Source: an uncultured Candidatus Saccharibacteria bacterium | GTDB lineage: Bacteria > Patescibacteriota > Minisyncoccia > Phycocordibacterales > CAIRYW01 | Direction: 5' to 3' | Length of the DNA stretch: 64,000 nt | Assembly (NCBI GenBank): GCA_964554765.1 | Contig: CAZKPS010000001.1 | Coordinates: 72,786-136,785, forward strand | Part shown: positions 1 to 64,000 of the stretch, piece after piece | Numbering within the stretch: position 1 is the first letter of the stretch | Layout of the letters: each line of letters starts with the position of its first letter | The notes under the pieces: model-generated | The model's input: the letters and a program-made list of their open reading frames with translations, nothing else | What the model was told of the DNA's origin: nothing | Database searches by the model: none | Translations under genes and position numbers: made by a program

Positions 1-239
1 ACATATTCTGAATCAGTATAGAGAACAATGCCCTCGGTGAGATTTTTACTTATCACAAAATCAATAGCTTCGATGACAGCTGTGAGTTCCATCCTGTTAT
101 TAGTCGTATTAGTATTTCTCCCGCCAATCTCCCGCACTCGCGCCTCGCGCATTTCATCGTATGAGACAATAGCACCCCACCCTCCAGGACCAGGATTACC
201 CCTCGATGAACCATCAGTAAATATGATTGTTTTACTCAT
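1..239 (-). CDS. rnhA: Ribonuclease HI, N-terminal part (gene runs off the window start)
   Basis: Minus-strand translation from the ATG at 239..237 reads MSKTIIFTDGSSRGNPGPGGWGAIV...TNNRMELTAVIEAI. This is the RNase H N-terminal signature (DGS...GPGG..G, TNNRMEL). It is absent from the ORF track because it is unterminated inside the window. Confidence 0.7.
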   Translation of the reverse strand, partial: MSKTIIFTDGSSRGNPGPGGWGAIVSYDEMREARVREIGGRNTNTTNNRMELTAVIEAIDFVISKNLTEGIVLYTDSEY

Positions 240-296
240 AATAAACAGTATAAAGGAGAAAGTTAAAAGTTAAAAGAAAATAAATTTGCCACTTAG

Positions 297-635
297 ATGA
301 CGTGTGCTAGAATGCGCAGAGATATGAATGATCACAAAATCAAAGTCCCCATTGAAAATTTGCCGGTATCAGAACGAAGGTTCTATGAGCTATGGGCAAG
401 AAGGGCCAAAATACCTATGAATGAGCTTAAGGTTCATCTATTGATCGAAGGAATTAAGAAACATGGAGTTGTTCCTAATATCACATTTGAGCAAAATACG
501 GAGCTTGAACGAGTTATGGGTCTTCGACCAAAAATGGAAGATGTAAACCTTACCTTAAGAGAACTAGTTTGTGACCAGGTCCATAAATGGATTCGCACAT
601 TCAAGAAGTATTTAAAACCTCGCACACGGAAGTGA
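297..635 (+). CDS. Hypothetical protein (likely true start ATG ~324, leaderless)
   Basis: ORF of 112 aa. A TTGCCA-16-TAGAAT promoter-like element at ~286..313 favours the in-frame ATG at 324 (MNDHKIKV...). No recognisable domain. Confidence 0.4.
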   Translation: MTCARMRRDMNDHKIKVPIENLPVSERRFYELWARRAKIPMNELKVHLLIEGIKKHGVVPNITFEQNTELERVMGLRPKMEDVNLTLRELVCDQVHKWIRTFKKYLKPRTRK

Positions 636-695
636 TGTGAGTTTTTTTATGATTAATTATTAATTAGTGATACTTGAATACTTTTGATTAGCCCT

Positions 696-2405
696 CTAAT
701 CGACTATTTCCTCAATCCTTATCCTAATACTCTCCTTATTCAAAAAGAAAGACCTCTCCACCACCCCAACAAGAGACAAGGTCTTTTTACCGCTTGCTTG
801 TTCAAAGAGTTTTTCTGATGCAAAAAATGAGATCGCCTCAAGTATTCCTCCATTCGGTTTGACTAGAATTATTTTCAAATGCTCTTTTGTTTTGCCAAAC
901 ATCTGCACACTCTCAACTGGCGTATTAGCAATGAGAAATAGAGGTTTTGGATTCCCTGTTCCAAATGGTGCCACCATCTCAACCTGTCGTACAAAATCAC
1001 TATTTATTTCACTTAGTGTTACAGAAGAATCAGCCCATTTTTGAATTTCACCTACCACAGCCCCACACTTTTCATACGCTCGTTCAAGTTCTCCTTCAAG
1101 GAGATGGATTGATTCGTGAGATACTGAGAATCCTCCAGCTAAATGATGCCCTCCAAATTCATTAAACACACCCTCAGGAACTCCAGTCATAATATCTGTT
1201 ACACTCACCTCACCCACACTTCGACAAGAACCCTTGAGAGCCTCTTGCATACCATCTCGCCCCCAGAGAAACACTGGTTTGTTTTCTTTTTCCGCAAGAC
1301 TATTTGCCACGAGCCCGAGAAGTGACGGCTTCCAAGATGGATCTCCTACTACGATCACTTTGTTATTAAAATACGGAGAATACTTTGCCTCGATGTGTTT
1401 TTTTACTTCTTTGACGAGGTGTGCGGTTGTCGCCTTTCGATCTTTGTTTACCTTTTCGAGTTTGTCGACAAGCAGATTCGCCTCAAGAACATCATTAGTG
1501 GTGAGAAGTTTAAATGCATCATATGAGATACCCATTCTCGATGCAGCATTGATACGAGGAGTAATCATAAACCCCACATCATCTTCAGTGAGCTTAGATT
1601 GATCAATCTTCAATTTCTGTAAAAGCTTGATAAGTCCTATTCGTCTTGATTTGCGAAGCACCTTAAGGCCAAAGAATGCGAAGCATCTGTTCTCATTTAC
1701 AAGTGGCACCATATCCGACAATGTTGCAATACCTACCATATCGAGAAACCACTTCTCTTCTCCTTCTTTGAGTCCAAATCTGTTTTTAGCGAGCACCCCT
1801 TGTGCGAGTTTGTATGCAACACCAGCACCACAAATCATTTGGTCCGGATACTCTGGAGAGATTTTTGGATTTACAATTGCGAACGCATTAGGAATTATCT
1901 CATGCGGAAGATGGTGATCAGTAATAATAGTCTCGATACCAAATGTTTTTGCGTAATCAACACACTCTTTGTCTGCAATTCCACAATCAACAGTGATCAT
2001 GAGTCTCACTTCTTCTTTTGCGATTTTCTCCATCGCATCCTTATTGAGCCCGAACCCTTCTTCACTTCTATCGGGAATATAATTTATAAAATTATCATAT
2101 CCAATTCTTTTGAAGAGATCATGGAGCACTACTGCGCCAGGAATGCCATCTGCATCATAGTCCGAATAAATACAAATCTTTTCTTTGTTTTCAATGGCTT
2201 TAAGAATTCTCTCTGTCGCCTTATCCATATCATGAAGAAGAAAAGGATCATATACCCCACTATCATATGAAGGTGAGAGAAAAACTTGTGCCTCGTCTCG
2301 AGTTTTAATCCCACGATGAAAAAGAATGTGGGAAAGAATATCAGAATATTCTTTAAACCCATTTCTTGTATCTTGATCTATATTTTCTCTGATTTTGTAG
2401 GACAT
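696..2405 (-). CDS. recJ: Single-stranded-DNA-specific exonuclease RecJ (DHH/DHHA1)
   Basis: 569 aa carrying the DHH motifs (YSDYDADGI, TDHH) and RecJ-like overall architecture. Confidence 0.88.
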   Translation of the reverse strand: MSYKIRENIDQDTRNGFKEYSDILSHILFHRGIKTRDEAQVFLSPSYDSGVYDPFLLHDMDKATERILKAIENKEKICIYSDYDADGIPGAVVLHDLFKRIGYDNFINYIPDRSEEGFGLNKDAMEKIAKEEVRLMITVDCGIADKECVDYAKTFGIETIITDHHLPHEIIPNAFAIVNPKISPEYPDQMICGAGVAYKLAQGVLAKNRFGLKEGEEKWFLDMVGIATLSDMVPLVNENRCFAFFGLKVLRKSRRIGLIKLLQKLKIDQSKLTEDDVGFMITPRINAASRMGISYDAFKLLTTNDVLEANLLVDKLEKVNKDRKATTAHLVKEVKKHIEAKYSPYFNNKVIVVGDPSWKPSLLGLVANSLAEKENKPVFLWGRDGMQEALKGSCRSVGEVSVTDIMTGVPEGVFNEFGGHHLAGGFSVSHESIHLLEGELERAYEKCGAVVGEIQKWADSSVTLSEINSDFVRQVEMVAPFGTGNPKPLFLIANTPVESVQMFGKTKEHLKIILVKPNGGILEAISFFASEKLFEQASGKKTLSLVGVVERSFFLNKESIRIRIEEIVD

Positions 2406-2452
2406 TGTCTTTAAATTTTAACACGACAGAAAAAATCTGATACAATACAAAT

Positions 2453-2863
2453 ATGAATAATGATTGTATATTCTGCAAAATAGTTAGAGGTGAAATACCC
2501 TCATTTAAAGTCTATGAGGACGAGCATTCACTCGCCTTTTTGGACATTCACCCCAAAAGCCAAGGTCAGACACTTGTCATACCAAAAGAGCATTCGGAGA
2601 ACATTTATGAGCTAACTGATGAGACAATGGCGAGACTCTCACTTGTAGTCAAAAAGGTTGCTGTAGCAGTCAAAAATGGACTAAATAGTGACGGAATTAA
2701 TATCCTGATGAATAACGAAGAATCTGCTGGACAAATAATATTTCACTCCCACTTCCATGTTGTTCCACGATTCAACAAGGATAACTTTGAACATGGTCCT
2801 CATATTGAATATAAACCAGGCGAAGCAGAAGAAGTAGCAGAGAAAATAAAGAGTAGCTTATAA
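2453..2863 (+). CDS. HIT family (histidine triad) nucleotide hydrolase
   Basis: 136 aa with the HxHxHxx motif (FHSHFHVVPR) and the N-terminal CIFCKI motif. Confidence 0.85.
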   Translation: MNNDCIFCKIVRGEIPSFKVYEDEHSLAFLDIHPKSQGQTLVIPKEHSENIYELTDETMARLSLVVKKVAVAVKNGLNSDGINILMNNEESAGQIIFHSHFHVVPRFNKDNFEHGPHIEYKPGEAEEVAEKIKSSL

Positions 2864-2879
2864 TCAGTGTCTTTAATTT

Positions 2880-2924
2880 AAAAAAAAATACACAGTACCC
2901 GACAGGTACTGTGTATTTTTTTTA
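2880..2924. terminator. Bidirectional rho-independent terminator
   Basis: Perfect 11-bp stem (atacacagtac / gtactgtgtat) flanked by an A-run and a T-run. It lies between the convergent HIT gene and the MTase-fusion gene. Confidence 0.6.
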
Positions 2925-2928
2925 AATT

Positions 2929-4032
2929 CTACTTAGATAATTTCAGAATAATGAAGTCTTTTATTTTTCTCCCTTTAAGTTCATACTCTGGAGTAAAAAT
3001 AGTGTCCACAAGATTGAGTCCCGCATCTTTGAAAACTTTGATATACCATTCAATTGGTCTGTGTGATTCGATGATCTCATAGTTACCTTCCTTTTTGATT
3101 TTTTTATAATGATGGTTGTCTTCATATTTATGCTTTGTCTGCATTCTGAAGTCAATCTTTGATTCTGGAACATCAAATATAAGAGGATTACAAAATCCAA
3201 AATAAGCAAAACCATTATCTTTTATCTTGTCTTTAATATTCTTTACAATATTTTTTACTTCATTCTCTGGCACAATACAGAACACAAGGTTACAAATAAT
3301 AAAGTCAAAATATCCCTCGGGAATATCTTCAACCTTTTTATAAACATTCTCTCTTCCGATTCTCTGTCCAGCTCTTTCTCTCATCTCGGATGAAATATCA
3401 TACAGACGGCTGTCTGCGCCTTTTGCTTTAATTGCTGTAGAAAGAACCGCTGGTCCTCCACCATAATCGAGCACTTTCTTATTTTTCAAATTACCAAGAA
3501 GTGGTATGAGTGTATTGTCATAATATGCGAGCTTTATCTTTTCCGATTCAAGCTCTTTGAGCACCTTACCCCACTGTTTTTGGCCTGACACCATTATTCG
3601 ATTTGAGTCCCACATTATCTTCCAGAATTTATCATAAGATTCTGCGGCCACCTTATTTGAGATCAAGATCCCAATTGGAACTTTGGTCCAAATGATTATA
3701 CCAATCTTGTCATTTCTTATGATTGTCTCTGTGAGCGGTTCAAAATCTTTCTTGATGAATTTGTATTCAACTTTTGGATATTTATTTTTATTTACCCAAT
3801 TTTTCAAGGATTCATTAAAGATGAGTTTTGCTTTGATACCTCTTTTGGCTCTTTCTTTATGGTATTCAAGCCAGAATTCGTCTCCCATCATGAGAGATTC
3901 CTTTGCAGACCCAAATGTGTGGTGCTCCTTTCCCCCAGCTTCAAGTAGAATTCGAAGAAGTTCCCTGATTCCCTCAACCCCCTTGAAAGAGGTATGTTCA
4001 GAATATTTTGTTTTTCGTGCTTTAGCTTTCAT
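2929..4032 (-). CDS. Fusion of a TrmB C-terminal-like (effector) domain with a class I SAM-dependent methyltransferase
   Basis: The N-terminal ~150 aa (GIIIWTKV...AAESYDKFWKIMWD) resembles the C-terminal domains of the TrmB paralogs in this window but has no HTH. The C-terminal half carries MTase motif I (VLDYGGGPAVLS). Confidence 0.55.
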   Translation of the reverse strand: MKAKARKTKYSEHTSFKGVEGIRELLRILLEAGGKEHHTFGSAKESLMMGDEFWLEYHKERAKRGIKAKLIFNESLKNWVNKNKYPKVEYKFIKKDFEPLTETIIRNDKIGIIIWTKVPIGILISNKVAAESYDKFWKIMWDSNRIMVSGQKQWGKVLKELESEKIKLAYYDNTLIPLLGNLKNKKVLDYGGGPAVLSTAIKAKGADSRLYDISSEMRERAGQRIGRENVYKKVEDIPEGYFDFIICNLVFCIVPENEVKNIVKNIKDKIKDNGFAYFGFCNPLIFDVPESKIDFRMQTKHKYEDNHHYKKIKKEGNYEIIESHRPIEWYIKVFKDAGLNLVDTIFTPEYELKGRKIKDFIILKLSK

Positions 4033-4041
4033 ATAAGTTTG

Positions 4042-5340
4042 TTAAGAAAATAATATACTAAGCAGCAACACAAATGCAGATCCAACAAGATACACGTTTA
4101 TATCTTTTAATTTCCCACTGAATACTGACAACACAACATAAGATGCAAATCCTGCAAACATCGCCTTATCAAGACCGAAAGTCCACACGGTAACAACAAC
4201 CATTACAGCGATAGAAACAACATCAATCCAGTTATAATTCTTGAGATCCTTTTTTGTTGGAAAAAGTGTGAATCCTACAAAGAGTAGCGCTCCCGTCGTT
4301 GCGACTACCGGCACCAAGTTTATAAGAGGAACCAGGAAGAGAAAGAGTGACATAAGAATTGCAACAACAACTGCCACAAGCCCGGTTCTACCTCCTTCAC
4401 CAATACCAACAGCACTTTCTACATAAGTAATAAGATTTGACGTTCCAGTCACAGCACCGAGAACCGTTCCTCCTCCATCAACAATGAGTCCCTCTTTAAT
4501 TCCAGAAAGATTTCCGTTTTCATCTACAATAGAAGTATTTCTAGTAAGTCCAATAAACTTTGCAATACTTCCGTAAAAGTCGAGAATAAATAATACGAGA
4601 ATCACAGACCAAATCTTTGGATTGAAAATTATTCCCCAATCAAGTGCGAACATTCCATCAAACATTTCTTTTGAAAAATGAATTGGATTTATTGTCTGAC
4701 TAATTCCTATAAGTGGTGCAACAATAGACGCAACGATAATACTCAAAAGCACTGCACCTTTAATTTTAAATGTTCTAGATACAATCACAGATACAAGTCC
4801 AACGTAAAAGATAATTGCTTCGTGTGATGTCAATGCTCCAATACCAATAATTTTTATTCCATCATATGCAAGCATACCACTCACCTTGAATGCAACAAGC
4901 ATCAAGAAAACACCAACAGATGTAGCAAGCCCCGACTTTAGCTTATCTGGAATTGCTTTAACAATATTTACTCGAAGAGGAGTGAAACTTAAAAGCACTG
5001 TAAGTACTCCTGACCAAAAGACTGCACCCAAAGCTTCTTGCCATGTAAACCCTAAGACACCCACAACAACATATGCAACATAGGCATTCATTTCGAGTCC
5101 TGGAGCAACAGCAAAAGGTAATTTTGCCCAAAGCCCCATGGTCAAAGTCGCAATTACAGATCCGAGAATCGTAGCAAAGAAAATTGCACTTGTATTTAAC
5201 CCCATGGCACCAAGTATTGCTGGATTAACCACAAAAATATAAGACAACGCCAAGAATGTAGAAATCCCAGCAAATATCTCAATTTTGATTGAAGATCCTT
5301 TTTTCGTTATGACAAAGAAATCATTTATTTTTTGAATCAT
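4042..5340 (-). CDS. NCS2-family nucleobase (purine) permease, AzgA/PbuG-like
   Basis: 432 aa, polytopic membrane protein with NCS2 signature regions (AVAPGLEMNAY, GxGA). Confidence 0.8.
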   Translation of the reverse strand: MIQKINDFFVITKKGSSIKIEIFAGISTFLALSYIFVVNPAILGAMGLNTSAIFFATILGSVIATLTMGLWAKLPFAVAPGLEMNAYVAYVVVGVLGFTWQEALGAVFWSGVLTVLLSFTPLRVNIVKAIPDKLKSGLATSVGVFLMLVAFKVSGMLAYDGIKIIGIGALTSHEAIIFYVGLVSVIVSRTFKIKGAVLLSIIVASIVAPLIGISQTINPIHFSKEMFDGMFALDWGIIFNPKIWSVILVLFILDFYGSIAKFIGLTRNTSIVDENGNLSGIKEGLIVDGGGTVLGAVTGTSNLITYVESAVGIGEGGRTGLVAVVVAILMSLFLFLVPLINLVPVVATTGALLFVGFTLFPTKKDLKNYNWIDVVSIAVMVVVTVWTFGLDKAMFAGFASYVVLSVFSGKLKDINVYLVGSAFVLLLSILFS

Positions 5341-5462
5341 ATATTTTTAATTTGTAGCTAATGTGTATAGAATACCACATTTTTATTATTAGGTCAAAAC
5401 AATATTGTATAGAATTATAATAATACGTTCATATATAATGATATAATTCTGTTGATAATTAA

Positions 5463-5490
5463 TTGACAAAATAGAGTGATTTGCTACAAT
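5463..5490 (+). promoter_or_regulatory. Sigma-70-like promoter (TTGACA-16-TACAAT) for a leaderless TrmB-family gene
   Basis: The -10 element ends about 8 nt before the ATG at 5499. Confidence 0.35.
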
Positions 5491-6260
5491 TGGAGTATAT
5501 GAAGGAAAAACTCTTAAAGATAGGCCTCAACCCTACTGAAATAGACATCTACCTCACCCTCCTAGAGCATGGCAAACTTCTGCCTGCAAATATAAGTAAA
5601 TTAACAGGTATCAACCGAAGTACGGCATATGCAGCCTGCGCAGAATTGTTGAAGAAAAACATTATTACAGAAGATCTCTCCGGTAAAACCAAATACTTTG
5701 TAGCACTCCCTCCAGAAAACCTCAAAAATCAAGTAAACAAAAAACTCCGGGAAATCAAAATCGAGGAAAGCATTATTAACGAGCTTATTCCAGAACTCGA
5801 GTCACTCCCAAAGTCCGGTAATTATTCAATACCTAGGGTACAGGTAGTTAATAGTGATGATATAGAGGATTTTCTCTACAAAAACACACCAATATGGGAA
5901 AAGAGTATGCGAGATCTAAATGAGAAGACTTGGTGGGGTTTTCAAGATCATGCCTTTGTAGAAAGTGACAAATATCGAAAATGGATTCTCTGGTATTGGA
6001 ATCGATCATCTGAAGATATGGATTTAAAACTTTTTACAAATGAATCCAAGATTGAAGAAAGAATGAGAGAGAAGAATATAACGAGAAGAAAACTGAAACC
6101 GTGGACTGGAGATAATTTTAGCTCAACACAATGGATACTTGGTGAATATATAGTATCCATTATGACTCGAGGAAAGCTCCACTACCTCGTACAAATTCGA
6201 GACCGTGTACTCGCAGATAGTATGCGAAATATGACAAAAAATCTCTGGATTAAGGATTAA
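5481..6260 (+). CDS. TrmB-family transcriptional regulator (likely true start ATG 5499)
   Basis: The track ORF begins at a TTG. From the ATG it reads MKEKLLKIGLNPTEIDIYLTLLEHG...INRSTAY, a TrmB-type N-terminal wHTH followed by a C-terminal sensing-like domain. Confidence 0.75.
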   Translation: MLQLEYMKEKLLKIGLNPTEIDIYLTLLEHGKLLPANISKLTGINRSTAYAACAELLKKNIITEDLSGKTKYFVALPPENLKNQVNKKLREIKIEESIINELIPELESLPKSGNYSIPRVQVVNSDDIEDFLYKNTPIWEKSMRDLNEKTWWGFQDHAFVESDKYRKWILWYWNRSSEDMDLKLFTNESKIEERMREKNITRRKLKPWTGDNFSSTQWILGEYIVSIMTRGKLHYLVQIRDRVLADSMRNMTKNLWIKD

Positions 6261-6298
6261 AAAACAGCACCCGATGAGGTGCTGTTTTTATTTTTAAA
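6261..6298. terminator. Bidirectional terminator between the TrmB gene and pgk
   Basis: Hairpin acagcacc-cgatgag-ggtgctgt with a T-run on the plus strand and an A-run (T-run on minus) upstream. Confidence 0.6.
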
Positions 6299-7526
6299 AC
6301 AATTCCTTTATTTTTTCAAAAAAAGTTTTTTTTGGAATTTCTACAGGTACTGTCACAGAATTTTGTCTTCGATGAGACATAACGACAGATTCGATACCCA
6401 CAAGCGTTTCATCTGCAAGGAAATCAAGCATAGCTCCTCCTCCACTCGAGACAAAAGTGAATTTATCCATAATACCGAGCTTTTCGATTGCGGCTACCAC
6501 ATCACCCCCACCAACAATAGACATTTTACCTGATGCAGCTAAAATTTTTGCAAACTCTTCTGTACTTCCACCAAATCCTCCATCAGCTTTCCCGAGTGGT
6601 CCGTTCCAGAGCACAAACTCTGATTCAGATACTGCAATCTTGAGCATTTTTACTGTTTTTGTACCTACATCCAGAATCTTTTCACCAATACCCACTTCGT
6701 TTGGATGCTTCAAAAGTTTTTCTCCTTTATATGATGTATATACGTCAAGCGGAATAATGAGTTTGTTATGATTGAGTAAATCCCTGATTCCTTCTGGTTC
6801 CCTTTCTGAGACAAGTGAATCACCGACAAAAAAATCTTTTGCTTTGAAGAAATCATTTGCGATAGCCCCTCCCACAAGTACCAGATCCGCAATATCAAGA
6901 AACTTTGAGACAAGAGGTACTTTGGTCTCAAACTTCGCTCCACCCATCACCACGAGAAACGGTTTGTGAGGATAGAATACTTCAGAAAGATGAGTAATCT
7001 CTTGTTTAAATGCACTTCCAAAATATGAAGGAAGTAGTGTCGTGATGGCATCAATAGATGCGTGTTTTCGGTGAGATACAGAGAATGCCTCGTTAATATA
7101 GATATCCCCGAATGATGCAAGGTGTTTTGCAAACTCTATATCATTTGCCTTTTCTCCAGGCCATTTTCGGAGGTTTTCAAAAAGAATGACGTCTCCGTCA
7201 TTCATAGAATCAACAGCGACTCGTGTATTGTTTGAAAAAATATCAGAAACAAAAAAAAGCCGTGGGAATTCTGCTACAAGGTATTTTGCCACAGGTTCAA
7301 GTGTTCCGCCTTCTTTGTCATCAATATGTGCGAGAAGAATCACTTTTGCACCAGCATTTACAAGCTCTTTTATAGTAGGAATAACTCGTCTAATACGGAA
7401 ATCACTCTCTATCTTGTTGTTTTTTATAGAAATATTAAAATCTACTCGCAAAAGTATTTTTTTACCTTTGATAGTATTTGAATCCACATAGAACCTGTCA
7501 GCAAGCATTACCGCGGTCGGTGTCAT
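6294..7526 (-). CDS. pgk: Phosphoglycerate kinase
   Basis: 410 aa with the ILLRVDFN motif and PGK-like hinge and C-terminal domain. Confidence 0.95.
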   Translation of the reverse strand: MTPTAVMLADRFYVDSNTIKGKKILLRVDFNISIKNNKIESDFRIRRVIPTIKELVNAGAKVILLAHIDDKEGGTLEPVAKYLVAEFPRLFFVSDIFSNNTRVAVDSMNDGDVILFENLRKWPGEKANDIEFAKHLASFGDIYINEAFSVSHRKHASIDAITTLLPSYFGSAFKQEITHLSEVFYPHKPFLVVMGGAKFETKVPLVSKFLDIADLVLVGGAIANDFFKAKDFFVGDSLVSEREPEGIRDLLNHNKLIIPLDVYTSYKGEKLLKHPNEVGIGEKILDVGTKTVKMLKIAVSESEFVLWNGPLGKADGGFGGSTEEFAKILAASGKMSIVGGGDVVAAIEKLGIMDKFTFVSSGGGAMLDFLADETLVGIESVVMSHRRQNSVTVPVEIPKKTFFEKIKELF

Positions 7527-7600
7527 ATTGAAAATTAATAAGACCAGTTATTGATCTTATACAAATACTATATCACAGGAGATATAGGCAAACAATAAGT

Positions 7601-8359
7601 CTATTTGCCCGATGTGGATGCCACTATTTGCTCAAACTCTTTGGGTTTTAGACTCGCTCGTCCCATCAGAAATCCTGCAATACCTCCGGCAAGCATTATT
7701 TCTTTGGCACTTTTACCATCAACAGACCCTCCATAGACAATACGGACACCCTCAGCTATTTTAGGCCCGAACATTTCTGTTAACACCTTTTTTATAAAAA
7801 TCGCAGACTCTGCTACATCAGCTGGATTCATAGGACCTGAACTCTTCTTGCCGATAGCCCACACGGGTTCATATGCAATCACACACTTTTTGATATTGTT
7901 CTTAGTGATACCCTGAAGAGAGTCAACGAGCTGCCATTTAATTTCTTGCCAATGTTCTGCACTTTGATTTCGCTCCTTCTCACCTATACAGATAATCGGA
8001 TTTATTTTTGATGCGAGACTAACTATCACCTTTTTTGCTACAATCTCACTCGTCTCACCCATGGCACGCCTCTCAGAATGCCCAATGATGACATAAGTCA
8101 CTCCTAATGACGCCAACTGCCCTGCGCTTACCTCTCCTGTAAATGCACCCTCCTTTTCAAAAGATACATTCTGAGCCCCAAGTAGTGGTCTTTTTGAATT
8201 TTGGAGCAAATGACCAAAAACAAGTGGAGGACACACTACAATATCTGCAAGAGTTTTTTTACTTATCCTTTTAGTTTCCTCAATATTTTTTTTTGCATCC
8301 GCTATTTTAATCGGATTCATCTTCCAGTTGGCGATAATGATTTTTTTCATCCGGTTCAA
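7601..8359 (-). CDS. tpiA: Triosephosphate isomerase
   Basis: IANWKMN, GHSERR and AYEPVWAIG motifs. It lies upstream of pgk on the same strand (tpiA-pgk operon). Confidence 0.95.
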   Translation of the reverse strand: MNRMKKIIIANWKMNPIKIADAKKNIEETKRISKKTLADIVVCPPLVFGHLLQNSKRPLLGAQNVSFEKEGAFTGEVSAGQLASLGVTYVIIGHSERRAMGETSEIVAKKVIVSLASKINPIICIGEKERNQSAEHWQEIKWQLVDSLQGITKNNIKKCVIAYEPVWAIGKKSSGPMNPADVAESAIFIKKVLTEMFGPKIAEGVRIVYGGSVDGKSAKEIMLAGGIAGFLMGRASLKPKEFEQIVASTSGK

Positions 8360-8491
8360 AAAATATAAATAATTTCTAATGTTAGCGCATCATCACTGTT
8401 CATTTACACCCTGTTATAATATCGACTGCCCACACGCTACAATTTTCGAGCAGGATTTATCTTTCTATTCTACCCTAAAAATAATAATTTC

Positions 8492-8528
8492 AAAAATGCG
8501 CTGCGGCTACGCCGCAGCGCATTTATTC
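8492..8528. terminator. Strong rho-independent terminator at the end of the pilus-like operon
   Basis: GC-rich 10-bp stem gcgctgcggc / gccgcagcgc with T-runs on both sides. Confidence 0.65.
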
Positions 8529-8561
8529 TATATACATAATTCCATATTCAATATTCTAACT

Positions 8562-10442
8562 TTATTGTGTCACCTCACCCCAGCTATTTATCTGCCAATT
8601 TCCTCCACTACCACCCCCTCCACTACCACTTATTCCGGTTGTAATGAAATCAATAGATGTGAGACCACTGTTGTAAATTATATTCGAACCTCCATTTAGA
8701 ACTAGTCTTTTTGCAATAGCACTGTTCACAACACCACCACCAGAAATAGCCATTGTACCGTATGGAGCAAACACCACCATAGAACCAGATCCACCTTGTA
8801 TATCTACTGCATTACCGTTTTCTGGACCACTACAATTTCCAGTAGTTGGACACTGACTTGTCGTCATTGCTACCATATAGCTGCCACTCGTACCCGACCC
8901 TCTCATATCAGCCCCTCCGGTCACAATAATTCTTCCGTCAGCAATAATCATCCCATCGGATGCCCCACCAGATGAGGCGAGCTTAATCACAGATCCTCCA
9001 CTTAGATCAATATATCCGGTTACCCACACAGTCCCGGTCAGATTCAAAGTCGCTCCGCCACTCACAACAAGATTACCAACAATTTTCTTTGGCCCTAAAG
9101 ATGCCACTTGCCCTCCACCAAGACTGTATGTGCCATTATTTACACCACCTGCAGTTGCGACCGCTTTCCAATCAATAATGTTTTGATCTGTTATCGGATA
9201 ATCAAGAGGTGTAGGATCTGCACGACTAGTGTTACATATTTTTGTAGAATTGCTTAGGTTGTACAGATTTGTACCGCTTTGGCAATAAGCTGTGCCCGAA
9301 ACAGAAATATTACTAATCTGGTTCGCCCAAGCGTCACCAGAACCACCGGTGCCAATCTGAAGTCGTGTATACTGACCATTTCCAGAAATGGTATTCGGCA
9401 CCCCTCCTAAATAAATATCAAAATATAAATCATAACTTGATGGGATAATATTTACCCATGTATTTTGTCCATTACTTGAACTCCACTTACCGTATCGCGC
9501 ACCACCATTTGTATATATGTTACCTGCAGTCCCTGCGAGTGTAAAATATTTTGTTGTCGACACTGTTGGAGTATCAATTACAATCCAATATGTCGACCCT
9601 ACAGTAAGACTAGGTGCCTGTGTGATAGGAATATTTACATAGGTAAACGATGTGGTTACTGCACTTGCAGCAAGTGTTCCAGTACCTACAACACCACTAT
9701 TGGATGGTTTACCGCTCGCATCAGGTACAATACGAATAGTTGCATCCGATGGTGCTCCAGCTATTGTTTTTTTAATATAAAGCCTTACACTCGTGAGCTG
9801 TGCTGTTGACGTCACCTGAAAACTTTGCGCCAAATCCTGCGAAGCAGTAGTTGTACCCATATTAAGTGACAGCGGCGATGTTCCATCAGTATAACTATTC
9901 GTCTGATTTACAGTTGCAGGAGAGCTATTGCCCACAGTCACAGAGCCAGTTATTGAATTCACCGCGGAGTCAGCAGTTATGCTTCCATTTGAATATACAT
10001 CACCTGTAATAGTCGAACCCCCACCAATACTAATGCCTCCTGTGCCTATTTGTGCTCCATATGCAAATGCTATGACGGAACCTACTGGGGTTAGATATGT
10101 TGAGGCATAGCGAGTAGTATCACCACTTGTCCCAGTGGTAAGTATCTGCTGTTGTGTTCCTGCGAGAGTCACGGAGGCAGATGCTGCAACACCATTTGAA
10201 AATGGTAACGATAAAGTCGAAGGTAGAGTTCGTCCAAGTCTTAGTCTATAATACGCATCTTCATTTACACTATCTGCCGCCAGATAGCTCTGTCGAGACT
10301 TTGATGCCTGGAGTACGGACTTTACCTGATTGGAAGTTGGAATCACAACAGCAGAAATAACAGCCACAGAAATCACTAAAAAGAAAACCACGGTGGTAAT
10401 GATAGCAAAGCCTCTATTTGTTTCTATTTTTTTTGCACTCAC
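8562..10442 (-). CDS. Large pilin-like / pilus-associated protein (possible tip adhesin or minor pilin)
   Basis: 626 aa. The N-terminus (KKIETNRGFAIITTVVFFLVISV) is prepilin-like but lacks Glu at position +5. The rest is Gly/Ser/Thr-rich. It is the last gene of the pilB-pilC-pilin operon. Confidence 0.5.
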   Translation of the reverse strand: MSAKKIETNRGFAIITTVVFFLVISVAVISAVVIPTSNQVKSVLQASKSRQSYLAADSVNEDAYYRLRLGRTLPSTLSLPFSNGVAASASVTLAGTQQQILTTGTSGDTTRYASTYLTPVGSVIAFAYGAQIGTGGISIGGGSTITGDVYSNGSITADSAVNSITGSVTVGNSSPATVNQTNSYTDGTSPLSLNMGTTTASQDLAQSFQVTSTAQLTSVRLYIKKTIAGAPSDATIRIVPDASGKPSNSGVVGTGTLAASAVTTSFTYVNIPITQAPSLTVGSTYWIVIDTPTVSTTKYFTLAGTAGNIYTNGGARYGKWSSSNGQNTWVNIIPSSYDLYFDIYLGGVPNTISGNGQYTRLQIGTGGSGDAWANQISNISVSGTAYCQSGTNLYNLSNSTKICNTSRADPTPLDYPITDQNIIDWKAVATAGGVNNGTYSLGGGQVASLGPKKIVGNLVVSGGATLNLTGTVWVTGYIDLSGGSVIKLASSGGASDGMIIADGRIIVTGGADMRGSGTSGSYMVAMTTSQCPTTGNCSGPENGNAVDIQGGSGSMVVFAPYGTMAISGGGVVNSAIAKRLVLNGGSNIIYNSGLTSIDFITTGISGSGGGGSGGNWQINSWGEVTQ

Positions 10443-10451
10443 AGAAATATA

Positions 10452-10967
10452 TTAATGATAATAACCTCGAAGCACTGCTGTACCATAAAACTTTTCGCTT
10501 ACATCTGGTGTAGAAGTTGGACCTTCCATCACTATCTCATATTTGATCGCTTGTGATGTTGTGGTGGACATAATTTTAAAATGGAGAGATGTCACCTGCA
10601 TATTTGAGAGTGTGACAGGTCCAGTTGTAACACCATTATCATCAACCATGACACGGTCCCCTGCTCTATAAAACCTACTTGTTCGTGTACTTCCGCCAGA
10701 CGTTGGTATAGTTAGCGTCAACTCATCATTGTCATATGGATAGCTCGTGACAAGAGAGGCACTAGATGCAGCCCGAATTTCTCTGACGATCTTATCACTA
10801 AATGCTATTGAGGAATTTTCTACTCTTCTTGTTGCTTTAACCACACTATTTGCAGTCAAAAGCATATTAATCACTGTAGTAATAACACCCACCAGAAGAG
10901 CCATAAGTGATACATATATGATAGTCTCAATCAAAGAATAACCTTTTTTAGCTTCTACTGATTTCAT
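10452..10967 (-). CDS. Type IV pilin-like protein (prepilin-type N-terminal domain)
   Basis: KKGYSLIETIIYVSLMALL is a class III signal peptide with Gly-1 and Glu+5. Confidence 0.7.
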   Translation of the reverse strand: MKSVEAKKGYSLIETIIYVSLMALLVGVITTVINMLLTANSVVKATRRVENSSIAFSDKIVREIRAASSASLVTSYPYDNDELTLTIPTSGGSTRTSRFYRAGDRVMVDDNGVTTGPVTLSNMQVTSLHFKIMSTTTSQAIKYEIVMEGPTSTPDVSEKFYGTAVLRGYYH

Positions 10968-11464
10968 TAATTATTGAATATATTAAATAGGTAAGTTTCA
11001 CCTGATTTCGTTGTTGTTGATACACCTTCCTTCCACGATACAGTAATCAATGCTTTTCGACTGTTATTATCAGTCGTCCCTCCACTTGTTACCACATTAA
11101 AATTGTTATCACGAGACACTGCTGATAAAACAAAGTCTATTTGATATCGGTTTTCGAGCTCAATATTTGTTGTTGTGGCAGTCCAAGTACCTGACCCTAC
11201 TGTAGAATCCCAATAGAGATGATACGTAGATCCAAGAGTAAGCGAAGCGATATTTGCCGTGTAACCAGAATCTCGAAGATAGTGTAGAACCTCAACCCCC
11301 TCTTCGACTAACTGTGTCGCCTTGAGTGCTCGCACATTTGAAAGTGAATATCGTGCAACGGCACTATATACAGAGACAAGTGTAAAAAGTGTCAGTGATA
11401 TAATACTTGAGGCAATAATTACCTCAATCATACTGAATCCCCTTTTTTTATTTTTAATATTCAT
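10967..11464 (-). CDS. Type IV pilin-like protein (prepilin-type N-terminal domain)
   Basis: KRGFSMIEVIIASSII prepilin motif. Start and stop overlap the neighbouring genes. Confidence 0.7.
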   Translation of the reverse strand: MNIKNKKRGFSMIEVIIASSIISLTLFTLVSVYSAVARYSLSNVRALKATQLVEEGVEVLHYLRDSGYTANIASLTLGSTYHLYWDSTVGSGTWTATTTNIELENRYQIDFVLSAVSRDNNFNVVTSGGTTDNNSRKALITVSWKEGVSTTTKSGETYLFNIFNN

Positions 11465-11497
11465 TTTTTAGTTATAACCCGTTACCTCTGACCCTAA

Positions 11498-11956
11498 TTA
11501 TTGTATATCAATAACTCCCGTTGCGTAAATAGTGATAGTCTTTGTTTTAGTCCCATCGGCCGATGTCACCGTTATTGTACCTGTCTTACTTGCAGCACCT
11601 GTTAGTTTATTAAAGTACAAACTAGTGGCACCTCCTGTAAGTGTTATGGCACTGATATTTGACTTCCCTGAGACATCGTATGATGTCTCGATATTAGAGA
11701 CATTGTAGGTAGTTGTTTTGAATACTGTCACCTTTTTTGTTTCAAAGAATACACCATGTTCCAAAGAATTAACTGAGTTTATAGATTCTGTTTTTGCCTT
11801 ATCAATATACGAAACAATATTTGACACATCTTTATCAAGCGAGATTGAATTCGCAAGTCCTGAAAATACTGAGACAGATGCAGCTCCAAGTACTCCAAGA
11901 ATAGCGATACTCATAAGAATCTCTATTATTGTTATTCCTTTATTTTTTGATTTCAT
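11498..11956 (-). CDS. Type IV pilin (probable major pilin)
   Basis: KGITIIEILMSIAILGVLGA prepilin motif, 152 aa, directly downstream of pilC. Confidence 0.7.
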   Translation of the reverse strand: MKSKNKGITIIEILMSIAILGVLGAASVSVFSGLANSISLDKDVSNIVSYIDKAKTESINSVNSLEHGVFFETKKVTVFKTTTYNVSNIETSYDVSGKSNISAITLTGGATSLYFNKLTGAASKTGTITVTSADGTKTKTITIYATGVIDIQ

Positions 11957-11971
11957 TACTACTCAAATGGA

Positions 11972-13174
11972 CTAAATATTATTAAGCACAGTATACATCG
12001 GTGTAATCATAGATACCGCAAAAAAACCCACCGAAAGCCCTATAATCACCATCAAAAAAGGCTCGATAATCGTAGACATATTTTTTGTCTTTTGATCCAC
12101 CTCATCCTCATAATATGTAGCAACTTCTTTCAACATAGTAGAAAGATTACCTGTCTCCTCTCCCACTGATACCATTTCCACTATAAAAGCAGGGTAAAGA
12201 TTTGGGTATTTTGAAATAACATCAGACATTGGCATTCCCTTTTCTATTACCGCAACAACCCTTTCTAACACTTCTTTATAATATGAGTTTTGCATAACCT
12301 CCTTAGTTATTTCTGCAGAACGAATAACAGGCACTCCGGCTGAGAGTAGTGAAGCAAGTGTTCTGGATGTTCTTGCGGTATTCATCTCTTTAGCAATATC
12401 CTTGATAAGAGGTGCATGCAAAACAATAAAATCCATTACTCTTTTACCCTTCTTTGTCTTCAAAGAACTAGAGAGGGATATGACAAGAAAGACAATAATC
12501 GCAATAAATATAAAGTAGTGATTTTGAAGAAAGTCAGAAACATTGATCACAAACTGTGTTGATGCAGGTAATTCTGCATGAAGTTCCTTGAATGTACCAG
12601 TAAGCGATGGTACAACAAATGTAAGCATCAAAATCCCGATCACTACCATAAGCGAAAGAATAATGGCTGGATAAATCAATGCACCTTTTACCCTCTTATA
12701 CAATGTATTTGCCTTTTCCATCTGACTCCCGACAATTTTTAGAGACTCAGCCAATGAACCGGACTCCTCTCCTGCCTTTACCATCGCCACAAACAGATCG
12801 TTAAAAACATCAGGGAATTCCTGCATAGCCTCGTGTAGAGTTCTGCCTTCAGCAACAGATGTTTCAAGTCTGTTTAAAACAGTTTTGAGCTTCTTGTTTT
12901 TTGCTTGCTTTTCCATTACCTGTATTGAACGAGAAAGAGAAAGTCCGGCAGCAAGCATCGAACCCAAATTTCGTGCAAAGAAAATTTTTTCAGATGTTTT
13001 CACTTTGCCATTCAAAAATGGAATATTAATATCTCTTGATTTTTCTTCAGTGATTGTAAGTGGTGTAATATTTTCCTTTTTAAGCATCCGAAAGAGCATA
13101 TATCTATCAGACGCCTCGAACATTCGTTCGCTGGTTCCCCCTTCTGCAGTTGTAAATGTTATTTTATATTGCAT
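11972..13174 (-). CDS. pilC: Type IV pilus / T2SS platform protein PilC (GspF family)
   Basis: 400 aa with duplicated GspF domains and three TM segments (LIYPAIIL..., [12 protein letters not shown]...). Confidence 0.85.
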
Positions 13175-13255
13175 TCTTAAATACTGATTAAAGATTTAAG
13201 ATGTATGATTTAAGAATTATTCATAAATCCTAAATCATATATCTTAATTCCTTCA

Positions 13256-15007
13256 TTATTCTGATATAACTCGAAGAACCTCTTCTATCACAGTAAAACC
13301 CTTTACCGCCTTTACGATTCCGTCTTCAATCATTGTAAGCATCCCTTCTTTCTTCGCCTGTTCTTCAATATCATCAGATGTACCACCTTTCATAATAATA
13401 GTTCTGATTGTAGGTGTTACCTTGAGCACTTCATGAATACCTATTCGACTGTGGAAACCATCAGGATGATCAGATGTTATGTTCGGCTTCCAAAATGGAA
13501 CCTTATCCCATGTATCATTTTGGTCTACTATATTTTCTTTCTTCAACACTTCAAGAATTTTATTGAGATTGACTTTTTTACCAAGCACAGCCTGCTCATC
13601 TTTTGTGAGATAGAACTTTTCTTTTGGTTCAAATAGTCTTCGAACAAGTCTTTGTCCGATAATTACATTGAGTGTAGATACGAGAAGAAAAGGTTCAGCG
13701 TGCATATCAAGAAGTCGAGGGATGGCTCCAGCAGCAGAGTTTGTGTGAAGTGTAGAAAGCACAAGATGTCCTGTAAGTGCAGCATTGATAGCGAGAGACG
13801 CTGTCTCATTATCTCGAATCTCTCCCACCATAATCACATCAGGATCTTGTCGCACAAGTGACCGAAGACCTGACGAGAACGTAAATCCAATTTCAGGCTT
13901 TACTTGAGTCTGATTAACACGCTTCATTTGATATTCTACTGGATCTTCGATAGTAGAAATATTTACATCAGGGGTATTTAGAATATCGAGTACAGTGTAG
14001 AGTGTTGTCGATTTACCCGATCCTGTAGGACCTGTAGTAAGTATCATTCCAGTTGTAAGTTTTGTTGCCTCATGAAGTTGCTCGAGAGCATCCCCGTGAA
14101 ATCCGAGCGACTCAAGTGTAAACCCAGATACACCTTCACGAAGCAATCGCATAACAGTCTTTTCACCAAAATATGTAGGAAGAATCGAAACTCGAAACGC
14201 AACTTTCTCGCCATTTAGATCTATCTTAAATCGTCCATCCTGTGGAAGTCGTTTTTCATCGAGTTTCAGGTTTGAGAGCACCTTGAGACGTGCTGTTATA
14301 CCTGCTCCCGCATTCTTTGGAAGAACCATTGCGTCATGGAGGAGTCCATCGATTCGATACCTAATCACTACTTCATTCTCATATTGTTCAATATGAATAT
14401 CGGATGCATCTTGTAGGATCGCATGCTTGAGCAACGTATCAACGATTCGGACCACTGGCAAATCTTCTGCCATCTTCTTCAAATCATCAGCATTTTGCTG
14501 TCCATCCGCTTCAGTAATTGCAGTGATATTAGCCGACTCTTTTTGAATAAGATCACCGAAATCTGCCTTAAGTGACTTTTGATACTGTAGAAGTACCGTC
14601 TTTATGGATTCAGTAGTAGTAAGACGAGGTAAAATCTTGAGACCAGTCTTCTTCTTGATAAAATCAATAGCATTTAGATCGCCAATATCGAGCATTGCTA
14701 TTTCAAGACCATTCTGTCCCTTTTTATAGGCAACAATATTATGTTTACGAGCAATTGGTTCTGGTACAAGTGACAAAACATCAAAATCAATCTTGAGACC
14801 GCTACCAAGATCAACAAATGGAATACCGAGTATGTATGCACTAATTCTTCGAAGATCATCTTCTGTAATCTTGCCGTTCGAAACAAGAAACTCTCCGAGT
14901 GGTTGCTTCTTTTCTTCTGCATCTTGCTTTGCTTTTGTGAGAGTAGCCTTATCAACAAGACCAGCATCCAGAACAAAATCCTCAAGTTGTTTATCTTTAA
15001 GTATCAT
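13256..15007 (-). CDS. pilB: Type IV pilus assembly ATPase PilB (GspE family)
   Basis: 583 aa with an N-terminal MshEN/T2SSE_N domain, Walker A (GPTGSGKSTT) and His box. Confidence 0.9.
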   Translation of the reverse strand: MILKDKQLEDFVLDAGLVDKATLTKAKQDAEEKKQPLGEFLVSNGKITEDDLRRISAYILGIPFVDLGSGLKIDFDVLSLVPEPIARKHNIVAYKKGQNGLEIAMLDIGDLNAIDFIKKKTGLKILPRLTTTESIKTVLLQYQKSLKADFGDLIQKESANITAITEADGQQNADDLKKMAEDLPVVRIVDTLLKHAILQDASDIHIEQYENEVVIRYRIDGLLHDAMVLPKNAGAGITARLKVLSNLKLDEKRLPQDGRFKIDLNGEKVAFRVSILPTYFGEKTVMRLLREGVSGFTLESLGFHGDALEQLHEATKLTTGMILTTGPTGSGKSTTLYTVLDILNTPDVNISTIEDPVEYQMKRVNQTQVKPEIGFTFSSGLRSLVRQDPDVIMVGEIRDNETASLAINAALTGHLVLSTLHTNSAAGAIPRLLDMHAEPFLLVSTLNVIIGQRLVRRLFEPKEKFYLTKDEQAVLGKKVNLNKILEVLKKENIVDQNDTWDKVPFWKPNITSDHPDGFHSRIGIHEVLKVTPTIRTIIMKGGTSDDIEEQAKKEGMLTMIEDGIVKAVKGFTVIEEVLRVISE

Positions 15008-15065
15008 CGATAATATTATATCAAAGAATTGTATATAGTATATGGCATATGTACATTAAAAAAAT

Positions 15066-15104
15066 AAAATACCCTGCAACTTTGTTGCAGGGTATTTTAT
15101 TTTT
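15066..15104. terminator. Terminator between the Cys-rich protein gene and pilB
   Basis: Hairpin accctgcaac-tttg-ttgcagggt with a T-run after it and an A-run before it. Confidence 0.6.
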
Positions 15105-17226
15105 AATTTGCTTCCAGTGTTCGAATATTTAACCGACAAGATCCAACCGATGTTTCATATGTTGTCTCATCTGTAATATCACCATCATGACACTTGAGCA
15201 TATATGTCATATCCTTCTTAACGTTCGGCATCGAATAAGTAGTTATACCTTCACCATCAGAAGTAAGATCAGCAGGATCAAATGTCCGTATAACACCATC
15301 CTGACTTGAAAGCGTACAGTGCGTTGTAACATCAAAAGCATCAAACACTTCAGAATCCTTACCGATATTTATTTTGCAAGTACCGTTTCGATCAACGATT
15401 GGTGTCACATCGAGTTTTCTATTTAGTGATACATTACCCTTAAATACACAGATATTTGAATTTGCACAATCATTGCCTAGATAACACTTATTCGAGCAAA
15501 TACCTTTATTTTCACAGTATGTGAGTCCGTTCGCACACATGAGATTTGCCTGACAACCCTGATTTAGACCACCTTCTGACCCAAGACAACTCCAGTTAAA
15601 TATTTTTCCATTCTTGGTTACCGTAGACTTAGTACCAGAAGAACAAGCTGCTGTACCAGTAATATCAGATACATAGCTTGCACCACTACTTGATATAGAC
15701 CCGCACACACCACTTACTGGATTGCATACCCCATTTTTACAAGGAAAACATTGACGATCTTGATTTATGTAGTAACCAGACGGAACTGGGATATTCCCTA
15801 GATTCACACACAAATGATTATTGTTACACTGATTGACATTTATCTGGTTTCCAGGATTATCAGGACCAGGACACACATCAACACATTCTGCTGGGTCGGT
15901 CTGTACTCCAGATTGCGGACACCAGTCTACAGCATCACAAAGTCCACTAGAACAGGTAGGCGTTGTTTCAGAACAGATTAACTGCTCTATGTACGAACTG
16001 AGAATATTGGATTCACTCTGAGTAAGAACAACTGTACATGCACCACCAATAAGTGCTCTGTCAAAGACGAAGGGATTGGTAATATCATTTGCAAACCTAT
16101 AACCATTTGGACAAGTCACATCAACCAAAAATGCTATGAGACAAGAATCGTTGTACTGGCAAACCGGCCGATTGTAGTGAGGCGTACAATTTATATTTTG
16201 ATTCCCTCCATTACAATCTGCTTCTGTTTCATAATTTGTTGCGTTCTCATCAGCACAATAATCGCGATCCGGATATCTACAGAGACTATCATTTCGACTA
16301 CAAGGTCGACGATCTTCAGGTATACTATTATTACAATCAGTTTGTGTTTCTGCGTTTAACGCAGGAGTTGTTGTGTCACCACAAAATTCTACAGGATCAT
16401 ATGTACAGTGAGCAGATGGATTTCCCGCGATACAATTCCTATCTGGATTGCTTGCCTGACAATCAGCTTGTGTTTCAAAGTTATTTGCTTCTGGGTCAGG
16501 GCAATAATATACCTTGCATCTTGCATCATCACTGTCTGATGTACAGTATTCACAAGTACCACTGTTGTTTTCAATTTTTTTAGGATCTGAGGTCTCATCT
16601 GGGCATTCGTCGTCATAATTAAGTGCATTGGTGTCTGCACAACAAAATTCTTCGCACCCCTCGTATATACATGCTGCATAAGCACCATAATTACACGCTT
16701 CTGCATCATTACAATACACAATACAAACGGGCGGATCATCATTATTGAAAATCTTCCCCTCTCCGCAGTTGTTACAGAGAGGTGGATTAATCGCACCATT
16801 ATTACAAGTACTAGGCACACATTCACAGCTTTCGCTATCACGCACATATCCTTGCTGTGTACAAGGTCCATAACACTGCCCATCCCCTTCGCACATGCTC
16901 TGCCCAGAAGAACACTCGTCACAATCAGGAGGATTATTTGCACCATTACTACATTCATCATTTACACATTCACAGCTTTCAGCATCTCTTGATTGTCCAA
17001 TCTCACACTGTGTATAACAACTTCCAAGACACTCATCCTCATTTGATCCACACACACAGCTGCAACTCGAATCAAGTTGCTTGCCTCCAGAACATTCAGA
17101 GACACATTGATCATTACATTCCACTTGTCCATTTGGGCAAGTCAAATCTGCAAATGTCTTAGTGTAGCCAACGAAAACACCTAGCACTAGCAGAGAAACA
17201 AGTAATGTAATTTTAATTTTATTCAT
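15103..17226 (-). CDS. Secreted, extremely cysteine-rich repeat protein (function unknown)
   Basis: 707 aa with a signal peptide (MNKIKITLLVSLLVLGVFVGYT) and well over 100 Cys. It has internal repeats (SCECV..C.NGA.NPP.C) and about four copies of an A-x-N-x-E-T-x-A-D-C motif. It abuts the upstream TPR gene (stop/start 3 nt apart). Confidence 0.6.
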   Translation of the reverse strand: MNKIKITLLVSLLVLGVFVGYTKTFADLTCPNGQVECNDQCVSECSGGKQLDSSCSCVCGSNEDECLGSCYTQCEIGQSRDAESCECVNDECSNGANNPPDCDECSSGQSMCEGDGQCYGPCTQQGYVRDSESCECVPSTCNNGAINPPLCNNCGEGKIFNNDDPPVCIVYCNDAEACNYGAYAACIYEGCEEFCCADTNALNYDDECPDETSDPKKIENNSGTCEYCTSDSDDARCKVYYCPDPEANNFETQADCQASNPDRNCIAGNPSAHCTYDPVEFCGDTTTPALNAETQTDCNNSIPEDRRPCSRNDSLCRYPDRDYCADENATNYETEADCNGGNQNINCTPHYNRPVCQYNDSCLIAFLVDVTCPNGYRFANDITNPFVFDRALIGGACTVVLTQSESNILSSYIEQLICSETTPTCSSGLCDAVDWCPQSGVQTDPAECVDVCPGPDNPGNQINVNQCNNNHLCVNLGNIPVPSGYYINQDRQCFPCKNGVCNPVSGVCGSISSSGASYVSDITGTAACSSGTKSTVTKNGKIFNWSCLGSEGGLNQGCQANLMCANGLTYCENKGICSNKCYLGNDCANSNICVFKGNVSLNRKLDVTPIVDRNGTCKINIGKDSEVFDAFDVTTHCTLSSQDGVIRTFDPADLTSDGEGITTYSMPNVKKDMTYMLKCHDGDITDETTYETSVGSCRLNIRTLEAN

Positions 17227-17228
17227 TC

Positions 17229-18362
17229 TTATTTTGAATTAATCTTTGCGGATATTACTTTTATTTTTATATTTATATTTTGAGATGGGATGTATGTAGG
17301 TATAAGCTTGAGCAGATTTTTTTTATCATCTGTATCAATAAAAGGGTACGCCTCAATACTCTTTTTTGCGAGCACTGAATACTTATCATATTTATCTTTA
17401 TCTTTTGATAAACTAGCTATTCTTGAAAGTAGTATATATGTGTACGGGTAGAGAGGATCGACAATAACTGCCTTTTCTGCTAGTTCTTTCGCCCGCAGTG
17501 TTGATGTGGCAACACTTGAAAGACTGAAAGACCTTGCAAATTCAGTCTCCGCAAGTCCATAAAGTGCATAGACAGATGTTGGATTCGTTTCGAGTGCAAA
17601 ATTATAAAATCTCTCTGAATCAAAATAATTTTTATTTTTAAAATAGAGCTGTCCAATCAGCTCAGCAAGCTGAGCCTTATCCGATGATTCAAGTGTTGAA
17701 TCCGTATACACTTCTCTTGCATAATTTAGTGCCAAATCATATCTCTTTTGTAACTGCATCAGTTTGGTGATGCCGATTCTCGCTTTTATGTTCGTAGGAT
17801 CAATGCTAATAACCCTATTGTAATACTCATATGACTTGTTCACATTATGATTGAGCAGCGCAAGATCACCTAGGCTTATTTGTAAATCTACAGATCCTGG
17901 GTCCAAGTCGAGTGCCTTTTTATAAAAAATTTCAGCTGATTTGATCTCTCCGAGATTAAAATATGCTATTCCCTTTGTCTTATATAACTCGGGAATCTCG
18001 TTATTTATAGACTCAGCACTGTTAACAAACTTTATAGCTTTCAAAAACATCTCCTGTCGAGCTTCTGCATCTTTACTCATCTCACCTAGTCCTATATAGG
18101 TACGAGCAGCTAGTATCAAGAAATATGGATCATTAGAATTGTTAGCAAGAAAACCCTGGAGTTCCTGCTCCGCGAGCACATATTCGTGACTGTTAATCAG
18201 AATAGTCAGATGTGAATAATCACTGACATGCATCCGGTTATAGACATAGCGACCTACAAAAAACAAAACAATAAGTAATAGAGCGATTACAAAAATAACC
18301 CTCATTCTCTTCGATCCAAAATTTATTTTTGGTAGGTTTTTTTTAAAAAAATCTTTCATCAC
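17229..18362 (-). CDS. Membrane-anchored TPR-repeat protein
   Basis: 377 aa with one N-terminal TM helix followed by multiple TPR-like repeats (AxxYxxxG, YNRVISIDP...). Confidence 0.7.
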   Translation of the reverse strand: MMKDFFKKNLPKINFGSKRMRVIFVIALLLIVLFFVGRYVYNRMHVSDYSHLTILINSHEYVLAEQELQGFLANNSNDPYFLILAARTYIGLGEMSKDAEARQEMFLKAIKFVNSAESINNEIPELYKTKGIAYFNLGEIKSAEIFYKKALDLDPGSVDLQISLGDLALLNHNVNKSYEYYNRVISIDPTNIKARIGITKLMQLQKRYDLALNYAREVYTDSTLESSDKAQLAELIGQLYFKNKNYFDSERFYNFALETNPTSVYALYGLAETEFARSFSLSSVATSTLRAKELAEKAVIVDPLYPYTYILLSRIASLSKDKDKYDKYSVLAKKSIEAYPFIDTDDKKNLLKLIPTYIPSQNINIKIKVISAKINSK

Positions 18363-18417
18363 ATTGATTATATAACAAAATCAATAAAAGCAACATGCAG
18401 AAATGCACAGCACAGAT

Positions 18418-18455
18418 ATAAAAATGCATCGCACCTTTGGTGCGATGCATTTTCA
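18418..18455 (-). terminator. Rho-independent terminator (minus strand)
   Basis: Hairpin atgcatcgcacc-tttg-gtgcgatgcat preceded on the plus strand by an A-run, which gives a T-run on the minus transcript. Confidence 0.6.
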
Positions 18456-18501
18456 GTACTTAATATTTTATATTATTATATCAAGTCAACACATTCTAAT
18501 T

Positions 18502-18750
18502 CTACTTGTATACTTGATCTAAACCATCAATTTCAGTCGAGATATCTATATTCCCGGCTGTATTTAACTCATTTTGCAGTGTTTTACTAGACACCAATGG
18601 TCTAGTTTTAATGTCATTTTTCATGACAGGAACTTTTGCCGTCCTCCCGTACCAGAAATATGCACCTCCTAAAGCGATTATCAGTATAACAATAACTATT
18701 GCAAGCGCAGACCCTTTTTTTCCTGTTGACGGTGTTTCTATTGTATCCAT
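18502..18750 (-). CDS. Small membrane-anchored hypothetical protein
   Basis: 82 aa with one TM helix (ALAIVIVILIIALGGAYFWY). The terminator lies downstream. Confidence 0.4.
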   Translation of the reverse strand: MDTIETPSTGKKGSALAIVIVILIIALGGAYFWYGRTAKVPVMKNDIKTRPLVSSKTLQNELNTAGNIDISTEIDGLDQVYK

Positions 18751-18773
18751 ACGATTTAAATTAATACTAATAA

Positions 18774-19601
18774 TTATTTTGTTGTAGTGGTTGTTACTTC
18801 CGCGTCATCCTCTGATACCTTAGGAAGAGCTTTTAATACATCATTGTATTTTTCTCTCGCTGCTTTAATCGATGCAAGAGCCGTGTTTACTGCTGATTTG
18901 ACCGCTTCCTTTGATGCACTAGTTGAAGCATCAACATTAGCATTCACAGCTGAATTAACTGAAGCGACAGTCACCTTTGCTTCTTCGAGTGATCGTCTAG
19001 CCATCTCAAGAGCAGACTCTGCTGCACTCACATCAAGCCCTTTTGCCTTTCTACTCAAAATTTCATCACTCACCTTTCTATCAAAACCGGCCAATCTTCC
19101 AATTGCGCCACTTAGTTTTGCGAACGATGCTGAAAGTTTTTGCTTTACCTGAGACCTTGATTCCTCAGTTAATTTTACTTTTTTACCCTCTTTAAAAGCA
19201 TTAATCTCTTTAGTGATTTCGTCCTTCATTGTCTTTCTCTTTTCTTCGAGCTCCGCACGAAACGCTTCTCTATCTGCCTGATTTGCTACTTTCACCTCTT
19301 CAATCTTTGCTTTTATTTGCTCTGGTGTCGCACCGGCCTCTTTCATGGCCTTTACATCCACTCTCATTGCATCAACCTTATCTTTAATACCTGCTTTTAA
19401 CTGTGATCTATCACTTTTTGCCTCCGATCTAAATGATTCTCTCTTCTCCTTAATATCAGCTTTCAAAATTGCTCTGTCTTCCTTTATACCCGCTCTTGGT
19501 CGAGTTGTAGTTGCGTCATTCGCCAATACAGGGATTGTCGCAAAAAACATATAAACAAGAACAGTACCGGATAAAATTATTTGTCTTTTTGTCTTTTTCA
19601 T
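18774..19601 (-). CDS. Secreted Lys/Glu/Ala-rich coiled-coil protein (hypothetical)
   Basis: 275 aa with a signal peptide, then low-complexity KAEIK-type repeats. Confidence 0.55.
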   Translation of the reverse strand: MKKTKRQIILSGTVLVYMFFATIPVLANDATTTRPRAGIKEDRAILKADIKEKRESFRSEAKSDRSQLKAGIKDKVDAMRVDVKAMKEAGATPEQIKAKIEEVKVANQADREAFRAELEEKRKTMKDEITKEINAFKEGKKVKLTEESRSQVKQKLSASFAKLSGAIGRLAGFDRKVSDEILSRKAKGLDVSAAESALEMARRSLEEAKVTVASVNSAVNANVDASTSASKEAVKSAVNTALASIKAAREKYNDVLKALPKVSEDDAEVTTTTTK

Positions 19602-19691
19602 ACTTTTATAATATTAGAAGGTGTATTATCACACCTATAACCATTATACCATCCTTAAAAAGACTAGATGGGAATAGTTGGGGAGAACCAT

Positions 19692-19728
19692 TCAACACAA
19701 AACACTGCACCCAAGGGCGCAGTGCTTT
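19692..19728 (-). terminator. Terminator downstream of ppa (minus strand)
   Basis: On the minus strand the hairpin is gcactgcgccc-ttgg-gtgcagtg, followed by TTTTGTGTT. Confidence 0.5.
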
Positions 19729-19763
19729 TGTGTCGTGTTTTCCTAATGGCTGACAGTTTAGTA

Positions 19764-20282
19764 TTATTTCTTCTCCTTATACATCTCAATCCCTTTCTCA
19801 AATGCCTCTTTAGCCTTTTCAACATCCTCAACTCCTTCAATTTTCACTTCCTTATTCTGAATTTGTTTATATGTTTCAAAAAAGTGCTGAATTTCTTTAA
19901 TAGTATGTTTGTTCACAGTTGCGAGATTTGTCACCTCCTTCCATCGTGGATCATCACAAGGGACTGCAATAATCTTCGCATCACTTTCCCCACTATCTAT
20001 CATATTCATTACAGCTACAGGTCGTGCTCGAACGAGAATACCGGGAGCGAGTGGATATGTTGTGAGCATCACAACATCAAGAGCATCACCATCATCCCAG
20101 AGAGTCTGTGGAACAAATCCATAATCAAACGGATAGTCTTGCGCAGAATGCATCGCACGATCAAGCGCGATGAGTCCGGTTTTTTTATCTATTTCGTATT
20201 TATTTTTTGATCCTTTTGGGATTTCAATAATTACATTCATCTCATTTACTGTTCCCGGATCAATATCGTGAAGTAGATTCAT
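19764..20282 (-). CDS. ppa: Inorganic pyrophosphatase
   Basis: 172 aa, family I PPase motifs (DGDALDVVM, YPFDYGFVPQT). Confidence 0.9.
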   Translation of the reverse strand: MNLLHDIDPGTVNEMNVIIEIPKGSKNKYEIDKKTGLIALDRAMHSAQDYPFDYGFVPQTLWDDGDALDVVMLTTYPLAPGILVRARPVAVMNMIDSGESDAKIIAVPCDDPRWKEVTNLATVNKHTIKEIQHFFETYKQIQNKEVKIEGVEDVEKAKEAFEKGIEMYKEKK

Positions 20283-20364
20283 ATTAGTTAGAATTTAGAT
20301 TTAAGATTATAGATTATTGAATAGATTCAAAATCACAAATCAGTTTTATAATTACTTTTCACTA

Positions 20365-21501
20365 TTATATAGCCGCATCCTCTTCTTCGCTAGATTCATC
20401 TTTCTTTGCCGGGGCACCAATAGATTTGATATCGATTCGATAGTTTGTAAGCTTGGCAGCAAGTCGAACATTCTGTCCACCTTTTCCGATAGCAAGAGAC
20501 TGCTGATCTTCTGTTACCTCTACTGTTGCAGTGTTTGTCTCATTATCAATTACAACGCTTTGAATTTTTGCAGGTGAGAGTGCATCTTCAACAAATTTCT
20601 TTGCATCATCTGACCATTCGATAATATCGATTTTTTCTCCACCGAGTTCACTCATCACAGTTGATACTCGAACACCTCGCTGACCAACCATAGAACCGAT
20701 AGGATCGATATGTGCATCAGAAGAATACACAGCAATCTTTGATCGTGAGCCTGCCTCTCGTGCAATAGCTCGTACTTCGAGAGTACCTGCGAGAATTTCT
20801 GGCACTTCTGTTTCAAAAAGTTTTTCAAGGAATTGAGGATGTGCTCGTGAAAGTCTGATGAATACTCCTCGTGGAGTCTCTTCTACCTTTGTAAGATATG
20901 CTCGAATCTTTTCACCCTGTCGGTATCTCTCCCCTGGGATTTGTTCTTCGTAAGGAAGAATTCCAGAAGCCTTACCCATATCAAAGTAAACATTTCCACG
21001 CTCTATTCGCTGAACCATACCTGTAACGATAGTTCCTTCCTTTTGACCAAATTCTCCAAGTACAGTCACTTTTTCAGCTTCTCGGATTTTCTGGATGATT
21101 ACCTGTTTTGCAGTCTGAGCAGCGATTCGTCCGAAGTCACTTTTTGACTCGAGTGGAAATACCATCTCATCATCGATTTTTGCATCTCTCTTAATCTTCT
21201 TCGCATCCTCAACCATGATGTGGTGCTCAGGATTGAATCGTGTTCTTTCGTCATCATCCGCCGGAGTTTCATCCTCGAGAAGTACCTGAGTATTATCAAC
21301 AACCATCTTGATTTGGAAGAAATCTGTTTTACCAGAATCCATATCGAATGTTGCACGAATAATCTGCCCTCGCTTTCCGTATTCTTTTTTGTATGCAGTT
21401 GCAAGTGCTGATTCAATGGCTTCGATTATTTTTTCTTTTGGAATACCACGCTCTTCTTCGAGTTGTGTGAGTACAGAATGTATTACTTTTAGGTCAAACA
21501 T
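20365..21501 (-). CDS. nusA: Transcription termination/antitermination factor NusA
   Basis: 378 aa with an N-terminal domain, S1 domain and two KH domains (GSMVGQRGVRV; IGKGGQNVRLA). Confidence 0.9.
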   Translation of the reverse strand: MFDLKVIHSVLTQLEEERGIPKEKIIEAIESALATAYKKEYGKRGQIIRATFDMDSGKTDFFQIKMVVDNTQVLLEDETPADDDERTRFNPEHHIMVEDAKKIKRDAKIDDEMVFPLESKSDFGRIAAQTAKQVIIQKIREAEKVTVLGEFGQKEGTIVTGMVQRIERGNVYFDMGKASGILPYEEQIPGERYRQGEKIRAYLTKVEETPRGVFIRLSRAHPQFLEKLFETEVPEILAGTLEVRAIAREAGSRSKIAVYSSDAHIDPIGSMVGQRGVRVSTVMSELGGEKIDIIEWSDDAKKFVEDALSPAKIQSVVIDNETNTATVEVTEDQQSLAIGKGGQNVRLAAKLTNYRIDIKSIGAPAKKDESSEEEDAAI

Positions 21502-21635
21502 ATGTGTTTTTCGTTACTTTATTAAAGACAAAAGTCCGCCGGATGGCGAACCTCTGAAGTGCTACTATTATATCACAGGTGGTCACAAAGTCAAAAGTGA
21601 AAGGTCAAAGGTCAAAAGTACAAGTTAGAATTCAA

Positions 21636-21690
21636 AATCTTGAAGCCCGAGCCCACTTTGTGGGCTCGGGCTTCACTTTTAACTTTTTAA
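21636..21690. terminator. Bidirectional GC-rich terminator between tig and nusA
   Basis: 13-bp stem gaagcccgagccc / gggctcgggcttc with T-runs on both strands. Confidence 0.65.
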
Positions 21691-21713
21691 TTTAAATTCT
21701 GACTTTTGACTTC

Positions 21714-22745
21714 CTACTTCTGACTTTGAGACTCTAAAAACTTAAACACCTCTTCCTTGATAAGCACCTCTTCTACGAAAGCCACGATTCTCTCCTTTGG
21801 AGTTCCTGGATACTGAGCTTCCATTGCATCTGATTCTCTTTCAATATCCTCTTTCTTTGCATCAATCTTTTCTGTTTTTGCAATATCGAGAAGTATAAGC
21901 TCATTCTGTACTCGTTCTTTTGCTTTATCTTTCCATTCTGCTCGGATTTCCTCATCAGTCTTTTTTGCATCTTTCTTGTACTGTTCGAGAGTCACACCCA
22001 TCCGTGAGAGATGATGTGTGAATTCATTTGTCATACGATCAAGCTCGCTTTCAATAAGAATATTTGGCACTTCAACTTTAGAGTCCTTTCTGATAGCATC
22101 AAGAGTTTCGATTCGAGCTTTTTCTTTTGCCTTGTATTCCTTTTCTTTCTTGAGATTATCCATTACTTTCACCTTGAAATCAGCCATATCTTTGAAGTCC
22201 CCGAGAGTTTTTACAAAAGCATCATCAATCACTACATCACCATGATCGTGGTTATCATGATCGTGTCCGTGCTCAGAGTGGAATTTGTGAGCCTTGAGTT
22301 CCTCAAGCACTTTGTTGTATTCATCTTCTGTTACCTCATCAATCTTCTCTGTTTTTGTTTTTGATGCAATCTTCTTGTAGTCAGCAAGTTTAATCTCTGG
22401 AAGTACCGCAGTTGTGACAGTCACTTCAAATGGAGATCCTTTTGCAATCTTTGTGATGACAACTTTTGGATTCCCGATAGCCTTGATTTCTTTTTCTTTC
22501 AAAACCATTGGATATACTTCGTTAATCGCGAGTTCACCTGCTTCTTCAAGCACTGTGATCTCCCCTACCTTCTCAACAAGTGTCTTTTCTGGGATATGTC
22601 CCTTTCGGAAACCATCCATAGTAATACTATCGTTAATAGTCTGAATAGCTTTTGACCATTTCTTCTCGATAGTCTCGACAGCGATTTCAAGATGGATTTC
22701 CACCTCTGATCCTTCCTTCTTTTCAACTTTTTTAACTGTATACAT
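21714..22745 (-). CDS. tig: Trigger factor, short form (appears to lack the FKBP/PPIase domain)
   Basis: 343 aa. It has the ribosome-binding signature GFRKGHIP in the N-domain and a C-terminal chaperone-arm-like region. There is no FKBP-type segment. A His-rich insertion reads HKFHSEHGHDHDNHDHGD. Confidence 0.8.
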   Translation of the reverse strand: MYTVKKVEKKEGSEVEIHLEIAVETIEKKWSKAIQTINDSITMDGFRKGHIPEKTLVEKVGEITVLEEAGELAINEVYPMVLKEKEIKAIGNPKVVITKIAKGSPFEVTVTTAVLPEIKLADYKKIASKTKTEKIDEVTEDEYNKVLEELKAHKFHSEHGHDHDNHDHGDVVIDDAFVKTLGDFKDMADFKVKVMDNLKKEKEYKAKEKARIETLDAIRKDSKVEVPNILIESELDRMTNEFTHHLSRMGVTLEQYKKDAKKTDEEIRAEWKDKAKERVQNELILLDIAKTEKIDAKKEDIERESDAMEAQYPGTPKERIVAFVEEVLIKEEVFKFLESQSQK

Positions 22746-22904
22746 ATATATATTATTTATTACTTACCTATCTATTATCTATAACCCCAATTTAGATGCC
22801 TATAATACACAGAAATTGGAGAAATACAAAGCGAAATTGTATTTAGTATATTGTATATGGTATGTAGTATAAAATACGTAAATTTTAAATCCCCTCACCA
22901 CTCA

Positions 22905-23627
22905 CTACTTATGACTCATCACTAATGCAGTCGCCACCATTGCCGCAGTCTCCGCCCGAAGAACTGTGTCTCCCAATTTAAATGTTTCAACACTTAAATT
23001 CTTAAATGATTGCATTTCCCTCTCGCCCCATCCCCCCTCAGGTCCAATAAGTATTTTTATTTCTTTTTCTCCATTTAATATTTCAGATTTGTTTCGAGCT
23101 TCGACATTCGAATTTCGGATTTCTTTTCCTTCCATATCAAAAACAATCACATCTGGATTTTCTCTTAATACATCTTCAAGATTCATTGTCTCACCAATAG
23201 TCGGCACATCTCCTCGTCCACATTGCTCACTCGCTTCTTTCATTATTTTTAGAGCTCGCTCAATATTCAAATTCTTACTCTGGGTTCTCTCAGATATTAC
23301 AGGCACAAAATGCGTCACCCCAATCTCCGTACACTTCTCGAGCACCATCTCAAAATTATCTTTCTTAATAAGTGACATATAGAGTGTCACCTTTTTTGAT
23401 ACTGTTATGTTTTGAATGGTTTCAACAAATCCAAATTCTGCTTCTTTCTTAGAAATAATTCTCGCCTCATATATATAATCTAGTCCATCCCCATTAAAAA
23501 ATATCACTCGGTCCCCCTTGGCAAGTCGAAACACGTCTCGGAGCTGGTGTAGTGCCGCCTCATCCCGAAGTGTCATAGTATCCTGCCCCGCCAAATGTTC
23601 TGTTGTATAGAATCTGTGTAATCGCAT
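22905..23627 (-). CDS. rsmE: 16S rRNA (uracil1498-N3)-methyltransferase RsmE
   Basis: 240 aa, RsmE/SPOUT-knot motifs (GPEGGW, LRAETAA). Confidence 0.85.
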   Translation of the reverse strand: MRLHRFYTTEHLAGQDTMTLRDEAALHQLRDVFRLAKGDRVIFFNGDGLDYIYEARIISKKEAEFGFVETIQNITVSKKVTLYMSLIKKDNFEMVLEKCTEIGVTHFVPVISERTQSKNLNIERALKIMKEASEQCGRGDVPTIGETMNLEDVLRENPDVIVFDMEGKEIRNSNVEARNKSEILNGEKEIKILIGPEGGWGEREMQSFKNLSVETFKLGDTVLRAETAAMVATALVMSHK

Positions 23628-23861
23628 TTACCCTAGAAAATTTTATCTATTAAAAAGTTGAATACATTTCCAGTATAGCTGATAACACCACCAACATAAA
23701 GAGACAGAATATTTTCTATATACCTTGTTTGTATTCAACTTTTTTGTTATGCAGTATAAATAACTTTAATCTCGTTCCATATCCTACTTAAATCATTATC
23801 TGCTACACTCATAAAGAATAATCTTTACTGCATAACGATAGATAAAACTTTAGAGGGTGAA

Positions 23862-24593
23862 TTATTTTCTAGAATTTTGCCACAGGTATGCAAATATCTT
23901 TCGGAATGCATCAGAAATAATTTTGTTCTTAAGAATCATTCCCATCGGCTCCTTTTTATCAAAAGCCACAATTGCAAGCTTATCGTCAAAAATATTAATC
24001 TCAATCCCCAGATCCTTGAACACATCGGAGAATCTCATATCACGAAGAAGCTCTTTAGCTCGAGTTTTATCTCTCTTGCCATATTTATCCATCGGAAGCA
24101 AACTCTTGACCGATACCCCAGCTTTCACTCGATACGGAAAATAATCTTCATCAAAAAAATCATTCATAGTCTCATATGCTTTTTGATAGTCAGTGATAGC
24201 GAGGATATGCTTCTCATTATTCTCTCTCCAAGTCTCACCGTAGAGTTTCTTTACCGCCTCTTTCCCTTCAAAATACCGAATACCCGAATGTAGTACTGGA
24301 TACTTTTTCTTTTTGAACACCCCTCTAAGTTTTTCCGATTCTTCCTCGAGAGATTTTATCTTTCTTTTAGACCACACCTCAAACTCCTCCTCCGAAATAG
24401 ATTGAAAAAGTGTCGTATCATTTTTCTTGATCTGACTTACAAGCCCCTTCTCTTCGAGAAGAGTGAGCGTGTGATAAAGTGCTGTTCGATTGAGACTCGT
24501 GTCCTTGGCGATCTGGGATACGGGAGATGGTCCGAAACTTGCGAGAGCTTCAAACACCGCTCTCTCCTTTTCACTCATGAGTTCGTTATTCAT
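23862..24593 (-). CDS. TrmB-family transcriptional regulator
   Basis: N-terminal wHTH (VFEALASFGPSPVSQIAKDTSLNRTALYHTLTLLEEKGLV), C-terminal domain. Confidence 0.7.
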   Translation of the reverse strand: MNNELMSEKERAVFEALASFGPSPVSQIAKDTSLNRTALYHTLTLLEEKGLVSQIKKNDTTLFQSISEEEFEVWSKRKIKSLEEESEKLRGVFKKKKYPVLHSGIRYFEGKEAVKKLYGETWRENNEKHILAITDYQKAYETMNDFFDEDYFPYRVKAGVSVKSLLPMDKYGKRDKTRAKELLRDMRFSDVFKDLGIEINIFDDKLAIVAFDKKEPMGMILKNKIISDAFRKIFAYLWQNSRK

Positions 24594-24692
24594 ATATTAA
24601 GAGTATCGAAATCACTTTATGTTGTCAAATTGTTTAGACATATTTACCATTACCCTATTATGTTGCACACTTACCCACAGACACAACCGTCC

Positions 24693-25049
24693 TTACAACA
24701 AATCATGAAAACACTTATACGAAAAACTGGACCTTTTATGTTCATCGAACTTGATGGTTGGGGATTCTCCTCTATACCTACAGGTCCAAATGGGGTTAAA
24801 AGAATAAGATCGCGCGACTACACCGTGAGCAAAAAGCATAACTTTGTTTCTTTTTACAAAACGAAGGCAATGAGAATTCGGGATGCTAAAGATAAAATCT
24901 ATAAGCTCCCCAAATACGCCCTTGTTATAGTCCCTGCCGGGATTGAGCATAGTTGGATTGCCAGCTGTCACGGAGATGGGCTTCTCGGTTCTGTCGATAC
25001 TCGCCATGAGAAAGAAGTTCTTGCATGTCATACATCAGTATGTGTTTGA
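24693..25049 (+). CDS. Hypothetical protein (118 aa)
   Basis: This is the in-frame ATG within track ORF 24402..25049. The upstream part of that ORF overlaps the TrmB gene on the other strand and is discounted. No domain recognised. Confidence 0.4.
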   Translation, partial: LQQIMKTLIRKTGPFMFIELDGWGFSSIPTGPNGVKRIRSRDYTVSKKHNFVSFYKTKAMRIRDAKDKIYKLPKYALVIVPAGIEHSWIASCHGDGLLGSVDTRHEKEVLACHTSVCV

Positions 25050-25125
25050 TCATCAAGCCTCGGCAGACAAGATGAAATACTCTTGTCTGCTTTTTTTATT
25101 TTTATTTTTCACCTACAATACCCTC

Positions 25126-25959
25126 ATGAAAGAAACGATCAAAACCTTCCAAAAAACTGTCTGGCAATATCACAAGAAAAACAGACGCGATTTCCCATGG
25201 CGAGAGACACGCGATCCATACCATATATTAGTATCAGAAATAATGCTCCAGCAGACACAAACTATTCGCGTAGTATCCAAGTACAAAGAATTCCTCGCTC
25301 GCTTCCCTACTATAGATAAATTAGCAAAAGCAGAGCTCCGTGAAGTACTTCATATCTGGCAAGGACTCGGATACAATAGACGAGCAAAGTTTCTCTATGA
25401 ATGTGCAAAAGAAATTTGTGCACACTACAGAGGACAATTTCCAAAAGATTTAGACACTCTTAAAAGACTTCCCGGTATCGGACAGTCGACCGCTGGCGCT
25501 GTCCTTAATTTCGCATTCGATATTCCTACACCATTTATTGAGACAAACATTCGAACAGTTTTCATTCATCACTTTTATCACAACAAAGTACAAAACGTTT
25601 CTGACAAAGAAATATTAGAACTGATTAACACGACATTAGATCGTGATAAACCTCGAGAGTGGTTCTACTCGCTCTATGATTACGGATCGTTTCTCAAATC
25701 TACCCTCGATACAGACCCTGCGAAACGAAGTAAAATTTATAAAAAACAATCCTCATTCAAAGGATCATTCCGTGAGAAACGTTCATTCGTACTGAGGCTT
25801 CTTTTGAATAACAAGTTACGAGAAACGGAGGTAATGAAACATCTTCTCGATAAAAAACTTGTGGAGAAAAAGGATTCAAAAGAAGAAACCACAAAAATTC
25901 TCACCTCTCTCCTCAAGGACAGACTCATTCTAAAAGACAAAGGGTATTATTTTGTTTAA
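25126..25959 (+). CDS. HhH-GPD DNA glycosylase, MutY/Nth-like, apparently without an Fe-S cluster
   Basis: From MKETIKTF... it carries the DPYHILVSEIMLQQTQ signature and HhH-GPD (LPGIGQSTAGAVLNFAFD). No C-terminal Cys cluster. The track ORF starts earlier at 24943. Confidence 0.7.
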   Translation: MKETIKTFQKTVWQYHKKNRRDFPWRETRDPYHILVSEIMLQQTQTIRVVSKYKEFLARFPTIDKLAKAELREVLHIWQGLGYNRRAKFLYECAKEICAHYRGQFPKDLDTLKRLPGIGQSTAGAVLNFAFDIPTPFIETNIRTVFIHHFYHNKVQNVSDKEILELINTTLDRDKPREWFYSLYDYGSFLKSTLDTDPAKRSKIYKKQSSFKGSFREKRSFVLRLLLNNKLRETEVMKHLLDKKLVEKKDSKEETTKILTSLLKDRLILKDKGYYFV

Positions 25960-26660
25960 TCCGTGGTAGCATCTTTTAGAATTATTCTCACTGATGAATC
26001 AATTAGTACCTCCGTCGTATCAATAATCAATAACCCCTGATAGTTACCAGAAAGAATCAATTGTAAATCTGTACAAGCAAGCAATATTGCCTCCGCACCC
26101 CTTTGTTTTAATGCATTACAGATGTTGAACAATCGCTCTCTTTGAGTCCTATTTTTAATACCATTCAATATCTCAACTATTATCGCATTGATTACTCTCT
26201 GTTCACCTACAGTCGGCCGGACTAACTTCACATCACTCCTTTCAAAAGCATTTTGATAGATATTTGTATTAATAGTTGTCTCTGTTGCCAATATACCGAC
26301 AGTATTCATTTTCTTCTCTATCACACACCTCACAGTCTCTTCCAAAATACTCAAAAAAGGAATTCGTGTTTTCGCACGGATTTGTTCGATATATGTATGC
26401 AATGTATTACACGGAAGTATACCGAAATCAGCACCAGACTTTTCCAGAACTTTAGTTCCATCAATCAGGTATGGCAACATCTTTGAAACATTTTTGCCTT
26501 TTATAATTACATCTTCTTCAATTGAGGATGGGAATGGCAAATTATAAATGACAATAGGTGGATACTTTCCCTTTTCTTTTTTAATTTGTTTTACAACTGA
26601 CAGATATATTTTTGCTGTCGTGTCTGGCCCTACACCTCCTAATATTCCTATAGTTTTCAT
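25956..26660 (-). CDS. Aspartate/glutamate racemase family protein (Asp racemase-like)
   Basis: MKTIGILGGVGP N-terminal motif and a second conserved Cys region (LACTDL). Confidence 0.8.
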   Translation of the reverse strand: MKTIGILGGVGPDTTAKIYLSVVKQIKKEKGKYPPIVIYNLPFPSSIEEDVIIKGKNVSKMLPYLIDGTKVLEKSGADFGILPCNTLHTYIEQIRAKTRIPFLSILEETVRCVIEKKMNTVGILATETTINTNIYQNAFERSDVKLVRPTVGEQRVINAIIVEILNGIKNRTQRERLFNICNALKQRGAEAILLACTDLQLILSGNYQGLLIIDTTEVLIDSSVRIILKDATTD

Positions 26661-26741
26661 ATTGTTTAGTTTGATTAAATTAAGAGAGACACCCTGGTAC
26701 CATACAGTACCAGAGTAGTCTCTGAATAAACTGACACATCT

Positions 26742-27170
26742 CTATGATCGATACTCTCTATACCTGATTGCCTTCTGATGACCTTTGCACTTTAGGTCAA
26801 AGGTTTTATTGTGACCAAAAGGAGATGTATACACCTCAACATTTGGCAGCAATTCGTGCGCAGATGAAACAATCTGTTTCGAAAGTTCAAGAGCAACATC
26901 GGGTGGGGCATAGCTGTGGGATATGTGCCCAAAAGCAGCAATGACCAATCGCATTGCACCGAGCTCAAAGAAAAATTTTTGTACATCCTTGAGTAATCGT
27001 TTTTTCTGTTTTTCTCCATCACCTTCCTCTACGTGAAAGAGGACAACCAAACATTCCTCGACCAGGAGTGATGAATTTTCAGGTGATATGATTTCGGGTG
27101 CTTGAATATATTCCGAAGAACTAACCCAAGAAAAACCAAAGCTTAAAGCGTCAAAAAACTGTGCCTTCAT
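26742..27170 (-). CDS. Stand-alone archaeal-type ThrRS editing-domain / DTD2-like D-aminoacyl-tRNA deacylase homolog
   Basis: Starting from MKAQFF (142 aa), the C-terminus reads SPFGHNKTFDLKCKGHQKAI and the middle reads LVVLFHVEEGD...AAFGHISHS. This resembles the archaeal ThrRS N-terminal editing domain (...APFGYYKAFKISCKGHP...). The 5' extension in the track ORF is discounted. Confidence 0.55.
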   Translation of the reverse strand: MKAQFFDALSFGFSWVSSSEYIQAPEIISPENSSLLVEECLVVLFHVEEGDGEKQKKRLLKDVQKFFFELGAMRLVIAAFGHISHSYAPPDVALELSKQIVSSAHELLPNVEVYTSPFGHNKTFDLKCKGHQKAIRYREYRS

Positions 27171-27479
27171 AGTGATAAGTGTGTTTAAAAGAACATATTC
27201 TGTAGAGGTACAGAAATAAAAAACCCTCCGGATCGCTCCGAAGGGTTTTGTGCCTTTAACAAAGATATCATTCGCAATAAAGCAAAAAACCGTTCGGAGC
27301 GATAAAACCAACGGCTTGCCACCACTTTGTGTTCTGAATATTGAATTTGCTTATTTTTTGAATCATTTGATTTTGTGTTTTGATTTCCTTATATCCCTCA
27401 TTAGTATTCACCCTTCAAATCAAAACTTATTTATGATATTATCACCATACTAGTATAGTAATACATAAAAGTCAAATCT

Positions 27480-27782
27480 ATGAAAATAAATACAAATAAA
27501 AAGATTGGTGCGTGGCTAGATTCATATGCAGAAAATCATATGAGTCCAAAAGACCTCCTTACCAAAGTAACCGCAGAGTTCAATGAGAAGAATCTACCCT
27601 ATTTCTTCGCAAGCATCTTTACCGAGGATGAAATCAAGACATTCGCCAATCGTCTCCTTATAATCAAAAAACTCAAAGATGGAACATCACAACATGAAAT
27701 TGCATCAAAATTAAAAGTCGGGGTTACCACGGTCACCCGGGGCGCCCATGAGATTTCAAAAGGTAAATTTGATTTTATATAG
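27480..27782 (+). CDS. TrpR-like YerC/YecD family protein
   Basis: 100 aa. HEIASKLKVGVTTVTRGAHE matches the YerC/YecD HTH. Confidence 0.65.
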   Translation: MKINTNKKIGAWLDSYAENHMSPKDLLTKVTAEFNEKNLPYFFASIFTEDEIKTFANRLLIIKKLKDGTSQHEIASKLKVGVTTVTRGAHEISKGKFDFI

Positions 27783-27970
27783 CAAAATAGTTTCTAGAAT
27801 ATGTTCCAAAGACAAGTTCTACCTTGGTAATAAAAGGTTGTCGGTTTCTCTCAAAACCTCTAAAACAAAAAGAAAAACCGAGGGCAGAAAGTTTTTGAAG
27901 GAAATTTAAATAATTTATTTTTAAATAAAAAGACGGCAAGATTGCTCTTGCCGCCGTTGATAAACATTGC

Positions 27971-28732
27971 CTATTTCTTCTCCTCCTTCAGGATCCTGCT
28001 CCGTGAATTAGTGCGGTTACCTGCTGCGTCGTATGCCCACTCCTGCATAAGCAGACCGTTTTGCCCGTGATACAGGGTACAGACAGGCCGATTAAGTTCG
28101 TCGTAAATATTTGTCTGCAACGACGGGTCTTCAGTCCCAAGCTTCTTGTATTGAGCAAGATAGACACAGGCCCGAATATCTGAAATCACATGGAAGTATT
28201 GATCCGCCCAATGACGAAGAACATCGAGCCGAGCCTGTTCTGTATCCTCCACACCTTTAGGTAGATGAATAACTTCGGAAAGTGAGGGATGCACCGTTGT
28301 GGAAGACTGAGTCTGCAAGATTTCTCCCACAGTATTGTCATCTTTTTTGAATGCATCATTTATGACACCGTCCACATTGCTGTCATCCAAGATCCGAATC
28401 TCAGACCTCTTGCCAACCGGATAGTAATAAACACGGAAACGGTTTTGTTTCGTCTCGGCATCTTGCCACAGCCAGCAGGTGTAGTGCATACCATTCTGCT
28501 CGAAGACAGTTTCGAATCCGCCAACTGCTGGTGGGCGGTCACAGACCTTCTGAAGAATAACCTTGGAGCTAGGCAGCGCAGCGAGCTCGACTACAGCTTC
28601 AAAGGTGGGATGATTTTTGGCCACCACACGGAAAGTCTCAAGAGACACAGTGGGTTTGAGTTCCTCTGCGAAAGCAGAGAATTGAATGAAGAAAAGCCCG
28701 AGAAGGGCGAGGATGTTAAGGAGCGTTTTCAC
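27971..28732 (-). CDS. Secreted hypothetical protein on a G+C-rich island
   Basis: 253 aa with a signal peptide (MKTLLNILALLGLFFIQFSAFA). G+C content and codon usage are visibly higher than the flanks. The C-terminal WAYDAAGNRT resembles a single YD-repeat. Confidence 0.6.
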   Translation of the reverse strand: MKTLLNILALLGLFFIQFSAFAEELKPTVSLETFRVVAKNHPTFEAVVELAALPSSKVILQKVCDRPPAVGGFETVFEQNGMHYTCWLWQDAETKQNRFRVYYYPVGKRSEIRILDDSNVDGVINDAFKKDDNTVGEILQTQSSTTVHPSLSEVIHLPKGVEDTEQARLDVLRHWADQYFHVISDIRACVYLAQYKKLGTEDPSLQTNIYDELNRPVCTLYHGQNGLLMQEWAYDAAGNRTNSRSRILKEEKK

Positions 28733-28823
28733 GATTTGATATTCAGAGTTGAGGTGTTGTGGCGTGATTGCCGATTAGAATATAAACATAGATTTGTATT
28801 TTTGTCTATGTCTATGTTATCAC

Positions 28824-29087
28824 CTAAATCAACCCAGGATACTTTTGGATATCCTCTTTCTTTATTCTTAATGCATAGCACTCATCTACAATATCTCTTA
28901 CATAGAAAATCAAAGTGACGTATTCACCCTCATCTACATAATCTTGTGCATGTATAAGCCACTCCATTTGGGTCACAGCTTTTACAAAATCCTCTGGAGT
29001 TTGAAGTTCAGAGTCAGTATGTATATCTTGAGTCGGGAGCGAATCACGCTTAATCATAAATCTAAATTGTCTGTCGACTTGTTCCAT
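28824..29087 (-). CDS. Small hypothetical protein
   Basis: 87 aa acidic ORF upstream (same strand) of the secreted protein gene. No domain recognised. Confidence 0.35.
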   Translation of the reverse strand: MEQVDRQFRFMIKRDSLPTQDIHTDSELQTPEDFVKAVTQMEWLIHAQDYVDEGEYVTLIFYVRDIVDECYALRIKKEDIQKYPGLI

Positions 29088-29133
29088 TTTATTTTTTTAA
29101 CTAATTAACACAAGAATTACATTTACCAAAAAA

Positions 29134-29931
29134 TTATTTTTCCTCAGTTTTACCGTCCAACCTTTTCGCCTCTTTCCACGCTAGTTCAAAAAGTTTTTTG
29201 AGAGCATCAGCAATCTCTTCACTTTCTATAATAATACCAAGCTCCTCTCTCCAGGATGCAATCATCACTTTGTTATCATAAATTTCTATATCAGGAGAAA
29301 TGTCAAAAAGTTCTTTTGGTACAAGAGCGAGCTCTCGAGCCTCAAACGGATTCATCTTTTTTCGCTCAAGTGCCAACTCTGTTGCAGGAACAATACCCCG
29401 AACAAACAAACCCTTCGCCGCCCGTCTCCTGTAATAGTCAGGAAAATATCCTTTGAGAGTTTTGTGCATATCATCATAGGAAGCCATTGCCACAAAAGGT
29501 CCAGATGCAGTCAAGGTATCTTCATATACTTTTTTCATTCCCTCAATACCTTCATAAAATTTTACTTGTGGCCGAGTACCGACTTTATACATGGACTTAA
29601 GCTCGGGCAATAGTAATTGTGCATACCTATAGTCCTCTTCTTTTCGCTCAATATTGTGACGCAGAAATTTTAATATCTGTTCAGGATCCTCACATCGATA
29701 CTCTTGTTTTGGTTCTTTCCCAGAAATACTCACAAGACCCTTTTGTGCCAGGCTTGCCAAAATATCGTAGGCACCCGTTCTATTAATACCAGCCCTTTTT
29801 GCAATCTCACTTACTTTACCTTTTCCTATCCCTAAGAATGAAATGTAGAGCTCAGACTCTTTTTTGTTGAGACCCAGCTTTTGTAAAGCGTTTTGAAAAG
29901 TTCCACTCTGACCTTCTTCGTATTTTGTCAT
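29134..29931 (-). CDS. TrmB-family transcriptional regulator (close paralog of 62920..63708)
   Basis: wHTH (SEIAKRAGINRTGAYDILASLAQKGLVSISGKEPKQEYR). The C-terminal IYDNKVMIASWREELGIIIESEEIADALKKLFELAW is shared with the paralog. Confidence 0.75.
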   Translation of the reverse strand: MTKYEEGQSGTFQNALQKLGLNKKESELYISFLGIGKGKVSEIAKRAGINRTGAYDILASLAQKGLVSISGKEPKQEYRCEDPEQILKFLRHNIERKEEDYRYAQLLLPELKSMYKVGTRPQVKFYEGIEGMKKVYEDTLTASGPFVAMASYDDMHKTLKGYFPDYYRRRAAKGLFVRGIVPATELALERKKMNPFEARELALVPKELFDISPDIEIYDNKVMIASWREELGIIIESEEIADALKKLFELAWKEAKRLDGKTEEK

Positions 29932-30105
29932 AAATGCATGCTACCAAAAATCATATTTTGTGTCAAAAAAATATACACAATTTGTTTATATAATACAAAA
30001 TATTATTATTTTATAATACTATAATAGTTTTACTATTTATGACGATTATTTACACTTATTGACTTGTATTGTTAAATCTACCTAGATCAAAGCACAATCC
30101 GTCCT

Positions 30106-30720
30106 TTGACGCCAAATCAAAGTCAACAACCTATGAACATCCCCTCCATAATCTTTTGGATTCTTCCCTTTGTAATCGTCAAGATTGCAATCAAGAAACC
30201 AAAATGGGCCCAGAGAATGGTTGCCTTCGAGGTAATCACTGCACTGCTCGCAATGCTACTCTACGAGATCAGCGATACTCCGGAACGAATTCCTGATCCA
30301 TTTCATCTCCCAATGAGATGGATTTCGGAATGGGTGATACATCCCACATTACTCACAATCCCCTTAGTACTGCTACTTGGATTCATTCGAGTGATACTAA
30401 AGATTATTTTAAAATCAATCAATTGGACTCAGGGTGACAAAATACCCATCTGGGTGAGATGGACTGCTTCTGTGGTATTTACACTCTGGGTTATTGATTT
30501 AATTGTATCGATTGCTCATTGTGGAATATCCGAGGGAATGAAATCTTACACAGATTCGCTACTCTGGATTCCAGGTCGATATCCTTGGACCTATTGGTTT
30601 GTGCTTCCTTCTGAGGCAATAATCTTACTTCGGATGAAGAACGAGCAAGGTATGTGGCTTCGGCCACAGAGGTATGTTGAGTTCCTTATTCGGATTGTTG
30701 AGTGGCCTATCAAAAAGTAG
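30106..30720 (+). CDS. Polytopic membrane protein, hypothetical (likely start ATG 30133)
   Basis: The track ORF starts at a TTG. From MNIPSIIFWILPFVIV there are 5-6 predicted TM helices. Confidence 0.5.
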   Translation: MTPNQSQQPMNIPSIIFWILPFVIVKIAIKKPKWAQRMVAFEVITALLAMLLYEISDTPERIPDPFHLPMRWISEWVIHPTLLTIPLVLLLGFIRVILKIILKSINWTQGDKIPIWVRWTASVVFTLWVIDLIVSIAHCGISEGMKSYTDSLLWIPGRYPWTYWFVLPSEAIILLRMKNEQGMWLRPQRYVEFLIRIVEWPIKK

Positions 30721-30731
30721 TCACCGTACTT

Positions 30732-30767
30732 GTCGCCAGACTTTTGTCTGGCGACTTTTTATATTTT
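30732..30767 (+). terminator. Rho-independent terminator
   Basis: Perfect 10-bp stem gtcgccagac-tttt-gtctggcgac followed by TTTTTATATTTT. Confidence 0.7.
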
Positions 30768-31338
30768 AATTTCCATCTTTTGGCTTTAATCTTTGCCTTT
30801 TGCTTTTTGACTTTTGATTTATTCTCACATACTCCCTCTCAGTCACAATGTCTTTCGGATTTGTTCGATCGAGAAATACAATTCCATTTAGATGATCGTA
30901 TTCATGCTGGAAAATTCTTGCAGGAAAGTCTTCCAGAGTAAGCCTGAGCTTCTCCCCTTCTCGAGTTGTAAATTCAACATCGATGCTTTTATGCCTCGGC
31001 ACAAGTCCTCGAATACCGGGTATTGAGAGGCACCCCTCGTAGCTTTTGATTATTCTCTTTGATGCAGAAACAATTTTTGGATTAATAACAGCAATAGGTC
31101 CGAGCTTTGGAATATTTTTTCTTTTCTTTGTTGTTCGGGACCAGAGAATAAATACTCGAAGACCCTCATTCACCTGAGGTGCAGCGATGCCTACCCCACT
31201 ACTTAGATCACAGGTCTTGATTAGATCATCAATAAAATTTTGAAACTCCTTCGTTTTCAACGCCTTGCCCGAAACAACCTTCGCACGAGTCCGAAGTATC
31301 TTGTCCCCTAGTTCTACTATCTTTAGTTTTTTACTCAT
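30766..31338 (-). CDS. def: Peptide deformylase
   Basis: GVGIAAPQV, EGCLS and QHEYDHLNG motifs. Confidence 0.9.
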   Translation of the reverse strand: MSKKLKIVELGDKILRTRAKVVSGKALKTKEFQNFIDDLIKTCDLSSGVGIAAPQVNEGLRVFILWSRTTKKRKNIPKLGPIAVINPKIVSASKRIIKSYEGCLSIPGIRGLVPRHKSIDVEFTTREGEKLRLTLEDFPARIFQHEYDHLNGIVFLDRTNPKDIVTEREYVRINQKSKSKRQRLKPKDGN

Positions 31339-31443
31339 AACACCAATCTACTCCCCATTTGTATTATTTTCAATCACACTACTGTACCCTGAACCTCCTG
31401 AATGGGAAGTTCGAGTACCCCTGCGAAATACAAATAAATTGAC

Positions 31444-32241
31444 TTATTCGTATTTCGTTCCTGTCCAACTCAATTCAAAAATCATCTTCATAAGTCCGTG
31501 AATTGTTGGATCTTCGATAATGACTCCTGTTAACTTTTCTTTACCGAGGTTTATGATCGAAACATTTTTTTCACCATAGATTGTAATCTCGGCCTTGTAG
31601 GGGAATTTCTCTGCCGGGATGAATCGTGCATTAGGCATCAATTCTTCTTTGAAATCACCGTACGATCTCTCAACAAAGGTCTTGTCTATGTTTGTATCTG
31701 GGAAAATAACTCTTGAACTAATTCCTTTCTGTTTCTTTGTCTTAATATAATTTCTAAAAAAGTCTCTCGGCACCTGTTCCTCCACCTCTTGAACATTCGC
31801 CCACGCGAGCATTTCATATGGCTTCGATACATTAATATGTGTTGCATAAATATCAAGCACACCCTCAATACCTTCATAATACGTAATCTTTGGTTTATCG
31901 GCCGCTCCCAATAACCCCTCGAGATCAGGAAGAATCCTCTGGACATTCTCAATCTCATCTTGGATGATAGACATTTTGGATTTGGCATACCGCACGAGCT
32001 TGGTTGGACTCTCGAGTTGATAGAATTGTTTATTCTTCTTTTCTATCTCATTCACTACCCCCTTTACTGACATTTGGGTGAGCAACATATAGACCGTACT
32101 TCGATTAAGTCCAGTGTATTCTGCAATCTTTGACGGATATGCTCCTCCGAGCTCAAGGAGTGCTACATATATTAAAGACTCTTTGTCAGAGAGACCTGAC
32201 TTTTGGAGCTTTTTGAGGAGATTTTCGTGTTTTATGCTCAT
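31444..32241 (-). CDS. TrmB-family transcriptional regulator
   Basis: wHTH (IYVALLELGGAYPSKIAEYTGLNRSTVYMLL) plus a C-terminal domain. Confidence 0.75.
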   Translation of the reverse strand: MSIKHENLLKKLQKSGLSDKESLIYVALLELGGAYPSKIAEYTGLNRSTVYMLLTQMSVKGVVNEIEKKNKQFYQLESPTKLVRYAKSKMSIIQDEIENVQRILPDLEGLLGAADKPKITYYEGIEGVLDIYATHINVSKPYEMLAWANVQEVEEQVPRDFFRNYIKTKKQKGISSRVIFPDTNIDKTFVERSYGDFKEELMPNARFIPAEKFPYKAEITIYGEKNVSIINLGKEKLTGVIIEDPTIHGLMKMIFELSWTGTKYE

Positions 32242-32363
32242 ATTTATATAATATTACACCACGATATTTTGTCAATTTTTACTAACAAAATATCACTACA
32301 ATCCAAAAACCTATATTTATTAATGTACTAGCTTGTTTAATTGATATTCTCTACTCACAATAA

Positions 32364-33962
32364 TTGACAATGTGTGATAATTCTTGCGGAAAGTATATTG
32401 AAATCAACAAACACACAATTATGAACAAAAGATTTGTACTTATTAACCCAGAAGCGATGGTTCTAGAAAACACGGGTGACGACCAAACCCAATATCGAGT
32501 ATGGCCGCATAATGGTCTGCTCTATGTAGGAACAGCTGCCGAAAAAGCCGGCTACTCTGTTGCCCTATGGGACGAACTTGTTCAAGGCAAGGTCTCGCTC
32601 GAAAACATCGTCGAACCTGGTGACATTGTCGGGTTTAGTCTTGTTATTACTGGTATTGAACGCGGAGTGTTGCTTGCCAAGGAAGCCAAGAAACTAGGAG
32701 CCAGGTATTGTATAGCCGGCAACGACTCTGCAATATTTAGATCTTCAAAAATTCTGGCTTTGGCTGGCAAGCCGATAGATGCCGTGTTCACGGGTGACAG
32801 TTTGAGAGCAATCACGTCATTTTTCAGTCAGATAGATTCAGTACCGATGAGTGATTTAAAAATCAGTGGAGTAGAAACGAATCCCAACCATACCAGCCGT
32901 TCAAATGTTCTGGAATCCCTCAAGTTAGAAGCCGATTCAAGAAGGGGTGGACAAAGAGATGATGGTGACGTATTCATCGTGCCTAATCTGAATCTTTTTG
33001 ATCAGGCCTATTGGAATACCGTGTGGAGGAACTACAACGAGAACTTTGGACACAAACACCCAAAAGGTAAACCTGTCCGAAACACTCTTGCACTCTTTTC
33101 ACACGGTTGCACCCGTCCAAGAGGTACGGAAGTGTGCAGCTACTGTACAATCGCGGAGGTCGCTAACATTCGTTTTCCAAGTGATGCACATGTCACAGAA
33201 TTGGCAGAGACATATGCTCGTTTTGGCATTAATACTGTCTTTAACGCTGCAGACTCTTCATTTGAGATGATTCCCGTCATCAACACACTGAAGAAGCATA
33301 ATATAAAGTGGGACGCGCTCACGATCTACGCTCGGTCCAGAGGTATCGCAATGGAGGGTAACCAGAAACTAATGGAAAAATGGTTGTCAGTGACAAGGGA
33401 TAGATTACTTCTTAATGTGGGCATGGATTCTGGGGATGATGATATTTTGAAGAAAGGAATTACTAAATCATCAGCAGGTAAAAACGATTCGAGGGTGGAG
33501 GAGAATAAGGAGGCAACAAGGAGGATAAAACAATTCGGTGCGCACTTACACTGTTCACTTATCTTTGGTAGTCCAGGGGAGACCTTGGCTTCGTGCCGTA
33601 GGTCGATGGAGTATCTTGAGTGGATGATTGATGTGTTGGGAGACCAACTCGATCAAGCTGAAGCAGATAGATACTGGCTTAACTTCGGATCTCCTGCAAG
33701 TCGAGTGTTCTTTGATTATGATTATGCAGTCTTGCTTGCCTCATATGCGGGTAAGACAATTAATCGCGATGAATGGCACAGACATTTTGTGTTACATGCT
33801 GATGAACTTGTGGTTCCACCAGAAGTTCAAAAGTCTTGGTATAGATTTTTCACCCGAATCGATATAGAAACGGCTGACGAATTCAATGCCATGGTAGCAC
33901 ATAGAATGCTCAGGCATACAGGGAGCATACGCAGTCGCGCGTTTATGCCCCTTGCGACGTAG
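32364..33962 (+). CDS. B12-binding-domain-like / radical SAM superfamily protein with a non-canonical CX8CX2C motif (start probably ATG 32421)
   Basis: Rossmann-like N-domain, then CTRPRGTEVCSYC, then radical-SAM-type motifs LNVGMDSGDDDIL (GxESG-like) and IFGSPGET. G+C-rich relative to the flanks. Confidence 0.55.
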   Translation: MTMCDNSCGKYIEINKHTIMNKRFVLINPEAMVLENTGDDQTQYRVWPHNGLLYVGTAAEKAGYSVALWDELVQGKVSLENIVEPGDIVGFSLVITGIERGVLLAKEAKKLGARYCIAGNDSAIFRSSKILALAGKPIDAVFTGDSLRAITSFFSQIDSVPMSDLKISGVETNPNHTSRSNVLESLKLEADSRRGGQRDDGDVFIVPNLNLFDQAYWNTVWRNYNENFGHKHPKGKPVRNTLALFSHGCTRPRGTEVCSYCTIAEVANIRFPSDAHVTELAETYARFGINTVFNAADSSFEMIPVINTLKKHNIKWDALTIYARSRGIAMEGNQKLMEKWLSVTRDRLLLNVGMDSGDDDILKKGITKSSAGKNDSRVEENKEATRRIKQFGAHLHCSLIFGSPGETLASCRRSMEYLEWMIDVLGDQLDQAEADRYWLNFGSPASRVFFDYDYAVLLASYAGKTINRDEWHRHFVLHADELVVPPEVQKSWYRFFTRIDIETADEFNAMVAHRMLRHTGSIRSRAFMPLAT

Positions 33963-33977
33963 ATCTTCAATAATCAA

Positions 33978-34014
33978 CAGCTGGTTTCGCTTTGCGAAAC
34001 CAGCTTTTTAATTG
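33978..34014 (+). terminator. Rho-independent terminator
   Basis: Hairpin cagctggtttcgc-ttt-gcgaaaccagct followed by TTTTTT. Confidence 0.7.
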
Positions 34015-34134
34015 GAAAACAAAGCCAAATCGTGATATTGTATCGGTACCCCAACAGTTATCGACCCCAGAGCTAAATTTGATTACAAATTTGCTACGGG
34101 GCAAGAAAAACTTATCAACTAATTTTTCAAACTT

Positions 34135-34710
34135 ATGTCTTATCTTATACCGACCGTCATTGAGAAAACCAACCTCGGTGAGCGAGCTTACGATATCTAC
34201 TCACGACTCCTCAAAGAAAATATTATTTTCCTTGGGGGACCTATCGATGATGCTGTGGCCAACACTATTATTGCTCAGCTTCTCTTTCTTCAATCAGAAG
34301 ACCCAAAAAAAGATATCACTCTCTATGTGAATTCACCTGGGGGACACGTGACTGCAGGTCTCGCAATTATTGATACAATGAACAATATCAAAAATGATGT
34401 CTCAACTGTCTGTGTAGGACTCGCGGCATCTATGGGTGCGGTAATACTTGCATCAGGGGCAAAAGGCAAGAGATACGCACTCCCAAACAGTGAAATAATG
34501 ATCCACCAACCACACGGAGGAGCAGAAGGACAGGCATCAGATATTGAAATCAGTGCAAAGCGGATCATTAAGAATAGAGATATACTGAACAAAATCCTTG
34601 CAAAGACTACAGGACAACCACTATCAAAGATCGAAAAAGATGTAGACCGAGATTTCTTCCTGGGGTCAGATGAGGCTAAGAAATATGGAATTATAGACAA
34701 AGTCTTATAA
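34135..34710 (+). CDS. clpP: ATP-dependent Clp protease proteolytic subunit
   Basis: 191 aa with catalytic Ser (GLAASMGA), His (IHQPHGG) and Asp context. Confidence 0.95.
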
Positions 34711-34766
34711 AATCCTAGATTTTATAAGAAAGTAAACAAGAACCAAGTATTCAAGTAAACAAACAA

Positions 34767-34803
34767 ATGCAGCGCGCCCTACGGGCGCGCTGCATTTGTT
34801 TAG
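34767..34803 (+). terminator. Rho-independent terminator after clpP
   Basis: Hairpin atgcagcgcgccc-tacg-ggcgcgctgcat followed by TTGTTT. Confidence 0.7.
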
Positions 34804-34893
34804 TTCACCCCTCATTCTTCATCCCTCACAACTTTCATTCAACGAAAGCACCCCGCCAGACTTGCGTCAGGGCGGGGGGGGTACTGGTTGATG

Positions 34894-35106
34894 TTATTTC
34901 CGCATTTTTTGGCCGACCTTACCAATGGCGTAGTCGAGAATAAAGGCGAATGATGCAGTGAAACCAATCTGCCAGCGTGCGAGCACCGGAAGACTCCAGT
35001 TGTTATGGGAATAGATACCCATAATGATTGCGATCGCCAAGAGGACAACCGCCAGTTCAATGTACAAACAGACTTGTTTAGGGTCTGTGCGACGAATATT
35101 TCTCAT
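34894..35106 (-). CDS. Small membrane protein (hypothetical)
   Basis: 70 aa with two predicted TM helices. A G-rich imperfect hairpin lies downstream. Confidence 0.35.
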   Translation of the reverse strand: MRNIRRTDPKQVCLYIELAVVLLAIAIIMGIYSHNNWSLPVLARWQIGFTASFAFILDYAIGKVGQKMRK

Positions 35107-35335
35107 AGCAAATTTATAATAACATATTTTATGAAGTAGGTCAACTAAACCTTGACATTTACAAAAACTCCCATTAGAGGTATATTGTATACATTAACAT
35201 TTAATAAAAATGTTCGTTTCCGATACTGGATTCACTTATATTTTTCCCGGAGATTCTGACAATATGCAACTTCAAAAATTCGTAATTAAATTCTTAAGAG
35301 AATAAACAGTTTCGAAAGCGGACTAAATCGCTTTT

Positions 35336-36865
35336 ATGTCATTAAAATTAGTATTTCTACTCCTGGCAGTCGCAGGGGTGGCAGGAATAGCACTCGGATA
35401 TGTGCTCCGAATGCTTATTGCGTTAAGCAAAAAAGGCACAGCAGAACATTATATAAAGGAGGTTACACTCAAGGCTACTGAAGAGGCAAAGAAGATTACA
35501 CTCAAAGCCGAAGAAGAAGCTGCAGAGGTACTCAAAGGTGTTCGAGAAGAATTGAAAGAAAAAGAAGACAAGATCAAGAAAACAGAAGATCGACTTATTT
35601 CAAAGGAAGATCTTCTCGACAAACGACAAACAGATATCGACAAAGAGGTCGAGGCAATGAAACAAAGAATCCAAGAACTCCGAGAGAAAAAGGAGAGGAT
35701 TGATGCGATGGAGGCACAAAAACTTGAAGAGCTCCAAAAAGTAGCTCGACTCACAGAAGAAGAAGCAAGACAAAGACTTATTGCAACAGTAGAGCAGAAT
35801 GCAGAAGAGGATTTGATTGTTCGGATGAAGAAACTTGAGACAAGTGCAAACGAGACTTTGGAGCGAAAAGCAAAGGAGATTCTCACCATGTCTATCCAAA
35901 GACTTGCTAACTCTGTAAGTCCAGATATATTCATCACGTCTGTGCCAATTCAATCAGATGAACTCAAAGGAAAAATAATCGGTAAAGAAGGACGAAACAT
36001 CAAAGCATTCGAACGAGAAACAGGAGTAGAAGTCATCATTGATGATACTCCAGGTGCTATCACCATCTCATGTTTTGATCCTGTGCGACGTGCTGTAGCA
36101 AAACTCGCACTTGAGAGTCTCCTCCTTGATGGACGTATTCAACCTGCAAAAATCGAAAAGGAAGTCGAAAAAGCAAAAGCAGACATCAACAAAATAATTA
36201 AGGAGAAAGGTGAGCAAGCAGCACTCGAATGTGGAGTGTTCAATCTTGATCCACGAATCCTCGCAATCCTTGGACGACTTTATTTCCGAACAAGCTATGG
36301 ACAAAATGTTCTCCAACACTCTATCGAGATGACGCACATCGCAGGGATGATTGCACAGGAACTCGGTGCAGATGTGGCTGTTGCAAAAGCAGGCGCACTC
36401 ACTCACGATATTGGTAAAGCATTGGATCATGAAGTACAAGGTACTCACGTTGAAATCGGACGAAGAATTCTTCAGAAGTTTGGTGCGAATGAAGCAATCG
36501 TTAAAGCAATGGAAGCCCACCATGAAGAATATCCATACGAAACTCTCGAATCACGAATCGTTCAAGCCGCTGACTCAATTTCAGGCTCACGACCTGGAGC
36601 ACGACGAGACAGTGTCGAAAACTATATCAAGCGACTTGCAGATCTCGAAGCAATTGCAAATGGATTTAGTGGAGTAGACAAGTGTTATGCTCTCCAGGCT
36701 GGACGAGAAATCCGAGTATTTGTAAGACCAAACGAGATAAATGACCTTGAGGCAACAAATATGGCTCGAGACATCGCAGTCAAAATAGAAAGTGAGCTCA
36801 AATATCCAGGAGAAATTAAGGTAACAGTTATAAGAGAGAATAAAATAGTGGAAATAGCGAGGTAA
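35336..36865 (+). CDS. rny: Ribonuclease Y
   Basis: 509 aa with an N-terminal TM helix, coiled-coil, KH domain (GKIIGKEGRNIK) and HD domain (LTHDIGK). Confidence 0.9.
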   Translation: MSLKLVFLLLAVAGVAGIALGYVLRMLIALSKKGTAEHYIKEVTLKATEEAKKITLKAEEEAAEVLKGVREELKEKEDKIKKTEDRLISKEDLLDKRQTDIDKEVEAMKQRIQELREKKERIDAMEAQKLEELQKVARLTEEEARQRLIATVEQNAEEDLIVRMKKLETSANETLERKAKEILTMSIQRLANSVSPDIFITSVPIQSDELKGKIIGKEGRNIKAFERETGVEVIIDDTPGAITISCFDPVRRAVAKLALESLLLDGRIQPAKIEKEVEKAKADINKIIKEKGEQAALECGVFNLDPRILAILGRLYFRTSYGQNVLQHSIEMTHIAGMIAQELGADVAVAKAGALTHDIGKALDHEVQGTHVEIGRRILQKFGANEAIVKAMEAHHEEYPYETLESRIVQAADSISGSRPGARRDSVENYIKRLADLEAIANGFSGVDKCYALQAGREIRVFVRPNEINDLEATNMARDIAVKIESELKYPGEIKVTVIRENKIVEIAR

Positions 36866-36895
36866 ATCAAAGATTTTAAATCAAAAATCAAAAAT

Positions 36896-36930
36896 AAAAC
36901 CGCAACCCTTGGGTGCGGTTTTATTTTATT
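36896..36930 (+). terminator. Terminator after rny
   Basis: Hairpin ccgcaaccc-tt-gggtgcgg with a one-base bulge, followed by TTTTATTTTATTT. Confidence 0.6.
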
Positions 36931-37063
36931 TAATTCAAGCACTTTATTTTTGATCTTTGATTCTTAATTTTTGATTCAAGAACTCCAAACATCCAACGGG
37001 AAATAATAATTTTACGAAGCTTAAGTCTAAAACTAAACTATATAAACATTGATTTGTAAATAT

Positions 37064-37091
37064 ATTGCTATCAAAAACTATTGGTATATAA
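37064..37091 (+). promoter_or_regulatory. Sigma-70-like promoter (TTGCTA-16-TATAAT) upstream of hup
   Basis: Hexamer spacing judged by eye. The -10 element lies about 55 nt upstream of the hup ATG. Confidence 0.35.
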
Positions 37092-37146
37092 TGATTATCG
37101 AAAGAGATAGGTCGTGATTACTTAATAAAATAATTTTTTAGATAAA

Positions 37147-37419
37147 ATGAACAAGCAAGGAATCGTAGATGCAGTTCACGCACTGCTTCAAGGAACAAAG
37201 GTTCAGGCTGAATCTGTAGTAGATACAGTTATTGAATCAATCGTAAAATCTTTGAAGAAAGGTAACGAAGTTTCAATTGCAGGACTAGGAATCTTTTCTG
37301 TGAAGACTCGAGCAGCTCGAATGGCGAGAAACCCTCGAACAGGAGAGACTGTAAAAGTTGCAGCAACAAAAGTTCCAAAGTTCAGAGCAGCAAAAGCTTT
37401 GAAAGATGCAGTTAAGTAA
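37147..37419 (+). CDS. hup: DNA-binding protein HU
   Basis: 90 aa with the GLGIFSVKTRAARMARNPRTGE arm motif. Confidence 0.9.
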   Translation: MNKQGIVDAVHALLQGTKVQAESVVDTVIESIVKSLKKGNEVSIAGLGIFSVKTRAARMARNPRTGETVKVAATKVPKFRAAKALKDAVK

Positions 37420-37440
37420 TTAACTACTCACACTTATACA

Positions 37441-37476
37441 AAAAGCCTCCCTTTCGGGAGGCTTTTTGTTTTTTGA
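37441..37476 (+). terminator. Terminator after hup
   Basis: Hairpin aagcctccc-tttc-gggaggctt followed by TTTGTTTTTTG. Confidence 0.7.
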
Positions 37477-37507
37477 ATATTGTAATTCTTAAAATTCCTT
37501 ATTTAAG

Positions 37508-37680
37508 AAAATTAATCTCTCGCTTCCTTTATCGCTTGTATGAGTGCATCACGATCATAACCGCCAACAACAGGATATTCTTCAAGCACTTTGGGCTCTT
37601 CGTTTAATATATCAGCGATTTCGCTTGATTGATTAATTCCTTCTTCGTTTGAGTCTAGAAAATTATTTTCTCCGTTCATA
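37508..37680 (-). CDS. Possible small acidic protein (56 aa), unverified
   Basis: Minus-strand ORF MNGENNFLDSNEEGINQSSEIADILNEEPKVLEEYPVVGGYDRDALIQAIKEAREIN. It is below the 60-aa threshold of the track and has no known domain. Confidence 0.2.
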
Positions 37681-37903
37681 TGATGTTGGGTTGAGAGATT
37701 ACAAAACTCTCAAGATTGAATTTAATTGTTTAACGTAAACTCATTACGATGCAATACGGAGAATGATAGATAAACAGATGATTGATGACAGAATTTCTGA
37801 TGGGATAAGTGAATCGGTCACAAATAATTTATTCACCTTCGTTCATAAATTTTTGCGACCCCGGCTCGCTTGTTTCCAAAGCTTTGGAAACACAGCTCCG
37901 CCC

Positions 37904-37952
37904 TTCGATTCCCTTACGTGAGTCGAACTATCGACTCACTGTCCCGCACATT
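37904..37952 (+). repeat. Inverted (mirror) copy of the 3' end of tRNA-Gly(UCC), interrupted by a 25-nt hairpin insertion
   Basis: ttcgattccctta + [cgtgagtcgaactatcgactcactg] + tcccgcacatt is the reverse complement of the tRNA T-loop, T-stem 3' and acceptor 3' (plus 4 nt of trailer), apart from the insertion. The insertion sits exactly at the T-stem/acceptor junction. Confidence 0.65.
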
Positions 37953-37973
37953 ATCGTCGCAGGCTCCTCAATG

Positions 37974-38044
37974 TGCGGGATAAGGGAATCGAACCCTTGT
38001 CTACTGCTTGGAAGGCAGTCATTCTACCACTAAACCAATCCCGC
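37974..38044 (-). tRNA. tRNA-Gly (anticodon UCC), CCA not encoded
   Basis: Cloverleaf with acceptor gcgggat/atcccgc, anticodon arm actgc-CTTCCAA-gcagt and T-arm aaggg-ttcgatt-ccctt. Coordinates are anchored to track ORF 37809..38033. Confidence 0.75.
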
Positions 38045-38256
38045 GTTATATACTGACCACTATAGCAGATTTTACAGCTCAATTCAACTTGATAATAATT
38101 CACCTTTCAGATTCTCTGAAAGAATGAATTTGAGCTATAATAGTATTCAACATAGTCCGCAACAAAAGCGAGTCACCCATAAATTTATTGAACTATCATC
38201 ATGGACAAAATATCCATAACATCATTATCAACAGTCACTAATCTTTTCTAGTAGAG

Positions 38257-39504
38257 ATGACGTCACCATTGATAAAATCTCTTGCACATCTAATCGTTGC
38301 GATTATGACATTCCTCGGATGGAATGTTTCGGAATACGAGTATTTACTTCCTTCGCCAATACAGTTAGCAATAGATTCAACTATAGATGAGGAACACCTC
38401 GACAAGACTTCAACATCGACTCCAACACAAAAAAATTCAGATGATGAATTTTATAAATTCATACCTGTCGAAAAACCAAAAGGAATTGAGCCGAAAAAAG
38501 TCTCAATCAAAAAACAGCAGGACAAACTGACCCCAGAAAAGACACCAGAGCAAACTAAGACGCGACCTACTTACTACCCTGCTCCTACAACAAAAGTCAC
38601 CCAAATAAAAAATGAAATTAAAAATATTATAAACGAAATAGTTCCGCCCGAAACACCTGCACAAGCGACAGCAAAAAGAGAGATTCTCAGCACTGAAGAA
38701 AAAATAAAGAAGGCGGTAGTAAATATTTTCTGTAGTCGAACAGTAGGAAATAAAATTCAGAAGATTACAGGTAGCGGAGTCATCATCGACGAGAAGGGAG
38801 TTATCATCACAAATGCTCATGTAGCAGAATACTTTCTGCTAGCAGAAAGTAACAACAATACCGATTGTTCCATCAGGACTGGATCACCCGCTATCACTTC
38901 TTATAAGGCGAAACTCGTCTACCTACCGACAGCATGGGTGAACGCAAACAAAAATAATCTGTCTCTTGCTACACTTACAGGAACAGGGCAAGATGATTAT
39001 GCTATTCTAGTCATCACGGGACGAGCTCGGACTGACGCTCCGAATATTCCTCTAGAGTTTCTTGAAACTACAGATGATTATCCGAGTCAAAACCAAAGTG
39101 TATTTGTTGCAGGATATCCTGCGGGATTTAGTGAAGTCAGACTCCTCGACAGTGCTCTCTACGAACTTACAAAACCGACAACCATCACACGACTCTCAAG
39201 CTTTAATGGGTCTTCTGCAGATGTGGTAAACACGGGACCAACATCGGTTGCTGAACACGGCTCATCAGGTGGTGGAGTCATTGATACCAACGGAAATCTA
39301 ATTGCACTTATCGCCGCAACAACTATCGATAGCAAGACTGGCTTGAAAAATATTCAGGCGATCACACTCCCCTACATCAAACAAAGTATAAGAAGTTATT
39401 CAGGCAAAAGTCTTGACTCACTCATATCAAATGCAAAAAGCGAAGCAGATAATTTTGAAAAAACATCTCTACCAATTCTGGTAAATACGTTGTTGGGAAA
39501 CTAA
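38257..39504 (+). CDS. Membrane-anchored trypsin-like (S1/HtrA-type without PDZ) serine protease
   Basis: 415 aa with an N-terminal TM helix, a Pro/Thr/Lys-rich linker, and catalytic His (ITNAHV), Asp (DDYAIL) and Ser (GSSGGGV) regions. Confidence 0.65.
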   Translation: MTSPLIKSLAHLIVAIMTFLGWNVSEYEYLLPSPIQLAIDSTIDEEHLDKTSTSTPTQKNSDDEFYKFIPVEKPKGIEPKKVSIKKQQDKLTPEKTPEQTKTRPTYYPAPTTKVTQIKNEIKNIINEIVPPETPAQATAKREILSTEEKIKKAVVNIFCSRTVGNKIQKITGSGVIIDEKGVIITNAHVAEYFLLAESNNNTDCSIRTGSPAITSYKAKLVYLPTAWVNANKNNLSLATLTGTGQDDYAILVITGRARTDAPNIPLEFLETTDDYPSQNQSVFVAGYPAGFSEVRLLDSALYELTKPTTITRLSSFNGSSADVVNTGPTSVAEHGSSGGGVIDTNGNLIALIAATTIDSKTGLKNIQAITLPYIKQSIRSYSGKSLDSLISNAKSEADNFEKTSLPILVNTLLGN

Positions 39505-39735
39505 GGAACAGCTTAGGAGAAAATGCAGCTTAGAAGCTTGTGAGCTTTTAATTCAGAATACCGAACCTTTAGGTTTGGTATTTTGTTTTGTATCCCCCCT
39601 CCTTTAAGATAAGGGGGGGGGCTGGGGTGAATATGATTTCACTTGGATACTTGTCACTTGAAACCCTGCCTGCCGGCAGGCAGGTTGATTACTTCCAAAT
39701 TCAATAAACCAAATCTAATTCTTTTCTGTTTTGGT

Positions 39736-40041
39736 TTACTGAATTTGGCGTTTCACAATTTTTATCGCCACATCAAAGTCATCATCTGGTGCCATCTTGT
39801 TTCGTTTCTCATAACTACATTTCACACACTTATGCGTGAGAATATAAGTGTTATTCAGAGATTCTATTTTGATTAACTTCATTAACCCACCACAGTTTGC
39901 TCCCCTATCTCCAGGAAATACATCAACATGTTTTGAATACAGACACTTCGGACAATGGTTTGTGAAACCGTTCCCAATAACTTCTACACCACAATGCTCG
40001 CAAATAAAATTTTCTTTTTTCTTTTGAAATTTTTGAGACAT
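39736..40041 (-). CDS. RNHCP-domain zinc-ribbon protein
   Basis: 101 aa with CEHCG...GFTNHCPKCLYSKHVD...CVKC. Confidence 0.65.
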   Translation of the reverse strand: MSQKFQKKKENFICEHCGVEVIGNGFTNHCPKCLYSKHVDVFPGDRGANCGGLMKLIKIESLNNTYILTHKCVKCSYEKRNKMAPDDDFDVAIKIVKRQIQ

Positions 40042-40044
40042 ATA

Positions 40045-40809
40045 TTATTTTATCCAATTCGTTACAATTGACCTAAATTCTTCTTGTTTTTTTTCATCAC
40101 CACTTAAACTATGTTCTGCTTCTGGCATGCAAATATATCCCACTCTATCTTTATTGGTTGCAGCATTAATAAAACTTTGAACAGTCTCATGTGGAATAAT
40201 CTTATCTTTACCCGATTCAACAACAAGAAGTTTCCCTTCATATTTATGCAAAGCTCGGAGTGACTTTGTCTCATCTGAATTATGTAATTTCCTCCTCCAT
40301 TCCATAATTTCGGGATCTTCTGAGCCTCTCACTCCAGATATCTCGAAATCATCATCTCTGTAATCAGCAGGTGCTCGAAGTAAAAGTTTTTTGATTCTTC
40401 TTTCCTCCGTTAAAATTGTCCCGAGATATGCTCCGAAACTAGATCCAACAACATTGATATTTTCTGGATTCACCTCACTTCTTGTCGAAAGAAAATCATA
40501 GGCCGCTCTCACATCACTTAAGAATTCCTTTTTTGAAAATCTATTAGGATCTCCCCCTTCGATTCCATGATCCCTCAAATTAAAAGTAAGAGATGCCACC
40601 TTTTGTTTTGCAAGATCTTTTGCAATGTCAAATGATCCATCTTGTTTACTTCCCCAGCCATGAACAAATAAAACTCCAGGAATTTTATCCTCAACATTGT
40701 GTGGCAAAAATATTTGTCCGTGAAGTTCTACCTCTCCATTTTTGATGACAACAGATTCTTCATTTATTTCAGTCATCATTTCATTTCTGTTTGAATATTG
40801 ATCTTTCAT
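40045..40809 (-). CDS. Alpha/beta hydrolase (dienelactone hydrolase / S9-like)
   Basis: 254 aa with the GxSxG nucleophile elbow (VVGSSFGAY) and an HGWGS oxyanion region. Confidence 0.7.
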   Translation of the reverse strand: MKDQYSNRNEMMTEINEESVVIKNGEVELHGQIFLPHNVEDKIPGVLFVHGWGSKQDGSFDIAKDLAKQKVASLTFNLRDHGIEGGDPNRFSKKEFLSDVRAAYDFLSTRSEVNPENINVVGSSFGAYLGTILTEERRIKKLLLRAPADYRDDDFEISGVRGSEDPEIMEWRRKLHNSDETKSLRALHKYEGKLLVVESGKDKIIPHETVQSFINAATNKDRVGYICMPEAEHSLSGDEKKQEEFRSIVTNWIK

Positions 40810-42284
40810 TTATTTTTGTCAGCTTGTATGATCGTCTTTGCGAATCTATCCACCAAAAAAGCAGCTCGTTCTTCTATCTCGTGAGAAGATTTAGCGATGC
40901 TATATGGAAAAATAAATTTGAAAAGTCTCGGCACATTTTTTTCAATTGGTTTATTTATTTGTGGCACAGTATCAACAATCAAAAAATCATTTTTATCTTT
41001 CAAATCTTTAAGTGTTATTCCAGGACCTTTATACATAAGCGAGTCGATCTCTTTCATATAATTATAAATACCAGCAACAATTGGTAGCCGTAACGCAGTA
41101 ATTTCTTTTGGAGAAAAACTGACATGGGAAAAACCAGAGTGTTGTTTTAGATTTCTATTCACCTCCACAAAATCAAATTCAACATCAATGTCCAAGTGGC
41201 TCGCAAGATGGAAGAATTCAAGTGGTGGTATTTTCTTATGAATCATTGAAAGGGAGTGGAGAAGTAGTGATCCAGTAAATCGAGGATTACATTCAATAGC
41301 AAATATTTCTTTTTTGTTCTTATCATACAAAAAATCGACTCCAAATACCCCTTTATACCCCAATTTCTCTAGATGACCTCCTACGAGCTCAATTACTCTT
41401 TTTGCATCTTCCTCAGTATCCGGTGACCAATTAGTAAACTCTAAATCATTACCAAAAAAAATTCCATTTTTAGGAACACCCTGGAGAGATTCTGGGACAT
41501 CAACAAATTGCAGTTGCAGTGGTCCAGACAGCACCCCTTTTTTTGTGATACATCCAAGCATTGATGTAGAATAACCCTCAATAAACTCTGTAACAACCAA
41601 TTCTTCAAAATCCCCGCTTTTGTTTAGACCCGAAATACAACTACTAAAATCACTCTCATCGTGTATAAAAAATGTACCTTCATTACCCCCAGTTTCCTTG
41701 TCCCCTCTTTGAATAACAAACGATCCATTAAACTCAGAAAATAGCTCACTAAAACTTTTACCAAAAAAAATCTCCTTTTTGTAAATAGTAGACTTGGCGG
41801 TTTTGATTCCCAAATCCTTTAATAAATTTCTAAAATTACTTTTATACTTAACATCGTTGCAAAGATAGGGACTGTTACCAATAAAAGGGATATTTAAATG
41901 ATTGAGATCGTCAACCAATCCTTCGGTCATTGTATAAAACATAAGATGCGTCCCTTTGGGCTGGGAAGTATAAAATCTCTGAAAAGCTTCAGATTTGACT
42001 AAAAAGCCGGTTCCATGGACTCGACTCGCAAGTCCTGGATTTTTGTCTTCGAGAGTATAAATATCGAAATACTTTTCCAAAAGATCTACATCGCTTGATC
42101 TTTTTACCGAATAAATAGAATAATTATCGAGAAAAAGTGAAGGAATAATTCGTGTATAAGGAGCAACCCCAACAGAAAGGATTCTTGTCTCATTCATTTT
42201 TTTAATTACTTCTTCAATATTTGAGATTAAAGATTTCCATTCCAAAAAGTTAATTTTTTTATTCATTGCAATAAAATTATACAT
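40806..42284 (-). CDS. ATP-grasp domain protein with an N-terminal extension
   Basis: 492 aa. The C-terminal ATP-grasp motifs are GVFGVDFLYD and ECNPRFTGS. It overlaps the downstream hydrolase gene by 4 nt. Confidence 0.65.
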   Translation of the reverse strand: MYNFIAMNKKINFLEWKSLISNIEEVIKKMNETRILSVGVAPYTRIIPSLFLDNYSIYSVKRSSDVDLLEKYFDIYTLEDKNPGLASRVHGTGFLVKSEAFQRFYTSQPKGTHLMFYTMTEGLVDDLNHLNIPFIGNSPYLCNDVKYKSNFRNLLKDLGIKTAKSTIYKKEIFFGKSFSELFSEFNGSFVIQRGDKETGGNEGTFFIHDESDFSSCISGLNKSGDFEELVVTEFIEGYSTSMLGCITKKGVLSGPLQLQFVDVPESLQGVPKNGIFFGNDLEFTNWSPDTEEDAKRVIELVGGHLEKLGYKGVFGVDFLYDKNKKEIFAIECNPRFTGSLLLHSLSMIHKKIPPLEFFHLASHLDIDVEFDFVEVNRNLKQHSGFSHVSFSPKEITALRLPIVAGIYNYMKEIDSLMYKGPGITLKDLKDKNDFLIVDTVPQINKPIEKNVPRLFKFIFPYSIAKSSHEIEERAAFLVDRFAKTIIQADKNK

Positions 42285-42332
42285 TAAAAAAGCGAGGGTG
42301 TCCTTTCGGTCACCCTCGCTTCGTATTCATCA

Positions 42333-43499
42333 CTATTCGATTCCTTTCATACCAAGCGGTGCAATGTAAGCCTCCGAGTCAAAACGGAGTTTGCTGACCT
42401 TGTGTTTACCCGACTCTATCTTAGAGGCGAAGGAGACGGGTTGACCCGGCTCCAGAATAGGGAATTCATCTCCCTTGCAGAGTTGACGACCTTGCGGATC
42501 AACAATCTGCTTGAAATGAACGAAGTGGAGATTACCATCGTTGCCGATCACGTTGCCGTAACCACAAAGAAGGTTATACCATGCCACCTGGCCCACCATT
42601 GCGCACCCGTTAGCAACCGCTTCTGGTGTCGCCTCGAGATGATTTGAGATTGGGAACCATCCCGCCACTTCACAGTCACTCAATCGTGCCGAGCGATTAT
42701 TGGTGACAGCGTATTCCACAAGCTGAGCAAACATGCCGGGGAAGATCTTGGCATAATCTGCACCCGGATAAGCATCGTCCGAACGAGTCGGGATGATCGT
42801 ACTGCAAACACCGGAGTACCAATGGGATGTGACACCCATCTGCTTCGCCAGAGCTTCACGAGTACGAACCACTTGACCTTGGTAGATACTCTGCACGCCG
42901 GCATAAAAGTAACCATTGCGAGTAATGAGACTCACTTGTACTTGATGGAACTCTCCAGAAGGCTTCAAGAAAACCAAATCCACATTGTCTTGCCCTCGCA
43001 CCCGAGTATGGGGACGATAATCTTTCCAGGCAACAGGTACGACGAGCGAAGGTACGGGGTCAGCCGTAACATCACTCATCTTACCTTCTTTGAAATGAAA
43101 GATTTTGACCCCATTTTCAGCGAGCCGATAAATGTGGAGCACGATATCCTTGACCTGACCTGAACCCTCGCCAGTGTAGTTGAGCCTTGCTAGGCGATGA
43201 GTGACGCTGCCAGTTTCTTCCTCCGAGAACTGAGCACTTGACCGATTTGTTCCGATGCGGAGGCTACCGAAGCCCTTCGAGGAAATTTTGAGTTCCCCTT
43301 CTTCGAAAGCCCATAGCTGGGAGTTTCTTTTCAGAAGTTCAGTTGGCAACGGTTTTTTTGCGAGAGCGTAAGCCTCACAAAGAACGTCGAACAGGGGGGT
43401 GACAAGTTGATTGCCACCTGTAGCGGATGTGGTAGTAAGCATGATCTTAAGATTGGGTCGTTGTCTTGTTTTTGTTGCGGAGCAACCATTGAAAATCAA
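42333..43499 (-). CDS. Hypothetical protein on a G+C-rich island
   Basis: 388-aa ORF. G+C content is clearly above the flanks. No domain recognised. The true start may be MLTTTSATGG. Confidence 0.5.
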   Translation of the reverse strand: MIFNGCSATKTRQRPNLKIMLTTTSATGGNQLVTPLFDVLCEAYALAKKPLPTELLKRNSQLWAFEEGELKISSKGFGSLRIGTNRSSAQFSEEETGSVTHRLARLNYTGEGSGQVKDIVLHIYRLAENGVKIFHFKEGKMSDVTADPVPSLVVPVAWKDYRPHTRVRGQDNVDLVFLKPSGEFHQVQVSLITRNGYFYAGVQSIYQGQVVRTREALAKQMGVTSHWYSGVCSTIIPTRSDDAYPGADYAKIFPGMFAQLVEYAVTNNRSARLSDCEVAGWFPISNHLEATPEAVANGCAMVGQVAWYNLLCGYGNVIGNDGNLHFVHFKQIVDPQGRQLCKGDEFPILEPGQPVSFASKIESGKHKVSKLRFDSEAYIAPLGMKGIE

Positions 43500-43658
43500 G
43501 AAGATTTCCCATGGTTACTTCGCACCAAAATATCGAATTAAGTGATTTCAAAGTTCAATCCTGTTACAATTATATACTGAATTTGACAAAAAGTCAACAT
43601 AATGTCAGCAACAAAATTACCCTTATTTGAAAGGGTGTTTGTCACTCTGGCCATAAAA

Positions 43659-44702
43659 TTAGAACTTCGACTTCAGCCCCTCCACTACTAAATCCACCAC
43701 CTTATTATATGGAATCATTGTCGGAGTAATATCTGTAGTAGTAAGCGACCCATTAAATGCAGAATCCTTTGTATGAAAAAGATACCATGGTATATCATCT
43801 ATTGCCCCTTCGCCGCCTAAGATATTTTTGTCTTTAATCTTTATCTCTCCCCACCTATAGAACTGCTCGGCCATTCGTAGAAGAATAATTGAGTTCGTAA
43901 GATCAAGCCCTCTCTTTTGATAGGTGAATATTGCCACGTTACCTCGACTACTAAATTGAATTATGAGTTGAGCTCTTTTGGAACGGAATGCTTTATTGAT
44001 TTCTTCGTTATCTGACGTCACTACTGCCATATCTATCGGTTGTCCGTCACTCCCAATAAATCTTTCTTTCACTGCACCATCGAATTCCCTAAGCGCAGAT
44101 TGATATTGATCGTCTTGGTACTTTCTTGCTTTCACAATCATATCCTTCCAAAATCCCAAATCTTCACTTTTTAATTCTTCAAGAATCCCCTCTGTACCCG
44201 CTACGGTAAATGGACATATCTCTCCCCTCTCAAGGAAAAATCTGATGTGGGCCATATATGCAATTTCTGCCCAACGATATATTTTTTCAGAATCTAGTTT
44301 GAAACAAGAATGTAAAAACTTGATACCAATAGATAGTGAGTCCTTATCTTTTGCAGGTGCAAGATCTTCTTCTTTAATAATATTTAAAATTCCTTGCAGC
44401 TCTGGTTTATTTTCTATCCCGAGATATTTTGCAACGAGAGTTGCACACACTTCCCCACTCTCTCTTTCTTTGTCCGCAGTCGCATGCTCGTCAAAAGGCC
44501 CACCACCTACACCAAGAAATACAGTGTCCGGAAAATCCAAGTATGTTTTATTATTTGGCAATTTCCCTGCACCAAGAAACTCTACTTTTGCAGTGGAGAC
44601 ACCTGGAAGCTTTTCTTCCCCTTCGGGGAATTTTTTAAGCAACATCAAAGCCACCAGTTCATCTGCGTGCGGTCGGTTATGTGTGATGATTTTGGTGATC
44701 AT
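43659..44702 (-). CDS. MYG1 (UPF0160) family metal-dependent hydrolase
   Basis: The N-terminal ITHNRPHADELVALMLL matches the MYG1 signature THSGxFHADE. Confidence 0.7.
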   Translation of the reverse strand: MITKIITHNRPHADELVALMLLKKFPEGEEKLPGVSTAKVEFLGAGKLPNNKTYLDFPDTVFLGVGGGPFDEHATADKERESGEVCATLVAKYLGIENKPELQGILNIIKEEDLAPAKDKDSLSIGIKFLHSCFKLDSEKIYRWAEIAYMAHIRFFLERGEICPFTVAGTEGILEELKSEDLGFWKDMIVKARKYQDDQYQSALREFDGAVKERFIGSDGQPIDMAVVTSDNEEINKAFRSKRAQLIIQFSSRGNVAIFTYQKRGLDLTNSIILLRMAEQFYRWGEIKIKDKNILGGEGAIDDIPWYLFHTKDSAFNGSLTTTDITPTMIPYNKVVDLVVEGLKSKF

Positions 44703-44838
44703 AAGATATGCTGATCTCTTACAATGATTCTAAAATAGAATCCGTGGACCGAATCCCTACGGGCCACAGATGTATAACATACATCTGTCTCAAATTAGTT
44801 TTTAATCAATTTCTCATTTTTACATTTAATCTGCGATT

Positions 44839-44909
44839 TCGGGACGCCGGGATTTGAACCCGGACTGAATGCTCCCAAAGCATTTATGCTACCGTTACAC
44901 CACGTCCCG
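44839..44909 (-). tRNA. tRNA-Pro (anticodon UGG), CCA not encoded
   Basis: Acceptor cgggacg/cgtcccg, anticodon arm aatgc-TTTGGGA-gcatt and T-arm ccggg-ttcaaat-cccgg. Coordinates are anchored to the track ORF ending at 44727. Confidence 0.75.
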
Positions 44910-45046
44910 TTAAAAGATTAAATGTAAAAATAAAAACTTGATGAAATTGTCAAAAAACTAATTATCGCCCCAAAGCACTTACTGCCGAGTCACCACCACT
45001 CCGTTATCGGTAGATATTATCACAAAATCCAAAAATATCTAGACAC

Positions 45047-45781
45047 CTACTCACTTTTCTCCCAGAGCATCTTCCAAACCGATCTGAGACTCTCGGCAAT
45101 TGATTGATTTTTGATGATGATTCCCATCTCGTCTTTAGTTGAAAGCATCGCCACTTTATCGTCGAAGATCATAATTTCATTATTTATCCTGTGGTTTTCT
45201 GGTATCAGACGCACCTCTCTCAAAACTTCCTCCCCTTCTCTCTTATCCTGTTCCCCCACTTCACCACCTGGAGCGAATCCTCGAACCCTAATCCCCTTCT
45301 TAACCCTCTGCCTTACATAATTATCTACATACTCCCCACCAAAATACTCCTTCACCTCTTTGGAATTTGTAAAAGTCAAAATCTCTCCCTTTGATAATAA
45401 ACTTTCTTCATAGATTTGCTTAAGACCCTCCCTTGTACTGACAGTTGTGATTCTTGGCCTTTTCTCATTATTTTTATTTTTGACCAAGTCAACTAGACTC
45501 TCCTCGAGTATCCCGAGCCCCTCTTTATGTTTCTTTATCAGAATCTGAGGATTGAGCGCCCCAAAGTACATAACACCCTTCATCTTAAACCCTGACACAA
45601 TACCTCTACTCGAAAGGCGCTTCAGGACCTCAAAATTAGTAATCCGATTTAGCTTTGATTCTCTAGCAATCTGACTATTTGTTGCCGAACCGAGCCCAAG
45701 GAGTGCTAAATAAACCGCCGCCTCGTTCTCCGAGAATCCTAATCCACCAAGTTCTTTCCTGATATCAATCTGCATATTCAA
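45047..45781 (-). CDS. TrmB-family transcriptional regulator
   Basis: wHTH (AAVYLALLGLGSATNSQIARESKLNRITNFEVL). The C-terminal MGIIIKNQSIAESLRSVWKMLWE is shared with the family. Confidence 0.7.
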   Translation of the reverse strand: MNMQIDIRKELGGLGFSENEAAVYLALLGLGSATNSQIARESKLNRITNFEVLKRLSSRGIVSGFKMKGVMYFGALNPQILIKKHKEGLGILEESLVDLVKNKNNEKRPRITTVSTREGLKQIYEESLLSKGEILTFTNSKEVKEYFGGEYVDNYVRQRVKKGIRVRGFAPGGEVGEQDKREGEEVLREVRLIPENHRINNEIMIFDDKVAMLSTKDEMGIIIKNQSIAESLRSVWKMLWEKSE

Positions 45782-45935
45782 ATTCTTGTTTTTGACTTAT
45801 AATCTTTGACTATCCTTTAGTTGTAATATTTTTCTACAGTAAATTAATTATATATTATATTGTATATTAGTCAATTTTAAGTATTTTCGTAATATAAATT
45901 TACAATTATGTTTTCACGTGTAACACTGAAGCTCT

Positions 45936-46271
45936 ATGAATGCGTTCTTTTACATTAGCCTGTACATGCTTTCGATTTACTCCATCTTTCGAAACTTTGT
46001 GTCCGCCAGACATAAATTTAAGGTGCAGATAGCTGGGGTGCGATTAATTGATTTTACCAAGACAGAACAGATGCATGTCGATCAAATTGGCTACTGTCAG
46101 CGATTCAGCACTGGATCCGACCCCTCCCGAGACAGATATGAGGTATGGCAGGAGCTTCTACCTTACTTCAGGAAAGCGATGCTCAACTTCATACTCAATA
46201 CAACCATTGATATGGTGGTTTACACGCTTGTATTTAAAATACTAATTTCGGTCATTGAATATGTCTCGTGA
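45936..46271 (+). CDS. Hypothetical protein
   Basis: 111 aa ORF followed by a plus-strand terminator. No domain recognised. Confidence 0.35.
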   Translation: MNAFFYISLYMLSIYSIFRNFVSARHKFKVQIAGVRLIDFTKTEQMHVDQIGYCQRFSTGSDPSRDRYEVWQELLPYFRKAMLNFILNTTIDMVVYTLVFKILISVIEYVS

Positions 46272-46280
46272 GTCACCCTT

Positions 46281-46311
46281 CACCCACATGTCCAGCATGT
46301 GGGTTTTTTAA
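46281..46311 (+). terminator. Rho-independent terminator
   Basis: Hairpin cccacatg-tccag-catgtggg followed by TTTTTTAATT. Confidence 0.6.
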
Positions 46312-46727
46312 TTCCCAGATTCCAGGATTTGATTCTCCAAAACTCTTACTTCAGCTTTTTTATTGACTTGGTCAATATAGATGGTTATCACATCAAACTG
46401 CCAGCTTTTCACATGAAACACTGATATATAGACCTGGATAACGCGAGCTAGTTTCTTTAACTTAGTGCTATGTAGATTATCTTCCGGTCTAATGTTTTCA
46501 CCCGAGCGACTTCCTACGGAACTTGAAACGGGCATGTGTGAACCGTATTTGATTTCACATGAAACACTTTTGACCTCTATAAAGTGAGTTTTATCACCTT
46601 TTTCACAAACAATGTCTATTTCCCCATATGGTTTCCAATAATTCCTATGTAATATCTCGTACCCTTTGCCTATCAGGTATTTTTCTACCAAATCCTCCCC
46701 TAGTCTACCAATTTTGTTACCTATCAA
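46308..46727 (-). CDS. yraN: YraN-family (UPF0102) endonuclease
   Basis: GEDLVEKYLIGKGYEILHRNYW...GEIDIV...FIEVKS. Confidence 0.75.
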   Translation of the reverse strand: MIGNKIGRLGEDLVEKYLIGKGYEILHRNYWKPYGEIDIVCEKGDKTHFIEVKSVSCEIKYGSHMPVSSSVGSRSGENIRPEDNLHSTKLKKLARVIQVYISVFHVKSWQFDVITIYIDQVNKKAEVRVLENQILESGN

Positions 46728-47175
46728 GTGTTTTACTTATAATTTCTCTTATAAGAGACATCTTAGACTTGTCGTTTACTACCGCACGTATATAACTCTC
46801 ACTATCGTTAATCTTTGTTAGAAATTCTATGGGCACCCACTTAAACTCAGTATGTTCGTCACTCAGCTTCACCCTGTTACCCAAACTAGTTTCATATGAA
46901 ACATAAGTAAGACGGATAACCCTGATCTCAGGCTTTATAATGTCCTGTGCAGCAACAATTGCTAGTATTTTAGGATTTAAACCAGTCTCCTCTTTGATTT
47001 CTCTCTTTAGGTTATCCTCAAGAGTGGATTTAGGATCTATCCTCCCTCCTGGAATATCCCACAAATTTTCAACATTTGGATATTTAACGGGGTTTCGCTT
47101 AATGACTAGGATATTGCCCTCTCTGTTGAAAATAAGTGCCTTTACCCCTACCTGAAGTGGATTTGATTGTTTCAT
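46717..47175 (-). CDS. NUDIX hydrolase
   Basis: Nudix box variant GGRIDPKSTLEDNLKREIKEETGL, in which REIKEETGL fits REUxEExGU. It overlaps yraN by 11 nt. Confidence 0.75.
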   Translation of the reverse strand: MKQSNPLQVGVKALIFNREGNILVIKRNPVKYPNVENLWDIPGGRIDPKSTLEDNLKREIKEETGLNPKILAIVAAQDIIKPEIRVIRLTYVSYETSLGNRVKLSDEHTEFKWVPIEFLTKINDSESYIRAVVNDKSKMSLIREIISKTLDR

Positions 47176-47685
47176 GTGAAATATTATACCTCCAAACTAG
47201 CTAGCATGTAATGTTGATAAGTCTAAGATCTATCCTTTGTGCCTGAGCATAGCTCCTGTTCCACATGAAATGTGCAAGAGAATAAACCACAGTACCCACA
47301 TGGCACGGAGCCGTATATTCCAGGGTTTTCATGTGTAACGAAATTTAGAGTGTTTCTTATGAAACGTTTTGTGGGTAAAACCCATAAAGTACACTAAATT
47401 CTGATTATATCCATACAAAATAAGGGTATTCTAGAAAAGTCCGATAAAATAGTTGTCTTTTATAGATTTGTCTTATACACATATCCACCGAGTTATCCAC
47501 AGTTTGTTGATAAATATGGGTGATTTCTGGGGAGAAAGAGAGGAAAAGGACAGGACGGATTAGGTCCTGTAGGTCTCAACAACTAGGGGAGAAAATCGGT
47601 CACAAGTTGTCCGTTTGCCGTCGCGAACAGACACTCGCAACTCCGGCTCGTCCGTTTTGTGTGCTCACAAAACATGACTGCGTCC

Positions 47686-47790
47686 TTCGATTCTCCCACG
47701 CAAAGTGCGTTTGGCATTTTGCTTACTCGCACAAAAATAGCAAAAACCTGGGTCAAATTGACCTAGGTTTTTGCTATTTTTGTGCGAGTA
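47686..47790 (+). repeat. Mirror copy of the tRNA-Gly(GCC) 3' end, with a 26-nt insertion, plus a ~31-bp palindrome that includes the tRNA acceptor 3' strand
   Basis: ttcgattctccc + [acgcaaagtgcgtttggcattttgct] + tactcgcac, followed by the palindrome tactcgcacaaaaatagcaaaaacctgggtc / gacctaggtttttgctatttttgtgcgagta. The right arm of the palindrome is the tRNA 3' end. Confidence 0.65.
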
Positions 47791-47853
47791 GGGAGAATCG
47801 AACTCCCGTCTCATCCTTGGCAAGGACGTGTTCTACCACTAAACCATACCCGC
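47783..47853 (-). tRNA. tRNA-Gly (anticodon GCC), CCA not encoded
   Basis: Acceptor gcgggta/tactcgc (one G-U pair), anticodon arm cgtcc-TTGCCAA-ggatg and T-arm gggag-ttcgatt-ctccc. Coordinates are anchored to track ORF 47520..47867. Confidence 0.75.
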
Positions 47854-48195
47854 TTTATTTGAAGTAGTATATAGGAAAATGTGAAAAAGGGAAGGGGGAA
47901 GTGGAAGAAAACGCTGGGTAGGAATCTCGAACCTTACAGGTTCAGTACACCTTTTGGTGATTTTGTTTCCTTAATCAATCACAAAATCAACTCAAAAGGT
48001 TCTCGAATCCAGCAGCGGAAGGAACTCGGTCGTTACACGACCAGTATCCTGATTGGAAATTTTATTTCGCAAGCTTATAAAATTTGCTCAATCGGGCTTC
48101 GAGTCCTGCACCGGCAGGAACTCTCGGCTTACAGCCGCAGTACAGGTTTCCCATTTTCTCGGATGAGTACATCCTCAAAAATATGGGAGAACCTT

Positions 48196-48288
48196 TTCGA
48201 GTCCTGCACGCAAGCGCCCCGCGCTTGCTCGGGTGCACAAAATAGAAAAACCGCCCCATAAAAGGCGGTTTTCTATTTTGTGCACCCG
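48196..48288 (+). repeat. Mirror copy of the tRNA-Arg 3' end, with a 19-nt hairpin insertion, plus a ~24-bp palindrome that includes the tRNA acceptor 3' strand
   Basis: ttcgagtcctgcac + [gcaagcgccccgcgcttgc] + tcgggtgca, followed by the palindrome gggtgcacaaaatagaaaaaccgcc / ggcggttttctattttgtgcaccc. The right arm of the palindrome is the tRNA 3' end. Confidence 0.65.
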
Positions 48289-48352
48289 GCAGGACTCGAA
48301 CCTACAAAAACGGTTCCGAAGACCGTTGTGATATCCATTTCACCACGGGTGC
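48281..48352 (-). tRNA. tRNA-Arg (anticodon UCG), CCA not encoded
   Basis: Acceptor gcacccg/cgggtgc, D-arm gtga-aatggata-tcac, anticodon arm acggt-CTTCGGA-accgt and T-arm gtagg-ttcgagt-cctgc. Coordinates are anchored to track ORF 47881..48261. Confidence 0.75.
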
Positions 48353-48410
48353 GTAGTAAGTACTATACATCAAATTATGAAAAAGTAAAAATATAATGTA
48401 GAATTAAGGT

Positions 48411-49895
48411 ATGAAGAACGATACTCTCAATATCCCAAAGGAAGTTTCACATGTAACAGAAACACTTGAAAACGCTGGTTTTGAAGCATATTTAGTAGGC
48501 GGCTGCGTACGAGATATGTTGCTTGGTCGCAAGCCAAAGGATTGGGATGTGACCACAAATGCTACACCAGAACAGATTGTTTCATTGTTTCCAAACACTT
48601 TTTATGAAAATGACTATGGAACAGTAGGGATAGTTAATGATGAGGAGGGGATAGACCCGACACTTAAAGTAGTAGAGATAACTCCATACCGAATTGAAGG
48701 AAAGTACTCAAACAACAGACATCCAGACGAGGTGAAGTGGAGTAACAATATCCTCGACGATCTCGATAGAAGAGACTTCACGGTCAATGCCATAGCAGTG
48801 CGAAGCAAAGCGGGCAAGAACGCGATTGTAGACCCTCACAATGGGCAACAGGACCTAAAGGACAAACTAATCCGAACAGTAGGGAACCCTCATGAAAGAT
48901 TCCAGGAAGACGGACTACGGATACTTCGATCAGTTCGAATCGCGACTGATCTTGATTTTGATATTGATCCTGCTACCGAAAAGGCAATTATAGAGGAAGG
49001 GGGTCTTTTGAAGAATATATCTGTTGAGCGTGTCCGAGACGAGTTCTCAAAGATTTTGATGTCCGATAGACCTTCGTTTGGGATTGAGCTCTGTGAAAAA
49101 ACACGGATTCTTCAATACTTTTTGCCAGAACTCCGTGATGGAATAGGGTGCGGACAGAATCAGGCGCACGCATTTGATGTATTTACCCACCTTATGAAGA
49201 CTCTTGAGCACGCTGCAAAGAAAAAATACACATTTGAGGTACGTCTTGCAGCCTTGTTTCACGATATAGGAAAGCCAGCAACAAAGAAACCTTCGACTAA
49301 ACGTGATGAACCTACTTTCTATGGACACGATGTTGTAGGAGCACGAATAACTGAGAAAATACTCAATAGACTCAAATTTCCCAAGAAAACCATTGATATG
49401 GTTGTGAAACTCGTGCGTTGGCATATGTTTTTCTCTGATACAGAAACTATTACGCTCTCTGCAGTACGAAGAATGATACGAAATGTAGGGGAAGAGAATA
49501 TCTGGTATCTTATGGATGTACGCGCTTGTGATCGTATAGGGACAGGTAGACCAAAGGAAAGTCCATATAGACTACGTGTGTACCACTCAATGGTGGAGGA
49601 GGCAATGAGAAACCCAATCTCTGTTGCCACACTGAAGATTAATGGAGCGCGGCTTATGGAAATCACCAAGATGCCTCCTGGACCGAAAATAGGGCAGATA
49701 CTACTTATTCTTCTTGAGGAAGCGCTCGATAATGCAGATATAAATACAGTTGAATATCTAGAAAAAAGAGCATTGGAACTTGCAGAACTAGATGAAAAAG
49801 AGTTAAAAATATTAGGTGAAAAGGCGAAAGCTCGTAAGGAAGAAGTGGAGGAAAAAGAAATAGGAAAAATTCGGAATAAACACCATGTAAAATAG
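48411..49895 (+). CDS. cca: CCA-adding tRNA nucleotidyltransferase with a C-terminal HD domain
   Basis: GGCVRDMLLGRKPKDWDVTT polymerase-beta-type head and HD motif LFHDIGKP. It lies directly downstream of three CCA-less tRNA genes. Confidence 0.85.
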   Translation: MKNDTLNIPKEVSHVTETLENAGFEAYLVGGCVRDMLLGRKPKDWDVTTNATPEQIVSLFPNTFYENDYGTVGIVNDEEGIDPTLKVVEITPYRIEGKYSNNRHPDEVKWSNNILDDLDRRDFTVNAIAVRSKAGKNAIVDPHNGQQDLKDKLIRTVGNPHERFQEDGLRILRSVRIATDLDFDIDPATEKAIIEEGGLLKNISVERVRDEFSKILMSDRPSFGIELCEKTRILQYFLPELRDGIGCGQNQAHAFDVFTHLMKTLEHAAKKKYTFEVRLAALFHDIGKPATKKPSTKRDEPTFYGHDVVGARITEKILNRLKFPKKTIDMVVKLVRWHMFFSDTETITLSAVRRMIRNVGEENIWYLMDVRACDRIGTGRPKESPYRLRVYHSMVEEAMRNPISVATLKINGARLMEITKMPPGPKIGQILLILLEEALDNADINTVEYLEKRALELAELDEKELKILGEKAKARKEEVEEKEIGKIRNKHHVK

Positions 49896-50024
49896 AGAGG
49901 CTTGCCCCGTAGTAAATTTGTAATCAAATTTTGCTTTGGGGTAGAAGAGAGGGAAATTGGGCAGATACAGAGTAAGTATCATGTGAAATAGTAGTTGATA
50001 GCCAATAGTCATTAGTTTATAAAA

Positions 50025-50056
50025 AAGCGATACCCTTTGGGCACCGCTTTTTTTGC
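50025..50056 (+). terminator. Imperfect terminator hairpin after cca
   Basis: agcgataccc-ttt-gggcaccgct with two mismatches, followed by TTTTTTT. Confidence 0.4.
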
Positions 50057-50669
50057 TCTGTGTTTATTCTATATAATATATTCAAAATTCAGTATTCCAC
50101 TCAAGAAAAGGAAAAGACCGCTTCCGCGGCAGGGATCCTACATTTCTCGCGCCAAACATGAAAATTTCTGGCACCTATAGTTCTCTTACCTCAAAAACGG
50201 CCTTTGTTTATCGATTTTCCTCTAATATATGTTTTAGAGTTGTTGTTTCTGGTTTCACGAGAAACACACTTTCGATATAAAGGAGTTTATAAATCAATGG
50301 TTTTTTGGCTAATACAAGTGATTGTGAGATATCAAGTTTAAAGAATTTCCTTTTTATAATACTACGCGAACGTAGTTGAAAGAGATATATTTTGAGAAAT
50401 CAATTTCTACTTATATCAATCCAATTCTTTACTTTTAACCTAAACCTTTAGATTTACATTGCTCAAAGAACTTTCTCGCATTTCTAGAGGTGCTTTAAGT
50501 ATTCATAAGACGACTTGTACCAATCTTCGTCTTGTTTAAACCAAAAACATACTCTTCGTTTATGAATTACAATGTTGACTTCAAAAGTCCGAGACAGTAA
50601 TTTCATCAAACATATTTTTGCGACTGAGATAATTATATTTTTTTATTAAAGACATGTAAAGGACATACC

Positions 50670-50711
50670 TGTGGATAACAATGTCTTTTATAAAAGACAT
50701 TGTTATCCACA
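50670..50711. repeat. Near-perfect 20-bp palindrome containing two inverted DnaA-box consensus 9-mers (TGTGGATAA / TTATCCACA)
   Basis: tgtggataacaatgtctttt at / aaaagacattgttatccaca. It sits inside a ~900-bp AT-rich stretch (49900..50807) with no ORFs. Confidence 0.6.
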
Positions 50712-50807
50712 AAAAATTTTAGGTGATAATAGTTAATTAACCAAATGAAAATGCATTGCAATCAATGGTTGCAATGCATTTTCTGAATTCATTCAATATA
50801 CAATATT

Positions 50808-51647
50808 CTATATTCCAACTTCTAGCATTACTGGGCAATGATCAGATCCCATCACTTCATTTAAAATTTCAGCTTTCTTAATTTTTTTCTCAAGTCTTTT
50901 TGATGCAAAGAAATAATCTATTCTCCATCCGACATTTCTCGCTCTCGCTCCGCCCCAAGCTGTCCACCAAGTATAATTACCTCCTTCTTTATTAAATAAT
51001 CTGAATGTATCTACAAAGCCGGCATCTAGAATATTATCCACCCCTTCTCGTTCTTCCGCAGTAAATCCGTGTTCACCTTCGTTTTCTTTTGGACGAGCGA
51101 GGTCTTGTACTGTGTGAGCAACGTTCAGATCACCGCAGAAAATAACAGGTTTTTTGACCTCAAGTTCTTTACAGTATTCAAGAAACGCCGGATCCCATTT
51201 TTTGTAGCGAAGCTCGAGGCGACTCAAATTATCTTTGGAATTAGGAGTATAAACATTTACTATATAGAATTCATCGAATTCTGCTGTAATCACGCGCCCC
51301 TCAGTATTAGGATTACCATATGAATCAGTGTCGAATTTGTATTTATGAGCGATTTCTTTTGGAAGTCCAAGGATTATTGAAATAGGCTTGATTTTAGTAA
51401 ATATTGCCACACCACTGTAGCCTTTTTTCTCTGCTGAATTCCAATATTCTTCATATTCTGAAAGATCTATCTCTGCCTGACCTTGCTGTGCTTTAGTCTC
51501 TTGAAGGCATATGATATCTGGTTTGTATTTAGCAACAGATGGAAGAAAAAGTCCTTTATTGTGGACTGCGCGAATACCGTTTACATTCCATGAGATGATT
51601 AGCATACGAATAGTATATAGTATGTGGTATATGGTATACAAACACAA
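50808..51647 (-). CDS. xth: Exodeoxyribonuclease III (likely start MLIISWNVNG at ~51605)
   Basis: WNVNGIRA, QETK and the C-terminal SDHCPV motif. Confidence 0.85.
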   Translation of the reverse strand: MCLYTIYHILYTIRMLIISWNVNGIRAVHNKGLFLPSVAKYKPDIICLQETKAQQGQAEIDLSEYEEYWNSAEKKGYSGVAIFTKIKPISIILGLPKEIAHKYKFDTDSYGNPNTEGRVITAEFDEFYIVNVYTPNSKDNLSRLELRYKKWDPAFLEYCKELEVKKPVIFCGDLNVAHTVQDLARPKENEGEHGFTAEEREGVDNILDAGFVDTFRLFNKEGGNYTWWTAWGGARARNVGWRIDYFFASKRLEKKIKKAEILNEVMGSDHCPVMLEVGI

Positions 51648-51734
51648 AGACTTTTGATGTATTTCCTAATAGATTTTTATAAAATCTTTTCCACAGCTTG
51701 TCAAAATTAGAATTAGGAGTAGTATACTGAACCA

Positions 51735-52101
51735 GTGAGCACCTTTTAAACTTGAGGGCTCTAAGGAAACATTAATTCACCTACCTCCTATGCCACCCAA
51801 CGGATCCACATCGCGCTGCCCTAAAGACCATCTTTACGCCGGCCATCCTGCAATTTCCGCACTGCTCAACCTGCCGAGCCCCGACCGATTTGGTCACAGG
51901 ACTATCAGGGTCGGTCCGACGGACTCGGAGACCATTCTGGCTAACAAAGATGGTGTTGCCAAATACTTCATGGATACCCACACTCTCGACTTCTCGTTCA
52001 AAAGTGGGGTCCCTTTGAGTACCGTGACATTAACCCCTCGCTGAGAGATTCATCAGCACGTTTATATCACACCCCAAGACGAAAGTCGGCCGGGTGTTTT
52101 T
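51735..52101 (+). ncRNA. Candidate structured ncRNA, or a degraded gene remnant: a ~330-nt G+C-rich noncoding segment
   Basis: G+C content is sharply above the flanks, and stops break every frame (only two short unconvincing ORFs). It ends in a GAAA-tetraloop hairpin plus caccc...gggtg followed by TTTTT, and a second terminator follows. It did not match the RNase P, tmRNA, SRP or 6S motifs I could check by eye. Confidence 0.25.
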
Positions 52102-52113
52102 AATTTGGAGTGA

Positions 52114-52150
52114 AAATAGCACCGCGCCTAAAGGCGCGGTGCATTTTTGA
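52114..52150. terminator. Bidirectional terminator (also serves the xer gene)
   Basis: Hairpin gcaccgcgcc-taaa-ggcgcggtgc with T-runs on both strands. Confidence 0.65.
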
Positions 52151-52177
52151 TTTCTATACTACATACAATATACAAAA

Positions 52178-52220
52178 TACTACATACTACATACTACATA
52201 CTACTTACTACTTCTTACTA
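52178..52220. repeat. Heptamer microsatellite, (ATACTAC)x4 followed by degenerate copies, immediately 3' of the xer stop
   Basis: Tandem atactac atactac atactac atactac ttactac ttcttac. Coordinates may be off by 1 nt. Confidence 0.55.
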
Positions 52221-53125
52221 TGAAATTTTTTATGCACTTCTCGAAGATGTGAGTCAGTGACGTGGGTATAGATTTGAGTAGTTGAGATATTTGCGTGTCC
52301 CAAAAGCATCTGTACAGAACGTAAGTCAGCACCATTGCGGAGCAAATCAGTCGCAAAACAGTGTCGTATCACGTGGGGAGTTACTTTTTTGGATACCCCT
52401 GCTTTGATTGCATAATATCTGATTAGTCTTTGAATTGAGCGGGGAGTCAGGGCTCCGTCTTCTTTTTTTGCTCTTTCATTGCCCACTTTTACAAAGAGAG
52501 CACCGTCGAGGTCTTTACGGAGATTCAAATATGTTTTCACCATTGATTTTGCTTCATCGGAAAGGAAAACAACACGCACCTTACCACCTTTACCTCTGAT
52601 AGAGAGCTCATCCTGACGAAGATCAATATCCCGATCAAGTGAACAAAGCTCGGACACTCGAAGTCCAGTAGAGAAGAGGAGTTCCAAAATAGCCTTACCA
52701 CGAGCCTTTTTTTCTTGATTCTCCTCATTATTTGGCGCATCAAAGATTCTCCGGAGTTCATCTGCAGAGATGAGGTCGAGTGATCTCTCGCCGGTTTTCG
52801 CAAGCTCTATATAGTCTGCCGGTAGGGTAGTAATCCCTCGTTTTGCTATGTATTTGAGAAATGCGCGGAGAGCAATGAGATAATAGTTTTGAGTTCTTTT
52901 CTTGAGAGTTTCATTGAATTTACGATTGTTGCCTGTTACCTGTCGGTTAAGCCAGAGACGATATTCACGCATTATTTCTGGAGTAATATCTTTTGGATCG
53001 GTCTTTTTAAAGAATTCGAGAAACCGAGTAAGGTAATGATCATAATTCTCAACAGTCTTGAGGCTGCGACCTTTTTCGATTTCGATGTGTTCAAGGAATT
53101 GTCTTTTGAGGGTGAGTAGATCCAT
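52208..53125 (-). CDS. Tyrosine recombinase, XerC/XerD family
   Basis: 305 aa with an N-terminal SAM-like domain and the catalytic motifs RHCFAT and LGHANISTTQIYTHV. Confidence 0.85.
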   Translation of the reverse strand: MDLLTLKRQFLEHIEIEKGRSLKTVENYDHYLTRFLEFFKKTDPKDITPEIMREYRLWLNRQVTGNNRKFNETLKKRTQNYYLIALRAFLKYIAKRGITTLPADYIELAKTGERSLDLISADELRRIFDAPNNEENQEKKARGKAILELLFSTGLRVSELCSLDRDIDLRQDELSIRGKGGKVRVVFLSDEAKSMVKTYLNLRKDLDGALFVKVGNERAKKEDGALTPRSIQRLIRYYAIKAGVSKKVTPHVIRHCFATDLLRNGADLRSVQMLLGHANISTTQIYTHVTDSHLREVHKKFHSKK

Positions 53126-53222
53126 ATGATAAGTATATCAAAAAATATTTTGCGACATAATATTTTTTTGATAATAAAGCATAAGGGGTATATAATTTGA
53201 ACATTAAAATAACTAGAAAAAT

Positions 53223-55481
53223 ATGCCAGATAAAATTCCACCACCAGATGAAATAAATGCAGGATCACCAGAATCTCAACCTGGGGTAGATGTTGAGACC
53301 ATTCTAGAGGAAAAAATTGCCCCTATTAGAAGTGCAATTGCTAACGGAAGACCTATTGATGTTGAAGATTACAGAGCATTTTTTGCTGCTATACCTGACA
53401 AAGGCACCGTAAGCGATGATGATTATGAAATTGCAAGGGAATACGCAGAAAATCTCTTGAAGCTTTTTCGTAGTGAGAATGTCGAGATTAAGATATCGGA
53501 TACTCAAACTAAGAAATTTAATGAGCTTGAAAAGGAGCGTAAGGAACGAGAGGAAAAGCAGAAGGAAGATCTTGAAAATTTTCTAGAGCTTAAGAGAGAA
53601 ATAACTGGTTATATTCATAACAACCAATTTATTCCTTTTGCTCTCGCAGTAAAAGCAGAATCATTACTAGAAGATATTCCAGAGGAGGAAAGGGATGAAT
53701 TCGATATATTGATGAATCAAGACAAGGTAAGAATCATTCAAAAAAGTAATAGTCGACAAATCACTTGGAATGACTTCTTGATTAGAAATTCGCCAGAGAT
53801 GATTGAGATGAAAGAACTCATAACAAAACTTCAAGAGATAGTTAATGATAAAAATCCAAATCCAATTCCCGTTGAATATCTGGAAAGTCTTCATGAATTT
53901 TTAAAGACAGATGATGATCGTGTTGTATCTCTGCTTTTGCGCAACCAGATCCTTTCTGGTATGAAAAATGCAACAAAGAAAAAACCAATCTTGGTCACCT
54001 TAGCTGATGGAAATACAGTAGAAGTAAAATCTGATGTATTTGACTCGGCTGATAAATTACCAAAGCCAGAAACTCCTGCCCCAGCAAAAATCGAGCCCAC
54101 TCCAGCTGCTACACCTGAACCAACCCCTGCTACTGCAAAAGTCACAGCCTCTTCAACAGCATCTGTTGCAGAAGCACCAGTCAAACCAGAAGCTACACCA
54201 GCAGTAGAGCCTCCTCTCAAGATAGACCCAGAAACATATAAAAGACAGCTTGCACTAGAACTTGAGTCAATTGAGATGCATACAATTGAGCACATCCTCG
54301 AGGAAATAGTAGTAGAGTTCAGTAAACTAAGTAAAAAAGATAAAGAAGTATTTAAAGAGCTTCTAGAAAAAATATCTCCTTCTTCTCACGATAATCACGG
54401 AGACCACCACGAAGAAGAGCACGATACTCATCATAACGAACATGATAGTGGACATACGCACAGTACAGAACACGAGAAATCTCCTGCAGAACTCGCAGAG
54501 ATAGTAAGTGGATTCCTAAAAAAACTTGAGTCCAGTGATGAGCTTGAGATGAGTGATGCAACACGTCAATCACTCAAAGGTATGTTCTACAATCTCAGAG
54601 TAGAGGTAAGAAAAGCAGAAATAAAAGCATTAGATGAAGAAAAACTATTCAAAGATGACAAAGAGAAACTGAAAATATTTGAAGCAATTTCAAAATCAAA
54701 AAGGGAAAGTGAAGCGGCATATAATGATGAAATAAATATAATAGAGTCAAGACTTGATGAAGTGGAAGGTGACGAAAACATTCAGGATAGCTACCGCATT
54801 ATTTTACTTAGAGAGAAATTCATAAAAATCTTCGAGTACAACAAGAAGATGCGTGACTTCCTATCTAGAGAAATTGAGGAGCTGCGAAAAGCTCTCGAGG
54901 AGAAGAAAGCTGAACTCGAAGAAAAAATCAGAATCCGAGATGCGGCAGAAGAAGAGATGAGAGAAGCTGTCCGAAGCGGTGATAAGGAAAGAATCAAATC
55001 TACTACAGAAGTCTACAAAAAAGCACAGAAAGATGTTGATGAATTGGAAATAATTGTTCATGGATTGCAACTCAAAGTAAATGGTAAAGTCGCAGTACTT
55101 GAATCAGTAACACACAAGATTGAGGAAATAGAAGGAAAAAAGGCGGATATAGAAAAAAGTGACGACTTAGCAGAGGTTAGAGAAATAATTGAGGAAGTAG
55201 AAAAACTTTCAAAAGAAATCGACCACGAGTTAAAACCAGGTTTGCACGGAGATCATGGACACGAGCACGGACATCACCATGATGAGCCAAAGAAATCTCT
55301 ATTTAAATCGACAGTGACGTGGAGTCTCGTAGGTGGAGGGTTATTAATAGGGTTGTTCAATATTTTTGCAACAAATCTCTACAATACACTTCGAGGAGTA
55401 AAGGCAAGCGGAGGAGGAGGTGGTGGTCATGGTGGAGGACATGGAGGTGGCCACGGGCACGGTGGAGGCGGACACCATTAA
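53223..55481 (+). CDS. His-rich coiled-coil protein with a C-terminal TM anchor and a Gly/His tail (function unknown)
   Basis: 752 aa with long Glu/Lys coiled-coil segments, a Pro/Ala/Thr linker and three His clusters (HDNHGDHHEEEHDTHHNEHDSGHTH; HGDHGHEHGHHHDE; GGGHGGGHGGGHGHGGGGHH). There is a single TM helix near the C-terminus. Confidence 0.6.
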   Translation: MPDKIPPPDEINAGSPESQPGVDVETILEEKIAPIRSAIANGRPIDVEDYRAFFAAIPDKGTVSDDDYEIAREYAENLLKLFRSENVEIKISDTQTKKFNELEKERKEREEKQKEDLENFLELKREITGYIHNNQFIPFALAVKAESLLEDIPEEERDEFDILMNQDKVRIIQKSNSRQITWNDFLIRNSPEMIEMKELITKLQEIVNDKNPNPIPVEYLESLHEFLKTDDDRVVSLLLRNQILSGMKNATKKKPILVTLADGNTVEVKSDVFDSADKLPKPETPAPAKIEPTPAATPEPTPATAKVTASSTASVAEAPVKPEATPAVEPPLKIDPETYKRQLALELESIEMHTIEHILEEIVVEFSKLSKKDKEVFKELLEKISPSSHDNHGDHHEEEHDTHHNEHDSGHTHSTEHEKSPAELAEIVSGFLKKLESSDELEMSDATRQSLKGMFYNLRVEVRKAEIKALDEEKLFKDDKEKLKIFEAISKSKRESEAAYNDEINIIESRLDEVEGDENIQDSYRIILLREKFIKIFEYNKKMRDFLSREIEELRKALEEKKAELEEKIRIRDAAEEEMREAVRSGDKERIKSTTEVYKKAQKDVDELEIIVHGLQLKVNGKVAVLESVTHKIEEIEGKKADIEKSDDLAEVREIIEEVEKLSKEIDHELKPGLHGDHGHEHGHHHDEPKKSLFKSTVTWSLVGGGLLIGLFNIFATNLYNTLRGVKASGGGGGGHGGGHGGGHGHGGGGHH

Positions 55482-55517
55482 AATACAGTTTGTAGTCCGT
55501 ATCTAGTAGCAGAATCC

Positions 55518-55549
55518 AAGGCACGGCAGCTAAGCTGCCGTGCCTTTTG
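55518..55549 (+). terminator. Rho-independent terminator
   Basis: Hairpin ggcacggcagc-taa-gctgccgtgcc followed by TTTTGCTGT. Confidence 0.65.
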
Positions 55550-55587
55550 CTGTATTCTATATACAATATTCAATATTCGAACACGAC

Positions 55588-55616
55588 TTGCTTTTGATGG
55601 GCTTTCGTGGTAAGAT
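55588..55616 (+). promoter_or_regulatory. Sigma-70-like promoter (TTGCTT-17-TAAGAT) for rpsO
   Basis: The -10 element ends 6 nt before the rpsO ATG, so the mRNA is leaderless or nearly so. Confidence 0.35.
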
Positions 55617-55622
55617 TCCAGC

Positions 55623-55895
55623 ATGATAACAAAGACAAAGAAAACCAAAGTGATCAAGGATCTACAGATTCATGATAAAGATACTGGCTCTCCAGAAGTG
55701 CAGATTGGTATCCTTTCTAAGCGAATCGATGAACTTGCAGAACACCTAAAGACTCATAAGAAGGATAATCACTCTCGAAAGGGACTTCTCCAGCTTGTAG
55801 CAGATCGACAATCTCACATGAAATATCTCATGAAGAAAGACGCGAAGCGATACGCCTCAGTAGTAAAAAAACTAGAACTCAAAAAGAAGGCGTAA
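55623..55895 (+). CDS. rpsO: 30S ribosomal protein S15
   Basis: 90 aa with S15 signature regions ([14 protein letters not shown]). Confidence 0.95.
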
Positions 55896-55913
55896 AAGCC
55901 TTCTTTTTGTTTT
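55885..55913 (+). terminator. Terminator/attenuator overlapping the rpsO stop
   Basis: Hairpin agaaggc-gtaaaa-gccttct followed by TTTTGTTTT. Confidence 0.55.
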
Positions 55914-55997
55914 AATACCTTTTGAGGTATAATTTTTATAGTAGGTCTTATTTTAATAATCGGTAGAAAGCAATGTTTTTCTAACCTAACCAGCCAA

Positions 55998-56618
55998 TTG
56001 GCTTTTTATATGTCAGTAATTAAACACAAAGAACAGAGAGTAGGAGTCTTTATAGATACTCAAAACCTTTATCACACAGCCAAAAACCTTTATCACGCAA
56101 GGGTTAATTTTGGCGCAGTACTCAAAGACGCGGTCGCAGGACGAAATCTCATCCGTGCTATTGCGTATGTAATCACTACAGAAGCAGGGGATGAACGAGC
56201 GTTTTTCGAAGCTCTCACAAAAATGGGTATCGAATCAAAAACCAAAGATCTTCAGATATTCGCAGGGGGAAGTAAAAAAGCAGACTGGGATGTAGGACTC
56301 GCAGTAGACGCGATCAAAATCGCGCCGAAGCTTGATGCAATCATTATTGTTTCAGGAGACGGAGACTTTATCCCACTTGTAGAATATCTACGTACAAATA
56401 TGGGGTGCCAAGTAGAGGCAGCATCATTCGGCAAATCTACATCAAGTAAACTCAAGGAAGCAGTAGATGATTTTATTGATCTTGATGAGGATCCAAGTAA
56501 ATACCTTCTAGGACAAACTCCACAAAAGAACAGTAGACGGCCGAAGGGAAGAGATAGTGTGCGAAACAACAACAGTGATCTGGCAGAGATGCTAAGAGAG
56601 GCGGGGGAAGAGTTATAA
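55998..56618 (+). CDS. NYN-domain (LabA-like) protein, probable ribonuclease
   Basis: VGVFIDTQNLYH ... KADWDVGLAVDAIKIA ... IIIVSGDGDFIPLVEYLR. Confidence 0.75.
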   Translation: MAFYMSVIKHKEQRVGVFIDTQNLYHTAKNLYHARVNFGAVLKDAVAGRNLIRAIAYVITTEAGDERAFFEALTKMGIESKTKDLQIFAGGSKKADWDVGLAVDAIKIAPKLDAIIIVSGDGDFIPLVEYLRTNMGCQVEAASFGKSTSSKLKEAVDDFIDLDEDPSKYLLGQTPQKNSRRPKGRDSVRNNNSDLAEMLREAGEEL

Positions 56619-56657
56619 AATACAGCTTTCAGGTTTTAGCTGCTAGCTATTGGCTTA

Positions 56658-56690
56658 AAATACAGATCAGCACCGTGGCTACGCCATGGT
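56658..56690 (+). terminator. Terminator hairpin
   Basis: agcaccgtggc-tacg-ccatggtgct (one G-U pair) followed by TTTAATT. Confidence 0.5.
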
Positions 56691-56740
56691 GCTTTTAATT
56701 GACACCATAACAGATATCTGTAGTATTTATCGCGGATCGG

Positions 56741-57442
56741 TTGTCGGACCACCAGAAGCTTAAAATGGTGCGTCGGACCGAAAGTCCTTCGACACGAGGA
56801 ACCCGAAAGGTTTCAGTCTTCTTTCACATCACACAATACTTGAGCCGACACTCAAAAAATCAGACTATGAAACTCAACTATTCGCCAGCCCTTTTTTGGG
56901 AACTCTACAGAGCAGGATTGTGCACAAATCTCATCTTGCAGATCAAGAAAACTCTTGGTATTGCATTTGACTTGAGTCACCTGAAGACAGCAGAAGGTAC
57001 TTTATGCTTCCAGCGAGCAGCTATTTGGACCGGACTAGGCATCAGTGTCACATTCATTGTCTTCGCTATGACAGTGGGAGTACAGAACGGTGCATGGGCT
57101 TCACTATTCATTTCTCTGTTCATTTTGGGTTTCTGCTCCTTGATTGACCCCGACGACAGACTCAAGGATATGAGAAAGGTCGAGGCTCTCGCCAAGAAAT
57201 TCTTCGACACTTTCTGTGATGGCAGAATCGATACTGAAGCAGCCAGTAACCCAGTCGAATTCATAAAGAGCGGACTTTCTCTCAAAGCAGGAAAGATAGT
57301 GGATGCAACTCCTGATAAAACCCACGCGCTCCAAACAGAATTCTCTCGCTTGGTGAACGTGGCCATGGAACTTGGTCTTGGTGATGCAGATCAGATTTAC
57401 AGAGATGCATATACTCCTGCCAAAGATGCCATGAGACCTTAA
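56741..57442 (+). CDS. Hypothetical membrane protein (likely start MKLNYSPALF at ~56867)
   Basis: Two predicted TM helices. The 5' part of the track ORF is G+C-rich and may be a leader rather than coding. Confidence 0.4.
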   Translation: MSDHQKLKMVRRTESPSTRGTRKVSVFFHITQYLSRHSKNQTMKLNYSPALFWELYRAGLCTNLILQIKKTLGIAFDLSHLKTAEGTLCFQRAAIWTGLGISVTFIVFAMTVGVQNGAWASLFISLFILGFCSLIDPDDRLKDMRKVEALAKKFFDTFCDGRIDTEAASNPVEFIKSGLSLKAGKIVDATPDKTHALQTEFSRLVNVAMELGLGDADQIYRDAYTPAKDAMRP

Positions 57443-57464
57443 TAATCTCGTGATAAAGATAGTG

Positions 57465-57500
57465 TGCGTGTCGATCTTCCGATCGACACGCTTTTTTTTG
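57465..57500 (+). terminator. Strong rho-independent terminator
   Basis: Hairpin gcgtgtcgatc-ttcc-gatcgacacgc followed by TTTTTTTT. Confidence 0.7.
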
Positions 57501-57704
57501 TCAAAACCCTATTTTTGTGATTTAATGGTGATATATTAATAAATGGTAGTTTTCACATATAGACCTAAAGCAATTTGAGCTAAAACATAACATGTTCGCT
57601 CAAGTCGAAAAAGCTTTATGCCTAACTTGTGAAAATTACTCGTTGTTTCTGTTGGGTTTAGGAATCCCCTAGAAGCTAACAGCGGACAGCTAACAGCTAA
57701 ATTT

Positions 57705-59804
57705 ATGAAATCAAAAGAATATACATTGGATGTCGCAGGGTTCCCTTTGACAGCCACATTCACAGACCTTGCCGATCAAGCACAGGGTTCTGTAATACTC
57801 TCATATAGAGACACAACATTACTCGCAACAGCTTGTATGGGTAAAAAAGACAAAGACAGCGACTTCTTCCCACTCACAGTAGATCTCGAAGAGAGATTCT
57901 ATGCCGCAGGCAAGATCCTCGGATCACAATTCGTCCGACGAGAAGGTCGTCCATCAGATGATGCCATCCTCGCAGGACGAGTAGTCGATCGAACTATCCG
58001 ACCACTCTTCAACCAGCTCATTCGTCGTGATATTCAGGTAGTAGTAACAACACTCGCACTTGGTGATGCAGAAGTAGACACACTCGGTGTGATAGCAGCA
58101 TCTCTTGCACTTGCAACTTCTAATATTCCATTTAATGGTCCGGTATCAGGAGTACACGTGGGATACATCGGAGGACAGATGGTTGTCAATCCTTCGTTTG
58201 AAGATGTGAAGAACAATCCATTCTATTTTGATGTGACAGTCTGTGGTAAAGACGGGAACATCACAATGATCGAAACTGCAGCAAAAGAAATTTCAAATGA
58301 TGTAGCAGGTCACGCGCTCGACAAAGCAGTAGAAACAATCGAAAAAATACAAGAATGGCAGAAGAAGATTGTCTCAGAGATCGGCAAACCAAAAACAAAT
58401 ATCGAGGTCAAAACAGGTCCAGCAGGTCTTGCAGAACTCTTTGAGGAGAAGGTGGCTGCAAAATTCTATGATGCAGTATTTGCAGGCCCAGGCAAAGAAT
58501 CAATGTACAAACTTACAGATGAATGGATCGCAGCATACACAGAGAAATTTCCAGAAGAGAAAACTTTTTTTGCTCATGAATACATCGAAGAAAAAATAAA
58601 CGACCTCATTCACAAGGAGGCAATCGAAAAAGGCAAGCGACCAGATGGGCGAGGAATAGATGAAGTCAGACCACTTTTTGCAAAAGCAGGAGGAGTATCA
58701 AAAGTGCTTCACGGATCTGGAATCTTCTACCGAGGAGGAACTCACGTATTCTCTGCAGTAACACTTGGTGCTCCTGGTGATGCTCAAACTATCGAGACCA
58801 TCAAAACAAGTGGTGAGAAGAGATTTATGCACCACTACAACTTCCCACCATATTCAGTAGGTGAGCCAGGACGAATGGGTGGACTCAACCGACGAATGAT
58901 AGGACATGGATACCTCGCAGAGAAATCACTTGCTCAAGTTATCCCATCTAAAGATGTATTCCCATATACAATCCGACTCGTATCAGAATCGACAGCATCA
59001 AATGGTAGTACATCTATGGGATCAGTATGTGCATCATCACTTGCGCTAATGGACGCAGGAGTTCCGATTAGTGCACCTGTAGCAGGTATCGCTTCAGGAC
59101 TAATGATGGAGACACCAGAGAAGTACGCACTCATCACAGATATTCAAGGACCAGAAGACCATCACGGAGATATGGATTTCAAAGTAGCAGGTACTCGAAA
59201 GGGAATCACAGGAATCCAGATGGATATCAAAGTTGACGGTATCCCAGTAAAGATTCTCAAAGAAGCGTTGGTCAAAGCAGAAAAAGCGAGACTTCAAATC
59301 CTTGATGTTATTGAGGCAGAGATCGCGGCACCACGTGGAGATATTTCACCTCGAGCTCCAAAGATCCTCACAACAAAAATCAATCCAAACCAAATCGGAC
59401 TCGTGATTGGTACAGGAGGCAAGACAATCAAAGAGATTATGGAAAAGACTGGTGCACAAATCGATATTGATGATGATGGAACAGTATTCTTCACAGGTAC
59501 AAACGGAAGTGCAGACGAGGCGAAGAGAATAGTCGAAGATATGACCCGAGAAATCAAGATGGGGGAGAGATTTGATGCAGAGATTACTAAGGTTGTGGAG
59601 TTCGGAGCATTTGCAAGGCTTGCAGGTCAAACAGAAGGACTCATCCACGTATCAGAAATAGCACCGTTTAGAGTTGATCGTGTAATAGACTATCTCAAAG
59701 AAGGAATGACAGTGCCTGTCGTGGTGAAAGGAGTAGATGAAAGAGGAAAGATTAGTCTCTCAATCAAGCAAGTTGCTCCGGAGATGTTTGCAAAAAAGGC
59801 ATAA
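57705..59804 (+). CDS. pnp: Polynucleotide phosphorylase
   Basis: 699 aa with two RNase PH domains, a KH domain (GKTIKEI) and an S1 domain. Confidence 0.95.
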   Translation: MKSKEYTLDVAGFPLTATFTDLADQAQGSVILSYRDTTLLATACMGKKDKDSDFFPLTVDLEERFYAAGKILGSQFVRREGRPSDDAILAGRVVDRTIRPLFNQLIRRDIQVVVTTLALGDAEVDTLGVIAASLALATSNIPFNGPVSGVHVGYIGGQMVVNPSFEDVKNNPFYFDVTVCGKDGNITMIETAAKEISNDVAGHALDKAVETIEKIQEWQKKIVSEIGKPKTNIEVKTGPAGLAELFEEKVAAKFYDAVFAGPGKESMYKLTDEWIAAYTEKFPEEKTFFAHEYIEEKINDLIHKEAIEKGKRPDGRGIDEVRPLFAKAGGVSKVLHGSGIFYRGGTHVFSAVTLGAPGDAQTIETIKTSGEKRFMHHYNFPPYSVGEPGRMGGLNRRMIGHGYLAEKSLAQVIPSKDVFPYTIRLVSESTASNGSTSMGSVCASSLALMDAGVPISAPVAGIASGLMMETPEKYALITDIQGPEDHHGDMDFKVAGTRKGITGIQMDIKVDGIPVKILKEALVKAEKARLQILDVIEAEIAAPRGDISPRAPKILTTKINPNQIGLVIGTGGKTIKEIMEKTGAQIDIDDDGTVFFTGTNGSADEAKRIVEDMTREIKMGERFDAEITKVVEFGAFARLAGQTEGLIHVSEIAPFRVDRVIDYLKEGMTVPVVVKGVDERGKISLSIKQVAPEMFAKKA

Positions 59805-59830
59805 ATCAAAAAGTAGAAATCAAAAATAAT

Positions 59831-59866
59831 AAATCCGCGGCACCTAAAGGTGCCGCGGATTTTTAA
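59831..59866 (+). terminator. Terminator after pnp
   Basis: 12-bp stem atccgcggcacc / ggtgccgcggat followed by TTTTAAT. Confidence 0.7.
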
Positions 59867-59867
59867 T

Positions 59868-59905
59868 ATAAAAATTAGTCTGCAAGATTTTCATCTTGCA
59901 GACTT
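59868..59905 (-). terminator. Convergent minus-strand terminator
   Basis: Hairpin gtctgcaaga-ttttca-tcttgcagac, followed on the minus strand by TAATTTTT. Confidence 0.55.
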
Positions 59906-59944
59906 GGGTTCAACAAGTATCCTGAAGTGTAAGACAACAAGAAT

Positions 59945-60592
59945 CTAAAAGGTTTCTCTTGTTTCGCTTGTATCTATGTAACCAATCACTGTTTGTGGTA
60001 TTACATTTTCATTAACACCAGAGAACCATTCTTCAGATCTAACGATTCTTGGATTGTGGAGATCCTCAAAGTCGACAACAAGAACACTTCGGCAGAGATG
60101 TGGGTAAATACGAATTTGATTCCACCCATAACCGATTTTAAACCCTCCGTGGGGCACACGATTATAGTATCTTTCACACCACCCTCTTTTCTCTTTCTCA
60201 ACAAGTTCCCATACTTGTGGACGCATAAGTGAGAGGAACACTATCCTAACATACCTCCTCATCATAAATATGTCGGATACACATTGGTGCTCAATTGACC
60301 TTGGTTTTTGAATTAAGTCACTATTTTTCTCAAAATATCCTTGTATCAGGTAATTTGAGACACTGTGTCTTGGCAGAAGTTTCCGTGCTCTCATCACAAA
60401 CTCTTCTTCTCCCATCTCCAAATACGGTGATTTTTGATCATGCCTAAACAGTTCAATTTGTGAGGGATGGTGTATAGGTAGAAGATTCAAACGAATACCC
60501 CTCCTCTTCAAGAAAGGTTCTCCGATATGTTGAAAGAGAAAACGATTTGAAAAAAACAGATTCATCATAATTATATTTGGTTCGACCAGCAA
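59945..60592 (-). CDS. Hypothetical protein
   Basis: 215-aa ORF. The true start may be internal (MNLFFSNRF). No recognisable domain. Confidence 0.45.
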   Translation of the reverse strand: MLVEPNIIMMNLFFSNRFLFQHIGEPFLKRRGIRLNLLPIHHPSQIELFRHDQKSPYLEMGEEEFVMRARKLLPRHSVSNYLIQGYFEKNSDLIQKPRSIEHQCVSDIFMMRRYVRIVFLSLMRPQVWELVEKEKRGWCERYYNRVPHGGFKIGYGWNQIRIYPHLCRSVLVVDFEDLHNPRIVRSEEWFSGVNENVIPQTVIGYIDTSETRETF

Positions 60593-60719
60593 AACTTCAT
60601 GTTATACCGGCTTCACCTCCTCCTAACATCATTATTCAATAATTTCGTCAAAAATCAATATTAAAAAATTGATTTTTTAGTATTTATAGTATAAACTGAC
60701 GAAAATAATTCGTCGTCAT

Positions 60720-61505
60720 ATGGAAAATGTATTAAAACAATTGGGTTTAAATGAAAAGGAGATTTTAGTCTATAAATCACTCTTGGAAAGAGGTGCTTCG
60801 ACATCATCTTCACTTGCAAATGTTATTGACTTGCCACGACAGACTATCTACTCAATCCTTCAAAAACTATGTGATGAAGGAGTAATTGAGAAAGGCCCGT
60901 GGAAAGGGGCACACAAATTCATTGCCGACCCAACCAATCTTTCATCAATAGTGAGATTTAGGCAGAAAAAACTTACCCAAATAGGAAATACAATTGAGGA
61001 ATTGATGCCAGAACTTCTCACAATAACAAAACTCAGAGCAAACCGAAAACCTTCGGTTCAGTATTATGATGGGGTATTTGGGTTGAAGCGTCTTTTTGAT
61101 GAGATCATTGAACAATACAAAAGAAAAGAAGATACTATGTTTCGAGGATTCGGAATTAATTATTTTGAAAATACAGACATACAAGAAATTTTAAATGATT
61201 TTGTTAGAGAGAGATATAAATATGGTATAAAAACTCACTTACTTATTGGTAAAGGGGGGAATGATTTTGGCATTACGATAGATGGATCAACAACTTTAGG
61301 AAGAGAAGTCCGTAGTATAAATATGGAAGCACAAAATGCTGGCATCTACCTAGTAGGAGATCGTATTTATTTATTTTCTTACGAGGATGATGTGGGAATT
61401 ATGATTGAACAGAAACTTATTGCACAATTATTAAAAAATATTTTCGATTTGGAGTGGGATAAGGCAAAAGAGCTTGATAAAGAAATAAGAAGATTAGAGA
61501 AGTAA
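60720..61505 (+). CDS. TrmB-family transcriptional regulator
   Basis: wHTH (ILVYKSLLERGASTSSSLANVIDLPRQTIYSILQKL). The C-terminal ...WDKAKELDKEIRRLEK is identical to 62920..63708. Confidence 0.7.
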   Translation: MENVLKQLGLNEKEILVYKSLLERGASTSSSLANVIDLPRQTIYSILQKLCDEGVIEKGPWKGAHKFIADPTNLSSIVRFRQKKLTQIGNTIEELMPELLTITKLRANRKPSVQYYDGVFGLKRLFDEIIEQYKRKEDTMFRGFGINYFENTDIQEILNDFVRERYKYGIKTHLLIGKGGNDFGITIDGSTTLGREVRSINMEAQNAGIYLVGDRIYLFSYEDDVGIMIEQKLIAQLLKNIFDLEWDKAKELDKEIRRLEK

Positions 61506-61530
61506 TAAACAGTAAGTAATAAGTAATCAA
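61456..61530 (+). repeat. ~75-nt direct repeat, copy 1 (3' end of the TrmB paralog plus 20 nt downstream)
   Basis: gggataaggcaaaagagcttgataaagaaataagaagattagagaagtaataaacagtaagtaataa, with 1 mismatch versus the copy at 63661. Confidence 0.75.
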
Positions 61531-61532
61531 GT

Positions 61533-61568
61533 GAATGCATCGTGCCCTTCGGGCGCGATGCATTTTGC
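61533..61568 (+). terminator. Terminator after the TrmB paralog
   Basis: Hairpin atgcatcgtgccc-ttcg-ggcgcgatgcat (one G-U pair) followed by TTTGC. Confidence 0.6.
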
Positions 61569-61613
61569 TATAAAAATACCCCTAGAACTTTCGTTCTGAG
61601 GGTTAAAGACACA

Positions 61614-61916
61614 CTAATCAAAAACAAAAAGTGGATGGGAAGTCGTCCAAACAAAAACCCAGATGCGCGGAGATGCCAAGGCACTAAGGTCTGAAGATAG
61701 ATTCTGAATGTTAATCAAACCTTCAGAATCCTTCAAGTGGCATCTGCAAGCAATCTCAAACTCCCCAATCTTCTGCTTTGTCCCAATAGCAAAGTAGAAA
61801 CATTCTACTCTATATCGAGAAGCTCCAAGTTGTTTGGTATGAAGAAATATTCTCTGCCATTGCCTCATCCATTTTTTGCGAACAAAACTCATCAAAAGAT
61901 AAACTAAAAATTTCAT
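61614..61916 (-). CDS. Small hypothetical protein, paralog A of a tandem pair
   Basis: 100 aa (MKFLVYLLMSF...FAIGTKQKIGEFEI). It is weakly similar to 62016..62333 (MNLIIFLIRF...SFVGHQTEHKELIE). Its coding status is uncertain. Confidence 0.3.
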   Translation of the reverse strand: MKFLVYLLMSFVRKKWMRQWQRIFLHTKQLGASRYRVECFYFAIGTKQKIGEFEIACRCHLKDSEGLINIQNLSSDLSALASPRIWVFVWTTSHPLFVFD

Positions 61917-61941
61917 AATATTTGACTAAGTTTGAATGAAC

Positions 61942-62022
61942 ATTAACCTACAAACCAACGACACTCGTCGCGGGTTTGAAAAGTTCCACTTGTTAAGCAC
62001 AAGTGGGAAAGCTTTTTACCAT
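61942..62022 (-). repeat. 81-nt conserved double-hairpin module, copy 1, ending exactly at the stop of the upstream ORF
   Basis: It is ~90% identical to 62397..62477. On the minus strand it reads taa aaagctttcc CCACTTG-tgcttaa-CAAGTGG aacttttcaaa cc CGAC-gagt-GTCG ttggtttgtagg: two small hairpins, each followed by a U-rich tract. Confidence 0.7.
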
Positions 62023-62333
62023 CCACCGCCACAAATTCTAGTAGTTCTCGGAGGAGGGTTATAAAAAGGTGATCCTATTTTGACAAAGGCATACCCCGTA
62101 CACTTAATTTTACTGAGAATATTTTTTTGCTCTTCTATTGTATAAGCAAGCCACAAAGCATGCCTCAGTTCGATGAGTTCCTTGTGTTCTGTTTGATGAC
62201 CCACGAATGAAATTGTCACATTAGTTGACCAGCATGAGACAGGGAAGTTACTCAGATACACCTCTTCTATCTTATATTTCATACCCCTGAACCAACCGGT
62301 GCAGAAGCGAATTAGGAAAATAATCAAATTCAT
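62016..62333 (-). CDS. Small hypothetical protein, paralog B of a tandem pair
   Basis: 105 aa. The stop codon and final Trp are supplied by the TTACCAT end of the 81-nt module. Its coding status is uncertain. Confidence 0.3.
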   Translation of the reverse strand: MNLIIFLIRFCTGWFRGMKYKIEEVYLSNFPVSCWSTNVTISFVGHQTEHKELIELRHALWLAYTIEEQKNILSKIKCTGYAFVKIGSPFYNPPPRTTRICGGGW

Positions 62334-62396
62334 AACAACTAAGGTCTCTCACCTCTTGCCCGAATGGTTATGCCGGGATCGCATTTATTAAAGAAC

Positions 62397-62477
62397 ATTA
62401 ACCTACAAACCAACGACACTCGTCGCGGGTTTGAAAAGTTCCACTTGTTAAGCACAAGCGGAAAAGCCAGTTACCAT
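62397..62477 (-). repeat. 81-nt conserved double-hairpin module, copy 2
   Basis: Same module as copy 1. It ends at the stop of the small membrane ORF 62471..62731, which also terminates ...W*. Confidence 0.7.
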
Positions 62478-62731
62478 TTCAACCAAAGAAAAATGACCCT
62501 AATGACCATTGCACATGTTGCCGACAAGATGAATAGAAGTGTCAATAAATAAATTACAGGGTTCCAAAGGAAGATATTAATTTCGGGAGGGAGAAAAATT
62601 GGCAACACATAAGCAAAAATCAGTTCAAAATACCGACTCTGTTCGATCCTCTCGATGATTTTATTGTTTAGGTAGACCATAACAATAAAAATAATGACAG
62701 TGGTAGTGACTATGGCATTCATAAGTATCAT
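62471..62731 (-). CDS. Small two-TM membrane protein (hypothetical)
   Basis: 86 aa, very hydrophobic. It is the first gene of the minus-strand small-ORF array. Confidence 0.35.
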   Translation of the reverse strand: MILMNAIVTTTVIIFIVMVYLNNKIIERIEQSRYFELIFAYVLPIFLPPEINIFLWNPVIYLLTLLFILSATCAMVIRVIFLWLKW

Positions 62732-62919
62732 TTTTATATATTTTGTTGTTTCAGGAACAGTCCGCTCTTACTGTTCACAGTAAAACATATAAATGATGTA
62801 TGTAAATATATGTCAACATAAATAAAATAATAGTTGTTGATAAACATAGCTTTTTTTGGAATATTTAGATTTTGTCGATGCGGATTGACACAAATAGATC
62901 TGCTTTGTATACTTAAAAT

Positions 62920-63708
62920 ATGGAAAACAAAGGGAATTTCGTTGGTGCCCTCATCAATATGGGTCTCCCAGAAAAGGAGGCTGCAGTTTATGTATCTCTC
63001 CTCGGGCTGGGACTTGCAACAGTAACCGAAATTGCCAATAAATCAGGAATCAATCGAACAACTGTCTACGATATCCTTTCTTCACTATCCCAGAAAGGAC
63101 TTGTGAGCATTTCGGGTAAAGAACCAAAGCAAGAATACAGATCTGAAAATCCTGATAAGCTACTAACATATCTCAAAAACGAACTTGAGCGAAAGGCTCA
63201 AAGTGTGAGGTATGCAGAGCTCATGCTTCCGGAACTTAAATCAATACACAAAATAGGTGAAAGACCTCGAATCAAATTTTATGAAGGTGAGGAAGGTTTG
63301 CGAGAAGTATACGAAGACACTCTCACATCAGAAGAAACTATTTTGGCATATGCCGCAGTGGATGATGTGAACAAAGGGATTGCAAATTATTTCCCCAAAT
63401 ACTATAAAAGACGCGCTGCAAAAAACATTCCTATCCGTGCTATATTTCCCGATACTCCCGTGGCAAGAGAACGATCGGACCTTGATAAAGAGGAGAGGCG
63501 GGAAAGTCTTTTGGTGCCATTTGAAAAATACAGCTTTACTCCCGAAATAAATATCTATGACAACAAAGTTATGATCGCATCGTGGAGAGAAAAGCTTGGA
63601 ATAATTATTGAAAGCGCCGAGATTGCAGATGCCATGAAAAAAATATTTGAACTCTCATGGGATAAGGCAAAAGAGCTTGATAAAGAAATAAGAAGATTAG
63701 AGAAGTAA
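62920..63708 (+). CDS. TrmB-family transcriptional regulator (close paralog of 29134..29931)
   Basis: wHTH (AAVYVSLLGLGLATVTEIANKSGINRTTVYDILSSLSQKGLVSISGKEPKQEYR). The C-terminus is identical to 60720..61505. Confidence 0.75.
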   Translation: MENKGNFVGALINMGLPEKEAAVYVSLLGLGLATVTEIANKSGINRTTVYDILSSLSQKGLVSISGKEPKQEYRSENPDKLLTYLKNELERKAQSVRYAELMLPELKSIHKIGERPRIKFYEGEEGLREVYEDTLTSEETILAYAAVDDVNKGIANYFPKYYKRRAAKNIPIRAIFPDTPVARERSDLDKEERRESLLVPFEKYSFTPEINIYDNKVMIASWREKLGIIIESAEIADAMKKIFELSWDKAKELDKEIRRLEK

Positions 63709-63736
63709 TAAATAGTAAGTAATAAAAGTGATACGA
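63661..63736 (+). repeat. ~75-nt direct repeat, copy 2
   Basis: See 61456..61530. Confidence 0.75.
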
Positions 63737-63786
63737 TTCTAAATTTGTATTTATACAACATACTATATACAATATACTACATACTA

Positions 63787-64000
63787 TGACTAATGAATTC
63801 CAAGAAGGTGATGAACTAAAACGACAATATATGGAAAAGGCTCTTCACGCTAATGAAGAGGCGACCAGTGGTGCAAAATTTACCGATCTTATTAACAAAA
63901 ACTCTACTGTCTATAAAGACCAAAATCCTCCACAACAACGAGATCGAGCCCCACTTCCCGAAAAACCGACAGTGGATGCTGATGGATACCCTATAATTCA
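63787..64000 (+). CDS. Hypothetical protein, N-terminal part (runs off the window end)
   Basis: Open frame from the ATG reading MTNEFQEGDELKRQYMEKALHANEEATSG... with no stop before the window edge. Confidence 0.3.

Follow-up and report, generated by a model that had tools for sequence, protein, structure and literature searches.

A large part of bacterial diversity belongs to Patescibacteria, whose envelope and host-interaction proteins are for the most part uncharacterised. The bacterial tail-anchored inner-membrane proteins ElaB, YqjD and YgaM (DUF883) have no signal peptide, a soluble helical N-terminal part and one C-terminal hydrophobic helix. YgcG-type proteins (TPM-domain, COG1512) end in a hydrophobic helix and, after it, a tail rich in Gly. 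Disordered segments that are acidic and His-rich, of the HxHxH type, occur in Hpn, in HypB and in the tails of SlyD, UreE and mycobacterial GroEL1; the GroEL1 tail is documented as a Cu(II) ligand (PMC10170517). At physiological pH, the imidazoles of the Gly/His peptide shepherin I (GYGGHGGHGGHGGHGGHGGHGHGGGGHG) bind Zn(II) and Cu(II) (PMC10698721). Type IV secretion system (T4SS) clusters of a described type are present in Patescibacteria, and they appear essential for epibiotic growth in the one strain tested (PMC12102498).

The window analysed here, a 64-kb stretch of DNA, encodes a 752-aa protein that resembles each of these systems in part. Its layout is that of ElaB, YqjD and YgaM, but it has no sequence relationship to them and no Pfam match, DUF883 included. 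Those proteins have no His cluster, Gly/His tail or N-terminal PP motif, and the helix of the window protein is much less hydrophobic than theirs. The window protein and its relatives share with YgcG the helix and the Gly-rich tail, but they lack a signal peptide, and the tail of YgcG-type proteins is not rich in His. The acidic His-rich segments are like those of the metallochaperones, whereas the His tails of SlyD, UreE, HypB and GroEL1 sit on recognisable chaperone or GTPase domains. A chaperone, GTPase or PPIase domain, or else a very high His content, marks proteins of the kind of Hpn, HypB, SlyD, UreE and CooJ; the window protein has no Pfam or NCBIfam domain and its His content is 4.1%, far below that of Hpn. 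The metallochaperone genes neighbour Ni or urease/hydrogenase genes, unlike the window gene. The tail of the window protein ends in HGHGGGGHH and shepherin I in HGHGGGGHG, and the two are almost alike in composition and repeat pattern. Shepherin, however, is an antimicrobial peptide of plants, secreted and cut from a precursor, while the sequence compared here makes up the C-terminal 24 residues of a membrane-type protein from a bacterium; the likeness is compositional and is no evidence of descent. Finally, some short relatives of the window protein (subfamily B) occupy a conserved position within clusters encoding the small membrane components of monoderm-type T4SS (PrgI/VirB3-like, TrsD, VirB2-like). 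The family is not homologous to PrgI, TrsD, VirB2 or any other listed T4SS component, and the window gene lies outside such clusters.

Architecture of the gene and its product

The coding sequence runs from 53223 to 55481 on the forward strand, with an ATG start and 752 codons before the stop, exactly as a sequence-only reading of this DNA had described it. A sigma-70-type promoter-like site on the same strand (TTGATA-17-TATAAT, 53168..53196, 11/12 matches) is located 27 nt upstream of the ATG. The gene is followed, also on the forward strand, by an intrinsic-terminator-like hairpin at 55518..55549, with a 13-bp stem, the loop UAA and then UUUUG (-25.4 kcal/mol, z = -5.4). A consensus terminator scan missed this hairpin because its U run has only 4 bases. 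The possibility of a junk ORF was rejected because relatives conserve the ORF, its promoter and terminator, and both termini. Three other public contigs encode the 752-aa protein in identical form. The protein contains 14.4% Glu, 10.1% Lys and no Cys, and its 4.1% His compares with 1.71% in 48 other genes of the window.

The protein begins with MPDKIPPPDE (53223..53252, forward strand, as are all features of the protein below), which fits the family consensus M-x(1-6)-[W/H/Y/Q]-P-P-x-[D/E]. Residues 23-274 (53289..54044) form a mixed alpha/beta region that is hypervariable among relatives. Within it lie the most conserved block, RQITWNDFL...LLRNQILS, and helix-start motifs of the recurring form [IV]P-x-x-[LF][IV]. 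Next comes the Pro/Ala/Thr linker that the sequence-only reading had noticed (residues 279-331, 54057..54215; 26% Pro, 23% Ala, 15% Thr), which is predicted to be disordered. The linker accounts for the weak TonB/GltJ-type low-complexity matches and for most of the weak matches in the HMMER search. Residues 336-384 (54228..54374; HTIEHILEEIV...LSKKDKEVFKELLEKI) form a conserved helical segment. By eye, a similar LS..DK..LL stretch can be seen in a 189-aa relative.

Residues 421-670 (54483..55232) are rich in Glu and Lys and are modelled by AlphaFold2 as long helices, with pLDDT of 80-95 for residues 480-670. Heptad-like periodicity exceeds the 99th percentile of shuffled sequences over residues 342-385, 438-466, 486-518 and 521-674. 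The description of the protein as a coiled coil is thus roughly right as to its periodicity and long helices, but in the monomer model these helices fold into an antiparallel bundle rather than a single rod.

Three His-rich clusters had been proposed, and they stand out clearly against shuffling. Of the 31 His residues, 25 fall within 65 residues, at 389-417 (11 His), 668-686 (8 His) and 736-752 (6 His). Eleven His in any 30 residues were obtained in 0 of 20,000 shuffles, and seven His in 12 residues in 1 of 20,000. Cluster 1 (54387..54473) is rich in Asp and Glu and is predicted to be disordered. Cluster 2 (HELKPGLHGDHGHEHGHHH, 55224..55280) adjoins the hydrophobic helix; its residues 675-686 (HGDHGHEHGHHH) form the HxHGHxHGH-type element that is found family-wide within about 10-25 residues upstream of the helix. 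The third cluster lies in the tail.

There is only one hydrophobic segment in the protein, at about residues 698-722 (VTWSLVGGGLLIGLFNIFATNLYNT, 55314..55388; Kyte-Doolittle 1.71 over 19 residues). It contains the conserved GGG / G-xxx-G motif and NLYxTxR, and residues 698-724 (VGGGLLIGLFNIFATNLYNTLR) display the Gly-rich helix, small-xxx-small motif and NLYxTxR-like end seen in the family. The Hessa-type sum of the helix is +2.1 kcal/mol. Because it is only marginally hydrophobic, the C-terminal membrane anchor of the sequence-only reading is a putative one; the single helix and the Gly/His tail that the reading placed after it, as (GGGH)n, are plainly present. The tail occupies residues 729-752 (SGGGGGGHGGGHGGGHGHGGGGHH, 55407..55478) and ends in GGGGGGHGGGHGGGHGHGGGGHH, which is poly-Gly with spaced His and a terminal His-His. 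Its coding DNA includes 2.2 copies of a 12-nt repeat, GGTGGAGGACAT.

Two conserved ends and a changing middle

Sequence comparison shows the gene product to be an expanded member of a family that has not been described before, evolves fast and is defined by its N- and C-terminal ends. The window and the seven loci related to it (subfamily A) are of Patescibacteria origin (CPR, Paceibacteria-like). About 20 relatives of 106-932 aa, with long forms of 588-932 aa and short forms of 106-290 aa, emerged from profile searches and an exhaustive HMMER search of 1.84 billion representatives. The biased composition of the family inflates its profile scores. All long and short forms share the same C-terminal module, and an hhalign comparison of the two short subfamilies (probability 99.2%, 78 columns) also speaks for one family. 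The His cluster adjacent to the helix and the tail His are found in all of the approximately 20 relatives, and the mid-protein cluster 1 is kept in seven of nine long forms. Two columns of His, two of Gly and the final His do not vary among the 13 aligned sequences, and 19 of 20 members have HH at the carboxyl terminus. At the other end, M-x(1-6)-PP-x-[D/E] recurs: counted by eye, 13 of 20 members have PP among their first 12 residues, and most of the remainder carry a single Pro there. Short forms contain 3-19 His each, and Cys is absent or nearly so across the family.

The tail motif alone cannot define the family because many unrelated Gly-rich proteins end in HGGGGHH. Searching metagenomes for the DNA pattern of HGGGGHH followed by a stop gave at least 120 matches, essentially all of them to such proteins. 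In a word-indexed search with the C-terminal profile, Gly-rich candidates likewise crowded the results, and of the eight proteins returned six are new short members. The same kind of search with the 149-aa form recovered that protein itself and nothing else. Scanning GTDB genomes, JGI metagenomes and viral contigs with an alignment of the three closest sequences gave no match. Neither the window protein nor its relatives had a real match among Pfam, NCBIfam, PADLOC and PHROG profiles. The profile-library matches, GltJ, TonB, SMC and TrlF among them, were all low-complexity and far under the cut-offs. Searches of PDB sequences with the protein and with the C-terminal profile gave no relevant match, fold searches retrieved generic helical bundles only, and literature searches returned no description of such proteins. 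Two assignments were considered and rejected. RNase Y is encoded separately in the window, at 35336-36865. LPXTG, GlyGly-CTERM and PEP-CTERM signals do not apply, as the protein lacks a signal peptide and ends in 24 residues of Gly/His tail where such signals have a short basic cluster.

The order xerC (reverse strand), family gene (forward strand), rpsO, NYN gene and pnp is shared by the window and the subfamily-A loci. At one of these, L004, xerC is inverted, and the contig of another, L095, stops just past the family gene, which leaves rpsO out of view. The positional orthologs between xerC and rpsO measure 752, 860, 821, 851, 189, 159, 156 and 149 aa, about a six-fold difference in length at one locus. 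The flanking genes are 80-98% identical to those of the window, with the exception of an exonuclease-III-like gene (65-84%). The family protein, on the other hand, is at most 48% identical to that of the window among close relatives, and its turnover is far faster than that of its housekeeping neighbours. The 149-189-aa versions have no helical bundle, yet the PNPase of these relatives is 82-93% identical to that of the window where the contig includes it. Across the family, the middle ranges from almost nothing to about 750 residues. These comparisons identify the approximately 600 residues of Pro/Thr-rich linker and helical bundle between the conserved ends as optional, lineage-specific and rapidly changing. 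The middle is most likely a spacer or an interaction domain and not the core of function.

The N-terminus also changes abruptly. Two contigs (L001 and L002) are 96-99.5% identical at the locus, yet their first approximately 200 codons are entirely different. In addition, the N-terminus of P0002 resembles that of P0004. The difference between the near-identical contigs looks like allelic module exchange. No silent cassettes or repeats able to drive such variation were found in the 64-kb window. In the more distant genome L024, an 844-aa ORF upstream of rpsO is a positional analog, but it has a signal peptide and is unrelated.

Putative metal binding and membrane topology

We favour the view that the gene encodes an expanded member of a family whose functional ends are conserved, with a tail-anchored, metal-binding membrane module and an optional middle, and we assign it a probability of about 0.4. 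The conserved functional part would consist of the short N-terminal PP-x-[D/E] motif and the C-terminal module, the latter made up of the acidic His cluster, the Gly-rich hydrophobic helix with its small-xxx-small packing motif, and the flexible poly-Gly/His tail ending in His-His. Members have one hydrophobic segment each, none of them at the N-terminus, and no signal peptide; the helix lies 25-46 residues from the C-terminus. With no signal peptide and a sole hydrophobic helix near the C-terminus, the protein is most likely tail-anchored, and the window protein would fall into that class with a helix of marginal hydrophobicity. The bulk of the protein and the helix-adjacent His cluster would then be cytoplasmic, and the short Gly/His tail would be on the outer face. 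On chemical grounds, the His cluster and the tail may be membrane-located binding sites for divalent metals (Zn, Ni or Cu), and the helix may pack against its own copies or a partner membrane protein. The sequence-only reading would have been refuted had the His clusters not been conserved in orthologs, but they are. Since the clusters are conserved in relatives, divalent-metal binding is a reasonable inference and is chemically plausible, with shepherin I as a precedent for the chemistry.

Several observations weaken this view. No experiment or homology links the family to metals. A Pfam scan of about 45 ORFs of the window matched no metal transporter, metallochaperone, metalloregulator or Ni/Zn enzyme cluster; the check for co-occurrence with metal transporters suggested earlier was thus negative in these ORFs. 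The family helices are marginal (Hessa-type sums of +1 to +6.5 kcal/mol, Kyte-Doolittle 1.1 to 1.95), and the positive-inside rule leaves their orientation unsettled because Lys and Arg flank the helix on both sides. The tail is not diagnostic alone and the profile scores are inflated by composition. Moreover, the extreme variability and the Pro/Thr-rich linker would be more expected of a protein exposed at the surface than of one in the cytoplasm.

The same His clusters might instead make the protein a cytoplasmic metal store, buffer or metallochaperone which, like Hpn, HypB, SlyD and UreE, sequesters Ni, Zn or Co. The acidic HxHGHxHGH-type clusters are conserved in all members, and the window does contain, as the sequence-only reading stated, a trigger factor with a His-rich insertion (21714-22745, reverse strand). 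Pfam identifies its Trigger_N and Trigger_C domains, between which there are only about 36 residues, including HKFHSEHGHDHDNHDHGD, in the place of the PPIase domain. The likeness between the two proteins is real as an observation; the lineage-specific metal handling that the sequence-only reading tied to it is unsupported. We consider a role as store, buffer or metallochaperone improbable. The capacity would be small, with 31 His in 752 residues and the few His of the short forms, and a His content of 4.1% lends no support to the storage function suggested earlier. Homology to any metallochaperone domain is absent from Pfam and NCBIfam, no Ni or Zn enzyme, transporter or regulator was present among the scanned ORFs, and a store needs neither the conserved hydrophobic helix, nor the N-terminal motif, nor the HH end. 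That length and sequence change so extremely at a conserved locus, with N-terminal modules replaced between near-identical contigs, would in turn be explained by a surface-exposed, membrane-anchored fibril for host contact or phage evasion, with a logic like that of Gram-positive M-like proteins. An unrecognised export route, with the PP motif as signal, would carry the large variable N-terminus and the linker outward, and the Lys-containing Gly/His tail would remain in the cytoplasm. The linker is of a type common in wall-spanning segments and the near absence of Cys agrees with exposure, as does the distribution of charge: the tail has Lys/Arg and almost no acidic residues, while the His cluster N-terminal of the helix is acidic. 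But no member has a signal peptide or an N-terminal hydrophobic stretch, there is no sortase-type or other known sorting motif, and no known bacterial route would export a 700-residue N-terminal domain that has no signal. For these reasons the fibril appears quite improbable to us. Least probable is a scaffold for the cytoskeleton or for cell division, tethered to the membrane and based on the coiled coil, functionally like EzrA, DivIVA or ZipA. A long, heptad-periodic helical region and a flexible linker attached to a membrane-type helix would suit it, and a cytoskeletal or scaffold role had been put forward in the sequence-only reading. Such a role is hard to square with close relatives, by their PNPase, that keep just 149-189 aa at the same locus and dispense with the whole helical region; Pfam also gave no match, to EzrA, DivIVA and ZipA or otherwise, and the fold searches gave only generic bundles.

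Short members beside type IV secretion genes

The short members P0042, P0043 and P0044 of subfamily B adjoin prgI (VirB3-like)-TrsD-like(-VirB4) genes. Two contigs with G+C contents of 0.36 and 0.60 have the same order of VirB6-like gene, gene for a 260-aa protein, family member, VirB3-like, TrsD-like and VirB4. The family might therefore be an accessory of an envelope machine, in particular the Patescibacteria T4SS, which we regard as unlikely. The docking site of the conserved helix would be the membrane complex of VirB3, VirB6 and VirB4, and the variable N-terminus would recruit or recognise fast-changing partners, such as host- or phage-related factors. The location of these three members beside T4SS genes, and the same gene order in two contigs of very different G+C, argue for this role. 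The conservation of the helix sequence itself, including the small-xxx-small motif, suggests specific helix packing, and the N-terminal swap of the L001/L002 type and the likeness between P0002 and P0004 would suit changing partners by allelic module exchange. On the other side, the window gene and its seven positional orthologs are away from T4SS genes, between xerC and rpsO, and the Pfam scan of window ORFs found no T4SS gene. A survey of Patescibacteria T4SS components (PMC12102498) lists no such protein. Furthermore, the hhalign match that links the two short subfamilies, A and B, is compositionally biased, with a probability of 99.2% over 78 columns.

A more speculative proposal, to which we give little credence, joins these ideas. 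The family would represent a novel type of modular envelope protein among ultra-small episymbiotic bacteria, in which a metal-binding membrane module is plugged into the type IV secretion or host-contact apparatus. Its hypervariable N-terminus (0-750 residues, exchanged between alleles as cassettes) would take part in an arms race against hosts or phages and might be displayed on the surface by means of the PP motif as a hitherto unrecognised export signal.

As it is recognisable by two conserved ends, the family provides a handle on Patescibacteria envelope proteins. If its His/Gly module does bind metal at the membrane or dock into the T4SS, it would offer a testable entry to how the contact apparatus is built and tuned. 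If not, it would still be a well-defined orphan family, one that annotation pipelines now miss or mislabel. In Pfam searches the TPM domain (PF04536) was absent from the window protein and 10 relatives, yet the 156-aa ortholog P0010 is labelled "uncharacterized membrane protein YgcG" by JGI, a name that most likely stems from a low-complexity match.

Architecture of the 752-residue protein and its family

The ORF at 53223-55481 (+), read in frame from its first start to its stop, encodes a protein of 752 residues with 14.4% Glu, 10.1% Lys and no Cys. His makes up 4.1% of the residues (n = 31) as compared to 1.71% across 48 other window genes, and 25 of the 31 fall in three clusters (residues 389-417, 668-686 and 736-752). 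Clustering of this strength was seen in 0-1 of 20,000 shuffles. A Pro/Ala/Thr linker occupies residues 279-331. Long helices are predicted at residues 421-670 by heptad-like periodicity and AlphaFold2 (pLDDT 80-95 across residues 480-670), and disorder is predicted for the tail, the linker and both internal His clusters. The last 24 residues are SGGGGGGHGGGHGGGHGHGGGGHH. The sequence-only reading had this anatomy right, from the long ORF with three His clusters, linker and long helices to the C-terminal helix and Gly/His tail. Its "TM helix" does correspond to the only hydrophobic segment (residues ~698-722; the protein has no N-terminal hydrophobic stretch), but the hydrophobicity of this segment is only marginal (Hessa-type sum +2.1 kcal/mol), as is that of the helices of all family members. 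Because a promoter-like TTGATA-17-TATAAT site lies 27 nt 5' of the ATG and a 13-bp hairpin followed by UUUUG (-25.4 kcal/mol, z = -5.4) lies 3' of the stop, the gene looks like its own transcription unit.

Homology search and structure prediction, both proposed earlier as checks, yielded about 20 relatives and the long helices, but no library family (Pfam, NCBIfam, PADLOC, PHROGs and PDB sequences gave nothing) and only generic helical bundles in fold searches. A word-indexed search found two relatives, 43-44% identical, which keep all three His clusters, the linker, the helix and the tail. Six more long forms (588-932 aa) came from an exhaustive HMMER search of 1.84 billion representatives, which also turned up short forms of 156-290 aa whose match is confined to the ~90 C-terminal positions of the profile. 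Searching with a profile built from the last 95 residues brought in another six short forms, 106-159 aa long. All ~20 members share an HxHGHxHGH-type His cluster, with two invariant His columns, adjoining a Gly-rich hydrophobic helix (GGGLFxGLFxIFxxNLYxTxR) with a small-xxx-small motif, and a poly-Gly tail interspersed with His, which terminates in HH in 19 of 20. Most begin with M-x(1-6)-[W/H/Y/Q]-PP-x-[D/E], and no Pfam domain was found in any member examined. The [IV]P-x-x-[LF][IV] helix-start motif is present in 2-4 copies in the N-terminal halves of the long forms and is enriched at P <= 0.001 in four of the nine. The concern that the His clusters might not be conserved in orthologs was not borne out, since the mid-protein cluster is kept in seven of nine long forms and the helix-side cluster and tail His in all ~20 members.

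The gene is real and so is the family, which had not been described before and evolves in an unusual pattern: the ends are conserved, the middle is disposable and hypervariable, and paralogs reside in type IV secretion (T4SS) clusters. Known families were rejected for the 752-aa protein after tests for their defining domains or signals all came back negative. These were ElaB/YqjD-type proteins, the metal proteins of Hpn, HypB, SlyD and UreE type, TPM/YgcG, EzrA, DivIVA, ZipA, sortase or GlyGly-CTERM substrates, and known T4SS components. The JGI label "YgcG" on a 156-aa ortholog most likely arose as an artefact of low complexity. CPR genomes commonly encode orphan low-complexity proteins; compared with these, the family is sharply defined and open to concrete tests.

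A variable gene between xerC and rpsO

Eight loci, read as far as each contig reaches, carry a CCA-adding enzyme, an exonuclease-III-like gene, a xerC-like gene, the family gene, rpsO, a NYN gene and pnp. The helical middle of the family protein is dispensable here and turns over rapidly. The protein lengths are 752, 860, 821, 851, 189, 159, 156 and 149 aa. The flanking proteins are 80-98% identical to those of the window, except the exonuclease-III-like product (65-84%), and the family protein never exceeds 48% identity to the window protein. Identity drops to 27% (over 435 aa) in a locus with 92% identical XerC, and in a genome with 93% identical PNPase the protein has only 149 aa. In that genome, the closest species representative (L004, 5797-7482), the 149-aa version replaces the 752-aa gene without DNA similarity, and the xerC-like gene has the opposite orientation to that in the window. 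In ~65 rpsO-containing loci of more distant Paceibacteria-like genomes, no ORF with a Gly/His tail was found upstream of rpsO, and xerC appears to abut rpsO directly in most. As judged from this gene order, the family gene at xerC-rpsO is a clade-restricted insertion.

Two of the related loci, L001 and L002, are 96-99.5% identical over most of their length, a stretch that takes in the final 1.9 kb of the gene, and 87% identical across the exonuclease-III-like gene. Over the first ~600-730 bp of the family gene (~200 codons; L001 4611-5340 and L002 8513-9105) blastn detected no DNA similarity, and one of the two alleles has an N-terminus similar to that of P0004, a third protein (39%). This pattern suggests that an N-terminal module was exchanged between alleles; the mosaic is either such a replacement or an assembly chimera.

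A tandem array of the 7-nt unit ATACTAC (52156-52218) reaches, and just enters, the stop-codon end of xerC, and the intergenic region 5' of rpsO contains a related AT-rich copy (55554-55581). Between the NYN-domain gene and pnp, gene content also varies in close relatives: the window has a 233-aa ORF lacking a Pfam match (56741-57442, +), L004 has two ORFs, of 219 and 235 aa (8236-9820), and L001 has a 92-aa ORF on the opposite strand (8579-8857).

Possible function and its alternatives

Our results show the architecture, the conserved ends, the fast-changing middle and two genomic contexts, and we give a probability of about 40% to the 752-aa protein being a tail-anchored, metal-binding membrane module with a variable spacer. 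By analogy, it would work most like a tail-anchored protein with His-rich metal-binding low-complexity segments. Since there is no signal peptide and the single helix lies 25-46 residues from the C-terminus, the default topology would place the bulk and the His cluster in the cytoplasm and the Gly/His tail outside, but the charges flanking the helix leave this orientation unfixed. Specific packing of the helix, against itself or a partner, is suggested by its conserved sequence and small-xxx-small motif. Zn, Ni or Cu may be well coordinated by the acidic His cluster and by the (GGGH)n-HH tail. Shepherin I, whose Gly/His sequence is nearly identical to that of the tail, binds Zn(II) by up to four imidazoles and Cu(II) by two at physiological pH (PMC10698721). 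Divalent-metal binding, as proposed from the sequence, is still plausible on the conserved clusters and this chemistry, but no genomic context pointing to metals was found: a Pfam scan of ~45 window ORFs gave no metal transporter, co-occurrence with which had been proposed as a check, nor metalloregulator or metallochaperone. A further weak point is the wide occurrence of ...HGGGGHH-type endings among unrelated Gly-rich proteins. Many such proteins lie on high-G+C metagenome contigs (L096-L215, e.g. L118, L126, L161, L170), among them a group of ~780-850 aa with YSAPRS-type repeats and long Gly/Ser/His C-termini.

An accessory role in T4SS or another envelope machine is unlikely but has a context to point to. 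The short members P0042, P0043 and P0044 adjoin prgI (VirB3-like) and TrsD-like genes, and the two longer of the three contigs also carry a VirB4-like gene. An identical order is found in two contigs of G+C 0.36 and 0.60: a VirB6-like polytopic protein, a ~260-aa soluble protein, the short family member, VirB3-like, TrsD-like, VirB4, a two-helix membrane protein and a secreted protein. This cluster type has been described for Patescibacteria, and the published component list lacks a protein like the short members (PMC12102498). The two short subfamilies align by hhalign at 99.2% probability over 78 columns, a score inflated by biased composition. A cytoplasmic metal store or chaperone, which would draw on the same His clusters, is improbable, storage being unsupported. 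We consider it very doubtful that the protein is a variable fibril displayed at the surface by an unknown export signal. Least credible is the cytoskeletal scaffold suggested by the coiled coil; a tethered role of this kind is unsupported, and the helical middle is dispensable at the same locus. A PemK-type toxin gene lies near a short member and T4SS cluster in two unrelated contigs (L084 10825-11211, -; L091 2075-2467, +).

Gene content of the window

The window encodes RecJ, PGK, TIM, NusA, trigger factor, ClpP, RNase Y and PNPase, a housekeeping set typical of ultra-small bacteria, as well as a type IV pilus ATPase and platform protein and seven TrmB-like regulators. Its PNPase matches 80 species representatives (best 93% identical), nearly all labelled as Patescibacteria/CPR taxa, including Campbellbacteria, Nomurabacteria, Kaiserbacteria and Paceibacterota. 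The trigger factor (21714-22745, -) has just 343 aa, with Trigger_N at residues 6-150 and Trigger_C at 187-325. The joint of ~36 residues, with HKFHSEHGHDHDNHDHGD, indicates that this trigger factor lacks the PPIase domain and has a His/Asp-rich linker instead. The His-rich insertion noted in this protein is thereby confirmed; a lineage-wide metal-handling reading is unsupported.

The seven TrmB-family helix-turn-helix paralogs (~240-265 aa) lie within one 64-kb window of a reduced genome, at 5481-6260 (+), 23862-24593 (-), 29134-29931 (-), 31444-32241 (-), 45047-45781 (-), 60720-61505 (+) and 62920-63708 (+); such paralogs also occur near pnp in related loci. A free-standing 189-aa protein (26742-27311, -) matches PF08915 (E 4e-20), the "archaea-specific" editing domain of threonyl-tRNA synthetase, in a bacterium. 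The pilus block (8562-15007, -) contains PilB-like (13256-15007) and PilC-like (11972-13174) genes, three ORFs of 152-171 aa and a 626-aa ORF. The latter four have no Pfam match; the three small ones could be pilins and the 626-aa product an adhesin.

What the first reader, a model, noticed from the sequence alone, without database searches (positions are those of the whole stretch)
61456..63736. Two diverged TrmB paralogs share a near-identical 75-nt 3' end, and these direct repeats bracket a 2.2-kb cassette-like segment
Genes 60720..61505 and 62920..63708 are only distantly similar over most of their length. Their last 15 codons plus 20 nt of 3' UTR are identical at the DNA level, with 1 mismatch in ~75 nt. 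The segment between the repeats contains the minus-strand small-ORF array and the second TrmB gene. This is the signature of a recent duplication, insertion or gene-conversion event. The direct repeats also make the 2.2-kb segment deletable by homologous recombination. A Xer-family tyrosine recombinase is 9 kb away.
Basis: seen in the sequence. Interest (0 to 1): 0.55.

Follow-up and report, generated by a model that had tools for sequence, protein, structure and literature searches.

The report
Regulator gene tail copied between neighbours
Two neighbouring, distantly related TrmB-type regulator genes in a Patescibacteria genome carry the same 68-base 3' end because one acquired the other's tail by recombination; a close relative differs by exactly the 2.2 kb between the two copies, which is an ordinary kind of bacterial genome rearrangement.

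Summary
Window 61455-61522 and 63658-63725 are 68 nt with one mismatch (16 codons, the stop and 17 nt of UTR). The two TrmB genes are otherwise about 28% identical at the protein level.

The tail (W..AK.LD.E.R) is native to the downstream gene T2, a large Paceibacteria family. It is foreign to the upstream gene T1, a rare family whose orthologs end 3-8 residues after the shared Trp. So T1 is a chimera whose 3' end is T2-type, joined at the Trp codon.

A 94%-identical T1 on an independent metagenome contig (L002) has the same chimeric tail, followed directly by the gene that follows T2 here. That contig lacks exactly 2,203 bp, one repeat period. Whether this is a deletion or an insertion is unresolved.

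The bracketed segment is not foreign cargo. It holds conserved small genes, a conserved structured RNA motif and the core regulator T2. Relatives carry TrmB modules at this locus in different numbers and orders, bounded by related terminator hairpins.

The Xer recombinase sits in the same position in three relatives and is not implicated. No att, dif or attC features were found.

Verdict: recombination between tandem paralog modules, plus a repeat-mediated indel. This is a known kind of event and of modest interest.

The parts
59826..59908 (.). Terminator module after the PNPase gene. It has two hairpins (59826-59867 and 59877-59904) and forms the left boundary of the first TrmB module.
   Evidence: Inverted repeat I2 and terminator-like hits. 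It is homologous to the PNPase-downstream modules of L003, L004 and L010.
59945..60592 (-). x215, the divergently transcribed partner gene of T1. Function unknown and fast-evolving.
   Evidence: Weak homology to the genes in the same position in L003 (151 aa) and L004 (187 aa), and 93% identical to the start of L002. No Pfam, PHROG or NCBIfam hit.
60720..61505 (+). T1, a TrmB-family regulator of a rare lineage-specific family. It is a chimera: T1 body up to Trp246, then a T2-type C-terminal tail.
   Evidence: Pfam TrmB; only 19 homologs. Orthologs at 70-83% identity end WERSKK, WEKAEKN or WQRSE, whereas this gene and P0001 carry the T2 tail.
61455..61522 (+). Repeat copy 1 (t): the last 16 codons of T1, the stop codon and 17 nt of UTR.
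   Evidence: 67 of 68 nt identical to 63658-63725. Homology to the T1 orthologs in L003, L004 and L005 stops at 61459.
61521..61602 (.). Terminator module h (hairpin 61534-61564 followed by TTTT) plus a second hairpin (about 61578-61602). It lies between T1 and the small genes.
   Evidence: Inverted repeat I12. It is 93% identical over 46 nt to the hairpin directly downstream of PNPase in L006, and resembles the hairpin after T2 in L004.
61614..61916 (-). w100, a small conserved protein gene of unknown function.
   Evidence: 65% aa identity to L010 9034-9336. Differences by codon position are 22/16/53, with 31 synonymous codon changes.
61930..62016 (-). D2a, one copy of a conserved two-hairpin RNA motif that starts right after the w105 stop codon.
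   Evidence: 98.6% identical to L010 and 90% to L006. Covariance-model hits and covariation; fold z-score -4.4.
62016..62333 (-). w105, a small conserved protein gene of unknown function.
   Evidence: 43% aa identity to L010 9439-9777. Differences by codon position are 38/34/70.
62385..62471 (-). D2b, the second copy of the RNA motif, starting right after the w86 stop codon.
   Evidence: 97% identical to D2a over 75 nt.
62471..62731 (-). w86, a small hydrophobic ORF transcribed divergently from T2.
   Evidence: ORF list. Its 5' part (N-terminal 69 residues) lies on the independent contig L001. No homolog was found elsewhere, so its coding status is not verified.
62920..63708 (+). T2, a TrmB-family regulator of a large conserved Paceibacteria family. 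It is the native owner of the tail.
   Evidence: 2,710 homologs. The C-terminal motif ELxWxxAKxLDxExR is seen across the 119 family members examined; 88 fit a strict form of it. An 11/12 sigma-70-like promoter lies at 62885-62913.
63658..63725 (+). Repeat copy 2 (t): the last 16 codons of T2, the stop codon and 17 nt of UTR.
   Evidence: Homology to the T2 ortholog in L004 runs into the tract, to 63692. L001 independently confirms the T2-t-B junction at 99.9% identity.
63726..64000 (+). The flank upstream of gene B, containing (ATACNNN)n heptad repeats at 63753-63784, and the start of gene B (ATG at 63787). In L002 this flank follows T1's tail directly.
   Evidence: Window 63637-64000 matches L002 1010-1375 at 83%; the flank next to the repeat is about 94% identical. 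Heptad repeats.

Best explanation
The interval between the PNPase gene and gene B, in a Patescibacteria (Paceibacteria-type) genome, holds tandem 'TrmB modules'. Each module has minus-strand partner gene(s), a divergent promoter and a TrmB gene. Modules are separated by related terminator hairpins.

In this genome the first module carries the rare paralog T1 and the second carries the core paralog T2. Recombination between modules joined the T1 body, at the conserved Trp codon (TGGGA is shared), to a T2-type 3' end. This made a chimeric T1 that bears T2's conserved C-terminal helix. It also left two 68-bp direct repeats 2,203 bp apart.

Ordinary homologous recombination between these repeats can do two things. 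It can homogenise them by gene conversion. It can also loop out, or re-insert, the intervening [terminator - w100 - D2 - w105 - D2 - w86 - T2 body] unit. A close relative (L002) differs from this genome by exactly that unit.

Shown: the repeat; that the tail is T2-native and T1-foreign; the junction at the Trp codon; the exact one-period difference in L002; that the bracketed genes are conserved; the variable module order in relatives.

Inferred: the recombination mechanism, its homology-dependent (RecA-type) nature, and the direction of the L002/window difference. I put roughly 55% on insertion or module permutation in the window lineage and 40% on deletion in L002.
For: 1. Repeat and sharp boundary.

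2. Polarity. T1 orthologs at 70-83% identity, and deeper T1-family members, end 3-8 residues after the Trp; five of the six deeper members (P0007-P0010, P0015) fall in that range and P0011 ends 11 residues after it. The 119 further T2-family proteins examined carry the tail motif; 88 fit a strict form of it. T2 orthologs in L004, L006, L009 and L010 also have the tail.

3. No nucleotide-level constraint. The L004 and L006 T2 tails differ from the window's at several synonymous sites and diverge completely after about codon 12.

4. L002 equals the window minus 2,203 bp. Window 60425-61522 matches L002 1-1098 (92.8%), and window 63637-64000 matches L002 1010-1375. L002 then continues B-DksA-ComM-LysM.

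5. Concerted evolution. Both window copies share the derived codon AAG (Lys), where L002, L004, L006, L009 and L010 have Arg (AGA or AGG). The window copies differ from each other at 1 of 68 positions, against 5 of 68 for each versus L002.

6. Recurrence. The T2-type tail occurs in {window, P0001} and in the basal P0005, but not in the lineages branching between them.

7. Modular locus. Arrangements are L003/L085 PNP-x-T1-B; L004 PNP-rSAM-T2-h-x-T1-B; L006 PNP-h-small ORFs-T2-B; L010 PNP-w100-D2-w105-T2-T2'-B. Repeated terminator modules sit at the module boundaries.

8. The hairpin after the window's T1 tail is the type that follows T2 in L004 and PNPase in L006.
Against: - No second genome with the same T1-then-T2 arrangement was found, so concerted evolution could not be tested directly.
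- The founding event cannot be canonical gene conversion. There is no homology to the right of 61522 between the two contexts, and only about 5 nt of exact identity plus roughly 50% similarity on the left.
- The 1-versus-5 difference count is not statistically significant on 68 nt.
- L002 is a short-read metagenome contig. An assembler could have skipped the loop between two near-identical 68-nt repeats, so the 'empty' state may not be real.
- The direction of change is unresolved. T1-B adjacency in L002, L003, L004, L005, L085 and L086 favours insertion in the window lineage. T2-B adjacency in L006 favours deletion in L002.
Confidence: 0.78

Rival explanations
1. The 2.2-kb segment is a small mobile cassette. 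It integrates site-specifically at the 68-nt sequence acting as an att site, using the nearby Xer-family tyrosine recombinase in trans, in the manner of an IMEX or a pdif module.
For: Direct repeats flank the segment, and a relative has an exact 'empty site'. A Xer-type recombinase lies 8.3 kb upstream. The T2-native terminator context follows T1 and the T1-native B flank follows T2, as expected from integration of a circle at the tail.
Against: No recombinase lies inside the segment. The Xer gene sits at the same place, next to the Exo_endo_phos gene, in L003, L004 and L085, which have other arrangements. The repeat contains no dyad-symmetric, dif-like core. The repeat sequence evolves at the ordinary rate between species. 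The cargo is a core family gene plus conserved neighbours, with the same GC content as its surroundings. A circle could integrate equally well by homologous recombination.
Confidence: 0.07
2. The identity is kept by selection on a functional nucleic-acid element that overlaps both 3' ends, such as an sRNA target, an operator or an antisense RNA, rather than by recombination.
For: The tail encodes a motif that is strongly conserved in the T2 family. A T2-type tail has been fixed on T1 in two lineages, which hints at selective value at the protein level.
Against: Selection on the peptide does not explain zero synonymous differences plus 16 of 17 identical UTR bases. Orthologous T2 tails differ at synonymous sites and in the UTR. 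No Rfam match or notable structure lies in the tract.
Confidence: 0.05
3. This is an assembly artefact. Either the duplication in the window, or the absence of the segment in L002, was produced by the assembler.
For: All the sequences are metagenome-derived. A 55-nt exact repeat exceeds common k-mer sizes, so a contig can jump from T1 through the repeat to B. A later database look-up found the window's exact T1 protein in NCBI and ENA records but not in Logan.
Against: For the window: T1 body-to-tail and tail-to-hairpin share no k-mer-sized identity with other sequence that could cause a false join. P0001/L002 independently shows the same chimeric T1, and L001 independently shows T2-tail-B. 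The two copies also differ at one base. For L002 the artefact cannot be excluded.
Confidence: 0.05

Closest known systems
Segmental non-allelic gene conversion and concerted evolution between bacterial paralogs (for example tufA/tufB, from general knowledge; repeat-associated conversion in M. tuberculosis, PMC12046097; theory in PMC3924837)
   Same: There is a short tract of near-identity with sharp edges inside otherwise diverged paralogs. The paralogs are more alike within this genome than either tract is to its counterpart in a relative. The donor can be identified by phylogeny.
   Different: The paralogs are only about 28% identical, so the founding event had almost no flanking homology and looks like a fusion at a conserved codon. 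The tract includes the stop codon and UTR, and it changes the length of the recipient protein.
Unequal crossing-over, deletion or duplication between short direct repeats in tandem gene arrays
   Same: Two direct repeats bracket a unit, and a relative differs by exactly one period. Related arrays vary in copy number and order.
   Different: The repeats are only 68 bp. The units are non-identical modules (T1 versus T2) rather than copies of one gene.
Genomic islands and prophages that integrate into the 3' end of a gene and restore it with their own copy (attL/attR direct repeats)
   Same: There are direct repeats at a gene's 3' end, an empty site in a relative, and a 3' end of foreign origin on the upstream gene.
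   Different: There is no integrase in the segment and no att-type core. The 'cargo' is conserved local genes, and the downstream repeat is the end of a complete native gene.
Xer-dependent modules (IMEX elements, Acinetobacter pdif modules) and integron cassettes
   Same: A small module without its own recombinase lies near a tyrosine recombinase gene and is bounded by repeats.
   Different: No 28-bp dif-like dyad and no attC-type single imperfect hairpin were found. The recombinase scores as XerC/D/A rather than IntI, and it sits in the same place in relatives with other arrangements (L003, L004, L085).
Domain movement (DoMo) in Helicobacter pylori restriction-modification specificity genes (PMC3077401, abstract only)
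   Same: A defined coding segment is moved between homologous positions of related genes, presumably by recombination.
   Different: Here a C-terminal tail is copied between two different regulator paralogs, not moved between positions within one gene.

Membership tests
Non-allelic gene conversion / concerted evolution between paralogs | The tract is more similar between paralogs within the genome than between orthologs across genomes. | tested here: met
   67 of 68 identical within the window. By comparison, 63 of 68 match L002's T1 tail, and only the first 32-36 nt align with the L006 and L004 T2 tails. Both window copies share the derived AAG codon.
Non-allelic gene conversion / concerted evolution between paralogs | Sharp tract boundaries within diverged flanks, and a donor identifiable by phylogeny. 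| tested here: met
   Identity rises from about 50% to 100% at the Trp codon. The tail is native to the T2 family and absent from T1 orthologs.
Non-allelic gene conversion / concerted evolution between paralogs | Homology on both sides of the converted tract (the canonical mechanism). | tested here: not met
   To the right of 61522 and 63725 the sequences are unrelated: a terminator hairpin versus the B flank. The founding event was therefore a fusion or illegitimate join. Only later exchange inside the 68 nt can be canonical.
Repeat-mediated deletion or insertion (unequal homologous recombination) | A related genome differs by exactly one repeat period and retains a single repeat copy at the junction. 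| tested here: met
   L002 has the T1 body, one tail copy and then the B flank, with 2,203 bp absent. Caveat: it is a short-read metagenome contig.
Site-specific integrative element (island or prophage type) | An integrase or recombinase encoded within the element. | tested here: not met
   The ORFs in 61523-63657 are w100, w105, w86 and T2. None has a recombinase domain.
Site-specific integrative element (island or prophage type) | Foreign composition or a non-syntenic cargo. | tested here: not met
   GC content is 0.35-0.38, like the neighbouring sequence. w100, w105 and D2 are conserved upstream of T2 in L010, D2 also in L006, and T2-B adjacency is seen in L006.
Xer/dif-dependent module (IMEX, pdif) | A dif-like site: two roughly 11-bp inverted arms around a 6-8 bp spacer, at the module boundaries. 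| tested here: not met
   No inverted repeat lies within or overlaps the 68-nt tract. The only nearby dyads are the terminator hairpins. The dif sequence of this phylum is not known to me, so a very degenerate site cannot be excluded.
Xer/dif-dependent module (IMEX, pdif) | The recombinase is associated with presence of the module. | tested here: not met
   The Xer homolog (XerC 240 bits, XerD 234, XerA 231; the integron integrase model scores only 132 against a cutoff of 265) occupies the same position in L003, L004 and L085, which lack this arrangement.
Integron gene cassette array | An IntI integrase, and attC sites (a single imperfect hairpin with R''/R' GTTRRRY cores) after each cassette ORF. 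| tested here: not met
   There is no IntI. The repeated element after w105 and w86 (D2) folds into two separate hairpins, with covariation consistent with a minus-strand RNA, which is not an attC architecture.
TrmB family transcriptional regulators (both genes) | An N-terminal TrmB-type winged helix-turn-helix domain. | tested here: met
   PF01978 hits at E = 5.6e-14 (T1) and 6.8e-17 (T2), both above the cutoff. The sugar-sensing TrmB equivalog models score far below their cutoffs, so no ligand or function is inferred.

The most novel reading that the evidence does not exclude
The PNPase-B interval of these Patescibacteria may be a dedicated 'regulator cassette array'. In it, TrmB-plus-partner modules would be shuffled, duplicated and swapped between slots through two standard joints: the terminator-hairpin module on the left, and the conserved Trp codon or C-terminal tail on the right. 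Repeated capture of T2's C-terminal helix by T1 (two lineages) would be adaptive, for example by letting T1 pair with T2 or with T2's partner. The repeats would then be functional recombination joints, not accidents.
Probability: 0.15. Interest if true: 0.55.

Novelty: new member of a known kind. Interest (0 to 1): 0.3.

Why it matters
This is a clean, base-resolved example of homologous and illegitimate recombination reshaping a regulatory locus in an uncultivated, reduced-genome Patescibacteria lineage. It includes a chimeric regulator, a one-period presence/absence difference and module reordering among relatives.

It also corrects the intuitive reading. The bracketed segment is the conserved part, and the upstream gene is the one that was altered.

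In practice it warns that this locus is prone to assembly collapse. It also shows that T1 annotations with a 'long' C-terminus are chimeras.

The by-products may be of more lasting interest than the repeat itself. These are a conserved two-hairpin RNA motif absent from Rfam, and the ATAC heptad leader repeats.

Tried and rejected
- Exact-protein look-up of T1 found no contig. For T2 it returned only a 1.3-kb contig.
The tail pattern should have matched L002's JGI contig, so that collection evidently lacks the sample and the null results are uninformative.
- A word-based homolog search with w100 found nothing, apparently because gene callers did not call it. Its coding status was instead shown by codon-position bias against L010.
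- Rfam at permissive thresholds gave only chance hits in 61400-63000.
- PHROGs, Pfam and NCBIfam gave nothing for x215, w100, w105, w86 or B.
- Integron/attC reading of D2: rejected on its fold and on the recombinase type.
- dif-like core in the repeat: none found.
- I tried to reconstruct a unique history: alpha/beta/gamma/delta arrangements, circle excision at the tails with re-integration at the terminator modules, and unequal sister exchange. Several paths fit and none is uniquely supported, because the partner genes upstream of T2 also differ among relatives (rSAM in L004 and L088, small ORFs in the window, L006 and L010). The locus is mosaic.
- I looked for a remnant of T1's native short tail downstream of the T2 tail. 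The A-rich similarity is too weak to call.
- The literature search for TrmB in Patescibacteria returned no papers.


Full report
**Observation.** The two TrmB-family genes are T1 (60720-61505) and T2 (62920-63708). Both hit Pfam PF01978. They are 28% identical as proteins. Codon-aligned nucleotide identity is 18-53% in 20-codon bins until the last bins. From the Trp codon at 61455 / 63658 the two sequences are identical for 55 nt, differ at one base (61510 C / 63713 T), and are identical for 12 nt more. That makes 68 nt at a spacing of 2,203 nt, covering 16 codons (WDKAKELDKEIRRLEK), the stop codon and 17 nt of UTR. In the whole 64-kb window only four direct-repeat families of 35 nt or more exist. 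The others are a second repeat inside the same segment (D2), a tRNA-Gly pair and an intragenic repeat.

**Whose tail is it?** T2 belongs to a large, well-conserved family in Patescibacteria/Paceibacteria, with 2,710 hits. The 119 further members examined end with the motif ELxWxxAKxLDxExR; 88 fit a strict form of it. The T2 orthologs in L004, L006, L009 and L010 have this tail too.

T1 belongs to a rare family of 19 hits. Its orthologs at 70-83% identity end WERSKK, WEKAEKN or WQRSE. Deeper family members mostly end 3-8 residues after the Trp. Nucleotide homology of the T1 orthologs in L003, L004 and L005 to the window stops at 61459, the start of the repeat. Homology of L004's T2 runs into the repeat, to 63692. 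So the tail is native to T2, and T1 is a chimera joined at the conserved Trp codon. TGGGA is the only exact identity shared there.

The tract is not under nucleotide-level constraint. The L004 and L006 T2 tails differ from the window's at several synonymous sites, and they diverge completely after about codon 12 and in the UTR. Identity at synonymous and UTR positions within this genome therefore reflects recombination, not selection.

**Relatives.** The closest T1 (P0001, 94% protein identity, about 92% nt) lies on JGI contig L002. It carries the same chimeric tail. Window 60425-61522 aligns to L002 1-1098, and window 63637-64000 aligns to L002 1010-1375. L002 is therefore the window minus exactly one repeat period. 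T1's tail is followed at once by the flank and gene (B) that follow T2 here, then by DksA-type, ComM-type and LysM genes as in other relatives. The caveat is that a short-read assembler could skip a loop between 68-nt repeats.

Seventy-nine genome loci around T2 homologs, plus look-ups of T1 homologs, show that the close clade shares S15-NYN-PNPase-[variable]-B-DksA-ComM-LysM-UvrD. The variable part differs between loci:
- L003 and L085: x(-)-T1(short tail).
- L086: T1(short tail) followed by B; an x-like sequence lies upstream, but the short contig does not reach PNPase.
- L004: rSAM(-)-T2-hairpin-x(-)-T1(short tail).
- L006: hairpin-small ORFs(-)+D2-T2.
- L010: w100(-)-D2-w105(-)-T2-small ORFs(-)-T2'.
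- Window: x(-)-T1(T2 tail)-hairpin-w100(-)-D2-w105(-)-D2-w86(-)-T2.

Modules are separated by related terminator hairpins. L004 has two copies of one hairpin, L010 has three copies of a terminator module, and the window's hairpin after T1 is 93% identical to the one after PNPase in L006. Other Paceibacteria carry up to six TrmB paralogs in one locus; in L049 the first five lie about 2.1-2.4 kb apart.

**What the bracketed segment is.** It is not foreign cargo. w100 and w105 are real genes. Against L010 they are 65% and 43% identical as proteins, and their differences fall mostly at third codon positions (22/16/53 and 38/34/70). T2 is the core regulator, with an 11/12 sigma-70-like promoter. 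GC content matches the surroundings. There is no recombinase in the segment and no phage or defence family hit.

The Xer-family gene at 52208-53125 scores as XerC/XerD/XerA, at 240, 234 and 231 bits. The integron-integrase model scores only 132 against a cutoff of 265. The gene lies in the same position, beside an Exo_endo_phos gene, in L003, L004 and L085, which have other arrangements. The 68-nt tract contains no dyad symmetry. I therefore give site-specific, Xer/dif and integron readings low weight.

**History and mechanism.** Three points are reasonably firm.

1. The chimeric T1 predates the split from L002. Both have the same junction, and L002's tail differs from the window's at 5 of 68 positions, in line with the roughly 8% divergence of the T1 body.
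2. The window's two copies differ at only 1 of 68 positions. Both share a derived AAG (Lys) codon where L002, L004, L006, L009 and L010 have Arg. This suggests exchange between the copies after that split, although the counts are too small for significance.
3. A diverged T2-type tail (WDRAKELDRELRKDIK) sits on the basal T1 homolog P0005. The lineages branching between it and the window have short tails, so the tail was captured at least twice.

The founding event was not canonical conversion, because there is no homology to the right of the tract. It looks like a fusion between modules at the conserved codon. The hairpin that follows T1's tail is of the type that follows T2 in L004, and terminator-type hairpins also follow T2 in L087 and L088.

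Relative to L004, the window's T1 and T2 bodies appear to have exchanged slots while the 3' contexts (tail-hairpin, and tail-B) stayed in place. One path that reproduces this is excision of a module as a circle by tail-by-tail recombination, followed by re-integration by recombination between terminator modules. Duplication-then-deletion paths fit equally well.

The direction of the window/L002 difference is unresolved. T1-B adjacency in every other T1 locus (L002, L003, L004, L005, L085, L086) favours insertion or permutation in the window lineage. T2-B adjacency in L006 favours deletion in L002.

**Comparison with known systems.** The feature behaves like segmental non-allelic gene conversion, or concerted evolution, combined with repeat-mediated indel formation in a tandem array. 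It meets the defining tests for those. The exception is two-sided homology for the founding event. It fails the tests for integrative islands, Xer/dif modules and integron cassettes (see the membership table). General background on such repeat-associated changes is in PMC12046097 and PMC3924837. PMC3077401 describes a loosely analogous movement of coding segments. I used only the abstracts of these papers.

**Novelty and score.** This is a new member of a known kind. A specialist would not be surprised, and no long-standing question becomes testable, so I score interest at about 0.3. The most novel reading not excluded is that the terminator and tail joints make this locus a regulator-cassette shuffling array, and that capture of the tail is adaptive. 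I give that roughly 15%.

**By-products.**

1. *D2 (61930-62016 and 62385-62471, minus strand).* This is a two-hairpin element that starts right at the stop codon of the upstream small gene. It is 98.6% identical in L010 and 90% in L006, where PNPase and T2 are only 71-81% identical at the nucleotide level. All single substitutions in its stems give G-U pairs on the minus strand only. Covariance models found three diverged members (L024, L077, L035). In these, 16 of 24 pairs show double compensatory changes, 98.8% of cells are paired, and 0 of 500 shuffles reach the observed values. Because the alignment is fitted to the model, this support is provisional. There is no Rfam match.

2. *(ATACNNN)n heptad repeats.* These occur immediately upstream of the B start codon and at three other sites. 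There are 10 matches against 0 expected. The same periodicity is seen upstream of B in L002, L003 and L085, and over three units in L004.

Noticed in passing
window 61930-62016 (-) and 62385-62471 (-); also L010:9351-9437(-), L006:9380-9466(-), L024:8752-8851(-), L077:5052-5133(+), L035:245-344(+): A conserved two-hairpin RNA-like motif ('D2') of about 85 nt. In the window, L006, L010 and L077 it begins right at the stop codon of the upstream gene, in intergenic spacers between same-strand genes. It is 90-99% identical between genomes whose flanking genes are only 54-81% identical at the nucleotide level. Stem substitutions fit a minus-strand RNA (G-U pairs), and three diverged members show compensatory changes in 16 of 24 pairs. 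There is no Rfam family or tRNA hit. It is sporadic: 7 solid hits in 1.43 Mb of T2 neighbourhoods. Its function is unknown; it could be an intercistronic processing, termination or stability element..
   Followed up: partly
window 63753-63784 (+), 52156-52208 (+), 51613-51637 (-), 22839-22870 (-); same periodicity upstream of gene B in L002, L003, L085 and (three units) L004: Arrays of 4-8 heptad repeats, (ATACNNN)n. They lie directly upstream of the B start codon and, by length comparison with its L003 ortholog, probably just upstream of the true start of the Exo_endo_phos gene. A further array abuts the 3' end of the Xer gene. There are 10 matches against 0 expected by chance. They may be a leader, promoter or operator feature. 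L049 has an analogous 8-nt repeat (GCTTACAT)n next to its TrmB paralogs.
   Followed up: no
L049:800-10800, L010:10000-12300, L038, L024, L060 (loci around T2 homologs); window 29134-29931 (-) and 31444-32241 (-): TrmB paralogs often occur in tandem arrays, up to six per locus; in L049 five lie about 2.1-2.4 kb apart. Small divergently transcribed ORFs lie between the tandem copies in L010 and the window. In L049 the 3' parts of adjacent paralogs are more alike (83% over 263 nt) than the 5' parts (about 70%), hinting that 3'-end homogenisation is general. The window itself has two further 265-aa ORFs near 29-32 kb; the one at 29134-29931 aligns with T2 at 64% nucleotide identity, the other was not checked.
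   Followed up: partly
L003:9198-9340 vs L004:6814-6955 and L004:9238-9272: L003 (PNP-x-T1-B) and L004 (PNP-rSAM-T2-hairpin-x-T1-B) are 96% identical through the PNPase terminator module. L004 has a second, 89%-identical copy of the hairpin after T2. L003 may therefore derive from an L004-like state by deletion between terminator-module repeats. That would be a second repeat-mediated indel at the same locus.
   Followed up: partly
window 34061-34105 and 49901-49945: A 45-nt inverted repeat, 91% complementary, with arms 15.8 kb apart. Each arm contains an internal palindrome (AAATTTGATTACAAATTT). It was not examined.
   Followed up: no
L001 (Logan SRR14234074 contig, = window 62523-63813): An independent, 99.9%-identical contig runs uninterrupted from T2 through the 68-nt repeat into the B flank. 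The exact T1 protein is recorded only from NCBI and ENA, not Logan. In a k=31 graph (as I recall Logan uses) a 55-nt shared stretch should break the contig if T1's copy were present at similar coverage. That population may therefore lack the chimeric T1, or coverage was simply too low. This could not be tested.
   Followed up: no

Follow-up and report, generated by a model that had tools for sequence, protein, structure and literature searches.

Gene content of the locus

The window analysed here (the whole stretch of DNA, 64 kb), from a bacterium of the Patescibacteria (CPR), contains three small co-oriented ORFs of 86, 105 and 100 aa on the minus strand, as listed in a preliminary description of this DNA and confirmed at 62731..62471, 62333..62016 and 61916..61614. 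They are accompanied by a repeated element (E1), a conserved leader (E2), a terminator and two TrmB-family genes, arranged as follows.

62920..63708, plus strand: TrmB-2, a TrmB-family regulator divergent from the ORF cluster
63622..63725, plus strand: D1 right copy, the 3' end of TrmB-2 plus 17 nt
62471..62731, minus strand: ORF86, 86 aa, hydrophobic, first gene of the cluster
62390..62477, minus strand: E1 copy A, 88-nt module from ORF86 to the ORF105 leader, covariance model score of 121 bits
62334..62389, minus strand: E2, a conserved leader of about 55 nt directly 5' of ORF105-family genes (AUGCGAUCCCGGCAUAACCAUUCGGGCAAGAGGUGAGAGACCUU), present in six genomes
62016..62333, minus strand: ORF105, 105 aa, member of a tiny Patescibacteria-restricted family, ending in ...RICGGGW*
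61935..62022, minus strand: E1 copy B, 88-nt module from ORF105 to ORF100, with an orthologous copy in the related locus L010 (5351-5448)
61614..61916, minus strand: ORF100, 100 aa, 64% amino acid identity to its L010 orthologue, dN/dS about 0.09
61570..61602, minus strand: canonical intrinsic terminator of the three-ORF unit, CCCUCAGAAC-GAAA-GUUCUAGGGG followed by UAUUUUUAU, with compensatory drift in its L010 counterpart
61534..61564, both directions: bidirectional hairpin between the ORF cluster and the convergent TrmB-1 gene
61419..61522, plus strand: D1 left copy, the 3' end of TrmB-1 plus 17 nt, one boundary of a 2.2-kb segment missing in the sister strain L004

ORF105 and ORF100 are real, conserved and narrowly distributed genes. 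None of the three ORFs is called with these sequences in the source annotation, which instead has a 42-aa plus-strand ORF across E1 copy B, and all three have weak scores in a hexamer coding measure based on the host. Searches of ORF86, ORF105 and ORF100 with Pfam, NCBIfam, PADLOC and PHROGs gave no family, with no defence or toxin family matching ORF100 or ORF105, while no homologue of ORF86 was found and the predicted structure of ORF100 was poor (pLDDT 52). The suggestion that two of the ORFs are weak paralogs could not be demonstrated, as ORF105 and ORF100 match with a BLASTP E-value of 16 and a profile-profile probability of 5.5% (P=0.007), in an alignment that is colinear but only 15% identical.

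A repeated intercistronic element with two hairpins

E1 is a direct repeat of 88 nt (61935-62022 and 62390-62477), with 93% identity between the copies and an identical stretch of 66 nt, and a 28-nt piece of it gave no chance matches in 100 shuffles. The preliminary description had recognised this repeat, with a length (81 nt) and identity (about 90%) that are revised here. It had also placed the Trp-stop ends of two ORFs at the end of the element: both copies begin with ATGGTAA, i.e. the Trp codon and stop codon of ORF86 in copy A and of ORF105 in copy B, so that TGG-TAA is indeed inside the repeat, at its 5' edge when read in the ORF sense. ORF86 and ORF105 are not homologous and both have E1, in agreement with the original observation that non-homologous ORFs carry the same module. 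A third copy was not found in the 64-kb window with either sequence searches or a covariance model, and further copies were found in other genomes.

Tandem duplication of a 455-nt unit was rejected, as the units do not align outside E1. E1 also does not behave as a REP/BIME or MITE-like dispersed repeat, with two copies in the 64 kb, both in one operon, and seven in about 935 kb of related DNA, and no terminal inverted repeats were seen at E1. The E1 junction also has a 16-nt match near the start of the coding sequence of a TrmB paralog (29892-29907), which was judged to be due to chance because it has the same sense and a borderline E-value. A boxA-like GUUCUUUAAUAA after E1 was rejected since it belongs to the separate E2 leader, at its 5' edge, and shows no enrichment.

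Each E1 copy folds as two independent hairpins, H1 and H2 (z about −3 for RNA and −3 to −5 for DNA). H2 abuts H1 and is a 41-nt extended hairpin of 5+6+5 bp with two small bulges, in which a third stem (AACUU/AGGUU) encloses the rest of H2.

62441..62461, minus strand: H1 of copy A, CCGCUUGU-GCUUA-ACAAGUGG, with one G·U pair
62400..62440, minus strand: H2 module of copy A, outer stem AACUU/AGGUU around CAAACC-C-GCGAC-GAGU-GUCGU-U-GGUUUG
61986..62006, minus strand: H1 of copy B, CCACUUGU-GCUUA-ACAAGUGG, a perfect 8-bp stem
61945..61985, minus strand: H2 module of copy B, same sequence as H2 of copy A

The two hairpins are as first described, but the U-rich tracts said to follow them are poor (AACUUUUC after H1 and UAGGUUAAUGUUC after H2). 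An intrinsic terminator should have a G+C-containing hairpin with five or more U directly behind it. On the minus strand a terminator scan did not flag H1 with its AACUUUUC tail, and flagged the inner H2 stem with the tail UGGUUUGUAG. A promoter scan did not predict a sigma-70-type promoter inside E1. E1 does not belong to any RNA family catalogued in Rfam 15, with no match at the gathering threshold, and the Rfam matches up to E=10 in the window and in the related loci L077 and L024 were all far below gathering threshold and unrelated.

Sequence constraint and covariation

E1 is far better conserved than the surrounding genes. Between copy B and L010 its 68-nt core is identical at 67/68 positions (98.5%), compared with 56% for ORF105, 70% for ORF100, 36-47% for third codon positions, 78% for PNPase and 67% for TrmB-2, and the synonymous sites of the neighbouring genes are saturated, while the true terminator 3' of ORF100 shows compensatory drift at this distance. 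Constraint on E1 is uneven, because the copy in L006 is less conserved: core identity is 97% between copies A and B within the window genome, versus about 90% between copy A and its positional counterpart in L006.

The H2 fold has covariation support in seven sequences from five genomes. In a structure-blind MAFFT alignment RNAalifold predicted H2 and its outer stem, with both sides changed in 8/16 pairs. In the model-fitted alignment both sides were changed in 12/24 pairs and 95% of cells were paired, versus 31-48% with slid partners, a level reached by none of 500 shuffles. Pair counts are biased by the use of a structure-aware model to find the diverged members. Stem substitutions in L006 and in copy A of the window are transitions, which give G·U pairs in the minus-strand RNA and A·C mismatches on the plus strand. 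With compensatory pairs, and with substitutions giving G·U on one strand only in L006 and copy A, this small set of seven sequences has the properties of a structured cis-acting RNA, and the structured RNA is that of the ORF-sense strand.

Distribution of E1 in related genomes

Related loci were obtained through orthologues of TrmB-2, hence the distribution of E1 and its association with TrmB genes are as seen through this selection. Covariance models identified E1 at the syntenic locus of two other species (L010, 98 bits, and L006, 86 bits), and diverged full-length versions between unrelated co-oriented gene pairs, one in L077 and two in L024. There were no further copies in about 935 kb of Patescibacteria DNA searched with covariance models, nor additional ones with a model of H2 only. 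Exact-word searches with E1 gave no matches in genome contigs (23-mer) and only two chance matches in metagenomes (20-mer, L002 and L003), while 18-mers against viral sequences gave none and then a single chance match (L005); blastn searches with 61523-62919 found no match in phages and plasmids. The samples SRR14234074 and JGI 3300055001 contain this organism or a sister strain.

All seven full E1 copies are located between co-oriented ORFs, with the next co-oriented ORF 19–60 nt downstream. E1-related elements are preceded by seven different upstream ORFs in five genomes, and no relationship exists among the genes which follow E1, namely ORF100, an ORF105-type gene preceded by an E2 of its own, a sigma factor, a 273-aa ORF and a 246-aa ORF. 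The spacing from stop codon to hairpin is 8–11 nt in 6/8 instances, and about 42–45 nt in L024. In L006 the ORF86 position is occupied by a non-homologous 122-aa membrane ORF, and the non-homologous segment (62468-62798 in the window, 5463-5874 in L006) comprises exactly the first ORF and its 5' UTR, with the breakpoint a few bases past the stop codon at the 5' edge of E1. The diversity of upstream ORFs and this exchange at the E1 edge support the earlier claim that the module is tied to gene ends and not to one gene. The L006 ORF105-type gene is a longer, 265-aa ORF running past an internal ...CCGGSW. Gene content is variable in other relatives as well: L010 does not have the unit of ORF86 with its E1 copy, L085 and L087 have only ORF105, and the whole cluster is absent from L004. 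With regard to variable cassette content, for which the preliminary description had suggested a check, the breakpoint of one ORF replacement is at the E1 5' edge, whereas the segment missing in L004 has as its limits the D1 repeats of the two TrmB genes.

Relationship of H1 to intrinsic terminators

H1 is homologous to the canonical terminator which ends the ORF105 gene where this is the last gene of the operon. The operons of L085 and L087 end with the ORF105 homologue, after which come an H1-like hairpin (CCAGUUUAUCUUUAAACUGG) with U7 and then a convergent def gene, while in L008 a near-identical H1 with U6 lies at the end of a radical-SAM gene whose neighbour is convergent. H2 is absent at all three loci. 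Full E1 does not occur at the end of a transcription unit as an intrinsic terminator would, although its H1-only relatives do end operons. The H1 of L077 has no U run at all, and therefore termination cannot be the general function of E1.

Proposed role of E1 and alternative explanations

We tentatively propose that E1 is a new intercistronic structured-RNA "punctuation" module, a putative function to which we give not quite an even chance. E1 would be a structured segment of a polycistronic mRNA in the ORF sense of the minus strand, part of a small-protein operon in a Patescibacteria subclade that is predicted to be transcribed divergently from the TrmB-family regulator. H1, beginning 8–11 nt past the upstream stop codon, is derived from the terminator of the ORF105 gene, with its U-tract cut to UUUU or lost, and H2 is present only where a co-oriented gene follows. 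Together H1 and H2 may reduce transcriptional read-through, or set the ends of processed RNAs that a hairpin protects, or both, and such attenuation or processing could result in different levels of the cistrons on either side of E1. As for the near-invariant H2, it would probably serve as the recognition site of a conserved factor acting in trans, which may be a protein or an RNA. The two copies in the window may be the product of intragenomic duplication or gene conversion, in which the TGG-TAA of ORF105 was copied as well, and this would be the reason that the unrelated ORF86 and ORF105 both end in Trp-stop. With regard to the loops and junctions, a simple punctuation role alone does not account for their near-invariance.

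The position of H2, present only with a co-oriented gene 19–60 nt further on and absent where H1 ends an operon, would also fit a regulatory 5' leader of the downstream gene, either riboswitch-like or a protein-binding riboregulator, to which the upstream stop codon is linked only incidentally. The conserved H2 would then sense a ligand or bind a regulator, and control read-through transcription or translation of ORF100, ORF105 and other genes. Such a leader is backed by the covariation of the fold and by the way near-invariance tracks downstream ORF100 (98.5% between window copy B and L010, about 90% for the L006 copy without ORF100), but the genes downstream of E1 are unrelated to each other, there is no conserved alternative, mutually exclusive pairing with the start region, a simple extended hairpin leaves little space for a ligand pocket and no Rfam family was matched, and we regard it as rather unlikely. 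Somewhat less likely again is that E1 has no function beyond that of a duplicated tandem intrinsic terminator, the conservative reading in the preliminary description. Its terminator descent is correct for H1, both hairpins are terminator-like with the inner H2 stem flagged on the minus strand (UGGUUUGUAG tail), the next-best window matches of covariance model R1 are canonical terminators, and the H1 relatives with U6-7 are real operon-end terminators. Against this, E1 is operon-internal, with the canonical terminator of the unit located after ORF100 (61570-61602), its U-tracts are degenerate, or absent in L077, and a terminator would require nothing close to 67/68 identity between species whose synonymous sites are saturated, considering that the true terminator has drifted.

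The preliminary description had also speculated that the locus is an integron cassette array with E1 as attC site, and more generally E1 could be a recombination module at cassette boundaries, i.e. an attC-like site or a homology arm for exchange of small ORFs. Locus gene content does differ among relatives (L010, L085, L087 and L004), the non-homologous segment between the window and L006 is the first ORF plus 5' UTR bounded at the E1 edge, and the cores of copies A and B are homogenised in the window genome (97%, versus 90% for copy A and L006). The integron reading itself is not supported, as E1 has neither the attC core sites nor the attC fold. As already stated in that description, canonical core sites are missing: the RYYYAAC...GTTRRRY combination at 50–150 nt is absent from both strands of 61500-62800, leaving no R''/R' pair, and the only GTTRRRY heptamer (GTTAAGC at 61992 and 62447) falls in the H1 loop. 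Folding of both strands as DNA and as RNA gave the two independent hairpins and not a single bulged R/L-box hairpin of the attC type. No intI-like gene is adjacent, again as first described, and the sole tyrosine recombinase in the 64-kb window (52208-53125, 9 kb away) is Xer-type, scoring 230–240 bits with XerC/XerD/XerA models versus 132 bits with the integron integrase model (cutoff 265). The L004 deletion ending at D1, the G·U substitution pattern indicating selection on RNA and not on double-stranded DNA, and the positional orthology of copy B and the L010 copy, which are not mobile, further argue against any recombination module, making this very unlikely. Still more improbable is a recoding signal, in which the hairpin 9–11 nt past the stop codon stimulates read-through of the ORF105 stop to give a low-level ORF105-linker-ORF100 fusion. 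ORF105 and ORF100 share a reading frame both in the window and in L010 even with indels between them, in L010 they are separated by no stop other than one TAA, the stop-hairpin spacing is 8–11 nt in 6/8 instances, and the L006 ORF105-type gene continues past its internal ...CCGGSW as a 265-aa ORF. However, read-through in the window would meet another in-frame stop (TAG) four codons ahead of the ORF100 ATG, and there is no conserved linker peptide because a 2-nt indel makes the frame used across E1 differ between the window and L010. Translation into copy A or the L006 copy would hit stops, and in both cases the following gene is in another frame; the stop codon is UAA, and the spacing in L024 is about 42–45 nt. 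Finally, E1 as plus-strand coding sequence, i.e. the annotated 42-aa ORF (61936-62064), is effectively refuted. This ORF is included in the NCBI/ENA gene set and of the five positions at which copies A and B differ three are synonymous in its frame, but its start codon is not kept in copy A, the plus strand of L010 does not contain any ORF of 40 aa or more across E1, L006 has six non-synonymous versus two synonymous changes in this frame, and the hexamer coding score is negative.

E1 and especially H2 could represent a new functional RNA class in Patescibacteria, being a factor docking site or part of an RNP that governs exchanging small genes, which is conceivable but doubtful. If true, H2 would dock an antiterminator, an RNase or a ribosome-associated protein, or form an RNP with the adjacent orphan small proteins, and E1 would govern rapidly exchanging genes for small membrane or secreted proteins beside TrmB regulators. 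The CPR/Patescibacteria are a large uncultured share of bacterial diversity, in which regulation and orphan small proteins are almost unstudied, and a non-coding 68-nt core conserved at 98.5%, when PNPase has 78% and synonymous sites are saturated, suggests a strongly selected RNA that is not in a catalogued family. The covariance models, the seven instances and the position rules offer a testable handle on expression partitioning inside the operons of reduced genomes. In addition, two unannotated conserved small genes (ORF105 and ORF100) were recovered and a false integron lead was removed.

Comparison with known systems

Like integron attC arrays, E1 is a conserved structured element after non-homologous co-oriented small ORFs, with content varying among relatives, but unlike these it lacks R''/R' core sites, the single bulged hairpin and intI/attI, is under selection as ORF-sense RNA, and has one positionally orthologous copy. 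The PeSL (promoter-early stem-loop) elements, reportedly described as mobile regulatory cassettes of T4-type phages by Arbiol, Comeau and Krisch in 2010, are similar as conserved stem-loop modules on either side of small orphan ORFs in a variable region, where they possibly provide homology for ORF exchange, whereas E1 has no promoter consensus, is in a chromosomal and not a phage context, and has no phage or plasmid similarity. Type III toxin-antitoxin systems also have a structured RNA with terminator-like hairpins directly 5' of a small protein gene; in contrast, E1 has no tandem short repeats, ORF100 and ORF105 belong to no toxin or defence family, and E1 also precedes a sigma factor gene and other unrelated genes.

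The RNase III sites of phage T7 and the REP stabilisers of E. coli share with E1 that they are conserved intercistronic hairpins repeated in one transcription unit. RNase III substrates are extended imperfect helices of a size matching the about 16 bp of E1. Compared with these processing and stability elements, E1 is low in copy number (two in 64 kb and seven in about 0.9 Mb) and comes from an uncultured CPR host. A further comparison is with differential operon decay (Dar & Sorek 2018, PMC5927463). With intrinsic terminators, leaky operon-internal terminators and attenuators, E1 has in common the stable hairpins right after the stop codon, the homology of H1 to the hairpin plus U7 terminators of L085 and L087 and that of L008 (U6), and for H2 the layout of A-tract, stem and U-rich tract of the terminators in this genome. 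It differs from intrinsic terminators in being operon-internal, with a degenerate or absent U-tract, and in having a fixed two-hairpin architecture which is near-invariant across species.

Organisation and history of the locus

Three co-oriented small ORFs on the minus strand, named by their length in amino acids, are flanked by plus-strand genes for two TrmB-family regulators. As a terminator sits after ORF100, both copies of the 88-nt element E1 are internal to a transcription unit.

Features of the locus
60720-61505, plus, TrmB-1
61419-61522, left copy of the D1 repeat (last 87 nt of TrmB-1 and 17 nt after the stop)
61570-61602, canonical hairpin-plus-U terminator after ORF100
61916..61614, minus, ORF100
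61935-62022, minus, E1 copy B, 88-nt direct repeat
62333..62016, minus, ORF105
62334-62389, minus, E2 leader
62390-62477, minus, E1 copy A, 88-nt direct repeat
62731..62471, minus, ORF86
62920-63708, plus, TrmB-2
63622-63725, right copy of D1 (last 87 nt of TrmB-2 and 17 nt after the stop)

Judged by substitution patterns against the orthologues on the related contig L010, ORF100 (64% protein identity, a saturated pS of 0.72, dN/dS ~0.09) and ORF105 (44% protein identity, pS 0.83, pN 0.36) are real genes. An exhaustive HMMER search and a profile search gave only four other members of the ORF105 family, all on short Patescibacteria-like contigs and adjoining a divergent TrmB gene. Homologue searches with ORF86 gave none, its place in contig L006 being filled by an unrelated membrane ORF. 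The preliminary description took two of the ORFs for weak paralogs, a relationship undetectable between ORF105 and ORF100 (BLASTP E=16, hhalign probability 5.5%, P=0.007). Both genes are omitted from the source annotation (NCBI/ENA), which instead has a 42-aa plus-strand ORF (61936-62064) across E1 copy B, likely a mis-annotation.

The contig of a sister strain (L004) is 93% identical, with the end of TrmB-1 joined straight to the gene that comes after TrmB-2 in the window. It is thus short of 2.2 kb, in which lie the cluster of ORFs with its two copies of E1, and TrmB-2. The 104-nt D1 copies are 84% identical, although the TrmB-1 and TrmB-2 proteins share only 28%, and the crossover of this clean deletion lies within D1 (L004 1010-1098); from these junctions, the loss is a homologous-recombination deletion and not an E1 event. 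In L006 and L010 the cluster is placed between PNPase and the TrmB-2 orthologue, and is therefore ancestral and dispensable rather than a recent insertion. In the core of E1, copies A and B agree at 97%, against only 90% between copy A and its positional counterpart in L006, which indicates that the window copies may have arisen by intragenomic conversion or duplication. Such an event, bringing the Trp-stop of ORF105 onto ORF86, would explain the identical Trp-stop on unrelated ORFs noted in the preliminary description.

Although the genome is a reduced CPR one, these 64 kb alone contain six paralogous TrmB-family regulators, four on the minus strand (23862-24593, 29134-29931, 31444-32241 and 45047-45781) and two on the plus strand (60720-61505 and 62920-63708).

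Sequence, fold and distribution of E1

Copies A and B are 93% identical over 88 nt, with 66 consecutive bases the same, and there is no alignment between the two 455-nt units beyond E1. Neither a 28-nt piece of the repeat, which had zero chance matches in shuffles, nor a full-model scan gave a third copy in all 64 kb. In ORF sense, E1 starts with ATGGUAA, in which the preceding ORF has its Trp codon and its stop. After a spacer of ~9 nt come the 5' hairpin H1 (CCRCUUGU-GCUUA-ACAAGUGG) and, directly 3' of it, an outer stem (AACUU/AGGUU) surrounding the 3' hairpin H2 (CAAACC-C-GCGAC-GAGU-GUCGU-U-GGUUUG). Sixteen nucleotides of the H1/H2 junction (AGTGGAACTTTTCAAA) recur exactly and in the same sense at 29892-29907 (minus), within the 5' part of a TrmB paralog's coding sequence, there specifying SGTFQ; the match is probably fortuitous.

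Exact-word scans of public collections for E1 gave no useful match. Copies A and B served to build a covariance model, which was run on loci obtained via TrmB-2 homology, the TrmB-2 relatives all being in Patescibacteria/CPR MAGs. The model identified E1 in L010 (5351-5448, 98 bits) and L006 (5380-5475, 86 bits), diverged copies in L077 (1042-1133) and L024 (4752-4857 and, after one iteration, 1040-1139), and an H1-only version in L008, with no more copies in ~935 kb, an H2-only model included. All seven full copies have co-oriented genes on both sides, and the distance from stop codon to H1 is 8-11 nt in 6/8 instances (the full copies and L008).

Genes upstream and downstream of the full E1 copies
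Window copy A: ORF86; E2 leader and ORF105
Window copy B: ORF105; ORF100
L010: ORF105 homologue; ORF100 homologue
L006: 122-aa membrane ORF; E2 leader and 265-aa ORF
L077: periplasmic binding protein; sigma factor
L024a: 203-aa ORF; 273-aa ORF
L024b: 221-aa ORF; 246-aa ORF

At two further loci (L085 and L087) the ORF105 homologue comes last, and is followed by an H1-like hairpin with U7 and a convergent def gene; in L008 a near-identical H1 with U6 closes a radical-SAM gene, with a convergent gene opposite, and H2 is absent from all three. Where a co-oriented gene comes next, the U-run of H1 is shortened to UUUU or gone, and H2 is there. On this distribution, H1 is read as a domesticated terminator and H2 as the mark of continuation.

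Constraint on E1

Between the window and L010, 67/68 positions (98.5%) of the E1 core are identical, versus 56% of the ORF105 and 70% of the ORF100 coding sequence, 36-47% of third codon positions, 67% of TrmB-2 and 78% of PNPase; the real terminator 3' of ORF100 has drifted, with compensatory changes, between these two genomes. The constraint on E1 is exceptional and at the RNA level. With the seven copies aligned blind to structure, RNAalifold predicted the outer stem and H2, with both-side changes in 8/16 pairs. In the model-fitted alignment 12/24 pairs changed on both sides and 95% of cells were paired (31-48% with partners slid), values reached by 0/500 shuffles, in a small sample whose diverged members came from a structure-aware model. 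The sequence of H1 in L077 and L024 is completely different, yet forms a hairpin in every case. The stem substitutions seen in L006 and those seen in copy A are without exception transitions, which give G·U in ORF-sense RNA and would give A·C on the opposite strand. Selection therefore acts on the transcript of the minus strand.

Other elements in the window

The ~55-nt leader E2 (AUGCGAUCCCGGCAUAACCAUUCGGGCAAGAGGUGAGAGACCUU) is a second conserved non-coding element, directly 5' of every ORF105-family gene (elsewhere L006 5321-5380, L010 ~5778-5830, L085 ~290-341, L086 ~60-112 and L087 ~890-941). It folds into two small hairpins, one sequestering a strong SD-like AAGAGGUGA, has a boxA-like UGUUCUUUWAYAA at its 5' edge, and has no match in Rfam. 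Terminator hairpins with a common core (AAAUGCAUCG...CGAUGCAUUU) recur at unrelated gene ends (window 18421-18453, 61534-61564, 50747-50783 and 34761-34801; L006 4351-4403; L086 ~645-680) and are ~90% conserved across species, even with a different upstream gene. In this clade, terminators seem to fall into families by sequence.

A 42-nt perfect palindrome at 50670-50711 contains an inverted pair of perfect DnaA boxes (TTATCCACA), DnaA-box-like 9-mers cluster at 47212-47513, and the cumulative GC-skew has its minimum at ~50-52 kb, so a replication origin may be located here. The 0.9 kb gap between PNPase and TrmB-1 (59805-60719) has terminator hairpins at 59831-59862 and 59877-59904, and a sole, poorly scoring ORF of 215 aa (59945-60592) without a family match, of which the first 56 codons show 93% protein identity to the sister strain. 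An AT-rich motif that repeats the unit TATACWACATACTAT is located 5' of the gene that follows TrmB-2 (63752-63787), with similar sequences just downstream of a Xer recombinase gene (52155-52203) and between RNA-methyltransferase and trigger-factor genes (22836-22926).

Interpretation of E1

E1 is a real and not an ordinary feature. It is not an integron: that reading, offered as speculative in the preliminary description, failed on core sites (none paired in 61500-62800) and on fold, and the sole tyrosine recombinase of the window is Xer-type. A simple duplicated terminator is disfavoured by position, by the U-tracts and above all by conservation. We consider a recombination or cassette boundary improbable, the L004 deletion having its crossover in D1. 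A read-through recoding signal is less probable still: ORF105 and ORF100 share a reading frame in the window (61916-62018, minus) and in L010 (5034-5453, minus), where one TAA is the sole stop between them, but the window has a second stop (TAG) four codons ahead of the ORF100 ATG. Conservation as plus-strand coding sequence is hardly credible. A role of E1 as a leader or riboregulator for the gene that follows it is unlikely, though clearly less so than these three.

The best-supported reading, to which we give nearly an even chance, is that E1 is a new intercistronic structured-RNA module partitioning expression within the operon. It would do so via leaky termination and/or processing with end protection, the invariant H2 being a likely docking site for a conserved factor. 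We put E1 forward, with a predicted function, as a candidate for a new RNA motif whose known distribution is limited, in a phylum that has received little study.
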